Source of the DNA: Bacteroidales bacterium
Lineage (GTDB): Bacteria; Bacteroidota; Bacteroidia; Bacteroidales; WCHB1-69
DNA: 64,000 bases
Assembly: GCA_017535665.1 (NCBI GenBank)
Contig: JAFXTS010000021.1
Span: 4,796-68,795, forward strand
Reading direction: 5' to 3'
Shown here: positions 1-64,000 of the stretch, piece by piece
Layout: each line of letters opens with the position of its first letter
How positions within the stretch are numbered: position 1 is the first letter of the stretch
Made by a program: the position numbers and the translations under genes
Notes under the pieces: generated by a model
Databases searched by the model: none
The model's input: the letters and a program-made list of their open reading frames with translations, nothing else
Told to the model about the DNA's origin: nothing

Positions 1-3000
1 CGCTACAGAAGGCAGCAACTTTAACAGTATAGGAAGTTGCGGAAGTGAGGTCGTCGAAGGTAAACGGATTCTCGGTGACAATAGTGTCAATGCCGTTCAG
101 GTTGATAATCCAGCCATTCTCGGGATCTGTTTCGTTGCGGTCAGTCCAAGCAACCGTGGCGGTGGTGGTGGTGATGCCAGTGATGGTAACATCCATAGGA
201 GCAGTACATGTAGGAAGCGTAGTGAAGGTAATCTCACTGCTCCATTCGGAGCTGTCGGTTTCGGTGCAGGCAGCCATCACCATAACGGTGTATTCAGTTT
301 CGGGGGTGAGGTTGTAGAAGGTAAACGGATTTTCAGTGACAGCAGTGTCAACACCGTTGAGGTTGATAATCCAAGAAGCAGGAGTCGTCAAGTTGTAATC
401 CACCCAGCTGATGATGGCAGTAGTAGCTGTGATGGTACTGTCGACGGCAGCCACATCAATCGGTGTCACGCAAGTGGGCATATCCTCAATGGCGATGTCG
501 TCGATAGCGCAGGAATACCACGAGGTAGCTTGATACCATCTGAAAGCAATGCGAGCATTGGCGGGAACGCTGCTAACAATCACTTCGTGAGTAACATATC
601 TATTAGTAGAATAGTAGTTGTTCGGAATTGTCTCCAGTTCAACAAAGCTTTCGGCTGTAAGGTCGGTGACATAGCCTACGGTAAGCGTACCCATTGTGGC
701 ACTTTCCATAGCGGTAGCAAATGTCAGTTGCTTTCCGGTAAGGTCGTCAAAGATGGGCATTACTGCGAAATTGGTGCTTCCACCATAATTGGAAGTGCCC
801 GATGTCATCACGAGGCAATTGTCAGAAGCTATGGGGCTGTAGGTGCCGTTGTAAACGTGGGGACGATAACCGCCGCTTGTGCCGATATAGTTCCAGCAAT
901 CGGGTAACACACCGTTGGAGGCAGTAATGTTGTTGGAGGCGGTGTAGCCGCTGAAGTTTTCACTGTAGTTTTCTGCGGAGATGGCATCGCACGGGGTGAC
1001 AAAGCCGACAAAGCCACTGCTCCAGACGGAAGTGTCGCTAACACCGCAGTAAGCGCGGATACGGACAACGTAGGGAGTGTTGGCCGTAAGAGTGTCGATG
1101 GTGATGGGGTTTTCGTTAACAACGATTTCGGTACCATTGAGTTCGAGAATCCATTCGGTCTCTTCACCGCCGGCAGTCCAGCTGAGGGTGACGCTGTTTC
1201 CGGTCACATTGCTGTATTCAATAGCCGTAGGAGCAGGACAGGTGGGAGGAGTCACGAAATTGATTTCATCGCTCCAAGCGCTTTCGGCATCCACATCGCA
1301 GTTGGCTTTCACCTTGGCCATCACATTGATGTCACCAAGAGGAGCATCAAAGTTGCAAACGACGGCAGAGTCATGGTCAATGCCGGTGATTTCGATGAAG
1401 GTTTCACCGCCGTCAATGCTGTAAGCTACAGTCCAAGAAGCGGGAGTGGTTTCATTATTATCGGTCCAGCTCACCTGGAAATAGGTGGTGGTCACGGTGT
1501 CAAGAGAAAGATTGGTAGGAGCCAAACAAGCGGGAGTCTCTTCTACAACCACATTGTCCAAATAGATATAAGCATCGCCGCTTCCATAGTTGCTGGTGCC
1601 TTGGAACACGATCACCACATTGTCGGTAGCTTCAAGCTCAGTCAGTGCGATGGACATCGGAGTCCAGTTGGTGGCAGCCGTCAGGCCAGTAGCCAGTTCA
1701 GTAGTGTAGGTTTCGCCGCCGTCAGTAGAAACAAAAACGGAGAAGTCACCACCGGTGGGGTTCTTATACATGAAGGTAACTCTCGGAGTAGCTAAAGCTG
1801 TGATGTCCAAAACGGGGGTCTTCAGCATATTGGTATTACCATTGCTGTTGCTATAGGAATTGAATCTCAAACAAGCTCCAGTGTAGCCAGTTGCATAATA
1901 GTTCCATCTGTGTGAAGTGTTTGTGGTCGTACCCTCTTCATTGTCCCAGCAATTGGGAATGCCTGCGGTAAGGGTATTGAAGTTTTCAGCGAAAGGATTG
2001 GCTTCCGTAACAATCATCACATCGCAAGCGGTAGCGAAGGTGGCGCTATCCAAACTCCAAGCAGACTCATCGTCAGCGGCGCAGTTGGCCTTCACCCTTA
2101 CAACATAATTCGTAGATGCAGTGAGGTTGTCGAGCGTGAACGGATTGGCATCGGCAGCCACTTCAGTACCATTGACCAAGAGTGTCCAACCGTTGGTCGG
2201 CTCACCATTGTTGTTATCAGTCCAGCTAATGGTAGCTTCCGTAGTGGTAATCGTGCCTTCCACCACTTCCAGATGAGAAGGTTTGATACAGGAAGGAATC
2301 AGTTCCACCGTCACATCATCCAAATATACATAGAAAGAAGAGTAGGAGCTTGTGCCAGTAGGAATGGATTTGAACGCAATGCGGTTGCCATTGCCGGCAT
2401 ATTCATTGAACATGACGGTATATTCTTCATACGAACTGGTCAGGGTGATAGTATCTACAGCTTCAAAGGTGGTACCATCCATCACACCCACCACGAAGGT
2501 AGGATTAGTGCTGGAATAGCGCGCGAAGAAGCTCACCTGCAGCGTATTGATGTCGTTGGTGAATGTCGGAGTGGAAATAAGGTTAGAGTAGCTGGTGCCA
2601 TAATAATACATGTACATCAACTTGGTTCCACCATGTGCATAGCTTGAATAGTTATAAACATACGGATAAGTGGAGGAGTAGCTGGTATAGGGAATATCAC
2701 GAGTCCAACAAAGCGGGAAGCTGTTGCTCTCATATTGTTCAAAATCTTCATAATAAACATTCTCCTCATCAATGGTGACGGGCTCACATTCGGTGGTGAA
2801 GCTTACCGTGCTGGTCCAATGGGAAGTGTCGCTTTCAGAGCAAGCGGCAGCCACTTTCACCGTGTAAGCGGTAGCGGGAGTGAGGTTGTCAAAAGTGAAG
2901 GGGTTGTCGATAACGGTAGTGTCGTGGCCGTTGTAGTTAATAATCCAGGACTCTTCTTCGCCGCCGGCAGTCCAGCTGAGGGTAGCGCCATGAGCTGTTA

Positions 3001-4627
3001 CGCTGTTAGCATCCACCGTCAGAGCGGTAGGAGCGGGACAGGTGGGAAGGGTGGTGAAAGAGGTAGAAGCTACACTCCATTCGGAACTGTCGGTCCCTGA
3101 GCAGACAGCTTTCACTCTCACGGTGTAAGCAGTCTCCGGATCGAGGGTGTTAAGTGGGAAGGGGTTGACATCGGCTGCCACCTCCTCATCGTTCACAAGG
3201 AGGATCCAACCATTTTCAGGATCTGTATCGTTGTTGTCGGTCCAGCTGATGGTAGCACCATAAGCAGTCACGTCTGCGGAAGCCACATCGGTGGGTTTCA
3301 GACAGGTGGGAGCAGGTCTCACAATAAAGTTGTCCATATAAGTGGCACTACCAAACTGGTTTTCACCTCTCAAAATGATATAGCAGTCGCCCGTGAAGGG
3401 GATTTCGAATTCGTAGGTGTACCAGCCGGTGGTGGTTTCAGCGGTTACCACGTTGCCGTCGGTCTGGGCACAGTTGCGATAGAGGAAGCCCAGCTCAGTG
3501 GCGCCTTCGATTTCGCCGTCAGTGCTGGCGAAAACTCTGACACCTTCTGAAGTGTAAGAAGTGCCGGAAGCGCTACGGTAAATGTCGATGACAAATTGAT
3601 AGGTACTGCCAGCGGGGATGTCCATTCGCGGGAGTGCCAATTTGGTTTGGGTGCCATTGGACATATCGGGCAGTCTCAACTGTTTGGTGCTGTTGCCTGT
3701 TGTATTGTAGGTAGAAACCTCAAACAAGGAAGTACCGCTACCGCTAATGTGTTCATTTACCCAGCAGGGGACATTCAACGCGTATGTGGCGTTGTAGCCA
3801 TAACTGCTGTTGGCGCTGTAATTTTCGAATGTTTCTCGCCACGGGAAGGTGGTGACTGCTTCGCAAAGGGTGCTGAAAGTGATTTCGTTGCTATAGGCAG
3901 AAGCGTCCTCGTCAGAGCAGTTGGCTTTCACTCTCACGGTATAGGAGGTGGCGGCAGTAAGGCTGGGAATAGTGTAGGGATTCTCGGTGATACCCGTGAT
4001 CTCAGTGCCGTTCAATTCGATGGTCCAAGAGGCGGGTGTAGTGCTGTTGTTGTCCGTCCAGCTGATGGTGGCGGAGGTAGTGGTAATATCCGCAACGGTC
4101 ACAGCGGTAGGTTTAGCACAGGTAGCAGGAGCTGCGAAAGTGAAGTCATCAAGATACAAGTAGTATTGGTTATTCGCAGTATATGCTATCGCAATGTACT
4201 TTGTGCCAGCAGGGAAGAAGTCGTTGTAAAGAGTCCAATCGGAAGAAGCAGTGATTTCCTCACCCCAAGTGAAACTTGAAGAGGAAGCGTCAGTGGTTGA
4301 ATAACCCACCATGAAAGTTTCAGTAAAACTTCCGCCTTTTTTATAGTAGAATGAAACATCTACACCTGAAGTTGTTCCTGTCAGTTCAGGGGAGATAAGA
4401 TACTGAGGAGGGGTAGTGCTCCAATGGAAGGAAAAGCCATAATCCCCATTCATTTTGGAGGAAGTGGTAATTCCCGTGCTTGAGTGGCAGGCGGACAATG
4501 TCCATCCATCGGCAGAGAGGTCGTTATCCTCAAAACCATACGAATAGGGCAGAGCCTGCTGCGCCTGAATGGCCAATGGCAGCATTGCCGCCATCAGCAA
4601 CATCAAAAATAATCGTAAGTGTTTCAT
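1..4627 (-). CDS. Large secreted cell-surface protein, C-terminus cut by window edge (more than 1540 aa). A signal peptide is followed by alternating beta-sandwich (MAM / choice-of-anchor-J-like) modules and at least 8 fibronectin-III-like modules.
   Basis: Absent from the ORF track because there is no stop in the window. Manual reverse-complement translation from the ATG at 4627-4625 gives MKHLRLFLMLLMAAMLPLAIQAQQALPYSYGFEDNDLSADGW... and stays open to position 1. The module C.(K/A)PT...ISWTDNN...W.I.LNG.E...NP.T...L...T.Y.V.VKA.C recurs, for example CAKPTAVTVADITTTSATISWTDNNSTTPASWTIELNGTEITGITENPYTIPSLTAATSYTVRVKANC. The listed + strand ORFs at 45-4279 are antisense artefacts. Confidence 0.8.
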   Translation of the reverse strand, partial: MKHLRLFLMLLMAAMLPLAIQAQQALPYSYGFEDNDLSADGWTLSACHSSTGITTSSKMNGDYGFSFHWSTTPPQYLISPELTGTTSGVDVSFYYKKGGSFTETFMVGYSTTDASSSSFTWGEEITASSDWTLYNDFFPAGTKYIAIAYTANNQYYLYLDDFTFAAPATCAKPTAVTVADITTTSATISWTDNNSTTPASWTIELNGTEITGITENPYTIPSLTAATSYTVRVKANCSDEDASAYSNEITFSTLCEAVTTFPWRETFENYSANSSYGYNATYALNVPCWVNEHISGSGTSLFEVSTYNTTGNSTKQLRLPDMSNGTQTKLALPRMDIPAGSTYQFVIDIYRSASGTSYTSEGVRVFASTDGEIEGATELGFLYRNCAQTDGNVVTAETTTGWYTYEFEIPFTGDCYIILRGENQFGSATYMDNFIVRPAPTCLKPTDVASADVTAYGATISWTDNNDTDPENGWILLVNDEEVAADVNPFPLNTLDPETAYTVRVKAVCSGTDSSEWSVASTSFTTLPTCPAPTALTVDANSVTAHGATLSWTAGGEEESWIINYNGHDTTVIDNPFTFDNLTPATAYTVKVAAACSESDTSHWTSTVSFTTECEPVTIDEENVYYEDFEQYESNSFPLCWTRDIPYTSYSSTYPYVYNYSSYAHGGTKLMYMYYYGTSYSNLISTPTFTNDINTLQVSFFARYSSTNPTFVVGVMDGTTFEAVDTITLTSSYEEYTVMFNEYAGNGNRIAFKSIPTGTSSYSSFYVYLDDVTVELIPSCIKPSHLEVVEGTITTTEATISWTDNNNGEPTNGWTLLVNGTEVAADANPFTLDNLTASTNYVVRVKANCAADDESAWSLDSATFATACDVMIVTEANPFAENFNTLTAGIPNCWDNEEGTTTNTSHRWNYYATGYTGACLRFNSYSNSNGNTNMLKTPVLDITALATPRVTFMYKNPTGGDFSVFVSTDGGETYTTELATGLTAATNWTPMSIALTELEATDNVVIVFQGTSNYGSGDAYIYLDNVVVEETPACLAPTNLSLDTVTTTYFQVSWTDNNETTPASWTVAYSIDGGETFIEITGIDHDSAVVCNFDAPLGDINVMAKVKANCDVDAESAWSDEINFVTPPTCPAPTAIEYSNVTGNSVTLSWTAGGEETEWILELNGTEIVVNENPITIDTLTANTPYVVRIRAYCGVSDTSVWSSGFVGFVTPCDAISAENYSENFSGYTASNNITASNGVLPDCWNYIGTSGGYRPHVYNGTYSPIASDNCLVMTSGTSNYGGSTNFAVMPIFDDLTGKQLTFATAMESATMGTLTVGYVTDLTAESFVELETIPNNYYSTNRYVTHEVIVSSVPANARIAFRWYQATSWYSCAIDDIAIEDMPTCVTPIDVAAVDSTITATTAIISWVDYNLTTPASWIINLNGVDTAVTENPFTFYNLTPETEYTVMVMAACTETDSSEWSSEITFTTLPTCTAPMDVTITGITTTTATVAWTDRNETDPENGWIINLNGIDTIVTENPFTFDDLTSATSYTVKVAAFCS

Positions 4628-4757
4628 AATAAATTGATTTTGTGAATAATAGGTTTTCAAAATTAAGTCTGCAAAAATACAATAAAAATGCAGTATTCAA
4701 CCCAAAATTCGCTGAATATTATATTTTTTTAGCAGTAAAAAATGGATGATAAAAGCC

Positions 4758-5780
4758 CTATTTGTTGGCCTTCTCCTCGTCGTTGTTGTACCACTCCAAA
4801 TAGGATTCCGTATATTGCTTTCCTGAATTCAGAAGATCGCTCTTCTTCTCATCCGAAATGTTGAAATCAACAGAACCCACTCCCAACGTGTCGATATAGA
4901 TCGTGCGCTGCCAGTCGTCGCTGTGCAAATGCACATTGTTCTGAAAATCAATGAGGGTGGTCACCAACGCCTTGGTGTAACCGAGGAAATTCTTGATCTC
5001 CTTGACCTCCGCAGAACCCTGGCCGAGGTACATCGAAATCTCATCCGACGAATCCAGGCGAAAGCCTAACGTCTCCTTGTTGTACACATATTCGGTCTTG
5101 GCAATGCCCTTTTGCATGCACTTGGTATTGATGGTATCGTAATACTCGGTGCGTCGAATGCTATTCGCATTGGCGATATAATTCACTTGGTCGAAGGTTT
5201 TGATAGGATAATTCTCCAAAAGACCGCCGTCTACATAGATGTGATCCTTTTTCTTCCCCCCTTTCACCGAAGCGAAAAACAATGGGATGGACATGGAGAT
5301 GCGGGCGGCGTCGGCCACCTTCATCTGCGGGGTGGTCTTGTGGCTGAAGAGTTCTGAGAGACCGGTGGAAAGGTTGGCCCCCACCAGATAGATTTCGCGG
5401 TATTTCTTCGTTTTCGCCAGCTCGCCAAAAGTGATTTCGCCATTGCCGGTTTTTCGTTGGATCAGGTCGGCCATCGTTTTGCGGAAGAAGTCGCCTTTAT
5501 ACCAGCCGTACTCCTTCAGCAGCCGCGTGGTATTGGCCAAGAAGAAGCCTGATTTGTCCATGAAATTATTGAAATCGAGGTGCCACAACACATCTTTCAC
5601 CTCCTCAGCGGAGTATTTCAACCCGACCAAAACTGCCACCATGGCGCCGGCCGACGTGCCCGCCACTCGCTCAATATTATTCAAAATCCCCTCTCTGTCA
5701 AGCACTTCCATAGCGCCCACGTAGGCGATGCCTTTCACACCACCGCCTTCAAAAACCAAATTCTTAAAATGATACGACAT
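4758..5780 (-). CDS. Patatin-like phospholipase
   Basis: 340 aa. Oxyanion motif FEGGGVKGIAYVG, nucleophile elbow GTSAGAM and catalytic Asp motif YVDGGLLENYP. Confidence 0.9.
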   Translation of the reverse strand: MSYHFKNLVFEGGGVKGIAYVGAMEVLDREGILNNIERVAGTSAGAMVAVLVGLKYSAEEVKDVLWHLDFNNFMDKSGFFLANTTRLLKEYGWYKGDFFRKTMADLIQRKTGNGEITFGELAKTKKYREIYLVGANLSTGLSELFSHKTTPQMKVADAARISMSIPLFFASVKGGKKKDHIYVDGGLLENYPIKTFDQVNYIANANSIRRTEYYDTINTKCMQKGIAKTEYVYNKETLGFRLDSSDEISMYLGQGSAEVKEIKNFLGYTKALVTTLIDFQNNVHLHSDDWQRTIYIDTLGVGSVDFNISDEKKSDLLNSGKQYTESYLEWYNNDEEKANK

Positions 5781-6008
5781 AATGAAACTATTTTATTGTT
5801 ATTCTAATACTTTGTCTGACTACGGAACGCCCTTTCTCGTTCTGAACTGTTGCATTTTTTGCAACAGTTGAAATTTTATCTAGCAATTTGAGTGTATTTT
5901 CAACTTGCAAAGATACAAAAAAAATTACCACTGCGCTGTTGTGATAAAACACATCATCATCATTTTAGTCGACAATTCTACTATATGAATAGTTATTTGT
6001 TCTTCTTT

Positions 6009-6114
6009 GCGTGCCAAAGGCACGCCATCCCAGTAACTCCACACAAACGAACATAGTGAGTGCAGTGTGGAGTGGGCAACAGCGCTAGTAATCAGCGTGC
6101 CAAAGGCACGCTAC
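6009..6114 (-). repeat. Approx. 105-nt multi-hairpin repeat element, copy A (inverted relative to copies B and C)
   Basis: Terminal hairpins are gcgtgccaaaggcacgc (6009-6025) and gcgtgccaaaggcacgc (6096-6112). The internal stem is ctccacac/gtgtggag. The reverse complement aligns along its length with 39030-39140. Confidence 0.6.
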
Positions 6115-6132
6115 TATAGAAAGGAGATATGT

Positions 6133-6233
6133 GTAGCGTGCTTTCAGCACGCCTTTACCGCTGCATGTCCCTACCCCAGACTGCGGCCTAAAGGCCTTGT
6201 CTGAGGTTACTGGAATTTCGTGCCTTTGGCACG
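6133..6233 (+). repeat. Approx. 105-nt multi-hairpin repeat element, copy B
   Basis: gtagcgtgctttcagcacgc ... ccccagactgc ... gtctgaggttactgg ... cgtgcctttggcacg. It has the same architecture as copies A and C and lies head-to-head with copy A. Confidence 0.6.
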
Positions 6234-6366
6234 ACTGCCTGCTATGCATTCCTTCTCAAATCGAATAGTACAAAATAATTATAAAATATTATAAATCTGT
6301 ATGTTATAATATTTTAATAATTTCATCGCAATAGCAGTAAATCATCACCAACTCTTCACCATTCCA

Positions 6367-6403
6367 CAAAAAAATCCCTCCGAAATTCGGAGGGATTTTT
6401 TTT
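6367..6403. terminator. Bidirectional intrinsic terminator downstream of gdhA
   Basis: Perfect 10-bp stem atccctccga/tcggagggat with a 3-nt loop, flanked by an A-run and a T-run, 20 nt after the gdhA stop. Confidence 0.7.
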
Positions 6404-6423
6404 CAAGAATCGTAATGAAACGA

Positions 6424-7767
6424 TTAGATGATGCCCTGAGCAAGCATAGCTTTTGCAACGCGCATGAAACCGGCGATGTTAGCACCCTTCACATAGTTGA
6501 TGGTGCCGTCAGCCTGCTTACCATATTCAACGCACATATCATAGATGTCGTTCATGATCTTGTGCAGTTTCTGGTCAACTTCAGGAGCAGTCCAGTTGAT
6601 GTGACCGGCGTTCTGGCAGATTTCGAGACCAGAGGTAGCCACGCCACCAGCGTTCACAGCCTTGCCAGGTCCGAAGGGGATCTTAGCAGCCTGGAAAGCG
6701 GCGATAGCACCGGGCTGGCAACCCATGTTGGAAACTTCAGCCACATACTTCACGCCATTGGCGATGAGTTCTTTAGCGTCAGCTTCAGCCAGCTCGTTTT
6801 GGAAAGCGCACGGGCAAGCGATGTCGCACTTCACGCTCCAAGCTTTCTTACCAGCAGTGAATTTGGCTTTTCCGGGGAACTTGGTGGCCATATCCTCAAC
6901 TTTGTTGCGGTTGGAAGCACGCATCTCGAGCATATAGTCGATCATTTCCTTGTTGATACCTTCGGGAAGTTCGCAAACGCCGTCGGGACCTGAGAGGGCC
7001 ACAACCTTTGCGCCAAGTTCGGTAGCCTTGATGGCAGCACCCCAAGCCACGTTGCCGAAGCCGGAGAGAGCAATTCTCTTGCCTTCCATCTTGTCACCTT
7101 TTTCTTTCACCATTCTCTCTACATAGTAGATAGCGCCGAAACCGGTAGCTTCGGGACGGATGAGGGAGCCACCCCAACCGTAGCTCTTACCAGTGAGAGC
7201 GCCGGTGCTGTGCTCGCGAGCGATTTTCTTGTATGCGCCATAGAGGTAGCCGATTTCACGACCGCCAACACCTACGTCACCAGCAGGGCTGTCCTGATCG
7301 GGACCGATGTTGCGCCACAACTCATACATGAAGGCCTGGCAGAAACGCATGATTTCTTCGTCGGTCTTGCCAACGGGATCGAAATCAGAACCACCCTTAC
7401 CACCGCCGAGAGGCAGGTTGGTCAGAGAGTTTTTGAAGATCTGCTCGAAACCTAAGAATTTCAGCATGGAAACGTTCACAGCCTTGTGGAAACGGAGACC
7501 GCCTTTGTATGCACCAAGAGCGGCGTTGTACTGCACGCGATAACCGAGGTTGGTCTGGACTTCGCCATTGCGGTCAACCCAAGTCACACGGAAAGTGAAG
7601 ATACGATCGGGCTCAACCAAGCGCTCAACGATCTTAGCTTTCTCGAATTCAGGATGCTGGTTGTAAACTTCCTCGATGGATTCGAGAACTTCTTGAACCG
7701 CCTGCAAATACTCATTTTCACCAGGATGTTTGGCCTCCAGGTTAGCCATGATTTTTTTAACTTCCAT
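6424..7767 (-). CDS. gdhA: NAD(P)-specific glutamate dehydrogenase
   Basis: 447 aa. Hexameric GDH hallmarks are present: GGGKGGSDFDP (catalytic Lys region) and the dinucleotide fold SGFGNVAWGA. The whole length looks like a GdhA. Confidence 0.95.
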   Translation of the reverse strand: MEVKKIMANLEAKHPGENEYLQAVQEVLESIEEVYNQHPEFEKAKIVERLVEPDRIFTFRVTWVDRNGEVQTNLGYRVQYNAALGAYKGGLRFHKAVNVSMLKFLGFEQIFKNSLTNLPLGGGKGGSDFDPVGKTDEEIMRFCQAFMYELWRNIGPDQDSPAGDVGVGGREIGYLYGAYKKIAREHSTGALTGKSYGWGGSLIRPEATGFGAIYYVERMVKEKGDKMEGKRIALSGFGNVAWGAAIKATELGAKVVALSGPDGVCELPEGINKEMIDYMLEMRASNRNKVEDMATKFPGKAKFTAGKKAWSVKCDIACPCAFQNELAEADAKELIANGVKYVAEVSNMGCQPGAIAAFQAAKIPFGPGKAVNAGGVATSGLEICQNAGHINWTAPEVDQKLHKIMNDIYDMCVEYGKQADGTINYVKGANIAGFMRVAKAMLAQGII

Positions 7768-7813
7768 AATATAACTTTTTTAAGTTGTTAGAATTTGTTC
7801 CGATAACGGGCTG

Positions 7814-7821
7814 CAAAATTA
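7814..7821 (-). promoter_or_regulatory. Bacteroidota sigma-A -7 box (TAATTTTG) for gdhA
   Basis: The reverse complement of caaaatta is TAATTTTG, matching the TAnnTTTG consensus. It lies 47 nt upstream of the gdhA ATG. Confidence 0.5.
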
Positions 7822-7882
7822 TTACTATTTTTTGAATTATTATCCTTTCTGAAAAATTATTTTTTTATGATGAATTTTTTTG

Positions 7883-7890
7883 TAATTTTG
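7883..7890 (+). promoter_or_regulatory. -7 box (TAATTTTG) driving the riboswitch leader
   Basis: taattttg lies about 10 nt upstream of the P1 stem of the cobalamin aptamer. Confidence 0.5.
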
Positions 7891-7899
7891 CCGCCGATT

Positions 7900-8058
7900 T
7901 TATGGTGAGAAATCCCTTGTGGATTTCGAGAGGGAAGCAGGTGAAATTCCTGCACAGTACCCGCTGCTGTAATCTCCACAATGCCCCAGGCAAAGGTCAC
8001 TGTCGCACCGCGATGGGAAGACGCCTGAAGGCGGAGTAAGTCAGAAAACCTGCCATAA
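7900..8058 (+). promoter_or_regulatory. Cobalamin (B12) riboswitch aptamer
   Basis: The P1 stem is ttatgg (7900-7905) paired with ccataa (8053-8058). The conserved core reads GGGAAgcaGGTGaAAtTCC...CCCGCtgCTGTaA ... GTCACTG ... GGGAAGaC ... with B12 box AGTCAGAAaACCTGCC. It is followed by a 130-nt expression platform before the ATG at 8189. Confidence 0.85.
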
Positions 8059-8188
8059 CATCTATCACGGTAAGCTCCGGGCATTGGGCTGCTGCCAACG
8101 GGTCACCTCCGCTGTGCTTCGTATGCCTTCCCCGGTCTTCCATCGGGAGGATTTTCTATTTTCCTCCAACTTGAACTAATAATATAGT

Positions 8189-9313
8189 ATGATGAAGAAA
8201 GGGCATACAACAAAACAAAAAAATCAAAGTCGTTTCAGCGCAAAACTGAAAGGGATGCTCATAATGGGAATGGTGGCCGTAGTCGCTCTGACCGGCTGCG
8301 AAAAACCCAAACCACCCCAGCCCGATCCAGTGGATCCCATTGAGGCCGCCGCCTCCGGCATCTATGTGCTGTGCGAGGGTCTGATGGACATGAATAATAC
8401 CACCCTCACCTTCTACAATTTTATTACTAACGACATCGACAACAACTACTTTTTAACCCAAAACGGCCGCGGACTCGGCGACACCGGCAACGACCTCAAA
8501 GCCTACGGCTCGAAAATGTACTGCGTGGTGAATGTTTCCGAGACGGTGGAAATCATGGAGTTGAAGAGCGCCAAATCGCTGAAACAGATTTCGTTGTCGG
8601 GCAAACAGCCCCGCCGTATCGCCTTCGCCGACGGCTACGCCTACGTGTGCTGCTTCGATGGCGACGTGGTGAAAATCGACACCGCCACCATGACCGTGAC
8701 CGCCACCGCACAGGCCGGCAGCAACCCCGACGGCATCTGCACCGCCAACGGCAAACTGTATGTGGCCAACTCAGGCGGACTCAACTACCCCAACTATGGC
8801 AACACCGTCAGCGTGTTCGACCTCGCCACCTTCACCCACCTCAAAGACATCACCGTGGTCATCAACCCCACCCGCATGGCCGCCGACAGTCAGGGCGATG
8901 TGTATTTGGTGTCGAACGGCAATTACGGCTCCGTGCCAATGACTTTCCAACGTATTGATTCACAAACCGATGAGGTGGTGCAAACCTTCGACTTCGCCGT
9001 CACCAACTTCGCCATCTGCGACAACCTATGCTATTTCTACCATTATGATTATGGTACTGAACAATGTTCGGTAAAAGTGATGGATGTGATGACGGAACAG
9101 ATTATCAACGAACATTTTATCGCCGATGGAACTGATTTGCGCACGCCTTACGGCATCGCCGTCAACCCCGAAAATGGCGACGTGTATCTCACCGATGCTT
9201 ACCAATATACTACCAATGGGGATGTTTATTGCTTCGGCAGCAATGGGCAGAAGAAGTTCCAGTTTGAGGCCGGCCTCAACCCCAACAACATTATTTTTCT
9301 AAAAGCTAACTAA
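8189..9313 (+). CDS. Surface lipoprotein, beta-propeller (YncE / DUF5074-like). Candidate BtuG-like corrinoid-capture protein.
   Basis: 374 aa. Lipobox VVALTGC. Repeated blade-like motifs are present (YVANSG, VYLVSNG, VYLTDAY). It is the first gene after the B12 riboswitch and is co-oriented with a TonB-dependent receptor. Confidence 0.6.
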   Translation: MMKKGHTTKQKNQSRFSAKLKGMLIMGMVAVVALTGCEKPKPPQPDPVDPIEAAASGIYVLCEGLMDMNNTTLTFYNFITNDIDNNYFLTQNGRGLGDTGNDLKAYGSKMYCVVNVSETVEIMELKSAKSLKQISLSGKQPRRIAFADGYAYVCCFDGDVVKIDTATMTVTATAQAGSNPDGICTANGKLYVANSGGLNYPNYGNTVSVFDLATFTHLKDITVVINPTRMAADSQGDVYLVSNGNYGSVPMTFQRIDSQTDEVVQTFDFAVTNFAICDNLCYFYHYDYGTEQCSVKVMDVMTEQIINEHFIADGTDLRTPYGIAVNPENGDVYLTDAYQYTTNGDVYCFGSNGQKKFQFEAGLNPNNIIFLKAN

Positions 9314-9374
9314 TAATTCAAAAAATTCAAAGATTCAAAATTTAATAATTTAACAATTTAATGATTTAGTAATT

Positions 9375-12173
9375 ATGAGAAAAATTCTATTGATTTTATT
9401 TGCTTTCTGCACTTTAATGGGTGCGGTGAAAGCGCAGGAAGATGCCACCATCTCTCCTGATGAAATCCAGTATTGGATTGGCGAGGGTGAAAACGAAGCC
9501 ATCCTCATCGTGCAATGGTGCGACCCGGAAATCGCCTTCGCATGGGGCTACCGCTTCGATGGCGAGGTTAATGTTCAAACCATGTTGGATGACATTGCTG
9601 CTGAAGACAGCCGATTCACATATGACGGTGATGCCAGTACAGTGAACCAGATTTACTACAATGATGATGACTACAGCTTGGCATTGGTGGGCTGGTACTG
9701 GATGTACAATATGAATGGTTGGATGGCCGGCCTCGGCTACACTTCACAGATGATCACTAACGGTGACGTGGTGAAATGGGGTGATGTAGAATGCGCAACC
9801 GAAGTGGGTGACATGTCTGATTGGGAAAACTTCACCTATATCTGGACTACCGAAGTAACTCCCGTTTCCAACCCGAACGGCACTGAAGTAGTAGATGCTA
9901 CCATCTCCGCCGATGAAATTGAATATTGGGTAGGCGAAGGTGAAAACGAAGTTGTGGTTATTATCAGCTGGTGTGAAGAAACTGAAACTGCTTTGGCATG
10001 GGGTTATCGTTTCAACGGAGAGACCAACCTGTTCGCTGCGTTGACTGACATTGCCGCTGCTGATGACCGTCTGACCGTTGTGGGTTCCGCCCCCAGCGAC
10101 ATTCTTTATGAAGATGACGAATATAGCCTGAATATGACTGGCGACTATCCGATGCACGGAATTAATGGAGCTATCGGACAGACGGGCATGTCGGGACAGG
10201 CCATCGTAGATGGTGATATTGCAAAAATTGGTGGTTACGACTGCGCCATTATTGAAGGCGGCTGGACAGATGGCACCATTTCTTGGACCACTCCCGTGAT
10301 TCCCGCCACTGAACCTGAAGACGAAATGGTAGATGCTACCATCTCCGCTGACGAAATCGAATACTGGATTGGCGAAGGTGAAAACGAAGCCATTCTCATC
10401 GTGCAATGGTGCGATCCCGAAATCGCTTTTGCATGGGGTTACCGCTTTGATGGCGAGGTGAATGTTCAAACCATGTTGGATGATATCACTGCCGAAGACA
10501 GCCGCCTCACTTACGAAGGCGATGCCAGTACCGTGAATCAGATTTATTATAATGATGATGACTACAGCTTGGCCTTGGTGGGATTGTATTGGATGTACAA
10601 TATGAACGGCTGGATGGCCGGTCTTGGCTACACGTCACAGATGATCACTGACGGTGACGTTGTGAAATGGGGCGATGTAGAATGCGCAACCGAAGTGGGT
10701 GACATGTCAGACTGGGAAAACTTTACCTATATTTGGACTACCGAAGTCACCCCCGTTTCCAACCCGAACGCCCCCGAAGAGGTGGTGGATGCTACCATCT
10801 CCGCCGATGAAGTCGAGTACTGGCTGGGTGAAGGTGAGAACCAAGTGGTGGTCGCCATCAGCTGGTGCAGCAACACCCAGGCCGCTCTGGCATGGGGCTA
10901 CCGTTTCCATGGTGATGCCACCGTCTTTGACGCGCTGACCGCTATTGCCGCTGCCGACAGCCGTCTGGCTGTGGTGGGCGCCGCTCCCTCCAACGTCACT
11001 TATCAGGATGGTGAGCTCGACCTTACCATGCAACCCAACCCGAACGCCCAGTGGGGCGATCCCGATTACGATGCTCCCATGCACAGCATCAATGGTTTGA
11101 TGGGACAGAACTATATGGCCGCCGAACCGATTCACGATGGTGATTTTGTGAAGATTGGTGGCAGCGCTTGCGGCATCTTTTCTGATGACTGGAGCAGCAT
11201 TTCATGGACTGCTTCCATCAATCCCGCCACTGCTCCCACTGAAGTGGGTCCGAGCGACGAGACCTTCGACGGCGTGGTTGGCACCGAAGGCTGCCAGGGT
11301 ATCCACTGCCAAGATCCCGCCATCCTCGGCTGGGCTACCACCTGCACCATTGAACGCGGCCGCCAGAACATCACCACTCCCGGCGTTTTCGCCACCTACG
11401 GCACTGAAAACGACGGCGTGGGCGCCGCTACCGAAAGCACGGGCGACGTGGTCAGCTTAGGCGACTACGGTATTGCCGTCCTTACCTTCGACATCCCGAT
11501 TCAGAACGGTGACGGTTACGATTTCGCCGTGTTTGAAAACTCTTTGAACGACTCCTTCCTTGAAATGGCCTTTGTGGAGGTGAGCTCCGACGGTGTGAAC
11601 TACTTCCGTTTCCCCGCTATCTCCAACTCTGACACCACCGTACAGGTGGACAACGGCGGCAGCGTGGATGCCACCCTCATCCACAACCTTGCCGGTAAAT
11701 ATCGCGCTGGCTGGGGTACTCCTTTCGATCTGGAAGAACTCGCCGGCAACGATGATCTCGACATCAACAACATCACCCACATCCGTCTCGTGGACGTGGT
11801 GGGTTGCGTTGCACCGCGCTATGCTACCCGCGACAGCCGCGGCCACATCATCAACGATCCTTATCCGACACCTTTCCACTCCAGCGGCTTCGACCTTGAC
11901 GGCGTTTGCGTGCTCAACGGCTGGAGACCCAATGGCGTTGAAGAGAACACGATGGTGAACCACACTCTTACGGTATATCCCAACCCGTGCCACAGCAACA
12001 TCACCCTCAACACCGAAGCCCATGACGTGGTCATGCTCTTCAACATGCAGGGCGCACTGCTGCAGCGCGTAGTGGCTACCGACAATACGACTACCTTGAA
12101 TATGCAAGACCTGCCCGCCGGCATGTACATCGTGCGCTGCGGCAACCAGTCGGCCAAGGTCGTCAAACAGTAA
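9375..12173 (+). CDS. T9SS-sorted secreted protein with four approx. 145-aa repeat domains (A-B-A'-B'), a C-terminal beta-sandwich-like domain and a type A Por sorting domain
   Basis: 932 aa. Signal peptide MRKILLILFAFCTLMGAVKAQ. The repeat signature DATISADEIEYW.GEGEN....I.WC......A.AWGYRF occurs 4 times. The C-terminal LTVYPNPCHSNITL...LPAGMYIVRCGNQSAKVVKQ is typical of a T9SS CTD. Confidence 0.7.
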   Translation: MRKILLILFAFCTLMGAVKAQEDATISPDEIQYWIGEGENEAILIVQWCDPEIAFAWGYRFDGEVNVQTMLDDIAAEDSRFTYDGDASTVNQIYYNDDDYSLALVGWYWMYNMNGWMAGLGYTSQMITNGDVVKWGDVECATEVGDMSDWENFTYIWTTEVTPVSNPNGTEVVDATISADEIEYWVGEGENEVVVIISWCEETETALAWGYRFNGETNLFAALTDIAAADDRLTVVGSAPSDILYEDDEYSLNMTGDYPMHGINGAIGQTGMSGQAIVDGDIAKIGGYDCAIIEGGWTDGTISWTTPVIPATEPEDEMVDATISADEIEYWIGEGENEAILIVQWCDPEIAFAWGYRFDGEVNVQTMLDDITAEDSRLTYEGDASTVNQIYYNDDDYSLALVGLYWMYNMNGWMAGLGYTSQMITDGDVVKWGDVECATEVGDMSDWENFTYIWTTEVTPVSNPNAPEEVVDATISADEVEYWLGEGENQVVVAISWCSNTQAALAWGYRFHGDATVFDALTAIAAADSRLAVVGAAPSNVTYQDGELDLTMQPNPNAQWGDPDYDAPMHSINGLMGQNYMAAEPIHDGDFVKIGGSACGIFSDDWSSISWTASINPATAPTEVGPSDETFDGVVGTEGCQGIHCQDPAILGWATTCTIERGRQNITTPGVFATYGTENDGVGAATESTGDVVSLGDYGIAVLTFDIPIQNGDGYDFAVFENSLNDSFLEMAFVEVSSDGVNYFRFPAISNSDTTVQVDNGGSVDATLIHNLAGKYRAGWGTPFDLEELAGNDDLDINNITHIRLVDVVGCVAPRYATRDSRGHIINDPYPTPFHSSGFDLDGVCVLNGWRPNGVEENTMVNHTLTVYPNPCHSNITLNTEAHDVVMLFNMQGALLQRVVATDNTTTLNMQDLPAGMYIVRCGNQSAKVVKQ

Positions 12174-12291
12174 ATCAGACTTTACGACTGATTTGATTAG
12201 GACGCTTTTAGCGGGTTGTGCTCTGAACGGGTGCAATCCGCTAAATTATTTCAAACTATACTAACATCACCAATTTTCCGTTTATCACACC

Positions 12292-14466
12292 ATGACAACC
12301 TGCCATGCATCCACAACACCCTTCCCCCGCCTATCGCATGGGCTGACGCTCGTACTGGGCGGATTGCTGGTGTTCTGTGCCTTGCAAGGAAAGGCGCAGC
12401 AGCAAGACACTATCTATCAGCTGGATGCTATTACGGTACAGGGTAAGAATGAGATTCCTGCCGTGCAGAGCATCGCGCCGGTACAGAGTATGGATGCCGA
12501 AAGGTTGGAGGCCATGCCCGCCGTGCAGGTCAGCGACGTGCTGAAACTCTTCTCCGGCGTGGTCATCAAGGACTACGGCGGCGTAGGCGGCATGAAAACC
12601 GTGTCGGTCCGCGGCTTCGGCAGTCAGCATACAGCGGTGTGCTACGACGGCATCGTGGTGAGCGACTGCCAGACCGGCCAGATCGACCTGTCGAAATTCT
12701 CGCTGCAAAATACCGGCAACGTGGAGCTGGTGACCGGCTCCGACAACAGCATCTTCCTGCCCGCGCGTGCCGCCGCCAGTGCCAGCACCATCACCCTCAA
12801 CACCAAAGTACCCCCCCATCCCCTCAACCGTCCCATACAACGCAGTGAGCTTCCCGTGAATGTCGATTTCCGCTTTACCGGCGGCTCCTTCGGCCTCATC
12901 AACCCCTCGCTCATCATCGAAAATCGTATTCTTCCCCGCGCCAAAGAACGCTATCCTTATATCGCTTCTTCATTTAATATCAATTACTTACAATCAAAAG
13001 GCGACTATCCTTTCATCCTCTATTACGGCAACCAGGGCGACAGCACCTCGGTGGAACGCCGCAGCAACTCCGATGTCCACATCTTCAATGTGGAGGAGAA
13101 TCTCTTCGTGGACTTTAACGCGCAGTCGCAGATGAAGGTCAAGCTCTACTACTACCAGTCGGAGCGCGGACTGCCCGGTGCTGTCATCTTCTATAAGCAA
13201 GGCAATAGTCAGCGGTTGTACGACCAGAATGCCTTCGGACAGGTGCATTTCGAGCACCGCTTCCACCGTCCGTGGGCCTATCAGCTCAATGCCAAGTTCA
13301 ACTTCGCCCTGCAACGCTATATCGACTCCAACTACCTCAATGCGGAAGGTTTTCTGCACAATGTGTATGCGCAGCGCGAGTATTACCTGTCGAATGTGGT
13401 GCTCTACCAGCCGCACAAAATCATCTCTCTGTCGTTGGCCAACGACCTGATTTACGGCAACATGAACGCCAACCTGCACGAGTTTGTCACCCCGAGCCGG
13501 TTCCAGTCGCTCACCGTGTTGGCGGCGAAGGTGACGGTACGGCACATCAATGCCCATGCGCGGTTGTTGCACACCGGCGTGGTCAACCGCGTCAAAATTG
13601 GCGAGGCCTCCGGCAACCTGAGCCGTTTCTCGCCGTCGGCGGGCATCTCCTACCAGCCGCTGCTCAATGAGGAACTCCACCTCCGCCTTTTCTACCAGAA
13701 CATCTTCCGTCTCCCCACCTTCAACGACCTCTATTACACCGAAGTAGGCAACCGCAATCTGCGGCCCGAAGACACTCACCAGCTCGATGCTGGCGTTACC
13801 TACAGCAAGAGTTTCCACTGGGGATTGCTGGAGGCCACCACCTCTGCCGACGGCGACTATCGCCATACCTTCAGCCTGTTTTTCACCGCCGACGGCTATT
13901 ACAACCGCGTGAAAGACAAGATTGTAGCCATCCCCAGCAAGAACCTTTTCGTATGGACGATGCTGAATTTTGGCAAAGTGGAGATGGCGGGGATGGATGT
14001 CAATGCCCATTTCAGTTACGAGTACGGTGATTCCAAATGGTTCAAAGGAGTTTCATTATCAGGAAGTTACTCCTTGCAGTATGCGGTTGACCGCACCGAT
14101 CCCACGGGCAAGACCTACGGGCATCAGATTCCTTACACGCCGTTGCATTCGGGTTCGGTGGCGGCGAGTGTGCAGCTACAGTATGTGGAGGTGGGTTACA
14201 CCATGGTGGCGGCCGGCAAGCGCTACACGCTGCAGCAGAATGTGCCCACCAACGAGTTGCAGCCCTACACCGACCATAGTCTGTCGCTCACGGCGCGCTG
14301 GCCGATGGAGGTGAACCGTTGTGTGGGGCGTGTGGGACGGCGCTACATCATCGAGTTAGGGCTCAAGGCCGAGCTGTTGAATCTGGCGGACCGCCATTAC
14401 GAAATCATCCGCAACTACCCGATGCAGGGCCGCAGTTTCCGATTGACGGGCTGGGTGAAGTTCTGA
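12292..14466 (+). CDS. TonB-dependent outer-membrane receptor, BtuB-like by context
   Basis: 724 aa. Plug region DAITVQGK...VQVSDVLKLFSGVVIKDYGGVGGMKTVSVRGFGSQHTAVCYDG. The beta-barrel ends in the aromatic terminal residue of RSFRLTGWVKF. It is the third gene of the riboswitch-led unit. Confidence 0.85.
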   Translation: MTTCHASTTPFPRLSHGLTLVLGGLLVFCALQGKAQQQDTIYQLDAITVQGKNEIPAVQSIAPVQSMDAERLEAMPAVQVSDVLKLFSGVVIKDYGGVGGMKTVSVRGFGSQHTAVCYDGIVVSDCQTGQIDLSKFSLQNTGNVELVTGSDNSIFLPARAAASASTITLNTKVPPHPLNRPIQRSELPVNVDFRFTGGSFGLINPSLIIENRILPRAKERYPYIASSFNINYLQSKGDYPFILYYGNQGDSTSVERRSNSDVHIFNVEENLFVDFNAQSQMKVKLYYYQSERGLPGAVIFYKQGNSQRLYDQNAFGQVHFEHRFHRPWAYQLNAKFNFALQRYIDSNYLNAEGFLHNVYAQREYYLSNVVLYQPHKIISLSLANDLIYGNMNANLHEFVTPSRFQSLTVLAAKVTVRHINAHARLLHTGVVNRVKIGEASGNLSRFSPSAGISYQPLLNEELHLRLFYQNIFRLPTFNDLYYTEVGNRNLRPEDTHQLDAGVTYSKSFHWGLLEATTSADGDYRHTFSLFFTADGYYNRVKDKIVAIPSKNLFVWTMLNFGKVEMAGMDVNAHFSYEYGDSKWFKGVSLSGSYSLQYAVDRTDPTGKTYGHQIPYTPLHSGSVAASVQLQYVEVGYTMVAAGKRYTLQQNVPTNELQPYTDHSLSLTARWPMEVNRCVGRVGRRYIIELGLKAELLNLADRHYEIIRNYPMQGRSFRLTGWVKF

Positions 14467-14612
14467 TTTTCCCCAATAAAAGTGTATTTTTGAGCTTGAT
14501 TGGCCAATAGACAATCCATCTCACCCGCAAAAAATCCCGCTTCACCAAGTTTTGTGTTTTTCCAATTCAAACATCTTGTATCTTTGCATTCTGATTTTGA
14601 ATCCTGTTTCTA

Positions 14613-15431
14613 ATGAAGAAAAAACGTGTCCTTCACATCATTCTAATCGTGGCTGTCATCTCCTTGATTAGCTGGCTGCTTTACTATCTGGTTTGGTTTC
14701 TCTTTGACCCGGATCTGAGAATGGAATTCTACAAAGGCTGGCCGTTCCATCCGCTGGAAATGCTGCTTGACTATGCGGTGTGCTGTTTTGTAACCTTTAC
14801 GGCCACCATCTATTACCTGCGTTCCTACGACCGGGCCGAACGTGAGCGCGACCGATACAAGCTGCTGGCGTTGGAGAACCAAATTAACCCGCATTTCGTG
14901 TTCAACAACTTCAGCACGCTGGCCGAACTGATAGAGGTGGATCCGAAAAAGGCCACTACATACCTGATGAATCTTTCCAACGTCTATCGCTATGCTCTCT
15001 CTCACCTTGAACACGACAAAGTGAGCCTGCAGGACGAACTGACCTACTTGCGACAGTATCTGCAGTTGCTTAGCGAGCGTTTTGGCGATACCATTCGTGT
15101 GGATATTTCTCCAGAAGTGGCTGACGGTCAAGGATGTGTGCCGCCTGCTGTGTTGCAGATGATGGTGGAGAACGCCATCAAGCACAACGAGCACACCGCC
15201 GCACACCCGCTGAACATTGACATCTTTGGCGACGGCCGGAACATTACTGTACGCAACAACAAACGCCTCGTGCCTATGCCCGAATCCACACAAATTGGCA
15301 TACACAACATCGAGGAACGATACCGCCTGCTTACCCGCCAGAAGGTGCGGATTGAAGATGGTTGCGACAGCTATGCGATAACGATACCGGTGATAGTTGA
15401 AAACGGAAAATTGAAAACTGAAAGTTTATGA
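14613..15431 (+). CDS. Sensor histidine kinase, LytS/YehU-type (His_kinase plus HATPase)
   Basis: 272 aa. Two N-terminal TM helices, H-box region QINPHFVFNNFSTL and N-box MVENAIKHN. It overlaps the downstream regulator gene by 4 nt. Confidence 0.85.
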   Translation: MKKKRVLHIILIVAVISLISWLLYYLVWFLFDPDLRMEFYKGWPFHPLEMLLDYAVCCFVTFTATIYYLRSYDRAERERDRYKLLALENQINPHFVFNNFSTLAELIEVDPKKATTYLMNLSNVYRYALSHLEHDKVSLQDELTYLRQYLQLLSERFGDTIRVDISPEVADGQGCVPPAVLQMMVENAIKHNEHTAAHPLNIDIFGDGRNITVRNNKRLVPMPESTQIGIHNIEERYRLLTRQKVRIEDGCDSYAITIPVIVENGKLKTESL

Positions 15432-16177
15432 GAATTTTAATTATAGAAGATGAGCAGAACAATGCCGAACGTTTGGTGAGGTTGGTGAAGGATGTTCGCC
15501 CCGATGCCGAGATTGTGGCTGTGTTGGCAAGCAATGCGGAGGTGGAGGATTTCTTCAGGCAAGCAGACAACACAGCGGATGTGATATTGTCGGACATCCG
15601 GTTGGGCGATGGCTTGAGTTTCGTAGGGTTGAAGTCCGCCCCGCAGTCGCTGCCCGTGATTTTTACCACCGCCTACGATCAATATGCGCTGCAAGCCTTC
15701 AAATACAACGGTCTCGACTATCTGCTGAAACCCATTGATGCCGAGGAGCTTCGGCAAGCATTGGACAAGGTGGTTGTGGAACACACCACCACCACGGAAG
15801 ACATCCGGCAGCTGTTAGCCTCTGTGGGCAGCATCCGTTACCGTGAGCGTTTCCTCATTGCCTTTCGCGACACCTTCCACGTGGTATCCGTAGGCGAGAT
15901 GAACCACGTGGGTATCAGCGACGGCATCGTTCGTCTCTACACCACCGGCGGCAAATCGCACCTGCTGAACATGACACTGGACGAACTGGAGAAGCAACTT
16001 GACCCCGAGCGGTTTATGCGTGTCAACCGGCAGTATATTGTCAGTGCGGCAGCGGTGGAGAAGCTGTCAGCCCATTTTCTCGGCAAGATGCGCGTCCACC
16101 TCAAAGGCTATCCCGACACGGAGGTCATCGTGAGCCGCGAGAAGGTGTCGGCGGTAAAGCGCTGGCTGGACTTTTGA
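15428..16177 (+). CDS. LytTR-family DNA-binding response regulator
   Basis: 249 aa. The receiver domain (MRILIIEDE ... VILSDIRLGDG ... DYLLKP) is followed by a LytTR-like C-terminus (FMRVNRQYIV). Confidence 0.9.
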   Translation: MRILIIEDEQNNAERLVRLVKDVRPDAEIVAVLASNAEVEDFFRQADNTADVILSDIRLGDGLSFVGLKSAPQSLPVIFTTAYDQYALQAFKYNGLDYLLKPIDAEELRQALDKVVVEHTTTTEDIRQLLASVGSIRYRERFLIAFRDTFHVVSVGEMNHVGISDGIVRLYTTGGKSHLLNMTLDELEKQLDPERFMRVNRQYIVSAAAVEKLSAHFLGKMRVHLKGYPDTEVIVSREKVSAVKRWLDF

Positions 16178-16184
16178 AAGTTAA

Positions 16185-16211
16185 TAATTGATAATTGACA
16201 ATTAACAATTA
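16185..16211. promoter_or_regulatory. AT-rich 27-bp palindrome between the response regulator and the efflux adaptor gene (possible operator or weak terminator)
   Basis: The arms taattgataattg and caattaacaatta flank a central a, with one mismatch between arms. It lies 8 nt after the regulator stop. Confidence 0.3.
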
Positions 16212-16343
16212 CAAGTTATAGTGGCTGTTACAGCATTTGTCGTTGGTGGCTATGACGGTTCACCATTGATTTTTCCCGCTTCATTTATTATTACATTTTT
16301 GCTTCGCCAATAAATCCTCACTTTTGCATCCCAATTTATAAGG

Positions 16344-17438
16344 ATGTACAAAATGAAGAGGATGATATGGATATTGTTGCCGATGGTGATGCTTTCGTGT
16401 GCATCGCGGCAGCAGAAAGAGGGCGATGAGCCTAAACACTACGATTTGCTGACTATCACTGCCAGCGACCACGAGCTTACCACTGAATATGCTGCTTCGC
16501 TGAAAGGACAGCAGGATATTCGCATCATTCCTCGTATAGAAGGCTATCTGCAAGGCATTTATGTGAAGGAGGGCGAACAGGTGAAAGAGGGACAGTTGTT
16601 GTTTAAAGTGGATGCGGCGACCTATAGGGCAGCGGTTGAGGCCGCCAACGCCAATGTGCAGCAGATGAGGGCGGCCTTGGAAAAGGCACAATTGGAATAC
16701 GAAGGCAAGCAGAAACTCCGTGCAAAGAATGTCATCTCTAACTATGAACTGGCATCCTCAAAAAGCGACCTCGCTGTAGCAAAAGCCAATCTTGCAGCAG
16801 CTCAAGCCGCACTAACTTCTGCACGCAACGACCTTAGTTATACGGAATTGCGCAGCCCGTCGGACGGGGTTGTCGGAAGAATACGCTATCGCAAGGGTGA
16901 TTTTGTGACTCCCACCATGCAGGATGGCCTCACCATTGTGGCCGACAACCGCCACATCCGCGCTTACTTCTCTATGAGCGAAACCGTTTTGATGAATTAC
17001 CTAAGCGAATACAAGACGATGGAAGCGGCTGTCAATCAGATGCCTGAAGTGAAACTGCTCCCCCCGAACGGTCAATTCTACAGTCAAACGGGTCGTGTGG
17101 AGAGCATCAGCGGGATTGTGGACGAGGCAACGGGGGCGGTCTCCGTGTGCGCCCTCTTCGACAACCGCGACGGCATTCTTCTCAGCGGCGGTACAGGCAA
17201 AATCGTAATGCCTGCTGTTAAGAAAAACGCCATCGTCATACCGCAGGAGGCCACTTACGAGATTCAGGACAAAGTGTATGTGTATAAGGTCGTTGATGGC
17301 AAGACGGTCTCCACCATCGTGCAAGTGGCATCGCATAACAACGGCAAGGAGTACGTGGTCATCAGCGGCCTCCATGAGGGCGATGTGATTGTTGCCAAAG
17401 GCGCGGGGTTTGTGGAGGAAGGAGAAAGAGTGAGGTGA
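16344..17438 (+). CDS. RND efflux periplasmic adaptor (membrane fusion protein)
   Basis: 364 aa. Lipoprotein-like N-terminus (MVMLSCAS), a lipoyl/hairpin architecture (IPRIEGYLQGIYVKEGEQVKEGQLLFKVD ... coiled coil ... ELRSPSDGVVG) and a beta-barrel C-terminus. Confidence 0.9.
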   Translation: MYKMKRMIWILLPMVMLSCASRQQKEGDEPKHYDLLTITASDHELTTEYAASLKGQQDIRIIPRIEGYLQGIYVKEGEQVKEGQLLFKVDAATYRAAVEAANANVQQMRAALEKAQLEYEGKQKLRAKNVISNYELASSKSDLAVAKANLAAAQAALTSARNDLSYTELRSPSDGVVGRIRYRKGDFVTPTMQDGLTIVADNRHIRAYFSMSETVLMNYLSEYKTMEAAVNQMPEVKLLPPNGQFYSQTGRVESISGIVDEATGAVSVCALFDNRDGILLSGGTGKIVMPAVKKNAIVIPQEATYEIQDKVYVYKVVDGKTVSTIVQVASHNNGKEYVVISGLHEGDVIVAKGAGFVEEGERVR

Positions 17439-17469
17439 AAATCAGATTATGTTTGTAGCTAACTATATT

Positions 17470-18750
17470 TTATAGTTTTACTGCCTTTAATTGACCAAAT
17501 TGATTCATGTCCATTTCCATTTGGTAGAACTCAATACCTTTTTCTATCATATTCTCTTGCAAATCGTATGTGATAAGTTTCTGGTCCTTCAGTATTTTTC
17601 TAATAGTATCCTTGTCCGATTGAGCGCATTTCACCCCAAAATATACAGCTTCAATACAATTAGGAATATCTATCTGCTTATGTTTTCCTGTGCCATCAAT
17701 GTCAAAATAAAGATAACGCAACTCGTTTTCATATTCCCAGTTTTTACTTTTCAAAAAGAAAGAATCCTCAACTGATATGGAATCCTTATTTGAATATTTT
17801 GACATGTCATTTTCAGAATATTTAACGTCTTTGAAATATGAAATAATCCTATTGCTGCTTGTTATCATCTTGGTCATTTTAGCATTAAAATGATATTTAA
17901 TGCAAACTCCTTTATGGAAATCTGCATAATGTGCCCACATTAATTCGTTTAAATATTCATCTTTATCACAACCTTGTTTATGTAAATAAATAGGATTTCC
18001 ATCCTCATTGGTTTTCGGTTCACCTTGTTCACTTATTTCTGGTAATAATTTTATTTTTCTAGAGAAGCAAGCAATCTTCAGACTGTCGTTGTATGCTTTG
18101 AGGATTAATTTGTTAATTTCATCATCGTACATGTTTAGTAGAACAAGAATAGGGCAATCAAATGGATCATTAAATTCTGAAGGAGATGAGATGTTTAATT
18201 GTTCGTTTATTAGGGATTTATAGAGAAATTCGTTACATTTTCTAAAACCATATGCTGACAACCCTGCATATGATTTATGATTTGATTGTTCCAAGAGAAA
18301 AAAAAGAGATTTCTTAAAGGCTAACAGCGCATCATCCTCATATCTTGTTCCCAATTTATGCCAACATAAACCAAGATTAAAGTATAAAGCTTCTTTTATT
18401 GATATTTTATAACGACAATCTTTGTCTCTATCATAAGTATCAATAAGTTCCTTCAGGTGGATAACTTCGCTTTCTTTGCATGGAAGTTGTTCTATAGCTG
18501 CAGAGTATTTAATCAGTGCTTGCCCTAATTTTGACGCTCCGTCTTCATTGAATCTGTTAGCCCTTCCTAAATAAGGACACAAACGCAACCATTCTTCGCT
18601 AAAAGACCGTTTTGCTTTTTCTGCATTAGTCTTATTAATCTGCTGATAATTATTTATATACGATTCTATTTCAAACTCGTATTTTCTCAGTTTACATTTT
18701 CTTATTGAATCTAAAATTACTATAATCAAACTTTTCATCCTATATATCAT
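17470..18750 (-). CDS. DUF2971-family protein with an approx. 170-aa helical N-terminal extension
   Basis: 426 aa. DUF2971 signature motifs as I recall them: SEFNDPFDCP, LMWAHYADFHKGVCIKYHF and KSKNWEYENELRYLY. Its ATG overlaps the stop of the upstream gene (ATGA). Very low GC. Confidence 0.7.
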   Translation of the reverse strand: MIYRMKSLIIVILDSIRKCKLRKYEFEIESYINNYQQINKTNAEKAKRSFSEEWLRLCPYLGRANRFNEDGASKLGQALIKYSAAIEQLPCKESEVIHLKELIDTYDRDKDCRYKISIKEALYFNLGLCWHKLGTRYEDDALLAFKKSLFFLLEQSNHKSYAGLSAYGFRKCNEFLYKSLINEQLNISSPSEFNDPFDCPILVLLNMYDDEINKLILKAYNDSLKIACFSRKIKLLPEISEQGEPKTNEDGNPIYLHKQGCDKDEYLNELMWAHYADFHKGVCIKYHFNAKMTKMITSSNRIISYFKDVKYSENDMSKYSNKDSISVEDSFFLKSKNWEYENELRYLYFDIDGTGKHKQIDIPNCIEAVYFGVKCAQSDKDTIRKILKDQKLITYDLQENMIEKGIEFYQMEMDMNQFGQLKAVKL

Positions 18751-19526
18751 TTTGTTTTACAATCCTTCTCCCCTAGAATCTTCTCATTACCATCTTTAAC
18801 GTAAGGCAACATTTTCTCTGCCAACTGAAACATCTGTGTTGAAAACAGAGTTGGAAATCCATTTTCCTCAGAATAGTTGGCTTTGGCATTAGCGATATTT
18901 TGCTCAATCATCAAAATTGCCTTTCGGGGTTTTAATCCGCCTCTGACTTGTGTGTCTGCCCAAGTCTTAAATGCAGAACTTATTTTGTTCTTATCGTCAG
19001 GAATATCAAAACCTATACATTTGTCTGCTTTTTCAGCGTAATACAACCACACTTCAAAACAAGAGTTGCTTATAATTAATTGTATGCCGTTTTCATCGCA
19101 TTCAGATCGCATCTCCGTAAGAAATTGCTCAAAATGGTCAACATCGGTAAGCAACCAAAAACTGTCAGGATTATCCACACTTGCAGATTCCCGATATTCT
19201 TTCACCTTTGCTACCGCAAAGCTTGTTATTAATGGTTTGCCTCCTTTTTCGAAATTTGGTTCAGCAAAGAAATCAACCTTAATATCTGTATATAACGAGG
19301 GGTTTCGTTTGATTAGGTAAAAATAGTTCTTCTCCCTTTCGGTACCGCCAGAAAAAACGATTATGTATGCTTTAGGTTGAAGTGTGGCTTCAGGTTTTAT
19401 ATATGCTGACTGTGGAACAGACAATGCTATGTCATTGTAAGCTATTGTAGTCAATTTATTGTCTGCAACGACTTCCAATGGCTCTTTTTCAGGATTACCC
19501 TTCTGATAATATCTGTCGTCTGCCAT
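18747..19526 (-). CDS. RloB-like (Toprim-like) protein
   Basis: 259 aa. RloB-type motifs: IIVFSGGTEREKNYF (the usual CEGE is degenerate), LLTDVDHF (DxD) and IISNSCFEVWLYYA. Its start codon directly abuts the ATPase stop (TAAATG). Confidence 0.7.
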   Translation of the reverse strand: MADDRYYQKGNPEKEPLEVVADNKLTTIAYNDIALSVPQSAYIKPEATLQPKAYIIVFSGGTEREKNYFYLIKRNPSLYTDIKVDFFAEPNFEKGGKPLITSFAVAKVKEYRESASVDNPDSFWLLTDVDHFEQFLTEMRSECDENGIQLIISNSCFEVWLYYAEKADKCIGFDIPDDKNKISSAFKTWADTQVRGGLKPRKAILMIEQNIANAKANYSEENGFPTLFSTQMFQLAEKMLPYVKDGNEKILGEKDCKTK

Positions 19527-20822
19527 TTATTCTATGATTGAGATTTGTGGCACTCCGCCATATCGACCTTCAAGATACCCTTTCTCTATATTCATGGTGT
19601 TGTGTATCTTATAGTCATTAAACGAATGCATTTTAGAATTGCCATTCTCCTTTTCAACCTTCCACAACTCATCTGGGCGAATTAAATCCTGTTGGTCTTG
19701 GAATAAGGTCAGATGAGTAGTACAGATGAGTTGTCCTTTTGATTCACTATTGAAGAAGTATTTCAGCAGATTATAGATGAGATTAGGATGCATACTATTT
19801 TCAACCTCATCAATAACCACAACTTTTCCTCTACTGGCATTATATAAAGCTGGTATCAGTGTGAGCAAGCGTACGGTTCCATCGGATTGACTGGCAATAT
19901 TCATTTTCTTTTTATAGCCACCAATGCCTAATTGTTCAAATAGAAATTCTTGAACAATTTGTTCTCCATTTTTCATAGTAATGTTGAAGTTGTTTCGGTT
20001 GTTGGAAAAGGACGTTAATCCGGTATGCTCACTTATAGGGTTCCTGAGAAGCATATGTTGTAGTTCTGAGGCGTTTTTCTTATTCGACATCCACTTTTCA
20101 ATAGGTGTTTCTCCCACCTTGAGAGAATCCGTAATATGCAAACGCGAAAGCAAGATGTTGGCATAATCAAGTAATTGCTTGTTATTCGACATCATGTCAA
20201 TCAAAAAAGGTGTTTGAGAGTTGATGGTGATGATATCAAAATCATTAAGAAACCAATCATAGGCAATTTGAATGTGTTTTTCATTAATCACAGGGTACTT
20301 GGTGTTTAAACAGATTATCGAAGAACCATTGTTCTTCTTCAACAAATCTGTTGAAAGCTTGTTGTCGGTAGTTGGAGTCACAACATCACCAACCCTCTCA
20401 AATATCAAAGTGTCATCCTGTTCGCCAAGACCAGACAACAACAGCCGTTCTCTAATGTTATTCTTTTGAGAATGCTGAATTTCCAATTGGTAAATATAAT
20501 AATTACATTTGGTGAAAAATTCAATTTCAATTTTCATTGGTTCATTATTGGTGCGAACCAATTGAAAGAAAAAGTCATTCAAATCAATGATATTCAGAAA
20601 ATTGTCCAATGTCACAAATGACTTCAAGAATTGCAACACCTTTACAAAATTTGATTTTCCCGAACCATTAGCCCCGTATATCAAAGCGTGCTTGAGCAGT
20701 GGGATTTTTTCATTTGTATTGATATGATTGGCAAAAATCTCACGTTTCGGATTCGGAAACATATCGAATGTAGTCTTCTCATAAAAAGACAACATATTCT
20801 GAATGGCGATTCTCAATAACAT
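19527..20822 (-). CDS. ABC/OLD-type AAA ATPase (AAA_15/AAA_21-like; AbiLi/RloA-like)
   Basis: 431 aa. Walker A GANGSGKSN, signature-like SDGTVRLL, Walker B VVVIDEVENSMHP, H-loop LICTTH, and a C-terminal YLEGRYGGVP tail. Confidence 0.8.
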   Translation of the reverse strand: MLLRIAIQNMLSFYEKTTFDMFPNPKREIFANHINTNEKIPLLKHALIYGANGSGKSNFVKVLQFLKSFVTLDNFLNIIDLNDFFFQLVRTNNEPMKIEIEFFTKCNYYIYQLEIQHSQKNNIRERLLLSGLGEQDDTLIFERVGDVVTPTTDNKLSTDLLKKNNGSSIICLNTKYPVINEKHIQIAYDWFLNDFDIITINSQTPFLIDMMSNNKQLLDYANILLSRLHITDSLKVGETPIEKWMSNKKNASELQHMLLRNPISEHTGLTSFSNNRNNFNITMKNGEQIVQEFLFEQLGIGGYKKKMNIASQSDGTVRLLTLIPALYNASRGKVVVIDEVENSMHPNLIYNLLKYFFNSESKGQLICTTHLTLFQDQQDLIRPDELWKVEKENGNSKMHSFNDYKIHNTMNIEKGYLEGRYGGVPQISIIE

Positions 20823-20850
20823 AACAACGGTATTTCATTTATATGGGCAG

Positions 20851-20858
20851 CAAAGATA
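20851..20858 (-). promoter_or_regulatory. -7 box (TATCTTTG) for the ATPase-RloB-DUF2971 operon
   Basis: The reverse complement of caaagata is TATCTTTG. It lies 29 nt upstream of the ATG at 20822. Confidence 0.5.
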
Positions 20859-20878
20859 CAATTTTTTCTTTATATAGC

Positions 20879-20904
20879 GTGAAAACTTCACGTGAAATTT
20901 TCAC
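20879..20904. promoter_or_regulatory. Tandem inverted repeats GTGAA-N3-TTCAC x2 (candidate operator)
   Basis: gtgaaaacttcacgtgaaattttcac lies over the expected -33 region of the cassette promoter. Confidence 0.35.
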
Positions 20905-21057
20905 AAAATACATAACTTTATGACAATCAGTATGTTTTATTGCTATATTATTCACTCTCTTCTTAAAACTTTTGTCAGTACTCAATTCTTCCTCCACTTC
21001 ACCCACCAATATTCCCGCTTCACCCACTTTCCCGCAACGCCATCGGCACAATCCCTA

Positions 21058-21065
21058 TATTTTTG
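21058..21065 (+). promoter_or_regulatory. -7 box (TATTTTTG) immediately upstream of the RND pump gene
   Basis: tatttttg lies 25 nt before the ATG at 21090. Confidence 0.5.
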
Positions 21066-21089
21066 CGCAAAATTTGATAAGGAATTGCT

Positions 21090-24000
21090 ATGAATACCAA
21101 AACCTTCATCCATCGCCCGCTCCTTTCGATGGTCATCAGCGTGTTCATCGTGCTGTTGGGGGTGATTTCGTTGCTGTCGCTGCCGGTGGAGCGCTATCCC
21201 GACATTGCACCGCCGGCCATCTACGTGTGGGCGAGCTATCCGGGCGCAAGTGCCGAAACGGTGCAGAAGAGCGTGGTGATGCCTCTGGAAGAGGCCATCA
21301 ACGGGGTGGAGGGGATGACCTACATGACCTCGTCGGCCAGCAACGGCTCGGCCAGCATCACCATCTACTTCGAGCAGGGTGCCAATGCCGATATGGCCGC
21401 TGTGAACGTGCAGAACCGCGTTATCCAGGCACAAGCGCAGCTGCCCGCCGAGGTGCTGCAGACGGGCGTGGCGACCGAGAAACGGCAACCCGGCCAGCTT
21501 CGCATCATCGCGTTAGAGAGCCCCAACGGCACCTACGACGAAAACTTCCTCAGCAACTATTTCTACAACAACCTGCGTCCCGCCCTGCTGCGCATCAAGG
21601 GCGTGGGCAAGGTGGAGGTATGGGGCTCACAATATGCCCTGCGCATCTGGCTTAAGCCCGACGTGATGGCGCGTCACAAGCTGATGCCGAGCGACATATC
21701 GGCTGTGCTGGCCGAGCAAAACATCGAGGCCTCGGTCGGCTCGCTGGGCAGCAATTCCGACAATGTGTTTCAATATATGTTGCGCTACACGGGACGCAAA
21801 ACTGAGGTGTCGGAGTTCGAGAACCTTGTGATAGCCTCCCTCCCTACCGGCGAGGAATTGCTGCTGAAGGATGTGGCGGATGTGGAGCTGGGACAGTCGG
21901 ATTACGACTACATCAACAGTATCAACGGGCATCCGGGCGTGATGGGCTCGGTGAGCCAGATGGCCGGCTCCAACGCCACCAAAATCAACCTTGAGATCGA
22001 CAAACTGCTGACCGAAACCGAGAAATCGCTGCCCAAGGACGTGAAAATCGTCACCTTCGACAACACCAACGACTTCCTCTTCGCCTCCATCCGCGAGGTG
22101 ATACTGACGCTCGTCATTGCCATTGTGCTGGTGCTGGTTGTGGTGCTCTTCTTTCTGCAGGATTTTCGTGCTACGCTGGTTCCCGCCATGGGCATCCTCG
22201 TCTCACTCATCGGCACTTTCGCGTTTATGAAAGTAGCAGGATTTTCTGTCAACCTGCTGACTCTGTTTGCTTTGGTGCTGGTCATCGGCACCGTGGTCGA
22301 TGACTCCATCGTGGTAGTGGAGGCGGTGAAAGCCAAGATTGACGAGGGGTGCACCTCCGCCCGTAAAGCCTCGGAGGATGCCATGAATGGTCTTTCCGTC
22401 ACGCTGTTCACCACCACGCTGGTCTTTATGGTCATCTTCATCCCCGTGGCGTTTATGGGCGGCACCACCGGCATCTTCTTCAAACAGTTCGGTCTGACGA
22501 TGGCCGTCGCGGTGGGCATTTCGTTGATTAATGCGCTGACATTGTCACCGGCATTGTGCACATTGATGTTGAAACCATCGTCGGTGGAGACGTTGCGTGC
22601 AACGTCTCTACAAAAATCGGGGATATCGTCCCTGCAATCAAGGATTCGTACCGCATACCAAACCACCTTCACCGCCCTGTTAAAACATTACGCCAACATG
22701 GTCCGCTGGTTTCTCCGTCGCAAATGGGTGGCTACTATCGGTATTGTTGTCGCCATTGTGTTGATGGCGGTGTTGTTCAAGGTGGTGCCCACGGGCTTTA
22801 TCCCCAACGAGGATATGGGCACGCTCTTCGTGGACCTCACACCGCCGCCGGGCTATACGGCCAACAAGACTTTCGATATGATGAACCGCACTTGCGACAA
22901 GATCCGCGAGTTGCCAGAGGTTCAAGATGTCGGCGGCGTGGTGGGCGTCGGAGCAGGTGCCAACATCTTCGTCCAGCTGAAACCGTGGAAAGAACGCCGA
23001 GGAAAAGCGCACTCCTCTTCCACCATTATGGAGAAAATAGACGAGATTTTGTCCCAGGAAACGGAGGCGCAGAGCTTCGTCTCGGAACCGGGCATGGTGG
23101 AGGGTTATGGCGGCAACGGCGGCTTTGAGTTCTCGGTGCAGGGGCGCATCGGACAGGATGCCAAGACGCTGCACGCAGTCACCACCCGCTTTACGGAAAA
23201 ACTCAGCGAGCGTCCGGAAATCGGCGAGGTCTATTCGAGCTACGATGTCAACTATCCGCAGTACCGCGTGGATTTGGATGTGGCGAGGTGCAAGAAGATG
23301 GGGGTTGCTCCCTCCACCGTGCTCAACGAGATGGGCGCTTACTTGGGCGGCGACTACATCTCCAATTTCAACAAATACAACAAGGTGTATCAGGTGGATT
23401 TGCAGCTGAAGCCGTCCGACCGCAACCGCCCCGAATCGCTGACGAGCCTCTTCGTGCGTTCCGAAAACGGCGAGATGATGCCCATCAACCAATTCGTCTC
23501 CCTCACCAAGGAGTATATGCCGCAGTCAATCAACAGTTTCAATATGTTCCCCTGCATCGATGTTTCGGGCAGCGTGGCAGAGGGCAGCAGTTCGGGCCGT
23601 GCCATCAAGGCCATCCAGGAGACCGCCGCGAAGGAGTTGCCCGTGGGCTACAGCATTGAGTTTGGCGGCGTCACCCGCGAGGAGAGCCAGACATCTGGCA
23701 GAGTGATTTTCATCTTCCTGATATGCATCGTATTCGCCTATCTCGTAATGGTGGCACTTTACGAAAGCCTCCTTATCCCGCTGGCGGTGATGCTGTCGGT
23801 GCCATTCGGTCTGGCGGGTAGTCTGCTGTTTGCCAAACTGTTTGGCGTGGAAAACAACATCTATATGCAGATCGGAATGGTGATGCTGGTGGGACTGCTG
23901 TCAAAGACAGCCATCTTGCTCACCGAATATGCTTCGCAGGCACGAAAGGAAGGGAGGTCACTTGCCCAGGCGGCGCTCAGCAGCGCCAAAGTGCGATTGC

Positions 24001-24266
24001 GTCCCATCCTGATGACCTCGCTCACCATGATTATCGGTATGCTGCCCCTGATGTTCGCCTCGGGCGTGGGCGCCAACGGCAGCCGAACCATTGGGGTCTG
24101 TGTGGTCGGAGGAATGCTGTTCGGCACGCTCGGCTTGCTGCTCACCGTGCCGGTGTTGTTTGTCGTGTTTCAAAGGCTGCAGGAGCGTGTTAGTCCCGCT
24201 ACCATTCCCCTATCCGCAAAACAAAAAAAACGGAAGTGTGAGAAAATGAATCGTAAATCCAAATAA
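21090..24266 (+). CDS. RND multidrug efflux permease (AcrB/BmeB-like)
   Basis: 1058 aa with 12-TM HAE1 architecture. The N-terminus FIHRPLLSMVISVFIVLLG and the periplasmic porter domains are typical of AcrB-family pumps. Confidence 0.95.
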   Translation: MNTKTFIHRPLLSMVISVFIVLLGVISLLSLPVERYPDIAPPAIYVWASYPGASAETVQKSVVMPLEEAINGVEGMTYMTSSASNGSASITIYFEQGANADMAAVNVQNRVIQAQAQLPAEVLQTGVATEKRQPGQLRIIALESPNGTYDENFLSNYFYNNLRPALLRIKGVGKVEVWGSQYALRIWLKPDVMARHKLMPSDISAVLAEQNIEASVGSLGSNSDNVFQYMLRYTGRKTEVSEFENLVIASLPTGEELLLKDVADVELGQSDYDYINSINGHPGVMGSVSQMAGSNATKINLEIDKLLTETEKSLPKDVKIVTFDNTNDFLFASIREVILTLVIAIVLVLVVVLFFLQDFRATLVPAMGILVSLIGTFAFMKVAGFSVNLLTLFALVLVIGTVVDDSIVVVEAVKAKIDEGCTSARKASEDAMNGLSVTLFTTTLVFMVIFIPVAFMGGTTGIFFKQFGLTMAVAVGISLINALTLSPALCTLMLKPSSVETLRATSLQKSGISSLQSRIRTAYQTTFTALLKHYANMVRWFLRRKWVATIGIVVAIVLMAVLFKVVPTGFIPNEDMGTLFVDLTPPPGYTANKTFDMMNRTCDKIRELPEVQDVGGVVGVGAGANIFVQLKPWKERRGKAHSSSTIMEKIDEILSQETEAQSFVSEPGMVEGYGGNGGFEFSVQGRIGQDAKTLHAVTTRFTEKLSERPEIGEVYSSYDVNYPQYRVDLDVARCKKMGVAPSTVLNEMGAYLGGDYISNFNKYNKVYQVDLQLKPSDRNRPESLTSLFVRSENGEMMPINQFVSLTKEYMPQSINSFNMFPCIDVSGSVAEGSSSGRAIKAIQETAAKELPVGYSIEFGGVTREESQTSGRVIFIFLICIVFAYLVMVALYESLLIPLAVMLSVPFGLAGSLLFAKLFGVENNIYMQIGMVMLVGLLSKTAILLTEYASQARKEGRSLAQAALSSAKVRLRPILMTSLTMIIGMLPLMFASGVGANGSRTIGVCVVGGMLFGTLGLLLTVPVLFVVFQRLQERVSPATIPLSAKQKKRKCEKMNRKSK
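22584..22611. repeat. 28-nt palindromic element copy embedded in frame in the RND pump CDS
   Basis: gtggagacgttgcgtgcaacgtctctac, followed by caaaaa, differs by 2 nt from the intergenic copy at 32804-32831. It is translated as VETLRATSLQKS, starting at codon 499. Confidence 0.8.
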
Positions 24267-24272
24267 AAATCA

Positions 24273-24280
24273 TATTTTTG
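24273..24280 (+). promoter_or_regulatory. -7 box (TATTTTTG) for the R-M cassette
   Basis: tatttttg lies 23 nt upstream of the ATG at 24303. Confidence 0.5.
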
Positions 24281-24302
24281 CAGCCGTTAAAATGAAGAAT
24301 AT

Positions 24303-25169
24303 ATGAAATCTTTTGCAGATTATAAGAAAGATGCGCCCAACTGGATAACTATGGCAAATGGTGAGTTTTATCCAGATATTTTGGAAAGTGCATGTGAATT
24401 ATACAAACCTGTACTTGTTCTGTTCGAACAATTGATTAAGACATCGGAAAGTTCCGAGAGACTGCTCCGGGAGATAATGGATGTTCATCAGCAATGGATG
24501 AGAATTCAACTGTGCCGTGTTTTTCGGAAATATGTTTCGCCACAGACGCCAGTAGAAATGCTAAAAAACAAATCTAAATTGACAATGATATGTGCTAATT
24601 ATGGCAAATATTTCCGTACCATTGACAGGGTTCAATCAGCATTTTCATCACGACCGATGCCTGACGAAGCGTTATGTGCATTGCTTTGGGAGTATAAAGA
24701 CCGTGGCAAAAAAGGATACGACTTGACGGAACGCTTTTTTGAATTGTTCCAATCTGCTTTCCCAAAGTTAAGGATTGAAGGACCCAAAAGAGCAGGTGCT
24801 GATGTCTTAATGAAGTCTGTTTTCCCCGATTATCCCAATCCTACAAGACCCGTTGATTTTGTCATCAAAAATGAAAAGGATGATATCTTGGCGATTGGAC
24901 TTGCAAGATATGATGGCGACCGTGGGGGTGCGCAAGAAGATGACAGAACCGGTGGTTATGCAAATTGCGCGAAAGAAATCCTGCAATATACCAAGGCAAA
25001 AAGGCTTTCTACAAAGGTCATTTTCGTAAACGATGGCCCAGGTTTGCTTTTGGGATCTATGTGGAATGACTACTCCTCGCTAGAAAAGATTGATGCCAAC
25101 AGAATAATCGTCCTAACTCTCCGAATGTTTAACACAAGGCTCACCGCCAAATGGCTTAAGAGCAAATAA
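24303..25169 (+). CDS. Putative type II restriction endonuclease (assigned by context only)
   Basis: 288 aa. I could not place a family motif with confidence. It sits 8 nt upstream of, and is co-oriented with, a DNA methyltransferase, and GC is low relative to the flanks. Confidence 0.4.
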   Translation: MKSFADYKKDAPNWITMANGEFYPDILESACELYKPVLVLFEQLIKTSESSERLLREIMDVHQQWMRIQLCRVFRKYVSPQTPVEMLKNKSKLTMICANYGKYFRTIDRVQSAFSSRPMPDEALCALLWEYKDRGKKGYDLTERFFELFQSAFPKLRIEGPKRAGADVLMKSVFPDYPNPTRPVDFVIKNEKDDILAIGLARYDGDRGGAQEDDRTGGYANCAKEILQYTKAKRLSTKVIFVNDGPGLLLGSMWNDYSSLEKIDANRIIVLTLRMFNTRLTAKWLKSK

Positions 25170-25177
25170 AAAGTATT

Positions 25178-26392
25178 ATGGCAGTAAGCGTAACATCAAC
25201 AACCGGTCGGACAGTGAACCTAAAGTTCGCGCCCCATACTGAAATAAATTTCCAGCAGACGGCATGGAATGAGGGGGATGGCATTAAACGGCTATATCAT
25301 GCCGATAATATTGACGTTCTTAATGCTCTGACAAACGACGAGGAGGTGTGTGGGAAAGTGACACTTATTTATATTGACCCACCATATAACACAGGCGGAG
25401 TGTTTGAGACCAGAGATTTCAAGCACGCGTATGACGATTGTTTTTCAACAGAATCATATCTTGAATTTATGCGTGTTAGGCTTGTACTGATGCACAAACT
25501 TCTCTCCGATGAAGGGTCTATTTATGTCCATCTTGATAGCAATATGGTATTTCACGTCAAAATACTCATGGATGATATTTTTGGCATTCGCAATTTCAAG
25601 GGTATGATTACCAGAAAAAAATGCAAATCCAAAAACTTTACGCGAAAAACCTACGGCAATATTTCAGATTATATACTTTTTTACTCCAAAACAGACTATC
25701 CAGTGTGGAATCGTCCCTTCGAGGAATGGGGCGATGACAAGATACTAAAAGAGTACCCTTATGTCGAGGAAGGAACGGGGCGTCGTTATAAGAAAGTTCC
25801 CATACATGCCCCTGGTACCCGTAATGGCTCTACCGGCACTGCTTGGCGTGGAATGATGCCTCCTGAGGGAAAGCATTGGCAGTTTACACCTGACAAACTT
25901 GACGAAATGGATGCCAATGGGGAGATTTACTGGTCTTCAAACGGTAATCCTCGACGTAAGGTTTATCTTGACCAAAGTGAAGGCTTGCCTGTACAAGACA
26001 TATGGCTGGATTATATTGACACAAATAATCAAAACACACTTATCACAGGTTATCCAACCGAAAAAAATATTGAAATGCTTAAGCGCATCATCGAAACTTC
26101 TTCACGTCCTGGTGATTTGGTGTTGGATTGTTTTGCCGGCTCTGGAACAACACTTGTCGCTGCTGATGAGCTTGGCCGGCAATGGATAGGCGTTGACATT
26201 GGCGATGAAGCAATTGAAACAATAAAAGAACGATTTAAGAACGGAAGTAAGCCCATGGGAGATTATGTCAAAAAAAAGAAATTGTCACCTATGCCGATGA
26301 TGTCTTTGTTTGACAACGTCGTGGAAAATGAATGTCCTACAATAATCACAAGTTTACGGAGAATAACATACGATGTTTTTGTAGAAGTGTAA
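25178..26392 (+). CDS. DNA methyltransferase, beta-class (motif IV before motif I), probably N6-adenine
   Basis: 404 aa. Motif IV is IYIDPPYNTGG near residue 65 and motif I is LVLDCFAGSGTTLVAA near residue 315. Confidence 0.85.
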   Translation: MAVSVTSTTGRTVNLKFAPHTEINFQQTAWNEGDGIKRLYHADNIDVLNALTNDEEVCGKVTLIYIDPPYNTGGVFETRDFKHAYDDCFSTESYLEFMRVRLVLMHKLLSDEGSIYVHLDSNMVFHVKILMDDIFGIRNFKGMITRKKCKSKNFTRKTYGNISDYILFYSKTDYPVWNRPFEEWGDDKILKEYPYVEEGTGRRYKKVPIHAPGTRNGSTGTAWRGMMPPEGKHWQFTPDKLDEMDANGEIYWSSNGNPRRKVYLDQSEGLPVQDIWLDYIDTNNQNTLITGYPTEKNIEMLKRIIETSSRPGDLVLDCFAGSGTTLVAADELGRQWIGVDIGDEAIETIKERFKNGSKPMGDYVKKKKLSPMPMMSLFDNVVENECPTIITSLRRITYDVFVEV

Positions 26393-26618
26393 TATCCGCA
26401 CGACAAATGAACATCCCCATTTAAATCGATCATATTTTCCATCGTTAGGTAGACCAAACAAATCTGGGAACGACTGAAATGATCCTCTACACCCAAGGAC
26501 TTTGGGAAATAGTTGTCGCGGAGTGTAAATGTTCCAATCTGTTTTGAGGGGGGCAACAAGAAGGAGTAAACACAAATTTCAAGAAAAAAACGTACGTGAA
26601 CAATAAACACTATAGACA

Positions 26619-27962
26619 ATGAAGATGCTTCCGATTCTGTTGACAACGCTACTTGCGATCGGCTGCTCTGTGCAGAAGCCGGTGGTGGAGGAAGCCGTCA
26701 GGCCCAATCTTCTTGAACCGGACATCATACTGGTTGACAGTATGTCTATGCGCTCGTGGCAGGAGATTTTTGTGGACGAACCCTTGCAGTCGCTGATTGC
26801 GGAAGCCCTTGACAGCAACGCCGATGTGCGTACCATGCAGCTCAACGTGGAACAGGCCGCCATCCAGATGCGGGTGGCGAAGCTTTCCTATCTGCCGTCG
26901 TTTGCGCTGTCGCCATCGGGAACTGTTTCGAAGGCACAGAGCAGCACCGCCACCTACACTTACGAACTGCCGCTCACGATGAGCTGGGAATTGAATCTCG
27001 GCGGACAAATGGCGGCACAGAAAGCAGCAACGAAATACCAGTGGATGAACGCACAGGAGCAACTCAAATATACACGGCTACAGCTCATTGCTTCCGTTGC
27101 CAACGCTTACTACACGCTCATTATGCTGGATGAGCAGCTGCGGCTTTCGGAACAGAGCGTGCAACTGCAACGGGAAACGCTGGAAACCATCACGGCAATG
27201 AAGGAGGTGGGCATGATGAACGAATTGGCTGTCAATCAAGCCGAAACAGAATTGCAGGTCACGGTTGCTTCGGTGAGTGATCTGCGCCTGCAACGCGAGA
27301 AGACCGAACGGGCACTGAATGTGTTGTTGAGCCGCACGACTCAGAATGTTCAATATTCCACTTACGCGGATGTCAAAGACATCAATATGGATGCGGATGC
27401 GCCTGTCAGTTTGGAGGCACTGGCGATGCGTCCGGATGTGCGTAGCGCGGAATATCAGCTGCGGGCCTCGTTCAGCAACACCAAAGTGGCGCGCTCGCAG
27501 TTCTACCCGTCGCTGAAACTTACCGCCAGCGGCTCGTGGACCAACAACATCGGCGAGATTGTCAATCCTGCCAAACTGTTGCTAAACCTGATTGGCGGAC
27601 TTACACAGCCGTTGTTTCAGATGGGACAGATCAAGGCGAACTTCGAGATTGCTAAGTTGCAGCAGGAGCAGTCGCAAATTGCTTTCGAGCAGGCACTGTT
27701 GCAGGCGGGCAGCGAAGTCGCCAATGCTTTGTCGGAATGCCATGCCGCACAACAAAAACTGCAAGTCCGCGAGGCGCAGGTGGAGGCCAGCCAAAAAGCG
27801 GTGGAGAACGTACGCGAACTGATGCAGCATTCCTCATCCGTCACCTACCTGGAAGTGCTCACCGCCCAGTCGTCGTGGCTCAATGCCCAGTTGCAGCAGA
27901 CTGCCGACTGGTTGGAGTTACAGCAGGGGAGAATCAATCTGTACAAGGCATTATGCCGATAA
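26619..27962 (+). CDS. Efflux outer-membrane factor (TolC/NodT-family lipoprotein)
   Basis: 447 aa. Lipobox LLAIGCS. It has the duplicated OEP helical-repeat architecture typical of RND outer-membrane subunits. Confidence 0.9.
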   Translation: MKMLPILLTTLLAIGCSVQKPVVEEAVRPNLLEPDIILVDSMSMRSWQEIFVDEPLQSLIAEALDSNADVRTMQLNVEQAAIQMRVAKLSYLPSFALSPSGTVSKAQSSTATYTYELPLTMSWELNLGGQMAAQKAATKYQWMNAQEQLKYTRLQLIASVANAYYTLIMLDEQLRLSEQSVQLQRETLETITAMKEVGMMNELAVNQAETELQVTVASVSDLRLQREKTERALNVLLSRTTQNVQYSTYADVKDINMDADAPVSLEALAMRPDVRSAEYQLRASFSNTKVARSQFYPSLKLTASGSWTNNIGEIVNPAKLLLNLIGGLTQPLFQMGQIKANFEIAKLQQEQSQIAFEQALLQAGSEVANALSECHAAQQKLQVREAQVEASQKAVENVRELMQHSSSVTYLEVLTAQSSWLNAQLQQTADWLELQQGRINLYKALCR

Positions 27963-28290
27963 AATCGAATGTCACATTGGCCTCGTTGCACACGGATGAC
28001 CGCGAGGAGTTCATACTCAACAATCGAAGGACGTTCAAGTATGGAGCCACGGAGGAAAAGGCGGAGAAGCAAGAGCAAAGCCAAGTTTGCTTGAGCTTTG
28101 CCGAGTCGCGACGAAATTCGGGCGAAACTCATTTTGGCTTGCGCGATGACCCTTTTGAAGAAGAAGTCGAGCGCAGTCCCCTCCAGAACAACTTTCAACG
28201 GGAGAAATCCTTAAAAAAAGATAGACACTGATAATCAAACGATTGTCGGTGTCTTTCTTTGATTTTAGGGAACCACGTTCCCGTTTCAAG

Positions 28291-28674
28291 TGGAGCCGGC
28301 GGGAGTCGAACCCGCGTCCAAACTTGCTGCAGAGATGCTTTCTACACGTTTAGTCTCCGTTTGATTGTCGGCGCGTGGCAGGTACGGGACCAACCAACCC
28401 CGCGCTTATCTTCTAATCTTCGCTCACGCATCGAAGCCTGCGCTCGCTATCCATTCCTTTATGATACTTCTGGCCGGCCGCCGAACGGCAGGGCTGCCGG
28501 GGAAGCACCCAGTGCCACGGACCTTGTCCGGGTTCCGGGATTCGCCGCGATTAGGCAGCGAAAGCATAGTTGTTGCCATTTATTGGCTAAGAGAGTTAGT
28601 TTTTAACGGAACCGTCTCACAACCTCCGACGTGCTTACAAATCCACACACATGCTGTCAAAACCAAACGACCCC
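28291..28674 (-). ncRNA. ssrA: tmRNA (ssrA)
   Basis: The 5' end GGGGTCGTTTGGTTTTGACAGC pairs with the 3' tRNA-like end GGGTTCGACTCCCGCCGGCTCCA, giving an acceptor with a G3-U pair. The tag reading frame GGC AAC AAC TAT GCT TTC GCT GCC TAA (28577-28551) encodes GNNYAFAA. Confidence 0.85.
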
Positions 28675-28731
28675 ATTGTGCGGTTCGGCTGCCCTTGGCT
28701 TGCACGCCGCCGGACAACCGTTTCCTTTTCT

Positions 28732-29157
28732 TTACTTCACCTCACCGCTGGTCTTCAACACCACACGGTCGGTCTCCGCATTCGACATCACGGTCACCCA
28801 CTTGCTGATGAGCCCCGTGTGCTTGGCGGTATAGGTCACCTTGATCACCCCGGTCTTGCCCGGCATCACCGGCTTCTTCGACCAGTCCACCTCCGTGCAG
28901 TCGCAGTTGGTGGTGACATTATCGAGAATCAAAGGCTTCTTGCCCGTGTTGGTATACACCATCTCAATCGTCTTCACATCACCGACATGGAGCGTGCCAT
29001 AGTCGATGGTCTTCTTGGCGAATGAGATCTCGGCGCCCGTGACGTTCGTCGCAGCGGCGGTGTTCTTCTCGGAAGAAGCGGCTTTTGAGGAATTGCTTTG
29101 TGCCATGCCCAAGTTGGCTACCAACAGGATGGCGAATGCGATGAGAATCTTTTTCAT
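28732..29157 (-). CDS. DUF1573-domain secreted protein
   Basis: 141 aa. Signal peptide present. The motif NCDCTEVDWSKKPVMPGKTGVIKVTY is typical of DUF1573. Confidence 0.75.
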   Translation of the reverse strand: MKKILIAFAILLVANLGMAQSNSSKAASSEKNTAAATNVTGAEISFAKKTIDYGTLHVGDVKTIEMVYTNTGKKPLILDNVTTNCDCTEVDWSKKPVMPGKTGVIKVTYTAKHTGLISKWVTVMSNAETDRVVLKTSGEVK

Positions 29158-29169
29158 TTTCGTAGATTT

Positions 29170-29673
29170 TTAGTTGGCCTTCATCATCGGAGCATCCTGC
29201 ACGGGAGCCGACTCCACCGGCTTCTCGCTGATATGTCCTTTGATATGAAGCACCACGCTGTTGTTGACGGCATCGGAACTCACGGTAATCGACTTGTTGA
29301 TGGTGCCGATGCGGTTGGTGTCGTATTTCACTCTGATAACGGCGGTCTTGCCGGGGGCGATGGGATCTCTCGGCCACGACGGAACGGTACAACCGCAAGA
29401 GGCCTGGCACTTGGTGATGGTCAGCGGAGCCTTGCCGGTGTTCTTGAACTTGAACTCGCACTCGCCGTTGTCGCCTTTGTAAATGTTACCATAGTCATAC
29501 TCAAGGCTTTCAAAAGTAATTTCAGCCACCTTTACTTTCTTATTCTTCTTGTTGTCTTTGGAGACTTCTGTTCCGGCTTTGCCGTTTTTGCCTGCGTTGG
29601 CATCACTCTGCGCAAAAGCAGTAAATGAAGCGAAGAATACGACGATGAGGGTGAGAATAAAAGCTTTTTTCAT
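29170..29673 (-). CDS. DUF1573-domain secreted protein (paralog of the downstream gene)
   Basis: 167 aa. Signal peptide present. Motif CQASCGCTVPSWPRDPIAPGKTAVIRVKY. Confidence 0.75.
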   Translation of the reverse strand: MKKAFILTLIVVFFASFTAFAQSDANAGKNGKAGTEVSKDNKKNKKVKVAEITFESLEYDYGNIYKGDNGECEFKFKNTGKAPLTITKCQASCGCTVPSWPRDPIAPGKTAVIRVKYDTNRIGTINKSITVSSDAVNNSVVLHIKGHISEKPVESAPVQDAPMMKAN

Positions 29674-29736
29674 GATATGTTTTTTTTATTTTTTAATGAC
29701 TAAAACGATATTTTGATATAAAAATGCTTAACAAGT

Positions 29737-30153
29737 TTAATTTTGGATGAAAGATTGCACGGCGAGCGCGTAGCCCTGAAGTCCGAAACCGGAGATGAAG
29801 CCCTTGCAGCAGCCTGCCAGACAGGATTTGCGGCGGTATTGCTCGCGGGCAAAGAGGTTGGAGATGTGCACCTCCACCACCGGCGTGGTCACCGCCTTCA
29901 CGGCATCGGCCAACACGATGGCCGTGTGGGTGTAGGCACCCGGATTGAGGATGATGCCGTCGTAGTCGGACGCAGAATGGATGCGGGCAACCAGCTCGTG
30001 GAGCGCATCCGACTGGAAATAGTCGATCTGGATAGAGGAGAACTGCTGACGGAGCGAAAAAAGATACTCCTCGAAGGTGACATGGCCATAGACATTCACC
30101 TCGCGGGTACCCAAAATCCCCAAATTCACCCCATTGATAATCAGCAGTTTCAT
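29737..30153 (-). CDS. aroQ: Type II 3-dehydroquinate dehydratase
   Basis: 138 aa. MKLLIINGVNLGILGTRE...YG and NPGAYTHTAIVLADA are conserved AroQ motifs. Confidence 0.9.
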   Translation of the reverse strand: MKLLIINGVNLGILGTREVNVYGHVTFEEYLFSLRQQFSSIQIDYFQSDALHELVARIHSASDYDGIILNPGAYTHTAIVLADAVKAVTTPVVEVHISNLFAREQYRRKSCLAGCCKGFISGFGLQGYALAVQSFIQN

Positions 30154-30467
30154 TCTTTTATCAAAAACAAATCCTCGTTCTCTTTCTTCATATTCAGTTG
30201 CTCACGACGATAGCGTTCTCTGGTCACACTATCATTTTTGAAATCTTTATTAACACTTTGTATCTCCACATTCTTCTCCGCCTTTTTCAACTCCGCCTCC
30301 TGCTCTTTAATCTTCGTATTCAGTTTTTGGTGAATGTGATAGTTACTGTCGGAAAAAACAAAAACATACACTACCGCCAACATCACGACAGCGGCATACA
30401 TGATGAGTCGCTGTTTCCAAGTGAACCTGCGGAACCAATCGATGATTTTATTATTCCTCTCTGACAT
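30150..30467 (-). CDS. Septum formation initiator family protein (FtsB/DivIC-like)
   Basis: The start was moved to the MSERNNK methionine. It has a single TM helix and a coiled coil, then RERYRREQLNMKKENEDLFLI, which is typical of Bacteroidota FtsB-like proteins. Confidence 0.6.
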   Translation of the reverse strand: MSERNNKIIDWFRRFTWKQRLIMYAAVVMLAVVYVFVFSDSNYHIHQKLNTKIKEQEAELKKAEKNVEIQSVNKDFKNDSVTRERYRREQLNMKKENEDLFLIKE

Positions 30468-30647
30468 TACACAAAAAACAAGCCTGCAAAAGTACAAGTT
30501 TTTTTTGAATTCTGGATGAATAAAATTCGCAAACTTTGTTGTATATTTGCCGCCTCAAACTCTGAATTTCTGCCGTCCACTTCCATTTTTCATCTGAAAT
30601 CAATCATTATATTCAATAAATCAACATCTTAATTAAAATCAATTACT

Positions 30648-32108
30648 ATGGGAGAATTAGCAAAACTTTACCCGAAATCATTATGGGAGATTTTTGACAA
30701 CATCTGCGCTATTCCGCATCCGTCGAAACACGAGGAGAAACTCGCCGCTTGGATGATGGAGTGGGCCAAGAAGAACAATATCGAGTGCAAGCAGGATGCC
30801 ACCGGCAACCTCGTGTTCCGCAAACCGGCCACCAAGGGCATGGAGAACCGCGTTCCCGTGATCTTGCAGGCCCATATCGACATGGTGCCGCAGGCCAACG
30901 CCAGCACGAAACACGACTTCACCAAAGACCCCATCAAACCGCGCATTTGCGAAGACGGTTGGGTACGCGCTACCGGCACCACCCTCGGTGCAGACAACGG
31001 TATCGGCGGTTCGGCCGCTCTGGCCGTGCTCGCCTCCAAAGACGTGGCTCACGGTCCGCTGGAGGTGCTCCTCACCGTTGACGAGGAGACTGGCATGACG
31101 GGAGCCTTCGGTCTGAAGAAGGGTGCCCTCAAGGGTGAGATCCTCATCAACCTCGACTCCGAAACCGAGGGCGAACTCTATGTGGGTTGCGCCGGCGGTC
31201 TCGACGGTGTCATCACCATGAACTACCGCAACACGGCCGTTCCCGCTGGCATGAAGGGCTACCAGATTGTCATCACCGGCCTCAACGGTGGTCACTCCGG
31301 CATGGACATCAACCTCGGTCGCGCCAACGCCAACAAGCTGATGACCCGCGTGCTGAGCACGGCTGCCGAGAAGTGCGGCATCCGTCTCGCCTCCTTCGTG
31401 GGCGGCAACCTGCGCAATGCCATCCCGCGTGAGGCCGTTGCCATCGTGGCCGTGCCCGAAGCCAACGAAAAGGCTCTCACCAAGCTCGTCAACGCCTTCG
31501 CCAAGACCGCCAAGGCTGAGTTCTCCGCTACCGAGCCCAACATGACCATCAAGGCCAAAGCCATCGACACGCCCGCCAAGGTGATGCCCGAAGCCACTCA
31601 GGAGAAACTGCTCGGAATGGTGTTCGCACTGCCCAACGGTGTGCTCCGCATGAGCGACAGCATGCCCGGCCTCGTGGAGACCTCCAACAACCTCGCCGTG
31701 GTGAACGCCCAGAACGGCAAGATCCAGATCATCTCCCTGATGCGCAGCTCTGTGGACAGCGCCAAGGATGCTGTGGGACAGAAGATGACCGCCATCGCCC
31801 GCCTTGCCGGTGCCGACATCGTGCTCGAGGCTGGCTACCCGGGCTGGAAGCCGAACATGGAATCTCCGATTCTGCAGACCGCCAAGAAGGTGTACAAAGA
31901 TAAATTCAAGAAAGATCCCGCCTTCATGGCCATCCATGCCGGTTTGGAATGCGCTCTCTTCAGCGTTAACTATCCGAACTGGGATATGATCTCCTTCGGA
32001 CCCACCATCATGCACCCGCACTCCCCCGACGAGCGCGTGAACATCGAGAGCGTGGGCAAATTCTGGGATTTCATCGTGGCTCTGCTCAAGAACATTCCCA
32101 AGAAATAA
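30648..32108 (+). CDS. pepD: Aminoacyl-histidine dipeptidase (M20 family, PepD)
   Basis: 486 aa. PHPSKHEEKL, LQAHIDMV, TTLGADNGIG and TVDEETGMTGA are PepD-type metal-ligand motifs. Confidence 0.9.
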   Translation: MGELAKLYPKSLWEIFDNICAIPHPSKHEEKLAAWMMEWAKKNNIECKQDATGNLVFRKPATKGMENRVPVILQAHIDMVPQANASTKHDFTKDPIKPRICEDGWVRATGTTLGADNGIGGSAALAVLASKDVAHGPLEVLLTVDEETGMTGAFGLKKGALKGEILINLDSETEGELYVGCAGGLDGVITMNYRNTAVPAGMKGYQIVITGLNGGHSGMDINLGRANANKLMTRVLSTAAEKCGIRLASFVGGNLRNAIPREAVAIVAVPEANEKALTKLVNAFAKTAKAEFSATEPNMTIKAKAIDTPAKVMPEATQEKLLGMVFALPNGVLRMSDSMPGLVETSNNLAVVNAQNGKIQIISLMRSSVDSAKDAVGQKMTAIARLAGADIVLEAGYPGWKPNMESPILQTAKKVYKDKFKKDPAFMAIHAGLECALFSVNYPNWDMISFGPTIMHPHSPDERVNIESVGKFWDFIVALLKNIPKK

Positions 32109-32133
32109 GCGACACATCTACTAATAGGTAGCG

Positions 32134-32168
32134 ACAGGAGGATGCCGGAAGGTGTCCTCCTGTTTTTT
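32134..32168 (+). terminator. Intrinsic terminator after pepD
   Basis: Stem acaggagga / tcctcctgt followed by tttttt. Confidence 0.7.
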
Positions 32169-32338
32169 ATTGTGCCCGCAAAATCTTCCAAAATCGCTAA
32201 CATTCTCTATGCCAAAAAGTTGCAGAGTGTTAAAGAGCGATTTTTCAAATCATTGTTATTGAAACAATTATCCTCTCAAAAAATATTTTTACGAAATTGA
32301 TAACAAATGGATTTTCTGCTGTATCTTTGCGGTGTCCT

Positions 32339-32366
32339 GTAGAGACGTGGTGCACCGCGTCTCTAC
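32339..32366. repeat. 28-nt palindromic element (GTAGAGACG-N10-CGTCTCTAC family)
   Basis: gtagagacgtggtgcaccgcgtctctac, followed by aaaa. It lies in the leader of the first DUF5618-like gene. Confidence 0.8.
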
Positions 32367-32384
32367 AAAATTAATCTAAACATC

Positions 32385-32807
32385 ATGGAACTCGAAAATC
32401 CTATTGAAGAGGCTCGCCGCTATGTGGCGAATGCCGAAGAAATTATCAAAAAGGCCAACTACGACCCTGAACTGAAGAGTTACACCGACAGCAAATATGT
32501 CAAAACAGCCGGTAATATCTTATGGTGTGGCTGTTTGGTGGCGCTTGACGCTATTCTTCAAATTCGGGAGGGAAAAGGCCGTCCCTCCATAGCGAAATAC
32601 CAAGAAGCTGCTGGCAAACGAGATAAGAAACTGCTTCATTTTTTGAATCTTGGATACGATACTCTACACTTGGTGATGGGGTACGACGGCAACAAGGGCA
32701 AAAAGGTGTGCGATGCTGGGTTCGATTATGCCGACGCCATCATCAACCGTTGTGCGCTGCTATACCGAAAACCGATCTTGCGCAGGTGTCCTAATGGGAC
32801 ATGGTAG
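32385..32807 (+). CDS. Small all-helical protein, DUF5618-like (paralog 1)
   Basis: 140 aa. It shares MELENPIEEARRYVANAEEIIK ... KGKGRPSIAKYQEAA.KRD.KLL.F.N.GY.TLHL.MGYDG ... ADAIINRC with the next gene. Its TAG stop lies inside the palindrome at 32804. Confidence 0.6.
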   Translation: MELENPIEEARRYVANAEEIIKKANYDPELKSYTDSKYVKTAGNILWCGCLVALDAILQIREGKGRPSIAKYQEAAGKRDKKLLHFLNLGYDTLHLVMGYDGNKGKKVCDAGFDYADAIINRCALLYRKPILRRCPNGTW

Positions 32808-32831
32808 AGACGTTGCGCGCAACGTCTCTAC
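32804..32831. repeat. 28-nt palindromic element, perfect copy
   Basis: gtagagacgttgcgcgcaacgtctctac, followed by aaaaa. Confidence 0.85.
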
Positions 32832-32882
32832 AAAAACAATACGTACTTTATGGCAAGAAAGAACTAAATTAATCTAAACATC

Positions 32883-33293
32883 ATGGAACTTGATAATCCT
32901 ATTGAAGAGGCTCGCCGCTATGTGGCGAATGCCGAAGAAATCATCAAAAACTCTAAATTGGATCCCGAAACCAATCTTTACAGGGACAAGAAGTATGTCC
33001 GCATTGCTGGCGACACGCTGTGGAAGGGATGTCTGATTGCCTTAGATGCGGTGTTAGGGGTGCGGAAGGGAAAAGGCCGTCCCTCCATAGCCAAATATCA
33101 GGAGGCTGCCGCCAAACGCGACCGCAAACTCCTTCAGTTTGTCAATACCGGCTACGAAACCCTGCACTTGCACATGGGTTATGATGGCACCAAAAATAAA
33201 AAGACCTGCGAATCGGGCTTTGATATGGCCAACGCCATCATCAACCGTTGTGAACTGCTGTACCCGAATAACCCCTCTCCGCAGGTGGCCTAA
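32883..33293 (+). CDS. Small all-helical protein, DUF5618-like (paralog 2)
   Basis: 136 aa. It is collinear with paralog 1 over its whole length and shares the leader aaattaatctaaacatcATGGAACT. Confidence 0.6.
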   Translation: MELDNPIEEARRYVANAEEIIKNSKLDPETNLYRDKKYVRIAGDTLWKGCLIALDAVLGVRKGKGRPSIAKYQEAAAKRDRKLLQFVNTGYETLHLHMGYDGTKNKKTCESGFDMANAIINRCELLYPNNPSPQVA

Positions 33294-33350
33294 CCACCTG
33301 TTCTTATCGTAAAAAACAATTTGCGGGTTGAGTAGGCTTTCAACGGCCTC

Positions 33351-33932
33351 TTACTTTCTCCGATAGAATCCCATCTCGTCGATGCACTGCGCTACTTTGG
33401 GGTGGAGACAATATTGTACGGATTTGCCCTCCGCGATGGAGTTACGAATCAGGGTGGCGGAAATTTCCATGAGTGGCGAGTTGACCATCTGCACATTAGG
33501 CAGTTCCTTCCACTTCCCGCCGTCGCAGCCGGGGCGCGGATAGACGTAGATGGCGTAATTCTCCAAGATGAACTCGTAGTTTTTCCACTTGTCGATGCTC
33601 TGGAGGTTGTCCTCGCCCATAATCAGCACAAACTCCTTGTCGGGATATTTCTCGCTGAGCCGCACCAGCGTGTGACTGGTGTAGGAAGGAAGCGGAAGGC
33701 CGAACTCGATGTCGCAGGAGCGGAAACGGGCGTCGTCCTCCACGGCGAGATTCACCATGTAGAGCCGCTGGTGACCATTGAGCAGCGACTCCTTCTTCTT
33801 GAGCGGATTGTTGGGCGACACCACAAACCACACCTCCTTCAGGTCGGTATTCTCCACAAAATATTCAGCCATAATGAGATGGCCGATATGGATGGGGTTG
33901 AAGGAGCCGAAGAAGAGACCTACTTTTGACAT
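33351..33932 (-). CDS. nadD: Nicotinate-nucleotide adenylyltransferase
   Basis: 193 aa. N-terminal GLFFGSFNPIHIGHL (HxGH motif) and a C-terminal ISATLIR motif. Confidence 0.9.
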   Translation of the reverse strand: MSKVGLFFGSFNPIHIGHLIMAEYFVENTDLKEVWFVVSPNNPLKKKESLLNGHQRLYMVNLAVEDDARFRSCDIEFGLPLPSYTSHTLVRLSEKYPDKEFVLIMGEDNLQSIDKWKNYEFILENYAIYVYPRPGCDGGKWKELPNVQMVNSPLMEISATLIRNSIAEGKSVQYCLHPKVAQCIDEMGFYRRK

Positions 33933-34489
33933 AAGAAATCGTTGACTAACTGACAGGCCTTTTGTTGGGCATCGGCGAGGATGTCGTTCACCAGGATCAC
34001 GTCAAACTGGTTGGCAAAGGTGAGTTCGTACTCGGCCTTGTCGATGCGTTTTTTGAGGGTTTCGGGGGTTTCGGTGCCACGGCCCACGAGGCGTTTTTTC
34101 AAATCCTCGACGGTGGGCGGCTGGATGAAGATGGAGAGGGCTCTTTCGCCGTAATACTTCTTGATGTTGATGCCGCCGAGCACATCTACATCGAAAATCA
34201 CCACCTTACCTTCGTTGCCGAGACGATCCACCTCCGACTTGAGAGAGCCGTAGTACTGTCCGGCGTACACCTCCTGCCATTCGAGGAAGTCGCCATCGGC
34301 GATGCGCTTCTGAAAGTCGGGAACGGTGATAAAGTAGTAGTCTTTTCCGTCGGTTTCCATCTCGCGTTTGGCGCGTGTGGTGGCGGAAATGGAGAAAGAA
34401 AGTTCAGGAATATTTTCGAGAAGATGGCGCACAATGGAGGTCTTTCCTGCTCCGGAAGGTGCCGATACAACGATTAACTTATTTTGCAT
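33920..34489 (-). CDS. gmk: Guanylate kinase
   Basis: 189 aa. P-loop SAPSGAGKTS, TTR...E.DG.DYYF and the overall length match Gmk. Confidence 0.95.
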   Translation of the reverse strand: MQNKLIVVSAPSGAGKTSIVRHLLENIPELSFSISATTRAKREMETDGKDYYFITVPDFQKRIADGDFLEWQEVYAGQYYGSLKSEVDRLGNEGKVVIFDVDVLGGINIKKYYGERALSIFIQPPTVEDLKKRLVGRGTETPETLKKRIDKAEYELTFANQFDVILVNDILADAQQKACQLVNDFLCQK

Positions 34490-34618
34490 AAGCGGTTTAG
34501 TTTAGAATTTTAGGCTGACAAAATTACACTAATTTTTTCAATATCAAACAGAAAGAAGGGGGAAGAAGGTGAAAAAATTATTTTTTTCAAAAAAGGATGA
34601 GCGTATTGAAATTTTTTC

Positions 34619-34626
34619 TAATTTTG
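34619..34626 (+). promoter_or_regulatory. -7 box (TAATTTTG) for tRNA-Pro
   Basis: It lies 17 nt upstream of the tRNA 5' end. Confidence 0.5.
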
Positions 34627-34642
34627 CAGCCGCAAAAATGAA

Positions 34643-34716
34643 CGGGGTGTGGCGCAGTTGGCTAGCGTACTTGCATGGGGTGCAAGGGGTCGGAAGTTCG
34701 AGTCTTCTCACCCCGA
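34643..34716 (+). tRNA. tRNA-Pro (anticodon GGG)
   Basis: Manual cloverleaf: acceptor CGGGGTG/CACCCCG, anticodon stem CTTGC/GCAAG with loop ATGGGGT, and T-loop TTCGAGT. 74 nt, CCA not encoded. Confidence 0.9.
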
Positions 34717-34725
34717 CGTTCAAAA

Positions 34726-34760
34726 AAAGGCAATCCGAATGGGTTGCCTTTTTATTTTTT
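34726..34760 (+). terminator. Hairpin plus T-run after tRNA-Pro
   Basis: aaaggcaatcc gaat gggttgccttt followed by ttattttttt. Confidence 0.6.
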
Positions 34761-34808
34761 TGTATATTTGCACCCAATAAAAATATCATTCACCCTAACA
34801 TCAACACT

Positions 34809-35471
34809 ATGAAAAAATTATTGTTTCTGTGCATAGCATCTTGCCTGCTGTTTTCCCTTTATGGCCATAGCCACCCAACTTACGGAAACGATGAGGTAAA
34901 GAGTGTAATCTCCTCCCAAAAAGAGGGCGGCCCTGTTTTCAAAGCCTTCATGAGGCTGTTTGACCAGACGGAAGAGAACATAAAAAACTGCAAAACCTGC
35001 GATGAATTAGACGCAGTTTTTGAAAAATTCCTCGACGACTTGGCAAAAATCAGTGATCAGTATAACGATGACGATCTTACGGAAGCAGAGGAAGAAGTTT
35101 TAGAACAACAATTGCAAGAAATAGAAAAACTGGTTGACATTCAAGTGGAGAAATTGTGCGGAGACAGCATGAATGATGGGTACGAAAAAAAGGGAGACAA
35201 AAACTCTGAAAACGTCGGGGAAAGCAGCCCCGCCTTTTTGGAGATCATGGATTTTATCGATGACCTCGAAAAACAGCTCAACAAATGCACTACTTGCGAA
35301 AGGCTGACCATTGTAGCCAACCGATTCTCGGAGGATTTCAAAGAAATTCAAAAGAAGTATGGATCCGATGCCAATCTGAAAGAATGGGAGGAAGATCGGT
35401 TGGATGAACGTTTCGATGACATCGATGAACTATTTGAGAGAAAATACACCCAACTGTGTGGTGACGATTGA
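34809..35471 (+). CDS. Secreted or lipid-anchored acidic protein with an internal duplication (unknown function)
   Basis: The start was moved to MKKLLFLCIASCLLF, because the track ORF start at 34569 would run through tRNA-Pro. Two approx. 60-aa repeats each have the form C.TC..L......F..D...I...Y.....L.E.EE..L......I..L......LCGD. A -7 box TATATTTG lies at 34763-34770. Confidence 0.6.
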   Translation: MKKLLFLCIASCLLFSLYGHSHPTYGNDEVKSVISSQKEGGPVFKAFMRLFDQTEENIKNCKTCDELDAVFEKFLDDLAKISDQYNDDDLTEAEEEVLEQQLQEIEKLVDIQVEKLCGDSMNDGYEKKGDKNSENVGESSPAFLEIMDFIDDLEKQLNKCTTCERLTIVANRFSEDFKEIQKKYGSDANLKEWEEDRLDERFDDIDELFERKYTQLCGDD

Positions 35472-35530
35472 GAGGGGGTGCCCCATCCCACAACAAAAAA
35501 AGGACCACTTTCGTGATCCTTTTGAAGGAG

Positions 35531-35603
35531 TGGCACTGACTGGAGTTGAACCAGTGACACACGGATTTTCAGTCCGCTGCTCTACCAACTGAGCTACAGC
35601 GCC
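35531..35603 (-). tRNA. tRNA-Phe (anticodon GAA)
   Basis: The reverse complement is GGCGCTGTAGCTCAGTTGGTAGAGCAGCGGACTGAAAATCCGTGTGTCACTGGTTCAACTCCAGTCAGTGCCA. It forms a full cloverleaf with anticodon loop CTGAAAA. Confidence 0.9.
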
Positions 35604-35621
35604 TCTCTGAATTTGAGGCTG

Positions 35622-35629
35622 CAAAAATA
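35622..35629 (-). promoter_or_regulatory. -7 box (TATTTTTG) for tRNA-Phe
   Basis: The reverse complement of caaaaata lies 19 nt upstream of the tRNA 5' end. Confidence 0.5.
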
Positions 35630-35818
35630 CAACTTTTTTCAACACGCACAACACATTTTTCAAAAAAAATTTTTTCTTTACTTTTATAATAAATTAAGGA
35701 TAAAATAAGTTGTAGAAATGGCAAATTAATGTACTTTTGCATGAGTGGAAAATAGTCTCAATTTTTATTATAAATAATTAAAAATCAACAATTTATTAAT
35801 AATTAATCTACAAAAAGT

Positions 35819-38653
35819 ATGAGAAGAATTTTGTTTTTTGTTGCCATTATTGTCATCGGGTTTGGATTCATGCCCAGCGGTAATGCGCAGAAGTTAGATG
35901 CCAAAATCGGCAACGACCCGAACGTAAGAATCGGAAAATTGGACAACGGAATGACATATTACATCCGTCACAATGCAAAACCAGAGGGACGTGTGGAGTT
36001 CCGTTTGGCGGTGAACGCCGGTTCGTGCCAGGAGGATGAGGACCAGCGTGGTTTGGCTCACTTCACCGAGCACATGGCCTTCAACGGTATCGAAGGTTAT
36101 CCGCACAACGACATGATCGACCAGTTGCAGAAGATTGGTGTCACCTTCGGAGTGGGTATCAACGCCTACACTTCGTTTGATGAGACCGTTTTCATGATCA
36201 CCATGCCGACCGACAACCAGAAGCACATCGACTTCGGTATCAATATATTGTATGGTTGGGCACACGGCCTGCTCTACGACCCGAAGGAGATTGACGACGA
36301 GCGCGGTGTAATTTCCGAGGAGTGGCGTATGGGCAACGGTGCCAGCGACCGTATGCAGAAGAAATGGTTCCCAGTGGTGTTCACCAACTCGCTGTACGCT
36401 CAGCGTCTGCCCATCGGTCTGATTGAAATCATCCAGGGCTTCAAGCCGGAGGTCATCCGTCGTTTTTACAACGACTGGTATCGTCCGGATTTGCAGGCTG
36501 TGATTGTGGTCGGCGACATCGATGTGGACAAAATCGAGCAGCAGATTAAGGACAAGTTCTCCCCCATCCCGGCCAAAGAGAATGCCCGTCCGAAGGTTTA
36601 TCCCAAGATTGAAGACAACAAGGAGCCTCTGGCATGTGTTTGCACCGACAAAGAGGCTGGTGGCAACCAGGTGATGATGATCCGCAAGTTCAAACATCAG
36701 CCCATGACCACCGTCCAGGACTACCGCGACCACATGATCGAGGAGTTGTACAACTCAATGTTTGAATCGCGTTTGGAAGAACTTCAGCAGAATCCCAGCT
36801 GTCCCGCTGTGGGTAGCTCGGTGGGATACGGCCACTTTATTGGCGAAATGGATGCCTACACCCTGGTGGGTATGGCCAAAGAGAACCGCATCAAAGAGAC
36901 TGCTGAGATGTTGCTTCGCGAGGACTACCGCGTGCTGAAATATGGTTTCTTGGAGACCGAGTTGCAGCGTGCCAAAGAGGCTTTGATGGAGCGTTACGAG
37001 CGTGCCGTGAAGGAGGTTGACAAGACCGAGTCGGCCCGTTTCGCTGGCGAGTATGTGGACAACTATCTGCATCAGGAGCCCATCCCGGGTGCCAAGCGCG
37101 AACTCGCATACGCCAAGAAATACCTCGACGGCATCACTTTGGAAGAGGTGAACGCCCTGGCCAAGAAATGGATTGTGGACGAGAACTTTGTGGCCGTGGT
37201 GATGGCTCCCGAAAAAGAGGGTGTGAAAGTGCCCACGGAAGCCGAGATGATCGCCATCATCAAAGACAAATCTCTTGCCAATGTGGAACCCTACGTGGAC
37301 AACTACAAAGAGCAGGAAATCATTGAGAAAGAAACCCTTAAGAAAGGCAGCATCGTAAGCCAGAGAGAACTTCCCGAGGTGGGTGCTACCGAGTACACCC
37401 TCTCCAACGGCATCAAGGTGGTGGCCAAACATACCGATTTCAAGAACGATGAAATCCTGTTCAGCGCCACGAGCCAAGGCGGATACAGCATGTACTACGA
37501 GTGCGACATCCCCTCCCTCGCCCTCGCCTCCGAAATGGTGGACCGCGGCGGTATCAACGAGATGGACTACTCCTCCTTGCAGAAGAAATTGAAAGGCAAG
37601 AAAATCGGTCTCAGCCCCAACATTTCCGTGATCAGCGAAGGTCTCAGCGGCAGCACCAGTCCGAAAGACCTCGACCTTTTCTGCCAGTATATCAACGCTT
37701 TCTTTACGCATCCGCGTGAGGACACAGCCGCCTATACGCTTGTGATGGATGAGACGCGCGAGCAGATCAAGATGATCCAGTCGCAGCCCATGTACAAGTT
37801 CATCGGTGAGTTCATCGGTAGCATCTACAACGATCCTTACATGATCAACATGATGACTTACGATGAGGAGTTCCTCAACAAGGTGGATTACGACCGCGCT
37901 ATGTATCTTTACAAAGAGCGTTTCGCCAACCCCGCCGACTTCACCTTCTTCTTCACCGGTGCTTTCGACCAGAAAGAGTTGGAGAACATGATGGAGACCT
38001 ACATCGCCTCCATGCCCACCACCAGCGACAGAGAGAAATTCCGTCCGGAGGTGTTCAGCAAACACGAGAAGAAGCAAGTGAGCAAGGAGATTTACTTTGG
38101 TGAAGAGGATGCCGCCAGCTGGGTAGGTATGGCCTTCATCAACGACTTGGAGTGGAACGAGCCGAACGAGCTGATGACCGAGGTGATCAACGAGGCTCTT
38201 TCCATCGAACTTTTGGAAACCATCCGCGAGAAGATGGGCGGTGTGTACAGTCCTATGGTACAGATGGCTGCCCAAAAGTATCCCACTTCCCAGATGATGT
38301 GTATGGTGCTGTTCAGCTGCGATTCGAAGAACACCGACAAGCTGTCGGACGCCGTCATCAAAATCCTCCAGAACTTCATCAAGAAGGGACCGAAGAAGAC
38401 CACTCTCGACAAAGTGAAAGAGCAGATGTTGCGCAATGCCGAAGAGGAACAGCAGACCAACCGTTACTGGCATTCCTACATCGCCACGCAGTATCTCTAC
38501 AACGATGATTTGAACGAGATGAACACCGTGAAGGAGAACTTGAGCAAGATCACGGTGAAGGATATTGCAGCCTTCATGCAGAAAAACTTCGATATTCAGA
38601 ACTATCTGAAGGTCTATATGTATCCTGAAGCCTTCAAAAACAAGACCAAATAG
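35819..38653 (+). CDS. M16-family zinc peptidase (insulinase/pitrilysin-like, two-lobed)
   Basis: 944 aa. Signal peptide present. Inverted zinc motif HFTEHMAFNG (HxxEH) with a downstream EE.R region. Confidence 0.9.
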   Translation: MRRILFFVAIIVIGFGFMPSGNAQKLDAKIGNDPNVRIGKLDNGMTYYIRHNAKPEGRVEFRLAVNAGSCQEDEDQRGLAHFTEHMAFNGIEGYPHNDMIDQLQKIGVTFGVGINAYTSFDETVFMITMPTDNQKHIDFGINILYGWAHGLLYDPKEIDDERGVISEEWRMGNGASDRMQKKWFPVVFTNSLYAQRLPIGLIEIIQGFKPEVIRRFYNDWYRPDLQAVIVVGDIDVDKIEQQIKDKFSPIPAKENARPKVYPKIEDNKEPLACVCTDKEAGGNQVMMIRKFKHQPMTTVQDYRDHMIEELYNSMFESRLEELQQNPSCPAVGSSVGYGHFIGEMDAYTLVGMAKENRIKETAEMLLREDYRVLKYGFLETELQRAKEALMERYERAVKEVDKTESARFAGEYVDNYLHQEPIPGAKRELAYAKKYLDGITLEEVNALAKKWIVDENFVAVVMAPEKEGVKVPTEAEMIAIIKDKSLANVEPYVDNYKEQEIIEKETLKKGSIVSQRELPEVGATEYTLSNGIKVVAKHTDFKNDEILFSATSQGGYSMYYECDIPSLALASEMVDRGGINEMDYSSLQKKLKGKKIGLSPNISVISEGLSGSTSPKDLDLFCQYINAFFTHPREDTAAYTLVMDETREQIKMIQSQPMYKFIGEFIGSIYNDPYMINMMTYDEEFLNKVDYDRAMYLYKERFANPADFTFFFTGAFDQKELENMMETYIASMPTTSDREKFRPEVFSKHEKKQVSKEIYFGEEDAASWVGMAFINDLEWNEPNELMTEVINEALSIELLETIREKMGGVYSPMVQMAAQKYPTSQMMCMVLFSCDSKNTDKLSDAVIKILQNFIKKGPKKTTLDKVKEQMLRNAEEEQQTNRYWHSYIATQYLYNDDLNEMNTVKENLSKITVKDIAAFMQKNFDIQNYLKVYMYPEAFKNKTK

Positions 38654-38757
38654 ACGAAATAATCATTCGTAAAATCGTCATTTATAGCAAATTGTAATGT
38701 TTTGAGGATGTAGAAAAAATTTTTTCAAAAAAGATGCGCAACAAAACAAAAAAGTTG

Positions 38758-38765
38758 TATTTTTG
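38758..38765 (+). promoter_or_regulatory. -7 box (TATTTTTG) for tRNA-Asn
   Basis: It lies 19 nt upstream of the tRNA 5' end. Confidence 0.5.
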
Positions 38766-38783
38766 CATCCTCAAAACACCACT

Positions 38784-38857
38784 GCTTCCTTAGCTCAGTT
38801 GGTTAGAGCATCTGACTGTTAATCAGAGGGTCCAAGGTTCAAGTCCTTGAGGGAGCG
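38784..38857 (+). tRNA. tRNA-Asn (anticodon GTT)
   Basis: Acceptor GCTTCCT/AGGGAGC, anticodon stem TCTGA/TCAGA with loop CTGTTAA, and T-loop TTCAAGT. 74 nt. Confidence 0.9.
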
Positions 38858-38867
38858 CAAAGAAATC

Positions 38868-38904
38868 AAGCACTTACAAAGAAATTTGTGAGTGCTTTTT
38901 TTTA
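38868..38904 (+). terminator. Intrinsic terminator after tRNA-Asn
   Basis: aagcacttacaaa gaaa tttgtgagtgctt followed by ttttttt. Confidence 0.7.
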
Positions 38905-39029
38905 TGGACTAACAAATGGACTAACATTTTTGCTGGGTGCTTTGTGCTTCTTGCCTTTGTTTTTCCAGATCCCCGTGCAAAGCCTTTTCGCGCCCATCCA
39001 CGATGCTTGCTGCAGGGTCATGTCAATTA

Positions 39030-39140
39030 GTCGCGTGTCTCCGACACGCTTTTTATCGCAAGTGGCCGCCGTCCCCCAGACTGCACTCCACTGCGTTTCG
39101 TTTGTCAGGGGTTACTGAGATGGTGTGTCTTCGACACACG
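39030..39140 (+). repeat. Approx. 105-nt multi-hairpin repeat element, copy C
   Basis: gtcgcgtgtctccgacacgc ... cccccagactgcactccactgcgtttcgtttgtcaggggttactgagatgg ... gtgtgtcttcgacacacg. It aligns with the reverse complement of 6009-6114 and with 6133-6233. Confidence 0.6.
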
Positions 39141-39146
39141 AGCTAC

Positions 39147-40073
39147 TTATTTCGTTGTGCTGTCGCGCCAGCCCCAGAAGTCGAAGAAGTTGAACCACTG
39201 TTCGGGGTGCTTGCGGAGCACATTCTCGAGGGTGTGCGCGTACTGTTCGGCGATGAACTTGGCGCGTGTGCGCAGGTTCATGCTGTCATCGGGCTGGGGC
39301 AGGATATTGACATAGCCCAGATAGAGCGCACGCCGTTTCTTGGCCGCCGACAGCTGCACCACGGGCACCTGCATCTGGGCTGCCAGCAGGAAACTGCCCA
39401 ACGGCAATTTCGCCGGACGGCCGAAAAAGTCAACTTCCAGCGTTTTGGAGCTGCCAAAGATGCGGTCGCAAATCAGCACCACCACCTCCCCGCGGTCCAA
39501 CGCCGTCTTGATCTGGAAGATGTGGTCCAAATTGTCGGAGACGGGAATGTCGTTGATGTTGTGCTTGCTGAACGACTGGCTTCGTTTCGCACTCAAATCC
39601 TTGCCCTCACCGCCGAAAATCACCACGTTGAGGGGCTTGCTGTTTTGATTGAAAAAGTGGCCTATCAGTTCGAGGTTGCCGACGTGCGAGCCGGCCACGA
39701 TGAACCCGCCGGGCTGCTCCAGCAGCTGCTCGAACACCTCTCTGTTCTCCACCTCCACACGGAACTGACTGCCATTGCCCGACAAAATCGCAAAACGATC
39801 CAACACCGCCTTGCCAAAGACAAAGTGGTTGTGGATGGCCATCCAAAAGGACTTCCACCGCGAAAAGCCATGAATATTCCGGAAATACCAAACAATATTG
39901 CCGAAGGCTTCGTGGTTGACCATGCAATAAAACGGTACCACCGGATAGAGAACGGGGTACAGCCATTTCACTTTTACCTTCTTCAAAAAAGCAAAAAGAA
40001 AACGCTGTCCGAAGTTCCCTCCTCCCGTCTTACCGCTCCACTGGCGATCGTTCTGCGAGGAATCCTCAGCCAT
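39147..40073 (-). CDS. Lysophospholipid / lipid A-type late acyltransferase (LpxL/HtrB family)
   Basis: 308 aa. The N-terminal membrane anchor region and the SHVGNLEL block (HX4D/E-type acyltransferase motif) fit the family. It is start/stop coupled to an upstream acyl carrier protein gene. Confidence 0.7.
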   Translation of the reverse strand: MAEDSSQNDRQWSGKTGGGNFGQRFLFAFLKKVKVKWLYPVLYPVVPFYCMVNHEAFGNIVWYFRNIHGFSRWKSFWMAIHNHFVFGKAVLDRFAILSGNGSQFRVEVENREVFEQLLEQPGGFIVAGSHVGNLELIGHFFNQNSKPLNVVIFGGEGKDLSAKRSQSFSKHNINDIPVSDNLDHIFQIKTALDRGEVVVLICDRIFGSSKTLEVDFFGRPAKLPLGSFLLAAQMQVPVVQLSAAKKRRALYLGYVNILPQPDDSMNLRTRAKFIAEQYAHTLENVLRKHPEQWFNFFDFWGWRDSTTK

Positions 40074-40315
40074 TACTGCAACTTGCTTTCTACATAATCA
40101 TAGAACTGCACCAGCGTCTTCACATCCTTCATCTCCTCGGGCTTGATCTTGATTTTGAAATGACGCTCCACGATGACAGAAATATCTACAAAGTCCAGAC
40201 TGTCAATCTTCAGGTCTTCTTTCAACAAAGCCTCATCTTTCAGCAAGGCTGCATCAATTTCTAATTCTTCGGTTAAAAATTCATTGACTACGCGAATAAT
40301 TTCTTCTCTGTTCAT
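40073..40315 (-). CDS. Acyl carrier protein
   Basis: The start was moved to MNREEIIRVVNEF, giving 80 aa. The phosphopantetheine attachment motif is LKIDSLDFVDI. The longer track ORF would overlap the upstream gene. Confidence 0.8.
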   Translation of the reverse strand: MNREEIIRVVNEFLTEELEIDAALLKDEALLKEDLKIDSLDFVDISVIVERHFKIKIKPEEMKDVKTLVQFYDYVESKLQ

Positions 40316-40320
40316 ATTGA

Positions 40321-42411
40321 TTATTTTAAATTTGTGATGACTATTTTTTGTGAACACCCTCCATTATTGATAATATAGGTACCCGATGATGGAAGGGAAA
40401 TGACCCATTGGGAGGCAGAATCATGCCGTGCTATCACCCTTCCAGAAATATCATAAATCACAGTCTCGTATGGACCTAAACTGTCGATAAACAACTCGCC
40501 GTTGGCCACCCTAACGCTGATCGGAATCTGGTTGATGGTGGGATTCTCAATCCCCAGCGGATTGGTGGGAGAGGTGCCTGCGTTGAACGACACATTCTTG
40601 ATTTCCCAGGTGGGACAGTTGTTGTCGGTGGGCACATCATAGAGGAAAGCTAAGGTAACGGCGGGCTGTCCGAGGTAGCTGGAAGGAATAGAGATAATGT
40701 TGGTCTGCCAGTTCCAGTTGCTGGAGGGCCAATTGACGATGGGGAGCTGCGCCCATGTAGCATCATTCAAATCTCCATGATAATCTTTGGAAATCAACAA
40801 CTTGCAGGCAGATGGCCACGCAGATGGCGTACCATAACCTAACGTATGTACGAAGGTGAGGGTGGCCGACTGCATGTGGGTAAGGTCGAAGGTGGGACTC
40901 ATCAGCCAGTCGGTGTTGGCTCCCGCATTATAGGCACTCATATAGGCACACTGGTAGTTGGAATAGCCGAACCAGTAGCTGTCGCCCACCACATTTACCG
41001 GTTCAAAACAGCCCATCGACTGGGCGAAACTCTCGAAGTAATGCAGGGTGTCGCAGCACTCTGTCGGCTCCGAATCCAGCGTGAGACCGATAATGATAGG
41101 ATCGTGGTCGGAGTAGCGGTACATGGTGGTATCTTCACTATAGTTGTAATGCAGCTGATAGGGTTCATCGGCGTTGAGATGGTAGGGGGACACGCCTGTA
41201 ATCTGTGCAACCATACTGGGCGATGCCAAAACATGGTCAAGGTACTCCACCTCATCATTGAAAGTGTAGCTATAACCCTCTGGTGAAAAAATGCTCACCA
41301 CATTTTCATAACCATAATCTTCTATCAGGCGCACTGGCTCTTCCATAGTGCCGCAGTTCAGGTCACCCAGTATCAGAATATCAGCATCACCATAATAGTT
41401 GTTCTGCAATTCGGCAGACAAGAAGTCAAGGAGATACTGTGCCTCGGTGACGCGGGTTTCATTATAGAAATTGTTGGTGCTGTCGCCGCCTGATTTTGAT
41501 TTGAAGTGGTTGACACACACCACAAAACGCTCGCCCGTCGCCACCTCCTCGAAGCATTGCACTAGTTCGCGCTTGTAGTCGCCTGCCTGCATCAAGTAGC
41601 TCGATGCCCCCGGGTGGTACGGATGCCCCAAATGCAGCACAGGCCGCAGCTTGTCGGTGCGGTAAATCAGGCCCACCTTAATGTAGGTGCTGGTCACGCT
41701 GTCGAAATCCTCCACAGCGGCATAGCGTCCCGGGACGGTACGAGCGTTCAGTCCCTCTACAAGCCGGTCGAGTGCTTCGCGTCCCTGCTGCAGCTCCTCC
41801 AGAGCATAGAGGTCTGCGCCGATATTGGCCAGCGCCTTCACCGTTTTCAGGTGCTGCCGTTCAAACTCCTCGTCGCTGCCTGCCCCGTAGGTGCCGTCCC
41901 ATTCAGGGCAATAGTATTCGAGGTTGCTTTCGCAGACGATAATTCGCGCGTTGCCCACGTCGGGACGCTGTGTGGGGCGCTCGTTGTTGCTGAAGTTTTG
42001 CGGTCCGTCGATGCGGATGTTGCGATCTCCTGTACTCAGCACCACAGCCTGCAGCTGCTCTATAGTAGCTCCCAACCGTATCGTGCTGACATCCAAGTTG
42101 TAGCAGCGGGCACTGATAACGGCTGTAGTGTGGCTTGCGGCTATCGAGTCGTATGCTGCCGTGCCCTGCACAGCACACTCTTCCGGCTGGCGCAAACGCT
42201 CGTAGGAAAGATACAGGTAGGAGTAACTATCGGTATAGTAGCGGCCTACCACATGAAGGGTTTGGTCGAACACGACGGTTTGTCCCGCGTAGGGCTGCAG
42301 CGACTGGCCGTTAAACACCACGTGGGTAGGTTGTCCCCAGCAGGTGATGGAGAGCAGAAAGATGAACCATAAAAGCGTGTATTTTCTCTTCATCTTTCTA
42401 TTCTTTTGCAA
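40321..42411 (-). CDS. Secreted endonuclease/exonuclease/phosphatase-family nuclease (ExeM/NucH-like) with a choice-of-anchor-J-like domain and a T9SS sorting domain
   Basis: 696 aa. Signal peptide present. EEP motifs are IIVCESNLEYY, LEELQ, ILGDLNC and SDHDPII. The C-terminal GTYIINNGGCSQKIVITNLK is CTD-like. Confidence 0.75.
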   Translation of the reverse strand: MQKNRKMKRKYTLLWFIFLLSITCWGQPTHVVFNGQSLQPYAGQTVVFDQTLHVVGRYYTDSYSYLYLSYERLRQPEECAVQGTAAYDSIAASHTTAVISARCYNLDVSTIRLGATIEQLQAVVLSTGDRNIRIDGPQNFSNNERPTQRPDVGNARIIVCESNLEYYCPEWDGTYGAGSDEEFERQHLKTVKALANIGADLYALEELQQGREALDRLVEGLNARTVPGRYAAVEDFDSVTSTYIKVGLIYRTDKLRPVLHLGHPYHPGASSYLMQAGDYKRELVQCFEEVATGERFVVCVNHFKSKSGGDSTNNFYNETRVTEAQYLLDFLSAELQNNYYGDADILILGDLNCGTMEEPVRLIEDYGYENVVSIFSPEGYSYTFNDEVEYLDHVLASPSMVAQITGVSPYHLNADEPYQLHYNYSEDTTMYRYSDHDPIIIGLTLDSEPTECCDTLHYFESFAQSMGCFEPVNVVGDSYWFGYSNYQCAYMSAYNAGANTDWLMSPTFDLTHMQSATLTFVHTLGYGTPSAWPSACKLLISKDYHGDLNDATWAQLPIVNWPSSNWNWQTNIISIPSSYLGQPAVTLAFLYDVPTDNNCPTWEIKNVSFNAGTSPTNPLGIENPTINQIPISVRVANGELFIDSLGPYETVIYDISGRVIARHDSASQWVISLPSSGTYIINNGGCSQKIVITNLK

Positions 42412-42435
42412 ATATAATTTTGAGTGAATGTGCTT

Positions 42436-44979
42436 CTATTCCTCTTCTTCCTGTTCCTTCTCTTCCAGCATCATCTCCGACTTTTTCACCACCAGTCCTT
42501 CCGAAAGGTCATCGTAGTCCACGATGAGGGTAGCGGCTTCGAGGCCTTCGTTTTGCAGAATCTCTTCGGCGAGGATATCCTCCACATGTTTCTGGATGGC
42601 GCGTTTCAGCGGACGAGCACCATAGTTGGAGTCCCATCCTTCCTTGACGAGGAAGTCGGTGGCTTTGTCGGTGATGGTGACGTTGAGTCCCATCATGCCG
42701 ACACGCTGGAGCAACTTGTTAAGTTCCAGTTTGATAATTTTCTTCACATCCTCTTCTTGCAAACTATTGAAGAAGATGATATCGTCGATGCGGTTGAGAA
42801 ATTCGGGCGGGAACTGGGCTTTGAGGGCGCCTTCAAGAATTTTCTGAGCTTTCTTGTCCTTGCCGGCCTGTGTGGCGGAAGTGCTGAAGCCGAGGTTCTG
42901 TCCGAAGTCCTTGAGTTCGCGCGACCCCACGTTGGAGGTCATGATGATGATGGTGTTTTTGAAATCGACCTTACGGCCCATGCCGTCGGTCAGCATACCA
43001 TCATCAAATACTTGTAACATAATGTTATACACATCCCGATGGGCCTTCTCTACCTCATCCAGCAGGACGATGGAATAGGGTTTGCGGCGGATCTTCTCGG
43101 TGAGTTGTCCGCCCTCTTCGTAGCCCACGTAGCCGGGAGGCGCACCGATGAGGCGCGAGATGGTATGTTTCTCCATATACTCGCTCATGTCGATACGGAC
43201 CATCGCGTCGGGCGAGTCGAAAAGATAGGAGGCCAGCACTTTGGCGAGATAGGTCTTGCCGACGCCGGTGGGACCGAGGAAGATGAACGTGCCAATGGGT
43301 TTGTTAGGATCTTTGAGGCCGGCGCGGTTGCGGCGGATAGCCTTGGCAATCTTCACGATGGCATCGTCCTGTCCGATGACACTGCCTTGCAGTTCGTCGG
43401 CCATGCGGAGCAGTTTTTCGCTCTCGCTCTTGGCGATGCGCTGCACCGGCACGCCGGTCATCATGGCCACCACCTCCGCTACATTCTCTTCGCTCACCTC
43501 GTAGCGCAGCTCTTCGGTTTCCGACTCCCAGTTTTTGCGCATAGCCTTCAGCTCTTCCTGCAACTCCTTGATCTGGTCGCGGAACTGGCCTGCTTCGATG
43601 TAACGTTTTTCCTTCTTGGCCTGCTCTTTCTGTGCCTCCAAGTCGGCAATTTTCTTCTCGGTGTCAAGGAAGACGGGCGGCACATGCACGTTCATGATAT
43701 GCACGCGGGCGCCGGCCTCGTCGAGCGCGTCAATGGCCTTGTCGGGCAGGCAGCGGTCGGTGACGTAGCGGGTGGTGAGCTGCACGCAGGCCTTGATGGC
43801 CTCGTCGGTGTAGTTCACGCCGTGGTGCTCCTCATATTTCCCTTTGATGTTGTTGAGAATTTCGATGGTCTCTTCTGGCGTGGTAGGTTCGAGCAGAATC
43901 TTTTGGAAGCGGCGTTCCAATGCGCCGTCCTTCTCAATATACTGGCGGTACTCATCGAGTGTGGTGGCACCGATGCACTGCACCTCTCCTCTGGCGAGGG
44001 CGGGCTTGAACATGTTGGAGGCATCGAGGCTTCCCGGTGCGCCGCCAGCGCCCACCATTGTATGCAACTCATCGATAAACAGGATGATGTCGGGATTTTT
44101 CTCCAGCTCGGTGATGATGGTCTGCATACGCTCCTCGAACTGTCCGCGGTACTTGGTACCGGCCACCAGCGAGGTCATGTCGAGGGCGATGATGCGCTTG
44201 TTGAGCAGCGTGCGCGACACGCGTCCCTCGTTGATGCGGATGGCAAGGCCTTCGGCAAGTGCCGACTTGCCCACGCCCGGTTCCCCGATGAGCACGGGGT
44301 TGTTCTTTTTGCGGCGGCTGAGAATCTGGGCGATACGCTCCAGCTCCTTCTCGCGTCCCACAATCGGGTCGAGTTTGCCCTCGCGGGCGTACTGGGTCAG
44401 GTCCTTGCCGAAGTTGTCGAGCAGCGGCGTGCCCTTCCCTTTGTCTCTCCGCTGGGTGTAGCGGCTGTCCTCATCATCGTCCTCTCCGTCTGGAGTGGAG
44501 AATCGCGAACCGCCACGCAGCTTGCTGCCGAGACCATCATCCTTGCGCAGCTTGGCCAGGAAGGCGTTGTAGGTGATGCCGTAGTTGTTGAGGATGCTCC
44601 TGACAACATTGGCGGCCGGGCCAGACTTGAGGATGGCCAAGATGAAGAACTGCGGCTCCATCAGGGGGGAGAGCAGCGAGCGGGTATGCAGCTCTGCCGA
44701 GCGCAACAGGTTTTGTGTCTGCGTGTTGTAGGTCAGCGTTTCCGGACTCTGTCCGTCGCTTTCTCCTTCATTTTCCACAAACATGCTCTCCAAATCGAAA
44801 CACACCTTCTCGATGTTGAAGCCGAAGTCGGCGAGCAGCTGTTTGCTCAGCGTGTCGTCGGGGTACTTCAGGATAGCGTAAAAGATGTGTTCGCAGCCGA
44901 TGTGGCTAAATTGGTACTGGCGGGCGACCTGTGCGGCGCTCTCCAGTACCTTTGTCATTTCTTCGGAATAATTGGCCAT
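42436..44979 (-). CDS. clpC: ClpC-type AAA+ chaperone / Clp protease ATP-binding subunit
   Basis: 847 aa with Clp_N repeats. The two AAA modules are GEPGVGKSA...IILFIDELH and GPTGVGKTYLAK...VLLDEVEKAH. The short UVR-like linker (EKKIADLEAQKEQAKKEKRYIEAGQFRDQIKEL) points to ClpC rather than the long ClpB M-domain. Confidence 0.85.
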   Translation of the reverse strand: MANYSEEMTKVLESAAQVARQYQFSHIGCEHIFYAILKYPDDTLSKQLLADFGFNIEKVCFDLESMFVENEGESDGQSPETLTYNTQTQNLLRSAELHTRSLLSPLMEPQFFILAILKSGPAANVVRSILNNYGITYNAFLAKLRKDDGLGSKLRGGSRFSTPDGEDDDEDSRYTQRRDKGKGTPLLDNFGKDLTQYAREGKLDPIVGREKELERIAQILSRRKKNNPVLIGEPGVGKSALAEGLAIRINEGRVSRTLLNKRIIALDMTSLVAGTKYRGQFEERMQTIITELEKNPDIILFIDELHTMVGAGGAPGSLDASNMFKPALARGEVQCIGATTLDEYRQYIEKDGALERRFQKILLEPTTPEETIEILNNIKGKYEEHHGVNYTDEAIKACVQLTTRYVTDRCLPDKAIDALDEAGARVHIMNVHVPPVFLDTEKKIADLEAQKEQAKKEKRYIEAGQFRDQIKELQEELKAMRKNWESETEELRYEVSEENVAEVVAMMTGVPVQRIAKSESEKLLRMADELQGSVIGQDDAIVKIAKAIRRNRAGLKDPNKPIGTFIFLGPTGVGKTYLAKVLASYLFDSPDAMVRIDMSEYMEKHTISRLIGAPPGYVGYEEGGQLTEKIRRKPYSIVLLDEVEKAHRDVYNIMLQVFDDGMLTDGMGRKVDFKNTIIIMTSNVGSRELKDFGQNLGFSTSATQAGKDKKAQKILEGALKAQFPPEFLNRIDDIIFFNSLQEEDVKKIIKLELNKLLQRVGMMGLNVTITDKATDFLVKEGWDSNYGARPLKRAIQKHVEDILAEEILQNEGLEAATLIVDYDDLSEGLVVKKSEMMLEEKEQEEEE

Positions 44980-45001
44980 AGATTAGGACGTGGCTGTAGT
45001 G

Positions 45002-45583
45002 TTATTTGTTTTTCTGTGCAAATTCGTAGCCAGCTTTGAGGCAGGCGAGGTTGGTGTTGACGACGGCTTCGCCCTTGCGGGAGAAGATGGTGCGTACAGC
45101 ATCTTCGATCTCGCTGTACTCCATCTTGAGGAACGGGGCAGCGGCGCCGAGGATGACCATGTTGGCGGAACGAGCGCTGCCGAGGTCCTTCGCGATCTGG
45201 TCGGCGTTGATGACCACCTTGTTGGGCAGTTTGTCGAGCTCAGCCTTCAGAGCGGCCTCTTCGGGATAGTTGGGGATGTTGATGAAGGGCTGGTCGTTGG
45301 TGATGACCCAGCCGCCTTCAGCCAGCCAGGGGAGGTAGCGGAGCGACTCCATCGGCTCTACAGCGATGATCATGTCGGCCTTGCCCATGGGGATGAGGTC
45401 GGAAGCGATTTCGTGGTCGGCCAAGCGGAAATGCGACTGCACGTCACCGCCGCGCTGGCTCATGCCGTGTACCTCGGCCTGTTTCAGGTACAAACCTTTC
45501 TTTACGGCTGCTACGCCGATGGTGGAGGCGATGGAGAGGATTCCCTGTCCGCCGACACCTGCTAAAATGATATCTATTTTCAT
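45002..45583 (-). CDS. iorB: Indolepyruvate:ferredoxin oxidoreductase, beta subunit
   Basis: 193 aa. The N-terminus ILAGVGGQGILS and its position directly after iorA fit IorB. Confidence 0.85.
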   Translation of the reverse strand: MKIDIILAGVGGQGILSIASTIGVAAVKKGLYLKQAEVHGMSQRGGDVQSHFRLADHEIASDLIPMGKADMIIAVEPMESLRYLPWLAEGGWVITNDQPFINIPNYPEEAALKAELDKLPNKVVINADQIAKDLGSARSANMVILGAAAPFLKMEYSEIEDAVRTIFSRKGEAVVNTNLACLKAGYEFAQKNK

Positions 45584-45608
45584 TGTTGTTTTTGTTTTTT
45601 TACCTGAT

Positions 45609-45636
45609 GTAGAGACGCGCTACAGCACGTCTCTAC
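45609..45636. repeat. 28-nt palindromic element in the iorA-iorB spacer
   Basis: gtagagacgcgctacagcacgtctctac. Confidence 0.8.
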
Positions 45637-45652
45637 TTTTTTATTTTTTGCG

Positions 45653-45674
45653 GGGGCGAATAATTATTCGCCCC
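45653..45674. repeat. Perfect 22-nt palindrome just after the iorA stop
   Basis: ggggcgaataattattcgcccc. Confidence 0.7.
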
Positions 45675-45679
45675 TACGA

Positions 45680-47281
45680 TTATTTTTTGGATTGGGCTTT
45701 CATTCTGCGGCTCAGGGTCTGGATGCATTCGCGGGTGGGCACGATGACGGAGACACCCTGGTAGGCCAATTCTTCTTTGATGACCTGCACGTTGGCATCA
45801 TGGTTGTTTTTCAACGGGGTGATGATGCGGATATGCTCTTCGGCCACGCCGAGACCTTTGCAGATGCTGCCGATACGACCGAGTGCGTGGCTGTCCTGAC
45901 CGCCGGTCATACCGGTGGTGCTGTTGTCGAGAATCATCACCGTGATGGGGGTGTTCTCGTAGATGCAGTCGAGCAGGGAGGTCATACCGCTGTGGGTGAA
46001 GGTGGAGTCACCGATGACGGCCACCACGGGGCTCATGCCGGAGTCGGCGGCACCCTTGGCCATGGTGATGGAAGCACCCATGTCGAGGGTGGTGTAGATG
46101 GCCTTGTAGGGCGGCAGTGCGCCGAGGGTGTAGCAACCAATGTCGGCGAACACTTTGCCGGGGCCGTGCTCCTTCATCGCCTCGTTGAGGGCGAGGTAGG
46201 TGTCGATATGCGGACAGCCGTTGCAGAGCGCGGGCGGACGCGGAGCCACGATGGAGGGAACGGGTGAGCCGTAGCTTTCGGACAGGCCGAGGGCCTTGGC
46301 CACGAGGTTCGGGTTGAGCTCGCCATCGCGCGGCAGGGTGCCGTCCATACGGCCCTTGATGTTGCCGGTACGGTTGAGCAGACCGCGGAGGTGGTCCTCA
46401 ATCAGCGGGTAACCCTCTTCCACCACCAGCACGCTCTCGCACTCATCTACCATCTTGGCGATGAGGTTGGTGGGAGCGGGGTACTGCGAAACTTTCAGTA
46501 CGGGGTAGGGGCAGGTGGTACCCACGTAGTTCTCCATCACGTAGTTGTAACCGATACCGGAGGCGATGATACCCATTTTCTTGTCGGCGCCATCGGTGTA
46601 GCGGTTGTATTGTGATTTCTCGGACTCCATCTCGAAGTCGGGCTGTTTCTCGAGCAGGGCGCGGTAGTGGTTGCGGGCGTTGGCGGGCAGCAGCACAAAC
46701 TGTTTCGGGTTGTCGCACACGTTGAGCTCGTTCTGTTTGCGGGCTTCGCGGCGTTCCACACCGGCACGGGAGTGGGCCAGACGGGTGGTCACACGCAGCA
46801 GGACGGGGGTATGATATTTCTCGGAAAGGTCGAAAGCGTCATACACCATGTTGTAGGCTTCCTGCTGGTTGGAGGGTTCCATGACCGGGATGAGGGCGAA
46901 CTTGCCGTAGTAGCGGGAGTCCTGCTCATCCTGTGAGGAGTGCATTGACGGGTCGTCGGCCACCACCACCACGAGGCCACCGTTGGCGCCTGTGATGGAG
47001 GAGTTCATGAACGGGTCAGCAGCCACGTTCAAACCGACATGCTTCATGCAGACCATGGCGCGCTTGCCAGCGTACGACATGCCGACAGCCGACTCCATGG
47101 CGGTCTTCTCGTTGCCTGCCCAGATGCGGTGGACGTTGCCTTCCACAGCCTGTTTGGAGTTCTGAATGTACTCAGTGATTTCGGTGGAGGGAGTTCCCGG
47201 GTATGCATATACTCCGGACAATCCTGCGTCAAGTGCGCCTTGCGCAATTGCCTCAACTCCCAGTAAAAGTGTTTTAGCCAT
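45680..47281 (-). CDS. iorA: Indolepyruvate:ferredoxin oxidoreductase, alpha subunit
   Basis: 533 aa. It has TPP-binding 2-oxoacid:ferredoxin oxidoreductase architecture, with the cysteine motif CNGCPH and the GDSTF TPP motif. Confidence 0.9.
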   Translation of the reverse strand: MAKTLLLGVEAIAQGALDAGLSGVYAYPGTPSTEITEYIQNSKQAVEGNVHRIWAGNEKTAMESAVGMSYAGKRAMVCMKHVGLNVAADPFMNSSITGANGGLVVVVADDPSMHSSQDEQDSRYYGKFALIPVMEPSNQQEAYNMVYDAFDLSEKYHTPVLLRVTTRLAHSRAGVERREARKQNELNVCDNPKQFVLLPANARNHYRALLEKQPDFEMESEKSQYNRYTDGADKKMGIIASGIGYNYVMENYVGTTCPYPVLKVSQYPAPTNLIAKMVDECESVLVVEEGYPLIEDHLRGLLNRTGNIKGRMDGTLPRDGELNPNLVAKALGLSESYGSPVPSIVAPRPPALCNGCPHIDTYLALNEAMKEHGPGKVFADIGCYTLGALPPYKAIYTTLDMGASITMAKGAADSGMSPVVAVIGDSTFTHSGMTSLLDCIYENTPITVMILDNSTTGMTGGQDSHALGRIGSICKGLGVAEEHIRIITPLKNNHDANVQVIKEELAYQGVSVIVPTRECIQTLSRRMKAQSKK

Positions 47282-47411
47282 AAGATTTGGTTTTATAATT
47301 ATTTGATTTATAATATTTTAATTAATAACAATGTAATAATAATTAATGGGTGCAAATTTACAAAAAATAATCCATATACACTCACTCCATCTGCACTCTA
47401 TTTCCACTTTT

Positions 47412-48827
47412 TTATCGCTCAAAAATCCTTAGGATTTTCAACTTTTTATCTCCCGACTTGCCGCTATAGGGATGCTCTCGCAGCGGCAGGTTGAGGCGCG
47501 TGCGGCCTTTGAGCACGGTCTGCGGGTGCGTGAACTCGCGGAAACCCCACTCGCCATGATAGGCGCCCATACCCGAATGCCCCGTGCCGTTGAAAGGTAC
47601 TCCCTTTACCATCATGTGGATACACACCTCGTTGATGCAACCGCCCCCAAACTGCTGGGTGCGCATGACACGGTTGGCCCATCGCATATTCTTGGTAAAC
47701 AAATACATAGCTAAAGGATGCTCGCGGTCGGCAATGGTCTCCATCAGCGCGTCCACCTCCGCATCTTTGAACGGCACGATGGGCAGCAGCGGACAGAACA
47801 GCTCGTGTTGCACAATAGGTTCGTCGATGCCAACGGGATAGATGATGGTAGGGGCATAGCGGCGGCTCTCCTTGTCGCCCACGCCTCCGAAGACGATGCG
47901 GTTGCGGTACTCATCGGCCCAACGGGCGCACTTGTCGTAGGCTGCGTCGGTGATGAGTTTGGGATACTCGGGATTCTTTTCAGCATGTTCCCCAATTTGG
48001 GCCACAAAGGCCTTTTTCAGTTCTTCCAAAAACGGCTCTGCCACCTCTTCGGCGATGGCTATCTGGTTGATATTGATGCAAATCTGACCGGCATTGCAGA
48101 GCTTGAAGAAGGCGATCTTGCGGGCGGCGTCTTTCAGGTCGGCATCCTGGCGCACCACGCACCAGTTGCCCGTCTCGCCTCCCAATTCCAATGCCACGGG
48201 AGTGAGGTTTTGGGCGGCTTCCGTCAGCACATGCTTACCCACCGCCGGCGAGCCGGTATAGAAAATCTTGTCGAAACGCTGTGCCAAGCACATATCGGCC
48301 ACCTCGTGTCCGCCATCAATCAGGGTGACATATTCTGGCGGGAACACCTCGGCGAAGAAGCGTTTGAGGGCTGCGGTGCTGGCCGCCGATTTGCTGCTGG
48401 CCTTGATGACCGCTGTGTTACCGCCTGCCATCGCCGCCGCCACCACGCCGATGGTGAGCAGGATGGGGAAGTTGAACGGACTGATGACCAACGACACGCC
48501 GTAGGGCATTTTATAGACTTTGGTGATCATGCTGGGGAAGCACATGAAGCCGCTGAAATGGCGTTCAGGACGTGCCCACCGGCGCAGTCCTCTTATCATC
48601 TCATTGATTTCCACAACGATAGGACCGATGTCACACAGATACGCTTCCACCTGACTTCGCCCTAAATCTTCGGCCAGGGCATCCTCAAACTCTTTCTCAT
48701 GCGCAATGACAGCCGCTTTCAGCTTTTTGAGCTGCTGGATGCGCCACTTGATCGGGAGGGTGGCACCCGTGCGGAAAAACTTTCGCTGCGCCGCTACGAT
48801 ATTGCTGATTTCTACTTCGTTATACAT
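47412..48827 (-). CDS. NAD(P)-dependent aldehyde dehydrogenase (ALDH3/coniferyl-aldehyde-DH-like)
   Basis: 471 aa. Catalytic Glu LELGGE and catalytic Cys region CNAGQICI. Confidence 0.9.
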   Translation of the reverse strand: MYNEVEISNIVAAQRKFFRTGATLPIKWRIQQLKKLKAAVIAHEKEFEDALAEDLGRSQVEAYLCDIGPIVVEINEMIRGLRRWARPERHFSGFMCFPSMITKVYKMPYGVSLVISPFNFPILLTIGVVAAAMAGGNTAVIKASSKSAASTAALKRFFAEVFPPEYVTLIDGGHEVADMCLAQRFDKIFYTGSPAVGKHVLTEAAQNLTPVALELGGETGNWCVVRQDADLKDAARKIAFFKLCNAGQICININQIAIAEEVAEPFLEELKKAFVAQIGEHAEKNPEYPKLITDAAYDKCARWADEYRNRIVFGGVGDKESRRYAPTIIYPVGIDEPIVQHELFCPLLPIVPFKDAEVDALMETIADREHPLAMYLFTKNMRWANRVMRTQQFGGGCINEVCIHMMVKGVPFNGTGHSGMGAYHGEWGFREFTHPQTVLKGRTRLNLPLREHPYSGKSGDKKLKILRIFER

Positions 48828-48876
48828 GGTTGGTGGTTGAATTTTTATAATTAAGAGATTTTGTCCGAATGTTTTT

Positions 48877-48904
48877 GTAGAGACGTGATGAATCGCGTCT
48901 CTAC
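48877..48904. repeat. 28-nt palindromic element overlapping the alcohol dehydrogenase stop codon
   Basis: gtagagacgtgatgaatcgcgtctctac. The minus-strand TAG at 48903-48901 is the stop of the upstream CDS. Confidence 0.8.
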
Positions 48905-50106
48905 TTTTGAGCCACCTGCTCCAATACCTTCCGGATGTCTTCGTTGCTGAAGGTCATGGGAGCGGAATAGTTGATGGAGTCTTTGGCAATCATGCGGGTA
49001 AGTTCTTCAATATCATCTTCTTTAATAGGCACTGAAAGATTGTCCATGCCGCACGTTTGAATCAACTGCACGACGGCTTGCAGAAAATGGTCGGCGGCTT
49101 CGGCATCGCTGGTGTTTTCATCGGCGAGCTGGCAGTAGCGAGCCAGCATGGCGTAGCGCGCCTGACAAACCTCTTTCTGATATTCCAACACGGGCATCAT
49201 CATCAAGGTAATGGCCTGTCCATGAGGAATATGGTATTTAGCGCCGATACTGTGGGCGAAGGCGTGTACATAGCCGGCCAGCTGCGTGTTGATGGCGTTG
49301 CCGCCGTACATGGCAGCGCGGCACATCGCCAGCCGCGACTCAATGTTTTCGGGTTCTCTCATCACGATGGGCAGATGTTGAAAGATCAGCCGCACGCCCT
49401 CTTGAGAGAGTCGCATGTTCTCTTCGTCCATGTCCACATCGCTCACAGCGCCCTCTACCACATGGCTGAGGGCATCCATACCACAGGCAGCGGTCACCAT
49501 AGACGGCGCGTGGAGGGTGAGTTCGCTATCGAGAATCACATGAGTGACGTTAAGGCCTATCAGCACGGTGGAGCCTTTCACGCCGTGGGCGTTGGTCACC
49601 ACAGCACCTACGGTAATCTCGGCGCCAGTACCAGCAGTAGAGGGTACCGAAATCATCGGCAGCGTTTTATTCGGAACCACCAAAAACTTGAGCAGCAAGG
49701 ATTTGGTTTTCAGATGGAGTAATTTCATGCCAGCGACAATCATCTTGCAGGTGTCGAGCACCGATCCGCCGCCCAAGGCGATTACGCACTCTGCCTGACA
49801 GGCTGTTGCTGCTTGGCGGCCCGCATCAATCAGGTCGATGGTGGGTTCGGAGTTGATGTCAGCAAACAGGGTGCAGCCCACGCCGGCGGCCTCCAGCGAC
49901 TGCACGATGGCTTGTTCGTAGCCCAGTTGCTGAAGCGTCTTGTCCGTCACCAACAGCACCTGCTTGTAGCCACAATGTCGGCATATCTCACCGATCTTTC
50001 CCCTCGACTGGTGGCCTTCCACCACAAGGGGTTTGGGGAGTGTTACATGGTGAATCACCTTCCCTGGCAACTTGTGTATCTGCTTCCTGAAACGATAAGT
50101 GTCCAT
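48901..50106 (-). CDS. Iron-containing (group III) alcohol dehydrogenase
   Basis: The start was moved to MDTYRFRK (M33 of the track ORF) to avoid overlap with the rhamnosidase gene. GGGSVLDTCK and the His-rich metal site (HAFAHSIGAKYHIPHG) are present. Confidence 0.85.
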   Translation of the reverse strand: MDTYRFRKQIHKLPGKVIHHVTLPKPLVVEGHQSRGKIGEICRHCGYKQVLLVTDKTLQQLGYEQAIVQSLEAAGVGCTLFADINSEPTIDLIDAGRQAATACQAECVIALGGGSVLDTCKMIVAGMKLLHLKTKSLLLKFLVVPNKTLPMISVPSTAGTGAEITVGAVVTNAHGVKGSTVLIGLNVTHVILDSELTLHAPSMVTAACGMDALSHVVEGAVSDVDMDEENMRLSQEGVRLIFQHLPIVMREPENIESRLAMCRAAMYGGNAINTQLAGYVHAFAHSIGAKYHIPHGQAITLMMMPVLEYQKEVCQARYAMLARYCQLADENTSDAEAADHFLQAVVQLIQTCGMDNLSVPIKEDDIEELTRMIAKDSINYSAPMTFSNEDIRKVLEQVAQK

Positions 50107-50177
50107 AGGTCTGATTTTTAGAAAAATGTCATACAGAATCCTAATGGGCAAAAGTACGCATTTTTTTTGAATTGATA

Positions 50178-52760
50178 TTATTGGGCTCTTCTCAGATGCC
50201 ATTTTCCGGCCGGCAGTGTCCGCTCGTGGTCGGTGCCGGGGAAAACCGTGGCGGTGGTGCCCACGGGGATGGTCAGTTCCATCTTTTTGGCTGAAAGCTT
50301 AACGCGGATTTCACCGTAATACGTGGGCTTCGTGGCTTCCACCCACTCCACATCGTCCACGGGCTGCGGGTCGATGAAGAAGTGGCGGTAGCCGGGTGCG
50401 TTCTCGTCGGGACGGATGCCCGCCACGGCCTGGTAGAACCACGTGCCGATGCCGTTGTAGCAGTTGTGGATGCGGCTGCGCTCGCCGTCCCACGACTCCC
50501 ATGTGGCGGTGGCACCATGATGGATCATGTCTAAGTAGCCAGGGTAGTCGGGCTGCCGTAAAATAGTGGCCATCAGCTCGGTCTGTCGCTCGCGAACGCA
50601 CCACTCGGTGAAGATGGGCACGCCCATCAGTCCCACTGCAATATGTGCGTTGTATTTTCCATAAGAGTCCTTCAGCAGTTGTTCGGTCACCTGACGGATG
50701 ATGGCGGTGTCTTGTGTGACGCCGGCCAGCAAGGCGTAGGCCTGGTCAATCGGGGTGCCGTTGGCGTAGGTGCGCGTTTCGGGATGGTAGAAACGCTGCT
50801 GGATGGCAGCTTGAACTTGCGCTTTTCGTTCCGCAAAGTTTTGTGCATCAGCATTTTTACCTAAAAGATAAGCCATCTTTTCCATATCACCATAGCACTC
50901 GCTGAGGAAGCAGTTGTTGACGTGCAGGATGGATTCGCCGCCCAGATCCACCCCTTTCGGGGCGAGCCAGTCGCCGAGAAACCACATCCGCTTCTTGGTG
51001 TCGGGCCACGGCTGCAAGAGGCCGTCCACGCAGTACTGCTCCACGTAGCCGAGCCATCGTTTTCCATAATCGTAATAGGTCTCCACCATCTGGAAGTCGC
51101 CGTAGTTGAGATAGGTGCGCCACGGAGCCTTGATGATGAAGCCGCTCCAGTAAGGGCCGCCACCGGTAGGGAACGCGGGGGCCACGTATGCCAGTCCGCC
51201 GTCCTCGTCCATCGACTCCGCCCACGCCCGCAGCCAATTCCGGTAGGTGGGCAGCACGTCGTACATCGTCTGCAACGTCATGGTGGAGGAGTTGCCGTCG
51301 CCGCCGTACCCCATCCGCTCCAAGTGGGGACAATCGACCATGTAGCCGCTGAAAGTCAGGCATTGCAGGGTGTATTGCACCAAGTCGTGAATTTGGTTCA
51401 GTCGGTCGTCGGAGCACCGGAAAGTAGAAGACTCTTTCGGATTCAACGCACTGATTTGTAGTGCTTTTGCTTCATTAACACCCGCTCCCGAAATGCGCAC
51501 ATACCGAAAGGCATGATAATGGAATCGGTTATGGAAATGTTCCAATGAATCTGCTGTAGTAAAGATGGCCCACATGGGAGGTGGCGGCCCTTCCGCAATC
51601 AGGAGGTCGCTTTCGCCCTGGGTAACGAAATTCCCGTTTTCATCCAAATGATCGCTGTACTCTATTACCACTCGATTCCCTCGTTCCATCCTATCAAACC
51701 GAAGAGATATCCAACCTGTTATAGCACGTCCAAAATCCAGCAGAAGAGAACTGTCGCTTTGGTAGGTGACACTTTGGGGCAATAGTGTGTCAATGATGTG
51801 GTTGCCCTCAAAGTTCTGTGGGGTGGCCTGCATTCCTTTGACATCGAACAGCGCTTTTCTGCAAAAATCTCGAGGATATGGGAGCGTCCCATCGATTTGT
51901 TCACCGCCGAACTGTAGCGGCAGCCAAGTGCCTGTATAGCTGAATTCGGTTGTCCACACATCCCACCAGCGGTCGGTTGAATCCACGGCTTGCCATTGTC
52001 CGTCCACCCACTGGCAAATCTCTGCTTTCAGCAGCGGTCCGTCGAAGGGGATGTCGAAAACCGTCTGGCGGTACCATCCTTGTCCGCACAGAATCATGAC
52101 ATCGTTATTCTTTTCCACCAAATAAGGGGTAATGTCGTAAGTTAGAATATAAGAATGCTTGTTCAATTGCGAAACGGCTGGCTGCTGCACAGCATCTCCC
52201 ACTTTTGTTCCATTGACATACAATGTGTGGTACCCTAAAGAGTTGATGTGGATGAAAACTGGCGTTCCCTTTTGCAAATTCACCTCAAAAAACTTGAAAA
52301 AACAAGGGGTTGGGGCCAGCGTACTGCTGTCGTGCGAATGCCCGATGTAGGCTCCTTTGATGCCGTCCAGCGGACCGATGGCAAACCGGTGGATGGAACT
52401 CCAGTTCGAGCAACGATTCTTTTCGTCCCACGTGCGTACTCGCCAATAGCACAGCTGTCTCGGCGACAATCTTTTGCCATGATAATCCACCCACACTTGC
52501 GCTTCGGACATCACGCGCCCGCTCTGCCAGAGGTCGGCATTCCCATGCTCCAACGCTACGCTGTCGGAGGCCACCTGAATCTCGTAGGCCGTCTGTCGCT
52601 GGCCGTTGTGTTTCAGTGTGTTCTTCCAGCTGAAGCGCGGCACGGTGGTATCCACTCCGAGCGGTTCTTTCAGTCCCTCGCAGCGGAGGTCGAACACTTG
52701 TGCCCATAGTGCGGGTTGCAGAGAGGCCAGCAGCAGTGTGATGAGCAGGATTCTTTTCAT
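50178..52760 (-). CDS. Alpha-L-rhamnosidase (GH78)
   Basis: The start was moved to MKRILLITLLLASLQPALWAQ (M92 of the track ORF), because the 5' extension would run through tRNA-Leu. The N-terminal LRCEGLKEPLGVDTTVPRFSWK and the (alpha/alpha)6 catalytic region are typical of GH78. Confidence 0.85.
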   Translation of the reverse strand: MKRILLITLLLASLQPALWAQVFDLRCEGLKEPLGVDTTVPRFSWKNTLKHNGQRQTAYEIQVASDSVALEHGNADLWQSGRVMSEAQVWVDYHGKRLSPRQLCYWRVRTWDEKNRCSNWSSIHRFAIGPLDGIKGAYIGHSHDSSTLAPTPCFFKFFEVNLQKGTPVFIHINSLGYHTLYVNGTKVGDAVQQPAVSQLNKHSYILTYDITPYLVEKNNDVMILCGQGWYRQTVFDIPFDGPLLKAEICQWVDGQWQAVDSTDRWWDVWTTEFSYTGTWLPLQFGGEQIDGTLPYPRDFCRKALFDVKGMQATPQNFEGNHIIDTLLPQSVTYQSDSSLLLDFGRAITGWISLRFDRMERGNRVVIEYSDHLDENGNFVTQGESDLLIAEGPPPPMWAIFTTADSLEHFHNRFHYHAFRYVRISGAGVNEAKALQISALNPKESSTFRCSDDRLNQIHDLVQYTLQCLTFSGYMVDCPHLERMGYGGDGNSSTMTLQTMYDVLPTYRNWLRAWAESMDEDGGLAYVAPAFPTGGGPYWSGFIIKAPWRTYLNYGDFQMVETYYDYGKRWLGYVEQYCVDGLLQPWPDTKKRMWFLGDWLAPKGVDLGGESILHVNNCFLSECYGDMEKMAYLLGKNADAQNFAERKAQVQAAIQQRFYHPETRTYANGTPIDQAYALLAGVTQDTAIIRQVTEQLLKDSYGKYNAHIAVGLMGVPIFTEWCVRERQTELMATILRQPDYPGYLDMIHHGATATWESWDGERSRIHNCYNGIGTWFYQAVAGIRPDENAPGYRHFFIDPQPVDDVEWVEATKPTYYGEIRVKLSAKKMELTIPVGTTATVFPGTDHERTLPAGKWHLRRAQ

Positions 52761-52828
52761 GGGTAAGGATTGGGATGGCAAAAATACATAATAATTCCGT
52801 TTCCTGCTTTTATTCGGAGAAAAAATTG

Positions 52829-52836
52829 TAATTTTG
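52829..52836 (+). promoter_or_regulatory. -7 box (TAATTTTG) for tRNA-Leu
   Basis: It lies 13 nt upstream of the tRNA 5' end. Confidence 0.45.
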
Positions 52837-52848
52837 CGGCCTCTTTTT

Positions 52849-52930
52849 GCGGTTGTGGCGGAATTGGTAGACGCGCTAGACTTAGGATCTAGTTCCGAAA
52901 GGAGTAGGGGTTCGATTCCCCTCATCCGCA
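52849..52930 (+). tRNA. tRNA-Leu (anticodon TAG), long variable arm
   Basis: 82 nt. Anticodon stem CTAGA/TCTAG with loop CTTAGGA, T-arm AGGGG TTCGATT CCCCT, and one T-T mismatch in the acceptor stem. Confidence 0.85.
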
Positions 52931-52937
52931 CAAGGCG

Positions 52938-52969
52938 ACAGGAGGCTTGTAAAAGCTTCCTGTTTTTTA
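52938..52969 (+). terminator. Intrinsic terminator after tRNA-Leu
   Basis: acaggaggctt ... aagcttcctgt followed by ttttt. Confidence 0.7.
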
Positions 52970-53232
52970 TTGAATGATTCCGAAAATCACCCCCTAAAAT
53001 TTCACAGATAAACCCTACAGCACTTTCAAACACAAAATCAATATTTGTAACATATTGAATTACAATAATTTACACCCCCATATTTATAATAAAAAAATCA
53101 CGACAAAAGCTTGATAATTAGAAAATAATTGTAATTTTGTCCCATCGTGCTTTCAGTTTTTTTTTCAAGGGAATTGCAAGTCTGATAATGAAATAGAAAA
53201 AAAATTCAGAACAAAAGCACCAGTAAGATAAC

Positions 53233-53418
53233 ATGAAAAATATTCTTTACCTCTTTCCCATTTTGTTTTTATTCTGCGCTTCATTGTCGGCACAGGACAA
53301 CGCATGGGGTTCTTTTACGGACTCACATGACGTTGAGTTTTCAAATGCATCAAACACATCCATGCGCATCACCATTGGCGGCACTTCGCAGGGTGTGGGG
53401 GTTGCATTTCATTTTTAA
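53233..53418 (+). CDS. Small secreted hypothetical protein
   Basis: 61 aa. Signal peptide MKNILYLFPILFLFCASLSAQ. AT-rich. A -7 box TAATTTTG lies near 53133. It sits 24 nt upstream of the next ORF. Confidence 0.4.
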   Translation: MKNILYLFPILFLFCASLSAQDNAWGSFTDSHDVEFSNASNTSMRITIGGTSQGVGVAFHF

Positions 53419-53442
53419 TCCAATAGTTAATAGAAAAACGAT

Positions 53443-55023
53443 ATGAAAAAGTTACTCTTATCTATTTTCTGCTTTGTCATCACATTTGGTTCTTCTGCCC
53501 AAATGGTCAACAAGAAATACGTCCCGCTGAAAGACATGGATCTGTTCCAATACTCCTTCAGAATCATAGAGAATGATGCAGACCTATTCTCGGCATATAT
53601 TTATCCCCGACGGGACAAAAAGCACATGTTTGCCAAGAAAAACGTGAAACACACCATCGCGGTTTTCAACAAGAAAAAACGTACGTTTTCCTACCATGAT
53701 GTAATCTTTCCAGCAACCCATTATACGGATGCCATATTTGATACGGGCAAAGATTATTTTGCTACTTTCACCCGCATTGAAAAGAAATCCACGGTGTATT
53801 GCACAACCCACATCCCCAAAGGAGGGACAGAGAATGCCCGTCCCGAAAAACGGATGGTCATCCCCACCACTGCCGTGTATGAAACGTATTTGGACTCTCC
53901 TGACGGGAATCTGCATGCGGTGATTTTATTGGCCGCCTTTAAAAAGGCTCATTTCAAAGTCTATGTTTTCGTTTACAATGCAAAAGGAGAGGAAGTGACT
54001 TTCGAGGAGTTCACCCCATCCACACGCACTCCTCTCTTTTCCTTTTCAAAGGCTGTCTTGATGAACAATGGCGACCTCACCATGCTGTTCATCAATTACG
54101 AACAAAAGGGGAAACAATACTCAGATTTCATGCTGCCATTGTCAAAAGCCACACTGCCGAAACCTACCGATGCAAAAAACACCTCCTTACACGTGGCCAC
54201 CCTCATTAATGGTGAACTGACAGAGTATCGCATCCCCCATTTCTCTTTCGGGGAAATACATTCTGCCAGCCTCCTTCCTCTGGACAGCAACAAGTGCTTC
54301 ATCGGCGGCTACTATGGAGAGATGACCTCCAAACCTTCCATCGGTTATTTTTCCTGTATCTTCGACCCCCATTCAGAAGACATTATTGAAACCCAAAACT
54401 ACATGCTTCCAGAAGAACAGAAGGGGCAGGACAAGCACATGTTTCTAGTTCATCTGAAATATCACATTCATGTTCGGGATATTGTGCGGTTGGAAAACGG
54501 AAAAGTGGTGATGCTGGGAGAGCACTGTGCTTATTCTGTACAGACTTCGCGAATGGGCAACACCACAACGACCAGCTATTCGAACTGGGCCAGCGATATC
54601 GTTTACCAGACCTTCGACACGACAGGCGAATGCGAACGCAACGATATGGTGCGCAAACTGCAGTCCTATTCGTCTGGCTCATGTATCGCGCCCGAGACCT
54701 TCAGCGATTATGTCTATGCTTTCAAGGATTTCCGAATCTCTTTTGATCACATTGTGGATGGCAACAACATCTATCTGATTTACAATAATAGCCTTGAACA
54801 CGACAAATACTGCAACCCAACCCCGCTGGAATACGGATCAACGTGTATTCGTCTGACAAAGCTTTCGCCGGATGGTGCGGTGGATTACAAGACCATCATG
54901 AAATGTTCAACCCGTAAGAGCTACCTCAAAAGACTCTGGTTAGTTGATGATGACGGAACCGTGTACATCTGCACCACAGGGAAACAGGGGTATGGCATTG
55001 AGTCTTTTGAGATAAAAAACTAA
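53443..55023 (+). CDS. Secreted hypothetical protein with no recognisable domain
   Basis: 526 aa. Signal peptide MKKLLLSIFCFVITFGSSAQ. A sampled line gives about 37% GC, much lower than the flanks. Confidence 0.6.
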   Translation: MKKLLLSIFCFVITFGSSAQMVNKKYVPLKDMDLFQYSFRIIENDADLFSAYIYPRRDKKHMFAKKNVKHTIAVFNKKKRTFSYHDVIFPATHYTDAIFDTGKDYFATFTRIEKKSTVYCTTHIPKGGTENARPEKRMVIPTTAVYETYLDSPDGNLHAVILLAAFKKAHFKVYVFVYNAKGEEVTFEEFTPSTRTPLFSFSKAVLMNNGDLTMLFINYEQKGKQYSDFMLPLSKATLPKPTDAKNTSLHVATLINGELTEYRIPHFSFGEIHSASLLPLDSNKCFIGGYYGEMTSKPSIGYFSCIFDPHSEDIIETQNYMLPEEQKGQDKHMFLVHLKYHIHVRDIVRLENGKVVMLGEHCAYSVQTSRMGNTTTTSYSNWASDIVYQTFDTTGECERNDMVRKLQSYSSGSCIAPETFSDYVYAFKDFRISFDHIVDGNNIYLIYNNSLEHDKYCNPTPLEYGSTCIRLTKLSPDGAVDYKTIMKCSTRKSYLKRLWLVDDDGTVYICTTGKQGYGIESFEIKN

Positions 55024-55064
55024 CATTAACCTTTTTATTCCTGTTGTAACAATTTCTTGAAAAT

Positions 55065-55096
55065 AAAAAAAGCACCCTTATTCATGGGTGCTTTTT
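55065..55096. terminator. Bidirectional terminator between the 526-aa ORF and tRNA-Val
   Basis: aaaaaagcaccc ttattcat gggtgcttttt. Confidence 0.7.
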
Positions 55097-55100
55097 CGTG

Positions 55101-55175
55101 TGATCTGTACTGGATTTGAACCAGTGACCTCTTGCCTGTCAAGCAAGCGCTCTAAACCAACTGAGCTAACAGATC
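55101..55175 (-). tRNA. tRNA-Val (anticodon GAC)
   Basis: The reverse complement is GATCTGTTAGCTCAGTTGGTTTAGAGCGCTTGCTTGACAGGCAAGAGGTCACTGGTTCAAATCCAGTACAGATCA, with anticodon loop TTGACAG. 75 nt. Confidence 0.9.
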
Positions 55176-55194
55176 ATTCGCTTGTTTGAGGCTG

Positions 55195-55202
55195 CAAAAA
55201 TA
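55195..55202 (-). promoter_or_regulatory. -7 box (TATTTTTG) for tRNA-Val
   Basis: The reverse complement of caaaaata lies 20 nt upstream of the tRNA 5' end. Confidence 0.5.
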
Positions 55203-55247
55203 CGATTTTTTTTGAAATCAGGGATTTTATTTGAAATCTTTTTCTCC

Positions 55248-57140
55248 TTATTTCTGAACAATCTTCCTATTATCTATCAACCAGCGAGTTACATTCACAA
55301 TTTTCTCCTCATCAAAACGGCTGCAGAGCCTTTCCACCACCGCCTTGATGTCCTCACATTCGTCATAAATGGACAAAACCGCCTCCGAAATCTGCAAAAA
55401 CTCCTCTTTGGTGAACTGCTCCTTGGCCTTTTTCAAACACACGTCGCACTTGCCGCAGGCGGGACTCTCCGTCTCGCCGAAGTAGGCCAGCAGCTGCCGG
55501 CTTCGACAGATGCTGTCAGTGGTGACATAGTGCTGCACTGACTCCAACCGCTTGGCGGCCACCTCCTTCCGTTGGGTATAGACCTTCCGGTCGTAAAACA
55601 GCCGTTTCTCTTCCACCCGCGGGCGTACAAACAACAGTTGCGGCAGCGACGTGCCAGGCTGGTAGTCAATATACCCCAGGTCGTGGAGCTGGTGGAGCTT
55701 CGCCACCACCTGCCGACGCGTACATCCCGCACGGCGCGCCAGCTCCTCCTCGTCAATCGTGACATACCGACTGAAAACGCCACTGTATGAGCGCAATATG
55801 AGCTGCATGAAGATCTCCTCTTTCCGGTATGACTCCCGCTTTTGCAGCTGGTCGAAGTCCTCACGCGACAGCGGAATCATCAGCTGCGGCGGCACGTATT
55901 TGTCATCCTCCAGCAATATCGCCCCCGTCTTTTCCATCAGCTTCACCGAATTGTACACCTCCACAGGGTTCCACTGATGCTTTTTGGCAAATTCCGCCAA
56001 ATCAATCGGATACGACTCATTCTCACCGCTACCGATAGGAATATACAGGTCGTTGCAGAGGGTTTTGTACACCTGCTGGATGAACTCCAACGGCGGGAAC
56101 GAACTGTTGAAGTTACGTTGCAGGTCGCGGAGGTCGCTGTCGTCGTACAGCAGCACCGCGATGGAGGGTTTCAGGTCGCGTCCTCCCCTACCCGCCTCCT
56201 GAAAGTAGCCTTCGAGCGTGTCGGGGATGTCGATGTGGATGACGAACCGCACGTCGGGCTTGTCGATACCCATACCGAAAGCGTTGGTGGAGACGATGAC
56301 GCGCGTCTTGCCGTCCATCCACTCCTGCTGCTTGCGGTCGCGCTCCTCTCCCGACAGCCCCGCATGGTAAAAGTCCGCGCTGATGCCGTTACGCTGCAGG
56401 AACTCGGCCGTTTCGCGCGTCTTGCGGCGGTTGCGCACATACACGATGCCCGTTCCGGCATACCGCTGCATGATACGCAACATTCGTCCCTGCTTATCTT
56501 GCTCTTTCACAACATAATAGGTGAGGTTATCGCGCAAAAAACTCTTCTGGAAGACATTCTCTTTTTTGAATTTCAGCTTCTCCTGAATATCCTTGACCAC
56601 CTCCGGCGTGGCAGTGGCCGTCAGCGCCAGCACCGGCACCTCCGGAAAAAACTGCCGAATCTCCGCAATCTCCAGATACGGCGGCCTGAAGTCGTAGCCC
56701 CACTGCGAGATGCAATGCGCCTCATCCACCGCAATCATCGAGATGTTCATCCTCTTCAAATTCACCCTAAAAAGATCAGTTTTCAACCTCTCTGGAGAGA
56801 CGTAAAGAAATTTCATCTCCTTATCAAACAGACAGTTGTCGATGGCGATACGAATTTTTTCCTGTGGCATTCCCGAGAAGATGGCAGCAGCTTTCACCCC
56901 GCGTTTTTTCAGGTTCATCACCTGATCTTTCATCAGAGCGATGAGGGGCGATATGACGATGCAGAGACCCTCTTTGGCGAGGGCAGGCACTTGAAAACAG
57001 ATGGATTTGCCACCGCCGGTGGGCAGCAGGGCCATCGTGTCGCGGTTCTCCATCACCGACAAAATGATGTCTTCCTGTAAAGGCCGGAACTGGTCGTACC
57101 CCCAGTGTTGTTTCAGAATTTGGTGTATCCGTTCGCGCAT
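55248..57140 (-). CDS. recQ: ATP-dependent DNA helicase RecQ
   Basis: 630 aa. Motifs LPTGGGKS, DEAHCISQWGYDFRP, the zinc-binding CGKCDVC and a C-terminal HRDC-like region. Confidence 0.95.
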   Translation of the reverse strand: MRERIHQILKQHWGYDQFRPLQEDIILSVMENRDTMALLPTGGGKSICFQVPALAKEGLCIVISPLIALMKDQVMNLKKRGVKAAAIFSGMPQEKIRIAIDNCLFDKEMKFLYVSPERLKTDLFRVNLKRMNISMIAVDEAHCISQWGYDFRPPYLEIAEIRQFFPEVPVLALTATATPEVVKDIQEKLKFKKENVFQKSFLRDNLTYYVVKEQDKQGRMLRIMQRYAGTGIVYVRNRRKTRETAEFLQRNGISADFYHAGLSGEERDRKQQEWMDGKTRVIVSTNAFGMGIDKPDVRFVIHIDIPDTLEGYFQEAGRGGRDLKPSIAVLLYDDSDLRDLQRNFNSSFPPLEFIQQVYKTLCNDLYIPIGSGENESYPIDLAEFAKKHQWNPVEVYNSVKLMEKTGAILLEDDKYVPPQLMIPLSREDFDQLQKRESYRKEEIFMQLILRSYSGVFSRYVTIDEEELARRAGCTRRQVVAKLHQLHDLGYIDYQPGTSLPQLLFVRPRVEEKRLFYDRKVYTQRKEVAAKRLESVQHYVTTDSICRSRQLLAYFGETESPACGKCDVCLKKAKEQFTKEEFLQISEAVLSIYDECEDIKAVVERLCSRFDEEKIVNVTRWLIDNRKIVQK

Positions 57141-57179
57141 AGTAGAGTTGTTTTGAGTAAAAAATAGAAAAGGATGAAA

Positions 57180-58982
57180 TTAGTCGTCGGATTCTTCCGC
57201 GATGACATCTTTATATACATCCAACACTTTGGCTCGTGAAAGGAAGCCGAGGTACTTGCGGTCTTTGGTGATGACCGGCAGGTTGAAATTGTCGGTCTGC
57301 TTGAACTTGGCGACCATCTCTTCGGCGGTATCGGTATCGAACACCACCACATCGGGAATGTAGAGCAGGTCGCGCACCGAGTAGGTGTCGTAGAGTTCAG
57401 GTTTGAAAATGGTGTCGCGATGATCATCCATCAACAACAGTCCCACAAACTTATGCTGGTCGTCCACCACCACGAAGATATTGCGTTTGCAGTCGGCGAT
57501 GACATCCACATACTGGCGCAAGGTAGCGTTGAGCGGCACGGTGCGCACGTTCTTGTCGAGCAGACTCAGGAAGTCGATCTGGCGGATGGCGTATTTGTCT
57601 TTGTTGTGGGTTTTCAGCTTGCCCTTCTGTGCCAGCCGGCGGGTATATACCGAGTAGGGTTCAAAGACCTTGGCGGTGACGTAGGCAATGGGCGAGGTGA
57701 CCATCAGTGGGATGAGGAGGCCGAAGCCGGAGGTGAGTTCGGCGATCAGGAAGATGCCCGTGAGCGGGGCGTGCATCACGCCGGCGAGCACTCCCGCCAT
57801 ACCCGCCAACACGCAGTTGGTGATGGGCGCATCGATATGACAGAAATGTCTGAGTATCACGGCGATAAAATATCCCACAAAGGCACCGATAAACAGCGAG
57901 GGAGCGAACACGCCGCCCACACCGCCGCTGGCATTGGTGATGGTGGTGGCCACCACTTTCAGGAAAATGATTCCCGCCAAAAAGAGCAGCAACACCCAGT
58001 AATCCTGACTGATAAAGGAGAAGAAGGGTGAATTTTTGAACAGTCCCAAACTATCGTCGCGCATCAGCTGAGCGATGTTGCCGTAACCCTCACCGTAGAA
58101 GGCGGGGAACACGAAAATCAGTCCGCCCAAAGCCAATCCACCGATGATAATTTTGATATAATACTGTTTGATTTTGGAGAAAAGACGGTCCACCACTCTC
58201 GACATTCGCAGGAAATAGACCGACATGAGGCCGGTGGTGATGCCGAGTACGATGTAGAGCCACACGTTTTTGATCTGGAACGGGGTGATGGGGGCGTTGG
58301 TGAGCATCACATCCTCGCCGAGGAAGAACATGGAGAGGATGGTACCGGTGGCGGCGGAAATCAGCAAGGGGACAATGGAAGTGGTGGTAAGGTCAAGCAT
58401 GAGCACCTCGATGGCGAAAACCACAGCCGCGATGGGGGCTTTAAAGATGGCGCCCATGGCCGCCGCGCTGCCACAGCCGAGCAGCAGGATGGTCTGTTTC
58501 GGCGTGAGGTTGAACAGCCGCGCGAGGTTGGAACCCACCGCCGAGCCCGTCAGCACAATTGGGGCCTCCATTCCCACCGAACCGCCGAAGCCAACCGTGA
58601 TGGAACTCGCTACCATAGAGCTATATACATTGTGCGGGCGGAGCTTACCGCCATAGTTGCTGATGGAGTTCAGCACGATACTCACTCCATGACTCAGGTC
58701 ATCTTTCACCCAATATCTGACAAAAAGAGCGGTGAGCAGAATACCCACCATCGGGAAGGCCAGATAGTAGTAGTTGACCTGTGCCTCGGGGAAGGCGGTG
58801 TTGAGCAGGTTGGTGGTGAAGTGCAGCAGGTTTTTGACCACGATGGCCACCGTTGCACCGCACACTCCCACAAAGAAACTGAGAAACAGCAGGGTGTTCT
58901 TTCCAAAAACGCCCGACAGCCAGTCTCTAACAGCGATGTACCATTTTTGCTTGCCTTTGCCTTCCTTCTTGGTGTTTTCCAT
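57180..58982 (-). CDS. ClC-family chloride channel / H+-Cl- antiporter with C-terminal CBS pair
   Basis: 600 aa. Selectivity motifs GGSVGMEAP and GIFAPS-like (GGVFAPSLFIGA). The C-terminus has tandem CBS-like modules. Confidence 0.9.
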   Translation of the reverse strand: MENTKKEGKGKQKWYIAVRDWLSGVFGKNTLLFLSFFVGVCGATVAIVVKNLLHFTTNLLNTAFPEAQVNYYYLAFPMVGILLTALFVRYWVKDDLSHGVSIVLNSISNYGGKLRPHNVYSSMVASSITVGFGGSVGMEAPIVLTGSAVGSNLARLFNLTPKQTILLLGCGSAAAMGAIFKAPIAAVVFAIEVLMLDLTTTSIVPLLISAATGTILSMFFLGEDVMLTNAPITPFQIKNVWLYIVLGITTGLMSVYFLRMSRVVDRLFSKIKQYYIKIIIGGLALGGLIFVFPAFYGEGYGNIAQLMRDDSLGLFKNSPFFSFISQDYWVLLLFLAGIIFLKVVATTITNASGGVGGVFAPSLFIGAFVGYFIAVILRHFCHIDAPITNCVLAGMAGVLAGVMHAPLTGIFLIAELTSGFGLLIPLMVTSPIAYVTAKVFEPYSVYTRRLAQKGKLKTHNKDKYAIRQIDFLSLLDKNVRTVPLNATLRQYVDVIADCKRNIFVVVDDQHKFVGLLLMDDHRDTIFKPELYDTYSVRDLLYIPDVVVFDTDTAEEMVAKFKQTDNFNLPVITKDRKYLGFLSRAKVLDVYKDVIAEESDD

Positions 58983-58984
58983 GA

Positions 58985-59779
58985 TTATTTATCCTCTCCT
59001 TCGTAATAGTCGAAACGCAGATGTTTTACTGTAATTCCTTTATTGATAAGTTGTTGTAATGATTCGATTCCAATTTGGAGATGTTCTTTGGCATAGTTGG
59101 CGGTGACGGCCTTGTCGGACTTTTCGGTCTTGATGCCGTCGGGCTGCATCGGCTGGTCGGAAACGAGCAGCAGCGCGCCGGTGGGGATGCGGTTGTAGAA
59201 GCCCACCGAGAAGAGCGTGGCGGTCTCCATGTCAACGGCGGTGGTGCGGATGCGGCGGAGGTAGCTCTTGAACTCCTCGTCGTGTTCCCACACGCGGCGG
59301 TTGGTGGTATAAACCGTGCCGGTCCAGTACTCGCGGCCGTGGTCGCGGATGGTGGTGGAGATGGCCTTCTCGAGGTTGAAGGCGGGCAGCGCCGGCACCT
59401 CAGGCGGGAAATAGTCATTGGAGGTACCTTCGCCCCGTATGGCAGCGATGGGCAAAATCAATTCTCCTAAACCGATATAGCTTTTCAGACTTCCGGTCTT
59501 CCCCAAAAACAGCACTGCCTTCGGCATGATGGCCGTCAGCAAATCCATGATAGTGGCCGCCATAGGACTTCCCATCTGGAAGTTGATGATGGAGATGTTG
59601 TCTTTGGTGGCACTCTGCATGGGTCGGTCCTCTCCCCTAATCTCAGCACCCATCATCTCAGCAAAATGCTTCACATAATCTTTGAAGTTGGTCAGAATAA
59701 TATATTGACCGAACCCCTCCAACGGCACACCCGTATAGCGGGGCAGCCAGTTTTCTACGATTTCTTGTTTGTTATTCAT
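58985..59779 (-). CDS. AMP nucleosidase-like nucleoside phosphorylase (PNP_UDP_1 fold)
   Basis: 264 aa. The N-terminus IVENWLPRYTG and AVDMETATLF are typical of short Bacteroidota Amn-like proteins. Confidence 0.7.
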   Translation of the reverse strand: MNNKQEIVENWLPRYTGVPLEGFGQYIILTNFKDYVKHFAEMMGAEIRGEDRPMQSATKDNISIINFQMGSPMAATIMDLLTAIMPKAVLFLGKTGSLKSYIGLGELILPIAAIRGEGTSNDYFPPEVPALPAFNLEKAISTTIRDHGREYWTGTVYTTNRRVWEHDEEFKSYLRRIRTTAVDMETATLFSVGFYNRIPTGALLLVSDQPMQPDGIKTEKSDKAVTANYAKEHLQIGIESLQQLINKGITVKHLRFDYYEGEDK

Positions 59780-59785
59780 GGTGTA

Positions 59786-61954
59786 TTATTTTTTGATTTT
59801 CCCGCTCGCCTGTTTCATCATTTCAAGGTTGCTGCGGGTACGCTCAATGTCTTTTTCTGTAGTATAAAGTTCCAACGCTCTCTCCAACAATGGAATAGCC
59901 TCGCTAAAGCGGTGCAACGAAGCGTAGGCGATGCCAAGGTTCTCGCACGCGCTGGCATAGTCGGGGTCGAGTTCGTGGGCGCGTTCCAAGTAGGCGATAG
60001 ACTGCTGCACGGCTGCTTTTTTCTGTTGGATGGTCTGCTGCAATGTCCTGTTGTCGGGTTGTGCCTGCAAAGCGTTTTCGGCCTGCGCTAATTCTGCCGC
60101 CGCCATTTCGCCAGTCAAGCGCCCCAGTATGTTGAGCAAGGCAGGCGAGTTGGGGTCATCGACGATGGCCGACTGCACCAAAGCCAAGGCTTCCGCACGC
60201 TTTCCCTCCTCAATCAGCCGGTTGGCCTCTACCACCGATGCGCCTTTCATCATCTCCAAATTCTCCAAGGCCATTTTATCGTCAGGTTTGCCCTGTAGCA
60301 CATTGGTATAGCATCGCGCCGCATTCACATAATCTTTTTTATAACAATACATTCTACCCAACAAACTCCACGTGTCGGTGTCGGAGCGTCCCAAGGCCAA
60401 CGCCTTGTTGAGATGCAACTCGGCCTTCTTGAGATATTTGTTCTTCTTTTTGGTGTTTTTCTCTTTTTGATAAAGATTCAAATAACTACCTCCTGCCGAC
60501 AAATTACACTTCATGCTTTCGGTAGAAGTCTCTACATCAGTGATAAACAGTTTGTTATCATCATACCATGCCCAATTTCGCACCGCCGTTTTTCCGGTAT
60601 AAGCGGCACAAAGCAGCAGAAATACCACCACCATCGCGATGGGAGCGGTAACCCAAGCGGGCATCGTGTCGGTCTGTTTCACTCTCCGCTTCACCACCTC
60701 TTGCCGCATCTTCACACCCCACGCCGCCCACTTCTGGAAAGCATACGCCACAACGAGTGCAAAACCCAACAACGGCATGAACATGAAACGCTCGTTCATA
60801 AAAGTACCGATGTTGAACAGCAGGTTGGACGTAATGGAAAAGGTGATGAAGAAAAGAGCGATACCAAATGCAAATATCTGGTTATCACTTCTTTTCCCTT
60901 TCAAAATTTGCACTAAAGCATACACCACATACGCCAACATGGCCAACACAATCAATATAACAAACCAAACGGCAGCATTGCTGAAATTGGTAATTTCGAT
61001 CTGGTGGGGATAGTAGTCGTGGGTGAGCGGATGAGGGAAGATCAGCAGTTTGAAATAGATGCCCCAGGTGAGCAGCACCGTGGCAATCTCCTGACTCTTA
61101 GTGGCATTCACAAACGGATTGTTGAGCACCATCTCCTGATGGGTGGTGTCGAGCACGCCGCCCAACACGCGCGACCGCACCACGATGAAAATGGCGGAGG
61201 CCACCAGCGCGGGCACCAGCGTCCAAACGTAGTCGAGTTTCCGTTCCGTCCCCTTGAATAGCAAGGCCAGCGGAATCACCGCGAGGAAGGTGACGGCATT
61301 TTCTTTGGAAAACAGTCCGAAAATCATCCCTACAAACGACAGCACCAGCCACCACCATTTCCGGCTTTCCACAAACTTCAAGGCGGTGAACAACGCCACC
61401 ATCGCCCCTAACATACTCATCATCTCATCCCGACCTTTAATATTAGCAACTGCTTCTGTATGAAGAGGATGCAACAAGAAGAGCAGAGTGGCAAGGAAGG
61501 GCAGCGACAGATACCACTTTTCGTTTTCCAATTGAGGGAAGATTTTTTGTAAAGTGATGTAAATGAGAAGACAAAGCAGGATGAAATAGATTACGTTGAT
61601 GCCGTGCTGAATGTAGGGAAGCGCGCTGTTGGCGAACAGCTCTTCGTTTTGTGGGGCGCGGTGCAGGCCGACCTCATCTTTGATCTTTCCTCCAAATGCC
61701 TGATATTCGGCCATAAAGGTTAGCTGCGACAACGGACGATAGCGCCCGCCGGCCACCAACTGCTCGCCCTCGCCGAAATAGCCCGTGAAGGCATCCTTGG
61801 TCATCACACTCTTCACATCGCCCTGGAGGGTGTAGTCATTCTCATAAATAATCATCCGGTCGTCGGAGGCATATTTCAGCCACAGAGTATCACCGTAGGC
61901 CAGCAACGCCACAGCAATGAAGATGATATATCGGATGAGATTTTTGTTTTTCAT
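59786..61954 (-). CDS. Polytopic membrane protein with C-terminal TPR repeats (TMTC / PMT-like glycosyltransferase-C fold candidate)
   Basis: 722 aa. About 10 predicted TM helices in the first approx. 470 aa, followed by TPR-like repeats (ALALGRSDTDTWSLLGRMY ..., YASACENLGIAY). Confidence 0.6.
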   Translation of the reverse strand: MKNKNLIRYIIFIAVALLAYGDTLWLKYASDDRMIIYENDYTLQGDVKSVMTKDAFTGYFGEGEQLVAGGRYRPLSQLTFMAEYQAFGGKIKDEVGLHRAPQNEELFANSALPYIQHGINVIYFILLCLLIYITLQKIFPQLENEKWYLSLPFLATLLFLLHPLHTEAVANIKGRDEMMSMLGAMVALFTALKFVESRKWWWLVLSFVGMIFGLFSKENAVTFLAVIPLALLFKGTERKLDYVWTLVPALVASAIFIVVRSRVLGGVLDTTHQEMVLNNPFVNATKSQEIATVLLTWGIYFKLLIFPHPLTHDYYPHQIEITNFSNAAVWFVILIVLAMLAYVVYALVQILKGKRSDNQIFAFGIALFFITFSITSNLLFNIGTFMNERFMFMPLLGFALVVAYAFQKWAAWGVKMRQEVVKRRVKQTDTMPAWVTAPIAMVVVFLLLCAAYTGKTAVRNWAWYDDNKLFITDVETSTESMKCNLSAGGSYLNLYQKEKNTKKKNKYLKKAELHLNKALALGRSDTDTWSLLGRMYCYKKDYVNAARCYTNVLQGKPDDKMALENLEMMKGASVVEANRLIEEGKRAEALALVQSAIVDDPNSPALLNILGRLTGEMAAAELAQAENALQAQPDNRTLQQTIQQKKAAVQQSIAYLERAHELDPDYASACENLGIAYASLHRFSEAIPLLERALELYTTEKDIERTRSNLEMMKQASGKIKK

Positions 61955-61975
61955 GATAATTTATCTTATTGTCTG

Positions 61976-62800
61976 TCAGGCACAAAGCACAAACAGATCG
62001 TCACGTTCGTTGATAAAAAGTACGGGGAGATTTTGCGGGTTGGCGAGAAGTTGTTTCTCGCGGGTGCCGAAAATCCGGTCGATGAAAGTCTTGTGGGTAG
62101 TCGTCATCACCACCAGCGCCGCACCCTGATAGTCGTCGGCATGCTCCACCGCATATTGGTCCAAATTGTAGGCTTTAGGGGTGATGATGTGAGGGATAGC
62201 TTGAATTTCTAAATTTTCGTATAATTTATTGATAAAATCCATCAAATCAGACAGTTTGTCTTTAGAGATGGAATCCTGATATTCATTATGAAGGATATGG
62301 ATGTTGGATTTTCCGTAGCGGTTGAAATAGCCGGCCCACAGGGCTTTTTCTTTGGCGGGCAGATCCACATCCACCGACAGAAGGATGTTCTGCCATTGCG
62401 GGTCGCGGACGGGGGCTTCGCCCACCGCCATGACGGGCAGTCGCGACGGGGCGATGAACTGCAAGGCCCGCAACGGGTTGAACTGTGCCGACGAGTTGCG
62501 CGACACGCCGATTACGTACATGATGTGATTGGCCGACTCGGCCATGGCGTGCAGACCTTCCGGCTGGAAGGGCATCTCGTTAACCGTCACCTCCACCATG
62601 GACTGGGCCTGCTGGAGTACTGTATGAAAATCGCCGTCTGCGATGCGAGACTGGCGCAGCGGCTCGAACGAGAAGTTGGTGACGATGGTGAGGGTGGATT
62701 CGAAGAAGCGGGCCAACGAGGCGGCGTGCAGCACGGCGGCATTCCCGACGGCTGAGTAGTCGGTTATGGCAATCACGTCGGTGTTCTTCTTTCGTTCCAT
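61976..62800 (-). CDS. Tandem universal stress protein (UspA-like) domain protein
   Basis: 274 aa. It consists of two approx. 135-aa halves with a Usp-like alpha/beta pattern. This is a weak motif-level call. Confidence 0.45.
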   Translation of the reverse strand: MERKKNTDVIAITDYSAVGNAAVLHAASLARFFESTLTIVTNFSFEPLRQSRIADGDFHTVLQQAQSMVEVTVNEMPFQPEGLHAMAESANHIMYVIGVSRNSSAQFNPLRALQFIAPSRLPVMAVGEAPVRDPQWQNILLSVDVDLPAKEKALWAGYFNRYGKSNIHILHNEYQDSISKDKLSDLMDFINKLYENLEIQAIPHIITPKAYNLDQYAVEHADDYQGAALVVMTTTHKTFIDRIFGTREKQLLANPQNLPVLFINERDDLFVLCA

Positions 62801-63495
62801 CAGTGCAGTCCTTTCACATTGGGTTTGGCAGCGATGTAGGCCTTGCCATAGTCGGGTTCGCAGTAGGCCACATCCTCAAACTGCTGGTTCTCGAACTTGC
62901 GCAGGGCAAGCGGAGCCATCCAGCGGGCGGAGATGGGCGTGGTGTTGAAGCGGGCATTCGGGTGGACCGACAGCAGCTCGCGACATTTGGCCATGCCATC
63001 GCCGCAGAACAGCACCGGCTGACGGTCGAGCAGCTCGCGGAAACTGTCCGCCTCGATAATCTTGGCAGAATAGGGCTCTACCTCCTGCAAGTTACTGTCG
63101 TACAGGGCGGAGAAAACCTCCATGCGGCGTGCGTCCAGCATGGGACAAACCAGCATGCCGGCATCAGGTGCTTCCGCTGCCACCGCTCCGGCGGCCATAA
63201 TCTGCAAGGTGGGGATGGCGATGAACGGAATGCCCAGCGCGTAACAAAGTCCTTTCGCGGTCGATACCCCGATGCGGAGACCGGTGTACGAGCCAGGGCC
63301 CATGCTCACGGCCACCGCCTTCAGCTGTGCGGGGGCGATGCCGCCTTCTTTCAGCACCTCCTCAATAAAAGGCATCAGAATATGGGCGTGCGAGCGGCCT
63401 TCTGCCGTTTCACGAAAAGCAACCTGCTCGATGCCTCTCGAAAGAGCCACCGAGCAGATTGAGGTGGATGTGTCTATACTTAAAATATAGGACAT
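62800..63495 (-). CDS. tsaB: tRNA t6A37 threonylcarbamoyl-transfer protein TsaB (YeaZ)
   Basis: 231 aa. ILSIDTSTSICSVAL and GPGSYTGLRIG motifs. Confidence 0.85.
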   Translation of the reverse strand: MSYILSIDTSTSICSVALSRGIEQVAFRETAEGRSHAHILMPFIEEVLKEGGIAPAQLKAVAVSMGPGSYTGLRIGVSTAKGLCYALGIPFIAIPTLQIMAAGAVAAEAPDAGMLVCPMLDARRMEVFSALYDSNLQEVEPYSAKIIEADSFRELLDRQPVLFCGDGMAKCRELLSVHPNARFNTTPISARWMAPLALRKFENQQFEDVAYCEPDYGKAYIAAKPNVKGLH

Positions 63496-63501
63496 GTCAG
63501 A

Positions 63502-64000
63502 TTATGCATTTTTCTTGCACTTGTATTCTGAAGAGAGGCCCTTCCAGATCAGAGCGGCCACTGCGGCACCAGCCAGCGGGGCAACGATGAAGATCCAGAG
63601 GTCGGTGAGACCGTTGTTGGCGTTCAGATCGACCACTGCAGCAGCGATAGAACGAGCCGGGTTGACGGAGGTGTTGGTCACCGGGATGGAAACGAGGTGG
63701 ATGAGAGCCAAGCTCAAACCGATAGCGATGCCGGCGAAGCCTGCGGGAGCCTTCTCACTGGTGGCACCGAAGATGACGAACAGGAAGAGAGCGGTCATCA
63801 CAAACTCGCAAACGAAAGCCTGACAGGTGGTGAAGCCGTTGCCGTAGGGGTCAACAGCGTTTACTGCCAAACCATCAAAATGACCAGCGATGCAACCGAG
63901 GAGCAGAATACCGATGAAACCACCGATGATCTGGAATACCCAGTACAAAAGGGCATCCTTGCCTGAAATTTTGCCATTGATGAGCATGGCAAGCGTGATG
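63502..64000 (-). CDS. aqpZ: Aquaporin Z / MIP channel, N-terminus outside the window
   Basis: The second NPA box is SVNPARS. The frame stays open upstream of the listed Met to the window end, so the first NPA box should lie beyond 64000. Confidence 0.85.
   Translation of the reverse strand, partial: ITLAMLINGKISGKDALLYWVFQIIGGFIGILLLGCIAGHFDGLAVNAVDPYGNGFTTCQAFVCEFVMTALFLFVIFGATSEKAPAGFAGIAIGLSLALIHLVSIPVTNTSVNPARSIAAAVVDLNANNGLTDLWIFIVAPLAGAAVAALIWKGLSSEYKCKKNA

Follow-up and report, generated by a model that had tools for sequence, protein, structure and literature searches.

Both gene junctions of a tripartite RND efflux locus from a Bacteroidales bacterium as probable hotspots of defence-gene exchange

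Both junctions of a tripartite RND efflux locus in an uncultured gut/rumen Bacteroidales bacterium are quite probably defence-gene hotspots, whose cassettes are exchanged by homologous recombination, and the separated pump gene would be transcriptionally self-sufficient. The locus is chromosomal and belongs to a stretch of DNA of 64,000 nucleotides, analysed as a whole and hereafter called the window. Judging from its sequence, it may be regarded as an intra-operon defence hotspot flanked by core genes and maintained by homologous recombination. Most descriptions of defence hotspots place them on mobile elements or between core genes that are unrelated to each other; here, two of them are inside one operon for a three-part machine. 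According to the mechanism proposed, cassettes devoid of mobility machinery would be gained, lost and swapped through homologous recombination, in which conserved efflux genes would act as homology arms, and the sites would tolerate cargo by means of a ~95-bp segment making the cut-off downstream gene self-sufficient in transcription. The new feature found here is a copy of the operon's operator, together with a TAnnTTTG box, in front of the cut-off pump gene, and this copy suggests why the hotspots are tolerated.

All eight open reading frames reported in the original prediction (8/8) were found at the same positions. The gene order, with two interruptions, is as follows: a histidine kinase (HK), the leading gene of this class A locus (14613–15431, plus strand; Pfam PF06580 His_kinase, E = 1.8e-21), a response regulator (RR) with a LytTR DNA-binding domain (15428–16177, plus strand; Pfam Response_reg and LytTR), an adaptor, or membrane-fusion protein of HlyD type (16344–17438, plus strand; Pfam HlyD_D23, HlyD_3 and Biotin_lipoyl_2), an inner-membrane pump (21090–24266, plus strand; Pfam ACR_tran, E = 2.7e-288, 959 bits, full-length model match) and an outer-membrane factor (OMF) with two OEP repeats and a lipoprotein-type signal (26619–27962, plus strand; Pfam OEP, E = 1.4e-44). 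The kinase shares 91–94% of amino acids with those of the relatives L001, L020, L025 and L027. As had been claimed, coordinates and Pfam matches give a co-oriented HlyD/MFP adaptor, ACR_tran pump and OEP factor, which together represent a tripartite RND system, split at both junctions; separated by 3.65 kb and 2.35 kb, the efflux genes are not contiguous. In bmeABC-type RND operons of Bacteroides, the three genes are contiguous. The components, their order and orientation are the same in those operons, in the empty alleles L001 and L031 and in the window, but both junctions of the latter are occupied. The expected difference in composition was also confirmed: GC is 0.29–0.38 in insert 1 and 0.38–0.45 in insert 2 vs 0.51–0.62 in the efflux genes. 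All efflux ORFs are intact and full-length according to Pfam, and the split system would presumably still function; a 'split' efflux operon of Bacteroidales is not necessarily a broken one, which should be taken into account in annotation. The final ~27 codons of the pump resemble no relative, as relatives align over residues 1–1034 only.

The adaptor–pump junction (J1) holds insert 1 of ~3.66 kb (17432–21088), delimited by GC and blastn boundaries (window 17431 = L001 9971; window 21089 = L001 10000) and replacing the 28-bp spacer of the empty allele L001. Its final ~95 bp (20995–21089) are a promoter/operator segment and not cargo. The opposite-strand ATPase–RloB–DUF2971 operon of 3.65 kb, described earlier at this junction, was identified as AbiLi, AbiLii and PDC-S31. 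AbiLi is an AAA_21/AriA-like ATPase (19527–20822, minus strand; PADLOC AbiLi, E = 1.4e-64), and AbiLii is a RloB-like protein (18747–19526, minus strand; Pfam RloB, E = 9.5e-16; PADLOC AbiLii, E = 4.2e-14); the two genes abut, with a stop at 19527 and the next start at 19526, in accordance with the PADLOC definition of AbiL. The region upstream of AbiLi (20851–20904, minus strand) contains a TATCTTTG box at 20851–20858 and tandem palindromes GTGAAAACTTCAC and GTGAAATTTTCAC at 20879–20904, conserved in L025, L005 and L007. The third gene, a candidate defence gene (17470–18750, minus strand; Pfam DUF2971; PADLOC PDC-S31, E = 4.6e-34), overlaps the RloB stop with its start by 4 bp. It is absent from AbiL cassettes of L005, L007 and L025, and none of its relatives at other sites was found to adjoin AbiL. 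This gene is a lineage-specific addition, acquired separately and fused to the 3' end of the AbiL pair.

The AbiL pair is similar to Lactococcus AbiL (PADLOC PDLC02335 and PDLC02337), with an adjacent AAA_21 ATPase and then RloB, both matched in the window, and differs by its chromosomal position in Bacteroidales and by the third, translationally coupled DUF2971 gene, which is not a usual partner. Genes rloA/rloB were reportedly described by Miller and co-workers in 2005 in type I R-M loci of Campylobacter jejuni. To our knowledge, neither promoter duplication nor alternative cargo is known from the literature for these genes. As R-linked ORFs, they are located in C. jejuni between hsdR and hsdS (PMC2928727). 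The ATPase plus RloB (AbiL-like) family also fills intergenic gaps of this other multi-gene operon, which, unlike the efflux locus, serves defence in its own right.

The pump–OMF junction (J2) contains insert 2 of ~2.45 kb (24173–26660), which replaces 80–115 bp of empty alleles in blastn comparisons with L001, L005, L009 and L004. Its boundaries are 24173/24186 on the left and 26639/26660 on the right, within the pump's final ~27 codons and the OMF's initial 7–14 codons. A co-oriented R-M pair of 2.35 kb had been predicted here, and this was borne out by finding a BstEII-family type II restriction endonuclease (24303–25169, plus strand; PDB 9ibq, E = 7.9e-83, residues 2–286) and, 8 bp apart, a cognate type II methyltransferase of the N6_N4 class (25178–26392, plus strand; Pfam N6_N4_Mtase, E = 1.4e-49; PADLOC MTase_II, E = 5.7e-133), an adjacency typical of type II R-M and of the BstEII system itself. 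No family match to the restriction gene was obtained in Pfam/PADLOC scans; the pair is considered real because the endonuclease is homologous over its full length to BstEII, an enzyme of solved structure. Its homologues carry the name bstEII in source records. A TATTTTTG box (24273–24280, plus strand) precedes the restriction gene by 23 nt, and the R-then-M module recurs in L090–L094. By analogy with BstEII, the site specificity of the pair may be GGTNACC; 17 such sites are present in the window vs 11.8 expected, which means no avoidance and is uninformative on cleavage or methylation.

Uninterrupted adaptor–pump–OMF alleles, anticipated in close relatives, were indeed found. J1 is empty in 17 relatives, with an adaptor–pump gap of 5–117 bp, and J2 is also empty in 17, with a pump–OMF gap of about 16–167 bp, the value for related species with the uninterrupted locus being given as about 70 bp; the empty alleles L001 and L031 carry the same HK–RR genes as the window. 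J1 is occupied in six loci with the adaptor visible (window included), and six more have non-efflux genes upstream of the pump. J2 is occupied in three loci (window included); ten relatives without a downstream OMF represent synteny breaks or two-gene architecture and not large inserts, and therefore J2 cargo is documented in only three lineages. Because uninterrupted alleles exist in close relatives, the arrangement is derived and is not ancestral housekeeping. The opposite version, that the clade started from a split locus whose pump had a promoter of its own, contiguous alleles are deletions and nothing was inserted, might draw on the age of the promoter-bearing pump module (88 nt from ATG), which occurs with pumps down to 78% identity. 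However, the adaptor abuts the pump in distant Bacteroidota and other phyla wherever detectable (L029, L038, L049, L057, L061), both regulatory classes include contiguous alleles, and the cargo is foreign in composition and varies by lineage; the probability of ancestral splitting is consequently very low.

The idea of operon junctions as landing pads agrees with a survey of other RND loci, in which unrelated defence systems occupy the same junctions. Their cargo comprises Bpu10I REase and C5 MTase (L020), AbiL (L005, L007, L025), PDC-S01 among others (L014), a PLD–SNF2 helicase of PbeA/DrmD-like type (L010), an Eco57I-type MTase with a type IIG-like helicase (L003, L012, L016), two GmrSD genes with PDC-S02 (L015) and Eco57I-type IIG (L022). 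The flanks are conserved and the content is variable, with empty sites included, as in a hotspot, and the cargo is enriched in defence genes (R-M II/IIG, AbiL, GmrSD, PDC-S01/S02/S31, PbeA/DrmD-like), with two non-defence exceptions, namely a PAD_porph gene in L025 and a MatE fragment in L014. A remnant of earlier cargo is retained in L011. The cassettes, including the candidate abortive-infection system AbiL, would be expected to protect against phage. The R-M cassette is present in every same-species contig and absent from other species, and AbiL is common to the window and three other species-level MAGs; as had been assumed earlier, the inserts are independent.

Integrase, transposase and relaxase domains were found neither in the cargo nor in ~10-kb flanks on either side, as the original prediction stated, and no recombinase/transposase domain was detected in ~45 cargo proteins scanned across ~12 loci. 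Alignment to relatives defined the insertion boundaries, and neither duplication of the target nor terminal (inverted) repeats were seen at the insert edges; the best edge repeats, with uncorrected p = 0.012–0.018 across ten tests, are AT-rich promoter-like boxes of 9–10 nt and not element ends. The identity of the inserts as a transposon or integrative element was rejected on the basis of absent recombinase, target-site duplication and terminal inverted repeats. Conventional mobile elements might have delivered cassettes into AT-rich repeat spacers, with subsequent decay of mobility genes and recombination merely redistributing the cargo. In L092 and L093, the BstEII module has DUF4248, primase, HU and resolvase genes as neighbours, low GC points to foreign origin, and empty spacers consist of unusual 6–7 bp tandem repeats that could serve as a target. 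We nevertheless consider such delivery unlikely: besides the missing domains, duplications and repeats, the cassettes are minimal, with gene starts and stops 8–36 bp from the boundaries, and unrelated cargo uses identical boundaries. A mobile element, lost afterwards, may have mediated the original insertions.

Homologous recombination with variant alleles, suggested earlier as one mechanism, is supported by tracts ending at cassette edges together with the absence of mobility genes and scars. In run X19, the entire AbiL–DUF2971 cassette is ~99.5% identical (14 differences per 2,625 bp in unitigs), whereas the flanks, left of 17338 and right of 21004, are 8–9% divergent. Within AbiLi, a 900-bp tract (19661–20560) is 99–100% identical to L025 against a background of 82–91%. 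Identity is 68% or 90% for adaptor alleles but steady at 90–93% for pumps. The locus provides a concrete example of defence cassettes moving without mobility genes, with crossovers mapped to within ~100 bp. Excess depth and many co-occurring alleles at the pump region, as well as contigs frequently breaking inside the pump, could give the impression of a metagenome assembly or binning artefact. However, at least six independent assemblies from different studies are 99.9–100% identical across the junctions, and k = 31 unitig contigs span 4/4 junctions at 45–47x, equal to flank depth, so that the probability of an artefact is negligible. The same-species alternative haplotypes L081, L083, L084, L087 and L095 may be assembly chimeras at the shared pump sequence, since the samples that yielded one type also yielded the other and contig ends fall within the pump.

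A comparable exchange is known for the immigration control region of E. coli (hsd-mcr-mrr), a hypervariable restriction locus between unrelated genes. Common to both loci is exchange from strain to strain in which conserved flanks recombine and mobility genes play no part, but that of E. coli is not intra-operon. In Pseudomonas aeruginosa, core defence hotspots cDHS1/2 have conserved flanks and variable defence cargo with a median of 26 kb, and transfer via flank homology was proposed (Johnson et al. 2023, PMC10250203). The locus studied shares with them conserved chromosomal flanks, highly variable defence cargo, GC below that of the genome and no obvious membership in a mobile element, and its recombination tracts support the transfer proposed for cDHS1/2. 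Unlike those, it is flanked by neighbouring genes that belong to one operon and encode parts of a single machine, its islands are minimal, comprising one or two systems in 2.4–3.7 kb, and the separated downstream gene has a duplicated operon operator and promoter.

The native operator of the operon, with direct repeats TTCAC-N16-TTCAT (16259–16284, plus strand), precedes the adaptor gene by 60 nt. The same motif stands before the adaptor in L001, L020 and L031 and before HK in L001; the class A operator, TTCAC-N16-TTCAY, precedes HK, adaptor and separated pump and is of LytTR type, i.e., its direct repeats have 21-bp periodicity. The pump-proximal segment (20995–21089, plus strand) contains repeats CTTCACCCAC-N11-CTTCACCCAC at 20998–21023 and a TATTTTTG box at 21058–21065, and is common to alleles with different cargo, L020 (Bpu10I R-M) and L025, the latter also having the LytTR-type motif upstream of the pump. 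Both copies in the window correspond to LytTR-type operators (imperfect direct repeats of ~9–10 bp, periodicity of ~21 bp), and three other matches in the window are all within ORFs. The pump-side operator is identical in 27/32 nt to that upstream of the L001 adaptor (p < 0.0005), and a shared stretch of 32–40 nt gave p < 0.0005 in three comparisons. The spacing from operator to -7 box differs, being 7 nt in the adaptor copy vs 32 nt in the pump copy. In empty alleles, the pump lacks this segment, whereas the window pump has its own one. The second copy of the control region probably keeps the separated pump expressed, and the internal promoter presumably functions, with the LytTR regulator binding to it.

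It had been claimed that each downstream efflux gene has its own TAnnTTTG box. This holds for the pump (21058, plus strand), and boxes are also present for the R-M cassette (24273, plus strand) and AbiLi (20851, minus strand), but not for the OMF: the MTase–OMF spacer (26393–26618, plus strand) has neither such a box nor an operator copy. Because the R-M cassette is co-oriented, the OMF of the window could be read by read-through, on which it probably depends.

A link between defence expression and the upstream LytS/LytTR-type pair had been suggested as well; what the sequence gives instead is the copy of the LytTR-type operator at the separated pump. Its repeats at 20998–21023 separate the starts of AbiLi and the pump, which point away from each other, and therefore could put AbiL under the envelope-stress two-component system. 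This position, together with unusually diverse adaptor and OMF alleles and a conserved pump, would suit functional co-location, in which efflux or the OMF is tied to phage entry or envelope stress and LytTR co-regulates AbiL and the pump. However, cargo types are many, unrelated and in varied orientations, and in class B loci, too, the AbiL cassette retains a box and palindromes of its own; such co-location seems improbable. It may be only tentatively supposed, with rather low confidence, that operator/promoter duplication is a general route to intra-operon safe harbours and that the LytTR operator may couple AbiL to efflux.

Internal operator copies within operons give a search rule for further sites. 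In every occupied allele, the ~95-bp segment, containing a Bacteroidota -7 box and an operator copy, stands before a cut-off gene, which is the OMF in L015 and L022 and the pump in the others. Class B loci, which have AraC-type regulation, are marked by the motif TCCGAAAAYATACAA: it precedes the adaptor in 8 loci and the separated pump, at a distance of exactly 88 nt, in 10, and it also occurs before the OMF in L015 and L022.

The efflux locus of the window consists of genes for a histidine kinase (14613–15431), a receiver-LytTR regulator (15428–16177), an HlyD-type adaptor (16344–17438), an ACR_tran pump (21090–24266) and an OEP outer-membrane factor (OMF; 26619–27962), all located on the plus strand, so that the adaptor, pump and OMF are indeed co-oriented as originally predicted. 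Both inserts named in that prediction were also found. A tight operon of three minus-strand genes lies between adaptor and pump and encodes the AAA_21 ATPase AbiLi (19527–20822; PADLOC, E = 1.4e-64), AbiLii/RloB (18747–19526) and a DUF2971/PDC-S31 protein (17470–18750), the start of the last gene overlapping the RloB stop by 4 bp. The pump-OMF junction holds a plus-strand restriction-modification (R-M) pair, in which a 288-aa BstEII-type endonuclease (24303–25169), a full-length homologue of the BstEII enzyme solved as PDB 9ibq (E = 7.9e-83), is followed by an N6_N4 type II methyltransferase (25178–26392; PADLOC MTase_II, E = 5.7e-133). The expected difference in composition was confirmed, with a GC content of 0.51–0.62 in the efflux genes against 0.29–0.38 in the first insert and 0.38–0.45 in the second. 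This arrangement is physically real: six or more metagenome assemblies, made independently, agree to 99.9–100% across the junctions of the window, and in public runs each of the four junctions is spanned by unitig contigs at 45–47x depth, the same as in the flanks.

For 10 kb on each side the locus is surrounded by housekeeping genes, including those for Patatin, glutamate dehydrogenase, a T9SS-tail protein and a TonB-dependent receptor in one flank and for DUF1573, dehydroquinase, M20 peptidase and guanylate kinase in the other. The gene of the 932-aa T9SS-tail protein contains an internal 660-bp repeat (9437–10094 and 10328–10988, 83.5% identical), and two tandem DUF5618 paralogues (32365–32794 and 32863–33293) are 73.8% identical.

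In a scan with one genome per species, about 37 related loci were found in uncultured Bacteroidales of rumen and gut; their pumps are 63–97% identical to that of the window. Uninterrupted junctions occur among the relatives, the adaptor-pump junction being empty in 17 loci and the pump-OMF junction also in 17. The whole five-gene locus recurs in L001, used as the empty-allele reference, and in L031, where the spacers measured between tblastn alignment ends are 25–27 bp (adaptor-pump) and 69–167 bp (pump-OMF). In distant Bacteroidota and other phyla, the pump directly adjoins the adaptor wherever an adaptor is detectable. The insert boundaries could be defined: the first insert, by comparison with L001, occupies 17432–21088 in place of 28 bp; the second extends from 24173/24186 to 26639/26660 in place of 80–115 bp. 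The final ~27 codons of the pump (C-terminal 24–27 residues, 24186–24266) and the first 7–14 codons of the OMF (signal peptide, 26619–26660) differ from those of all relatives; therefore, the second insert has its boundaries inside the coding ends, and both tails were rewritten.

Empty adaptor-pump spacers are 5–65 bp long and made of 6–7 bp tandem repeats. Such stop-codon-rich repeats fill the short intergenic spacers of the clade, for example TAATAAT TGATAAT TGACAAT in the window, TAAACCT three times in L009 and GTTTAGA three times in L026; they were found at 16178–16225 of the window, at 8703–8750 of L001 and in the empty spacers of L009, L026, L002 and L054. Both hotspots take the place of tandem-repeat spacers. 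Loci lacking an OMF within 10 kb were considered as carriers of giant inserts, and this was rejected, as annotation gave GNAT, glycosyltransferase, purE and DPP-IV housekeeping genes; the 10 relatives with ordinary genes after the pump were instead assigned to a break in synteny or to a two-gene architecture. In seven loci (L007, L012, L016, L019, L023, L032 and L034) a 183-aa GNAT acetyltransferase gene directly follows the pump in the place of the OMF, and housekeeping genes come next.

The original idea of operon spacers as landing pads is borne out by the variety of defence cargo at the same junctions in relatives. Between adaptor and pump were found AbiLi and RloB only (L005, L007), AbiL with a PAD_porph-like gene at the position of the DUF2971 gene of the window (L025), a Bpu10I-type endonuclease with a C5 methyltransferase (L020), an 8.9-kb insert including a PDC-S01 (DUF4143) ATPase (L014), a PLD-SNF2 helicase of the PbeA/DrmD-like type (L010), a WYL/WCX regulator with a 170-bp remnant of a helicase gene (L011), and an Eco57I-type methyltransferase with a type IIG-like T5orf172-helicase protein (L003, L012, L016). 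The pump-OMF junction carries two GmrSD-type genes and a PDC-S02 (YhcG) nuclease in L015 and an Eco57I-type IIG system in L022. Both junctions are defence hotspots. The remnant in L011 (about 3350–3460) is a ~170-bp 3′-end of the T5orf172-helicase gene, now situated behind other genes, and is a scar of cargo replacement; in L003, L012 and L016 this gene lies directly next to the pump. The predicted lack of mobility genes also held, as no recombinase or transposase domain was found in about 45 cargo proteins scanned. A search for target duplications at the insert boundaries, together with terminal inverted repeats, gave nothing convincing at either insert.

Homologous recombination with variant alleles, one of the mechanisms initially proposed, is supported by tract ends at the cassette edges in the public run X19. 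One unitig contig spans the left junction, with many differences from the window up to 17337 and none across 17338–17599; the cassette shows 14 differences in 2,625 bp (17671–20295), and on the right side there are none at 20943–21004 and then 23 in 21005–21248. By these counts, the three-gene cassette is nearly identical to that of the window inside flanks diverged by 8–9%, with crossovers in the 3′ end of the adaptor gene and in the pump-proximal control segment. AbiLi of the window is 99–100% identical to that of L025 over 19661–20560 against a background of 82–91%. Another recombination tract is situated at the locus edge, where 300 bp around the kinase gene start (14521–14820) are 99% identical to L001 against 81–89%. 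The adaptor (16344–17438 compared with L005, L007, L009 and L002) exists in two deep allele classes, with ~90% or ~68% amino acid identity to that of the window, and the adjoining pumps stay constant at 90–93%. Class A loci have the kinase and LytTR genes upstream, and class B loci an AraC gene (L081). No recorded entry matched the adaptor protein of the window exactly.

Some contigs of the same species have a different left arm, one of them with an empty adaptor-pump junction (L084). Strain polymorphism was set aside for L081, L083, L084, L087 and L095, and no conclusion rests on them; they may be chimeras, as their samples also gave contigs broken within the pump and the switches fall in short identical stretches. 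A split methyltransferase in L089 was rejected as a gene-calling difference, the DNA being identical. In run X18, pump-like sequence at 21160–21300 reaches ~420–460x against ~3x in the flanks, and a very abundant organism of that sample shares this pump segment.

In all occupied adaptor-pump alleles, a conserved ~95-bp segment containing a TAnnTTTG box lies in front of the pump and is common to alleles with unlike cargo (AbiL in the window and L025, R-M in L020). A box of its own had been expected for each downstream efflux gene; this is correct for the pump (21058, plus strand), and the R-M cassette also has one (24273, plus strand), but none lies between the methyltransferase and the OMF. 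One more box is at 20851 on the minus strand. In the class of the window, the ~95-bp segment holds CTTCACCCAC-N11-CTTCACCCAC (20998–21023), and a matching pair precedes the adaptor in the window (16259–16284), L001, L020 and L031; in L001 another precedes the kinase. The adaptor-upstream copy of L001 and the pump-upstream copy of the window agree in 27 of 32 nt (p < 0.0005). With two ~10-bp direct repeats at a 21-bp periodicity, the pair has the established geometry of LytTR operators and is a putative operator of this type, predicted to be bound by the regulator. Of the five operator-pattern matches found in the window, three lie inside ORFs and were taken as chance. In class B, 8 loci have the motif TCCGAAAAYATACAA 83–154 nt before the adaptor and 10 have it before the separated pump, always at a distance of exactly 88 nt; in the two other loci with an occupied pump-OMF junction it precedes the OMF.

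An internal pump promoter would be a plausible requirement, because the AbiL operon and the adaptor gene converge and transcription starting at the operon promoter could reach the pump only by crossing 3.4 kb antisense. The OMF lacks a box and the R-M cassette points the same way, so that read-through from the cassette would be the likely route to the OMF. The locus sequence was absent from three metatranscriptome runs, and a sigma-70 promoter and terminator scan was discarded because this model is not meaningful for Bacteroidota. Tandem palindromes GTGAAAACTTCAC GTGAAATTTTCAC upstream of AbiLi (20879–20904) are conserved where L025, L005 and L007 carry AbiL, and may serve the cassette as an operator of its own.

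In concept, the locus comes nearest to the core defence hotspots of Pseudomonas aeruginosa, which have conserved flanks around variable defence cargo of low GC, lack any obvious mobile element and were proposed to be transferred by flank homology (PMC10250203); the closest specific precedent is Campylobacter jejuni, where rloA/rloB are located between hsdR and hsdS (PMC2928727). No literature on defence cargo inside RND operons was found. The locus of the window is set apart by having both hotspots within a single operon for one machine and by the duplication of the putative operator and promoter of the operon before the separated gene; promoter activity, regulator binding, efflux function and phage protection are all predictions.

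The endonuclease ORF (24303–25169) had no match in Pfam, PADLOC or NCBIfam, and NCBIfam gave no name for the RloB and DUF2971 proteins either; relatives of the endonuclease carry the source name bstEII. The R-then-M pair is a compact module also present in other Bacteroidales, flanked by housekeeping genes in L090 and adjoining primase, DUF4248, HU and resolvase genes in L092 and L093, which makes a mobile origin of the module itself plausible. Avoidance of GGTNACC was not found in the window. In other metagenomes, genes related to the DUF2971 gene never adjoin AbiLi or RloB; its joining AbiL is a separate, lineage-specific event. In L107/L108 (2428–7272), a 41%-identical DUF2971 homologue begins directly after a 1190-aa gene, and these two may form another two-gene partnership of the DUF2971 family.

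Follow-up and report, generated by a model that had tools for sequence, protein, structure and literature searches.

An AbiL pair and a DUF2971 gene, probably two separate anti-phage modules, at one junction within the RND efflux operon of a Bacteroidales bacterium

The window (a 64,000-nucleotide stretch of DNA from a gut-type Bacteroidales bacterium) carries a 3.66-kb block of three minus-strand genes inserted in an RND efflux operon, after its adaptor gene and before its pump gene (Table 1). We propose that this block is probably a defence islet of two modules that work independently of each other and that arrived in two steps at a single operon junction. The original prediction was of a candidate uncharacterised defence system with an obligatorily coupled third gene. 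The trio does look like a defence cassette, as it matches catalogued models for AbiL and PDC-S31. However, this also means that the parts map to families that are already in PADLOC, and a DUF2971 protein, Aristaios, has been validated on its own (PMC11381338), so the system is not an uncharacterised one. It seems likely to us that the block combines two catalogued anti-phage modules, AbiL and a stand-alone DUF2971 gene, rather than forming a new obligatory three-gene system, and no new kind of immune system emerges from the locus.

Table 1. Features of the efflux operon and its insertions (positions are those of the window)
Feature	Position	Strand	Details
RND efflux periplasmic adaptor (MFP) gene, left flank	16344..17438	+	Pfam HlyD_D23, HlyD_3
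Inserted low-GC block (probable defence islet)	17432..21090	.	MFP stop to RND pump start codon
Secondary 1.3-kb indel, DUF2971 gene only	17440..18760	.	blastn and junction sequences, L031-L035 and L138-L140
DUF2971 gene	17470..18750	-	426 aa (422 aa from M5, 18738)
abiLii	18747..19526	-	259 aa, RloB-family Toprim-like nuclease candidate
abiLi	19527..20822	-	431 aa, ABC/SMC-type ATPase (AAA_21/AAA_15)
Bacteroidota-type -7 motif TATCTTTG (TAnnTTTG)	20851..20858	-	28 nt upstream of abiLi ATG
TAnnTTTG motif of RND pump gene	21058-21065		24 nt upstream of pump ATG
RND pump (AcrB family) gene, right flank	21090..24266	+	Pfam ACR_tran 2.7e-288
Second insertion, pump to outer-membrane factor	24173..26660	+	GC ~0.41; 123 bp in L133
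288-aa ORF	24303-25169		Inside second insertion; without family match
N6/N4 DNA methyltransferase	25178-26392		Inside second insertion
Outer-membrane efflux protein (OEP) gene, last in operon	26619..27962	+	Pfam OEP 1.4e-44

The block stands out from the operon by its GC content (31-38% vs. 52-56%), as was originally noticed, and judged by composition it is foreign. By gene, GC content is 0.356 for abiLi, 0.377 for abiLii, and 0.311 for the DUF2971 gene, and it is 0.521 for the adaptor gene and 0.563 for the pump gene. The bounds that had been predicted for the cassette (17439-21089) match the segment that is missing from relatives with an empty site. In blastn comparisons, homology to these relatives ends at 17431 in L133 and L134 and at 17422 in L135-L137; it picks up again at 21091, and only 29 bp of L133 correspond to the entire block.

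The three genes are tightly packed, as had been described. The abiLi stop codon TAA (19527-19529) abuts the abiLii ATG (19526), and the abiLii stop codon TGA shares bases with an ATG (as ATGA). This ATG had been taken to be the start of the DUF2971 gene. Although the overlapping sequence is present, we doubt that start, because ATGAT also occurs in L031, a relative without the DUF2971 gene, and because the database gene call (P0001, 422 aa) begins at the second ATG (M5, 18738), as do the homologues P0017 and P0022. The true spacing of abiLii and the DUF2971 gene may be 8 nt, which is tight all the same. The other ORFs of at least 60 aa in the block are a 70-aa minus-strand ORF in the spacer upstream of abiLi (20839..21051) and shadow ORFs (61-94 aa) that are antisense or out of frame; within the block, the family-library scans covered the trio. 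In agreement with the original prediction, genes for an integrase, a regulator, or a toxin-antitoxin pair are absent from the block.

We compared the trio to Pfam, PADLOC, and NCBIfam. The ATPase matches the PADLOC model for AbiLi (PDLC02335, 1.4e-64, 216 bits, aa 1-428) and, in Pfam, AAA_21 (3.7e-28) and AAA_15 (1.8e-10), both above their gathering scores. It has a Walker A motif (G50-S57, with K56), a signature-like SQSDG (311-315), a Walker B motif (VVVIDE 334-339, with D338-E339), and H370. The second protein matches PADLOC's AbiLii (PDLC02337, 4.2e-14) and Pfam's RloB (9.5e-16, 59 bits, cut-off of 31.5), and its residues E65, D128-V-D130, and E158 are invariant in a 24-sequence RloB alignment (A3). 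Given matches to both models, adjacent and co-oriented genes, and intact catalytic motifs in the ATPase and the Toprim protein, the pair is, by sequence, the named abortive-infection system AbiL. This bears out the suggestion of an AbiL- or RloAB-type pair that resembles a split OLD nuclease. The pairing of the ATPase with RloB is kept in 74 of 80 related loci.

The AbiL of the Lactococcus lactis plasmid pND861 and the RloA/RloB of Campylobacter have the same layout as in the window (an AAA_21/AAA_15 ATPase and then a co-oriented RloB Toprim-like protein, with the second gene's start codon right next to the first gene's stop). The similarity to the lactococcal pair is at the profile level only, and unlike that pair, the window's AbiL is chromosomal, in a Bacteroidales host, inside an efflux operon, and has a third gene appended. 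So far, only the lactococcal system is known to give an abortive-infection phenotype against phage (Deng et al. 1999, cited in PMC13064643).

AbiL is classed with PARIS among the systems of ABC ATPases and Toprim proteins (PMC11464382, PMC13064643), and PARIS (AriA/AriB) shares with the window's pair the architecture of an ABC ATPase and a separate Toprim nuclease. Nevertheless, we rejected membership in PARIS: gene 2 matches only AbiLii/RloB, with no match to AriB/DUF4435 in Pfam or PADLOC, and the AriA models match the ATPase far more weakly than AbiLi does (2e-29). Also, the PARIS nuclease is DUF4435/AriB, whose target is tRNA-Lys, while the window's is RloB (PF13707). In PARIS, the ATPase sequesters the nuclease and frees it on a phage trigger (PMC11464382). 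By analogy, the AbiLi ATPase would most likely keep the AbiLii nuclease inactive. Sensing of a phage cue would lead AbiLi to free or activate AbiLii, which would cut nucleic acid and thereby abort the infection.

The third protein consists of a TPR-like helical domain (aa 1-155) followed by the DUF2971 domain. It matches Pfam's DUF2971 (3.8e-9, 38 bits, cut-off of 22) and all five of PADLOC's PDC-S31 models (the best is PDLC04990, 4.6e-34, aa 167-411), so by sequence the gene is a member of this family of single-gene defence candidates. The invariant motifs (alignments A1 and A4) are FNDPFD (193-198), WAHYAD (272-277), and YENELR (340-345, the ExE motif). The original prediction drew attention to a long helical N-terminal extension. 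The first 155 residues are indeed all-helical in the AF2 model, with weak TPR matches (Foldseek), but the extension is not specific to the trio: solo Bacteroidota homologues also have it (94% query coverage), which makes it a family feature. It is not an adaptation to AbiL.

Among DUF2971 proteins, the lactococcal Aristaios is the only one with validated anti-phage activity (PMC11381338), and the PDC entries are candidates. Aristaios (316 aa), encoded by one DUF2971 gene, causes abortive infection and affects the transcription of the phage (PMC11381338, PMC13064643); it is related to the window's protein by domain. Unlike PDC-S31 and Aristaios, which are single genes, the window's gene would sit within the AbiL transcription unit, and its product has the extra ~155-aa TPR-like N-terminal domain that is typical of a Bacteroidota subfamily. 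DUF2971 has been described as a DarT/AbiGi-like ADP-ribosyltransferase; profile and structure comparisons find a conserved Tyr and an ExE motif in it and place it near DarT, AbiGi, and Tox-ART-HYD1 (PMC12522546). These sequence motifs are present and invariant in the window's protein (motif II Tyr Y275 in WAHYAD, and motif III E341-N-E343 within Y-E341-N-E343). The ADP-ribosyltransferase assignment rests on PMC12522546 and PMC11381338, and our structure searches did not recover the fold: Foldseek searches of PDB and BFVD with full-length and C-terminal AF2 models (the C-terminal one of moderate confidence, with a pLDDT of 72.7) gave no ADP-ribosyltransferase at E < 0.1. HMMER found no match to an ADP-ribosyltransferase family, and Pfam and PADLOC gave no match to DarT. 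Also, the window's locus has no DarG-like antitoxin gene. We suggest that the protein most likely acts alone, in which case the DUF2971 domain would be the toxic effector and the helical repeats would sense infection or inhibit the protein itself.

The same junction in related genomes suggests how the block was assembled. The site between the adaptor and pump genes is empty in two lineages (L133/L134 and L135-L137; blastn) and holds AbiL without DUF2971 in two sister lineages (L031-L035 and L138-L140). (The adaptor orthologues are 83-90% identical.) The AbiL pairs in these relatives are intact: the AbiLi of L031-L034 is 93.5% identical to that of the window, and L138-L140 have 86% nucleotide identity to the window's block. 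Where the window has the 1.3-kb indel with the DUF2971 gene, they hold about 24 bp, and TGAT (4 bp) is found at both edges of the indel. At this junction, the full trio is confined to the window's lineage. As sister lineages have AbiL alone and others are empty, the most likely order of events is from an empty site to AbiL and then to AbiL plus DUF2971. The modules are also unequal in GC content (0.311 for DUF2971 vs. 0.356-0.377 for AbiL).

A second possibility is that the three genes form one integrated system, in which AbiLi senses infection and controls two effectors (RloB as a nuclease, DUF2971 as an enzyme), or in which the TPR-DUF2971 protein gives AbiL its sensor input. In a pattern search, the TAnnTTTG motif upstream of abiLi is the sole minus-strand occurrence within the block; it is a putative abiLi promoter (the pattern is enriched in the window, with 53 occurrences vs. 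31.7 ± 5.6 expected). As the DUF2971 gene has no TAnnTTTG motif of its own on the block's minus strand, AbiL and DUF2971 probably share a transcript in the window's lineage. A single promoter motif for the trio, and a third gene 0-8 nt behind the second, would fit an integrated system. So would the stability of the arrangement (the trio is the same at 10 of the 10 places listed for an identical ATPase, with 16 contigs read) and the pairing of ABC ATPases of this clade with many effector domains (PMC11464382). However, intact AbiL pairs that are 86-93% identical to the window's do without the third gene at the very same site. Also, the DUF2971 family, N-terminal domain included, is overwhelmingly solo with its own promoters (at least five homologues elsewhere have an upstream TAnnTTTG motif), and the lactococcal DUF2971 protein works alone (PMC11381338). 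On balance, we consider an integrated system to be unlikely. With two independent modules, the DUF2971 gene probably landed without a promoter directly behind abiLii and rides along as a passenger on transcription from the AbiL promoter, which would explain the tight packing without functional dependence. One caution is that a true three-gene operon, too, would be co-transcribed and have gaps of at most 8 nt.

Across lineages, the linkage of AbiL and DUF2971 is not conserved, contrary to the proposed obligatory coupling. Using tblastn, we found no AbiLi or AbiLii near DUF2971 homologues at 23 species-genome loci, and there is no AbiL beside the two nearest homologue clusters (P0003, 66%, and P0012, 57%). 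RloB and AAA_21 are absent among the listed neighbour families of DUF2971, of which the commonest are restriction-modification genes. No RloB homologue was detectable on 234 plasmids that carry DUF2971 homologues (which cover only aa 164-426 of the window's protein). The family is usually a lone gene in defence-rich surroundings, and many homologues are single low-GC genes between higher-GC flanks. From the AbiL side, no DUF2971 gene lies beside the four nearest AbiL clusters, orthologous site included, and DUF2971 is near AbiL in just 2 of 80 other metagenome RloB loci (48 of the 80 extend at least 1.2 kb downstream). One of these, L056, has the DUF2971 gene upstream of AbiL with a 680-bp gap; the other, L118, is from a distant lineage and has a short DUF2971 gene 2 nt downstream of abiLii. 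The independent tight junction in L118 and the third co-occurrence in L056 favor an integrated system, but the three juxtapositions differ in arrangement and in DUF2971 subtype.

These two further independent juxtapositions, with the 2-nt gap in L118, do leave room for cooperation between AbiL and DUF2971, which is possible but unsupported. Based on the captures in the window and in L118, one could also imagine that AbiL-type ABC ATPases recurrently recruit DUF2971 (ADP-ribosyltransferase-like) as a second effector. We think that this is unlikely, but if true, recruitment would yield a composite system in which a single sensor drives two toxic outputs, or in which two layers each block the routes by which phages escape the other.

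Third, the DUF2971 gene could be a silent or decaying passenger, with AbiL alone being active. It lacks its own promoter motif and is missing from the sister lineages, as such a passenger might be. However, its ORF is full length, and the protein keeps every position that does not vary in alignments of 22 and of 40 sequences. Furthermore, the gene is present at all of the places listed for the identical ATPase, the exact protein is found again on two more contigs, and read-through from abiLii would express it. A silent passenger therefore seems most improbable.

As two independent modules, the genes add Bacteroidales examples of two catalogued but mechanistically unsolved defence families (AbiL/RloB and DUF2971/PDC-S31), and the locus shows a single defence ORF entering an existing defence operon without a promoter. 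The series at one chromosomal junction (empty, AbiL, and AbiL with DUF2971) is unusually clean and natural, and it provides ready comparators for asking whether stacked defence genes cooperate.

Finally, the block might not be primarily anti-phage: it could stabilise the region as an addiction or selfish module, or it could be an accessory of the RloAB type that works with a neighbouring restriction-modification module. Such a module, probably of type II, makes up the second insertion in the operon, which encodes an N6/N4 methyltransferase and the 288-aa ORF and lies 3.3 kb away. RloA/RloB were first noted in type I restriction-modification loci (PMC10440598, PMC13064643), and pairs of AAA-ATPases and Toprim proteins behave as toxin-antitoxin pairs (PMC10440598). 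But the restriction-modification module is a separate insertion that is missing from the AbiL-only L031 and L138, the best HMM matches are to the AbiL models, and toxin-antitoxin behaviour and abortive infection can coexist. We view a primary role other than anti-phage defence as very unlikely.

In the sister lineages, all three intergenic junctions of this conserved RND efflux operon gather different cargo, with no recombinase in sight. Such cargo-collecting junctions may be of interest for work on defence hotspots and on gene flow in gut Bacteroidales.

The low-GC block within the efflux operon adds a new Bacteroidales case of two families already catalogued, AbiL and a DUF2971 family, most likely stacked by successive insertion. 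Its layout was predicted well: there are three tightly packed ORFs on the minus strand (see table), the abiLii ATG lies immediately 3' of the abiLi stop codon TAA, and the abiLii stop codon overlaps an ATG (ATGA). The sharp contrast in GC content was also borne out (0.356 for abiLi, 0.377 for abiLii, and 0.311 for the DUF2971 gene, versus 0.52-0.56 for the flanking genes and 0.50 for the entire window). The trio is flanked by an RND efflux operon, and a LytTR-type two-component pair lies ahead of that operon. The window comes from the chromosome of a Bacteroidales bacterium. It contains housekeeping genes and genes for T9SS Por_Secre_tail proteins, cluster members bear the name 'Bacteroidales bacterium', and TAnnTTTG, the promoter motif of Bacteroidota, occurs more often than expected (53 matches versus 31.7 +/- 5.6).

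Features of the gene block, the surrounding efflux operon, and the second insertion (window coordinates)
Feature	Coordinates	Strand	Setting or basis
abiLi ORF, 431 aa	19527..20822	-	ORF prediction
abiLii ORF, 259 aa	18747..19526	-	ORF prediction
DUF2971 ORF, 426 aa	17470..18750	-	ORF prediction
Histidine kinase (HK)	14613-15431		efflux operon region
Response regulator (RR)	15428-16177		efflux operon region
Periplasmic adaptor (MFP)	16344-17438		efflux operon
AcrB-type pump (RND)	21090-24266		efflux operon
Outer-membrane factor (OEP)	26619-27962		efflux operon
Second insertion, GC ~0.41	24173-26660		between pump and OEP
288-aa ORF, no Pfam or PHROG match	24303-25169		second insertion
N6/N4 DNA methyltransferase	25178-26392		second insertion

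The prediction that the first two genes encode an ATPase and an RloB protein held up in Pfam and PADLOC profile searches, and the pair matches AbiL. AbiL is a two-gene lactococcal abortive-infection system that is grouped with PARIS as ABC-ATPase + Toprim systems (PMC11464382, PMC10440598, PMC13064643). Judging from its sequence, gene 1 encodes an ABC/SMC-type ATPase: it matches AAA_21 (3.7e-28) and AAA_15 (1.8e-10), its top PADLOC match by far is AbiLi (1.4e-64), and it contains a Walker A motif (G50-S57), a signature-like SQSDG, a Walker B motif (VVVIDE, 334-339), and H370. Gene 2 encodes a protein of the RloB family (Pfam RloB, 9.5e-16; PADLOC AbiLii, 4.2e-14). When 24 homologues (37-86% identity) are aligned, the Toprim-type residues E65, D128-V-D130, and E158 do not vary. 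At the level of sequence, the two genes together have all of the features of AbiL. Sequence and profile searches of the PDB with AbiLi, AbiLii, and the RloB profile from that alignment gave no relevant match.

The same operon is found in sister lineages, as judged by comparing MFP orthologues. (The window MFP protein has no exact database record, and orthologues were taken from a homology search.) In L133/L134 (MFP 90% identical) and L135-L137 (88%), the junction is empty, with 12-26 bp between the MFP and pump genes; in L133, 29 bp stand where the window has the block 17432..21090. In L031-L035 and L138-L140 (MFP 83% identical), abiLi-abiLii stand alone at the same junction, and ~24 bp take the place of window 17440..18760, a segment comprising the DUF2971 gene and nothing else. 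Where the identical ATPase occurs, it is part of the trio in all 10 of the places shown (16 contigs read). On these alignments, the simplest history runs from an empty site to AbiL and then to AbiL with DUF2971. It is formally possible that the DUF2971 gene was instead deleted in both AbiL-only lineages, but this is less parsimonious because the gene has a distinct GC content and has solo relatives. The sole feature at the 1.3-kb DUF2971 indel is the 4-bp sequence TGAT, which lies at both edges (window 17441-17445 and 18747-18751, minus strand) and occurs once at the unoccupied L031 site. This could be microhomology or a target duplication and is too short to decide between them.

The third gene is not coupled to AbiL, contrary to the original prediction that it was obligatory, and the linkage was checked from both directions. 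From the AbiL side, DUF2971 is absent from the loci of the closest pairs, with AbiLi and AbiLii 93.5% and 86% identical to those of the window (L031-L035), 89% and 72% identical (L036), or 74% and 63% identical (L038-L040). Among 80 further metagenome RloB loci, the ATPase adjoins RloB in 74, and a DUF2971 gene is present in just two (at least 1.2 kb of downstream sequence was present in 48 of the 80). In one of these (L056), a 680-bp gap separates abiLi from a 49%-identical homologue on its upstream side; in the other (L118), a distant abiLii is followed after 2 nt by the start of a short DUF2971 protein (280 aa). Other genes that run in the same direction 3' of AbiL pairs encode ETF, PdxJ, SMODS, or a type IIG R-M enzyme and are unrelated. 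The ~285-aa ORFs behind distant AbiL pairs (L122, L123, L131, L132) were considered as hidden DUF2971 genes, but Pfam assigned them to ETF, SMODS, and PdxJ.

From the DUF2971 side, tblastn searches out to 7 kb from the DUF2971 homologues of 23 species-representative genomes found no homologue of AbiLi or AbiLii in any of them. Neither RloB nor AAA_21 was among the Pfam families shown for the +/-2 neighbours of DUF2971 homologues, whose commonest neighbours are restriction-modification genes. RloB is also missing around the two nearest homologue clusters (66% and 57% identity), which have other defence-rich surroundings, near nSTAND3 and near SNF2 and SMC-like ATPase genes. At least five homologues have their own upstream TAnnTTTG motif, and none of 234 plasmids with homologues of the DUF2971 C-terminal domain carries a detectable RloB homologue. 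(188 of these plasmids are from Klebsiella, and they are mostly conjugative.)

The locus of the nearest homologue (66%; L024-L028, 6001-7203) may be another defence island: on one side are an Hsp70-family gene and then ORFs of 200 and 43 aa, and on the other are unannotated ORFs of 383 and 229 aa and then an nSTAND3 NTPase gene. Homologues with the repeat domain (L001, L012, L014, L017-L019, and others) are often a single ORF of 0.30-0.35 GC with flanks of 0.45-0.55 GC. No mobility gene lies near the solo loci. No mobility signature emerged: a comparison of the 60-bp upstream and 80-bp downstream flanks of 20 homologues showed no shared motif.

Although the ATGA overlap is present, the overlapping ATG is probably not the start that is used. 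Because this ATG already exists in the AbiL-only sequence (L031 type), the true start of the DUF2971 gene is likely M5 at 18738, 8 nt after the abiLii stop; M5 is also the start in the database entry for the window protein (P0001) and in two homologues (P0017 and P0022). We based the promoter analysis on TAnnTTTG instead of sigma-70, for which a scan was uninformative (20 promoter-like sites versus 14.8 expected). The sole minus-strand motif in the block is 28 nt upstream of abiLi, so the DUF2971 gene is probably expressed by read-through, which would account for the tight packing. A terminator scan found none after the cassette. As for the pump gene, its TAnnTTTG motif (21058-21065, 24 nt upstream of its ATG) lies within the inserted block, and in empty-site relatives the GTG start codon of the pump is just 12-26 bp past the MFP stop, so the insertion may have given the pump a new promoter and start context.

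PDC-S31, a single-gene candidate in PADLOC, has five models, and the DUF2971 protein matches every one of them (top 4.6e-34, aa 167-411); Pfam places the DUF2971 domain at aa 271-346 (3.8e-9). Bacteroidota commonly carry full-length homologues (~400 aa, 45-66% identity, with the helical domain within the 94% coverage). DUF2971 is a predicted DarT/AbiGi-like ADP-ribosyltransferase (ART) with a conserved Tyr and an ExE motif (PMC12522546), and the WAHYAD and Y-E341-N-E343 motifs are retained and invariant in the window protein. In AF2 models (pLDDT 77 for the full-length protein and 72.7 for the C-terminal domain), the N-terminal domain (aa 1-155) is all-helical and the C-terminal domain is mixed alpha/beta. 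Foldseek searches of both models against PDB and BFVD returned no ART structure; they gave one unnamed phage protein (E 6.6e-4) and, for the N-terminal domain, weak matches to TPR domains as its sole structural neighbours (best probability 0.92, E 0.25). With the domains isolated, Pfam at E <= 10 matched the C-terminal part to DUF2971 only, with no ART family, and gave no match for the N-terminal domain; a PDB search with the DUF2971 profile found no relevant match. As no ART fold was recovered in these searches, the ART assignment rests on the literature. The helical N-terminal domain of the Bacteroidota subfamily is absent from all of the plasmid homologues.

By analogy with PARIS, the AbiL ATPase would probably keep the Toprim nuclease inactive until a phage product is sensed and then free or activate it, and the nuclease would cleave nucleic acids to abort infection. 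The TPR-DUF2971 protein would probably act alone, with its repeat domain as a sensor or autoinhibitor and its core using NAD+ to modify a target, either nucleic acid or protein. In Lactococcus, the 316-aa DUF2971 protein Aristaios protects alone, with an abortive-infection phenotype (PMC11381338), and the process that it disturbs is phage transcription (PMC13064643). Cooperation of the AbiL and DUF2971 modules is unsupported and, we think, quite improbable, and the reading of the trio as a new obligatory three-gene system is unsupported as well. The block is of modest interest for its clean empty, AbiL, and AbiL + DUF2971 series and for the efflux operon as a cargo hotspot.

Across sister lineages (window 14613-27962; L133-L140; L031-L035), the three intergenic junctions within the HK-RR-MFP-RND-OEP operon all receive low-GC cargo that differs from lineage to lineage. 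The junctions are empty in L133/134. L135-137 have DUF1016/YhcG and Eco57I-type methylase genes at RR/MFP, with or without an AAA_15/21 pair, and L138-140 have MBOAT at RR/MFP, AbiL at MFP/RND, and Fic/HipA replacing OEP. The window has AbiL + DUF2971 at MFP/RND and an R-M module at RND/OEP. No recombinase gene is present, and the operon of a three-part machine is an unusual place for an insertion.

The second insertion of the window, with a no-match ORF beside a methyltransferase gene, probably represents a type II R-M module. Its first ORF has a TAnnTTTG motif 22 nt upstream, and in strain variants the methyltransferase has 344 or 404 aa and the partner protein 272 or 288 aa. In the AbiL-only lineage L031-L035, the efflux operon is decaying relative to window 14500-28000: the kinase (window 14702-14983), MFP (16646-17016), and pump (21670-22129) have internal deletions, the pump is broken into several ORFs, and the segment with the R-M and OEP genes (24173-27967) is absent. 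The AbiL genes there are still intact.
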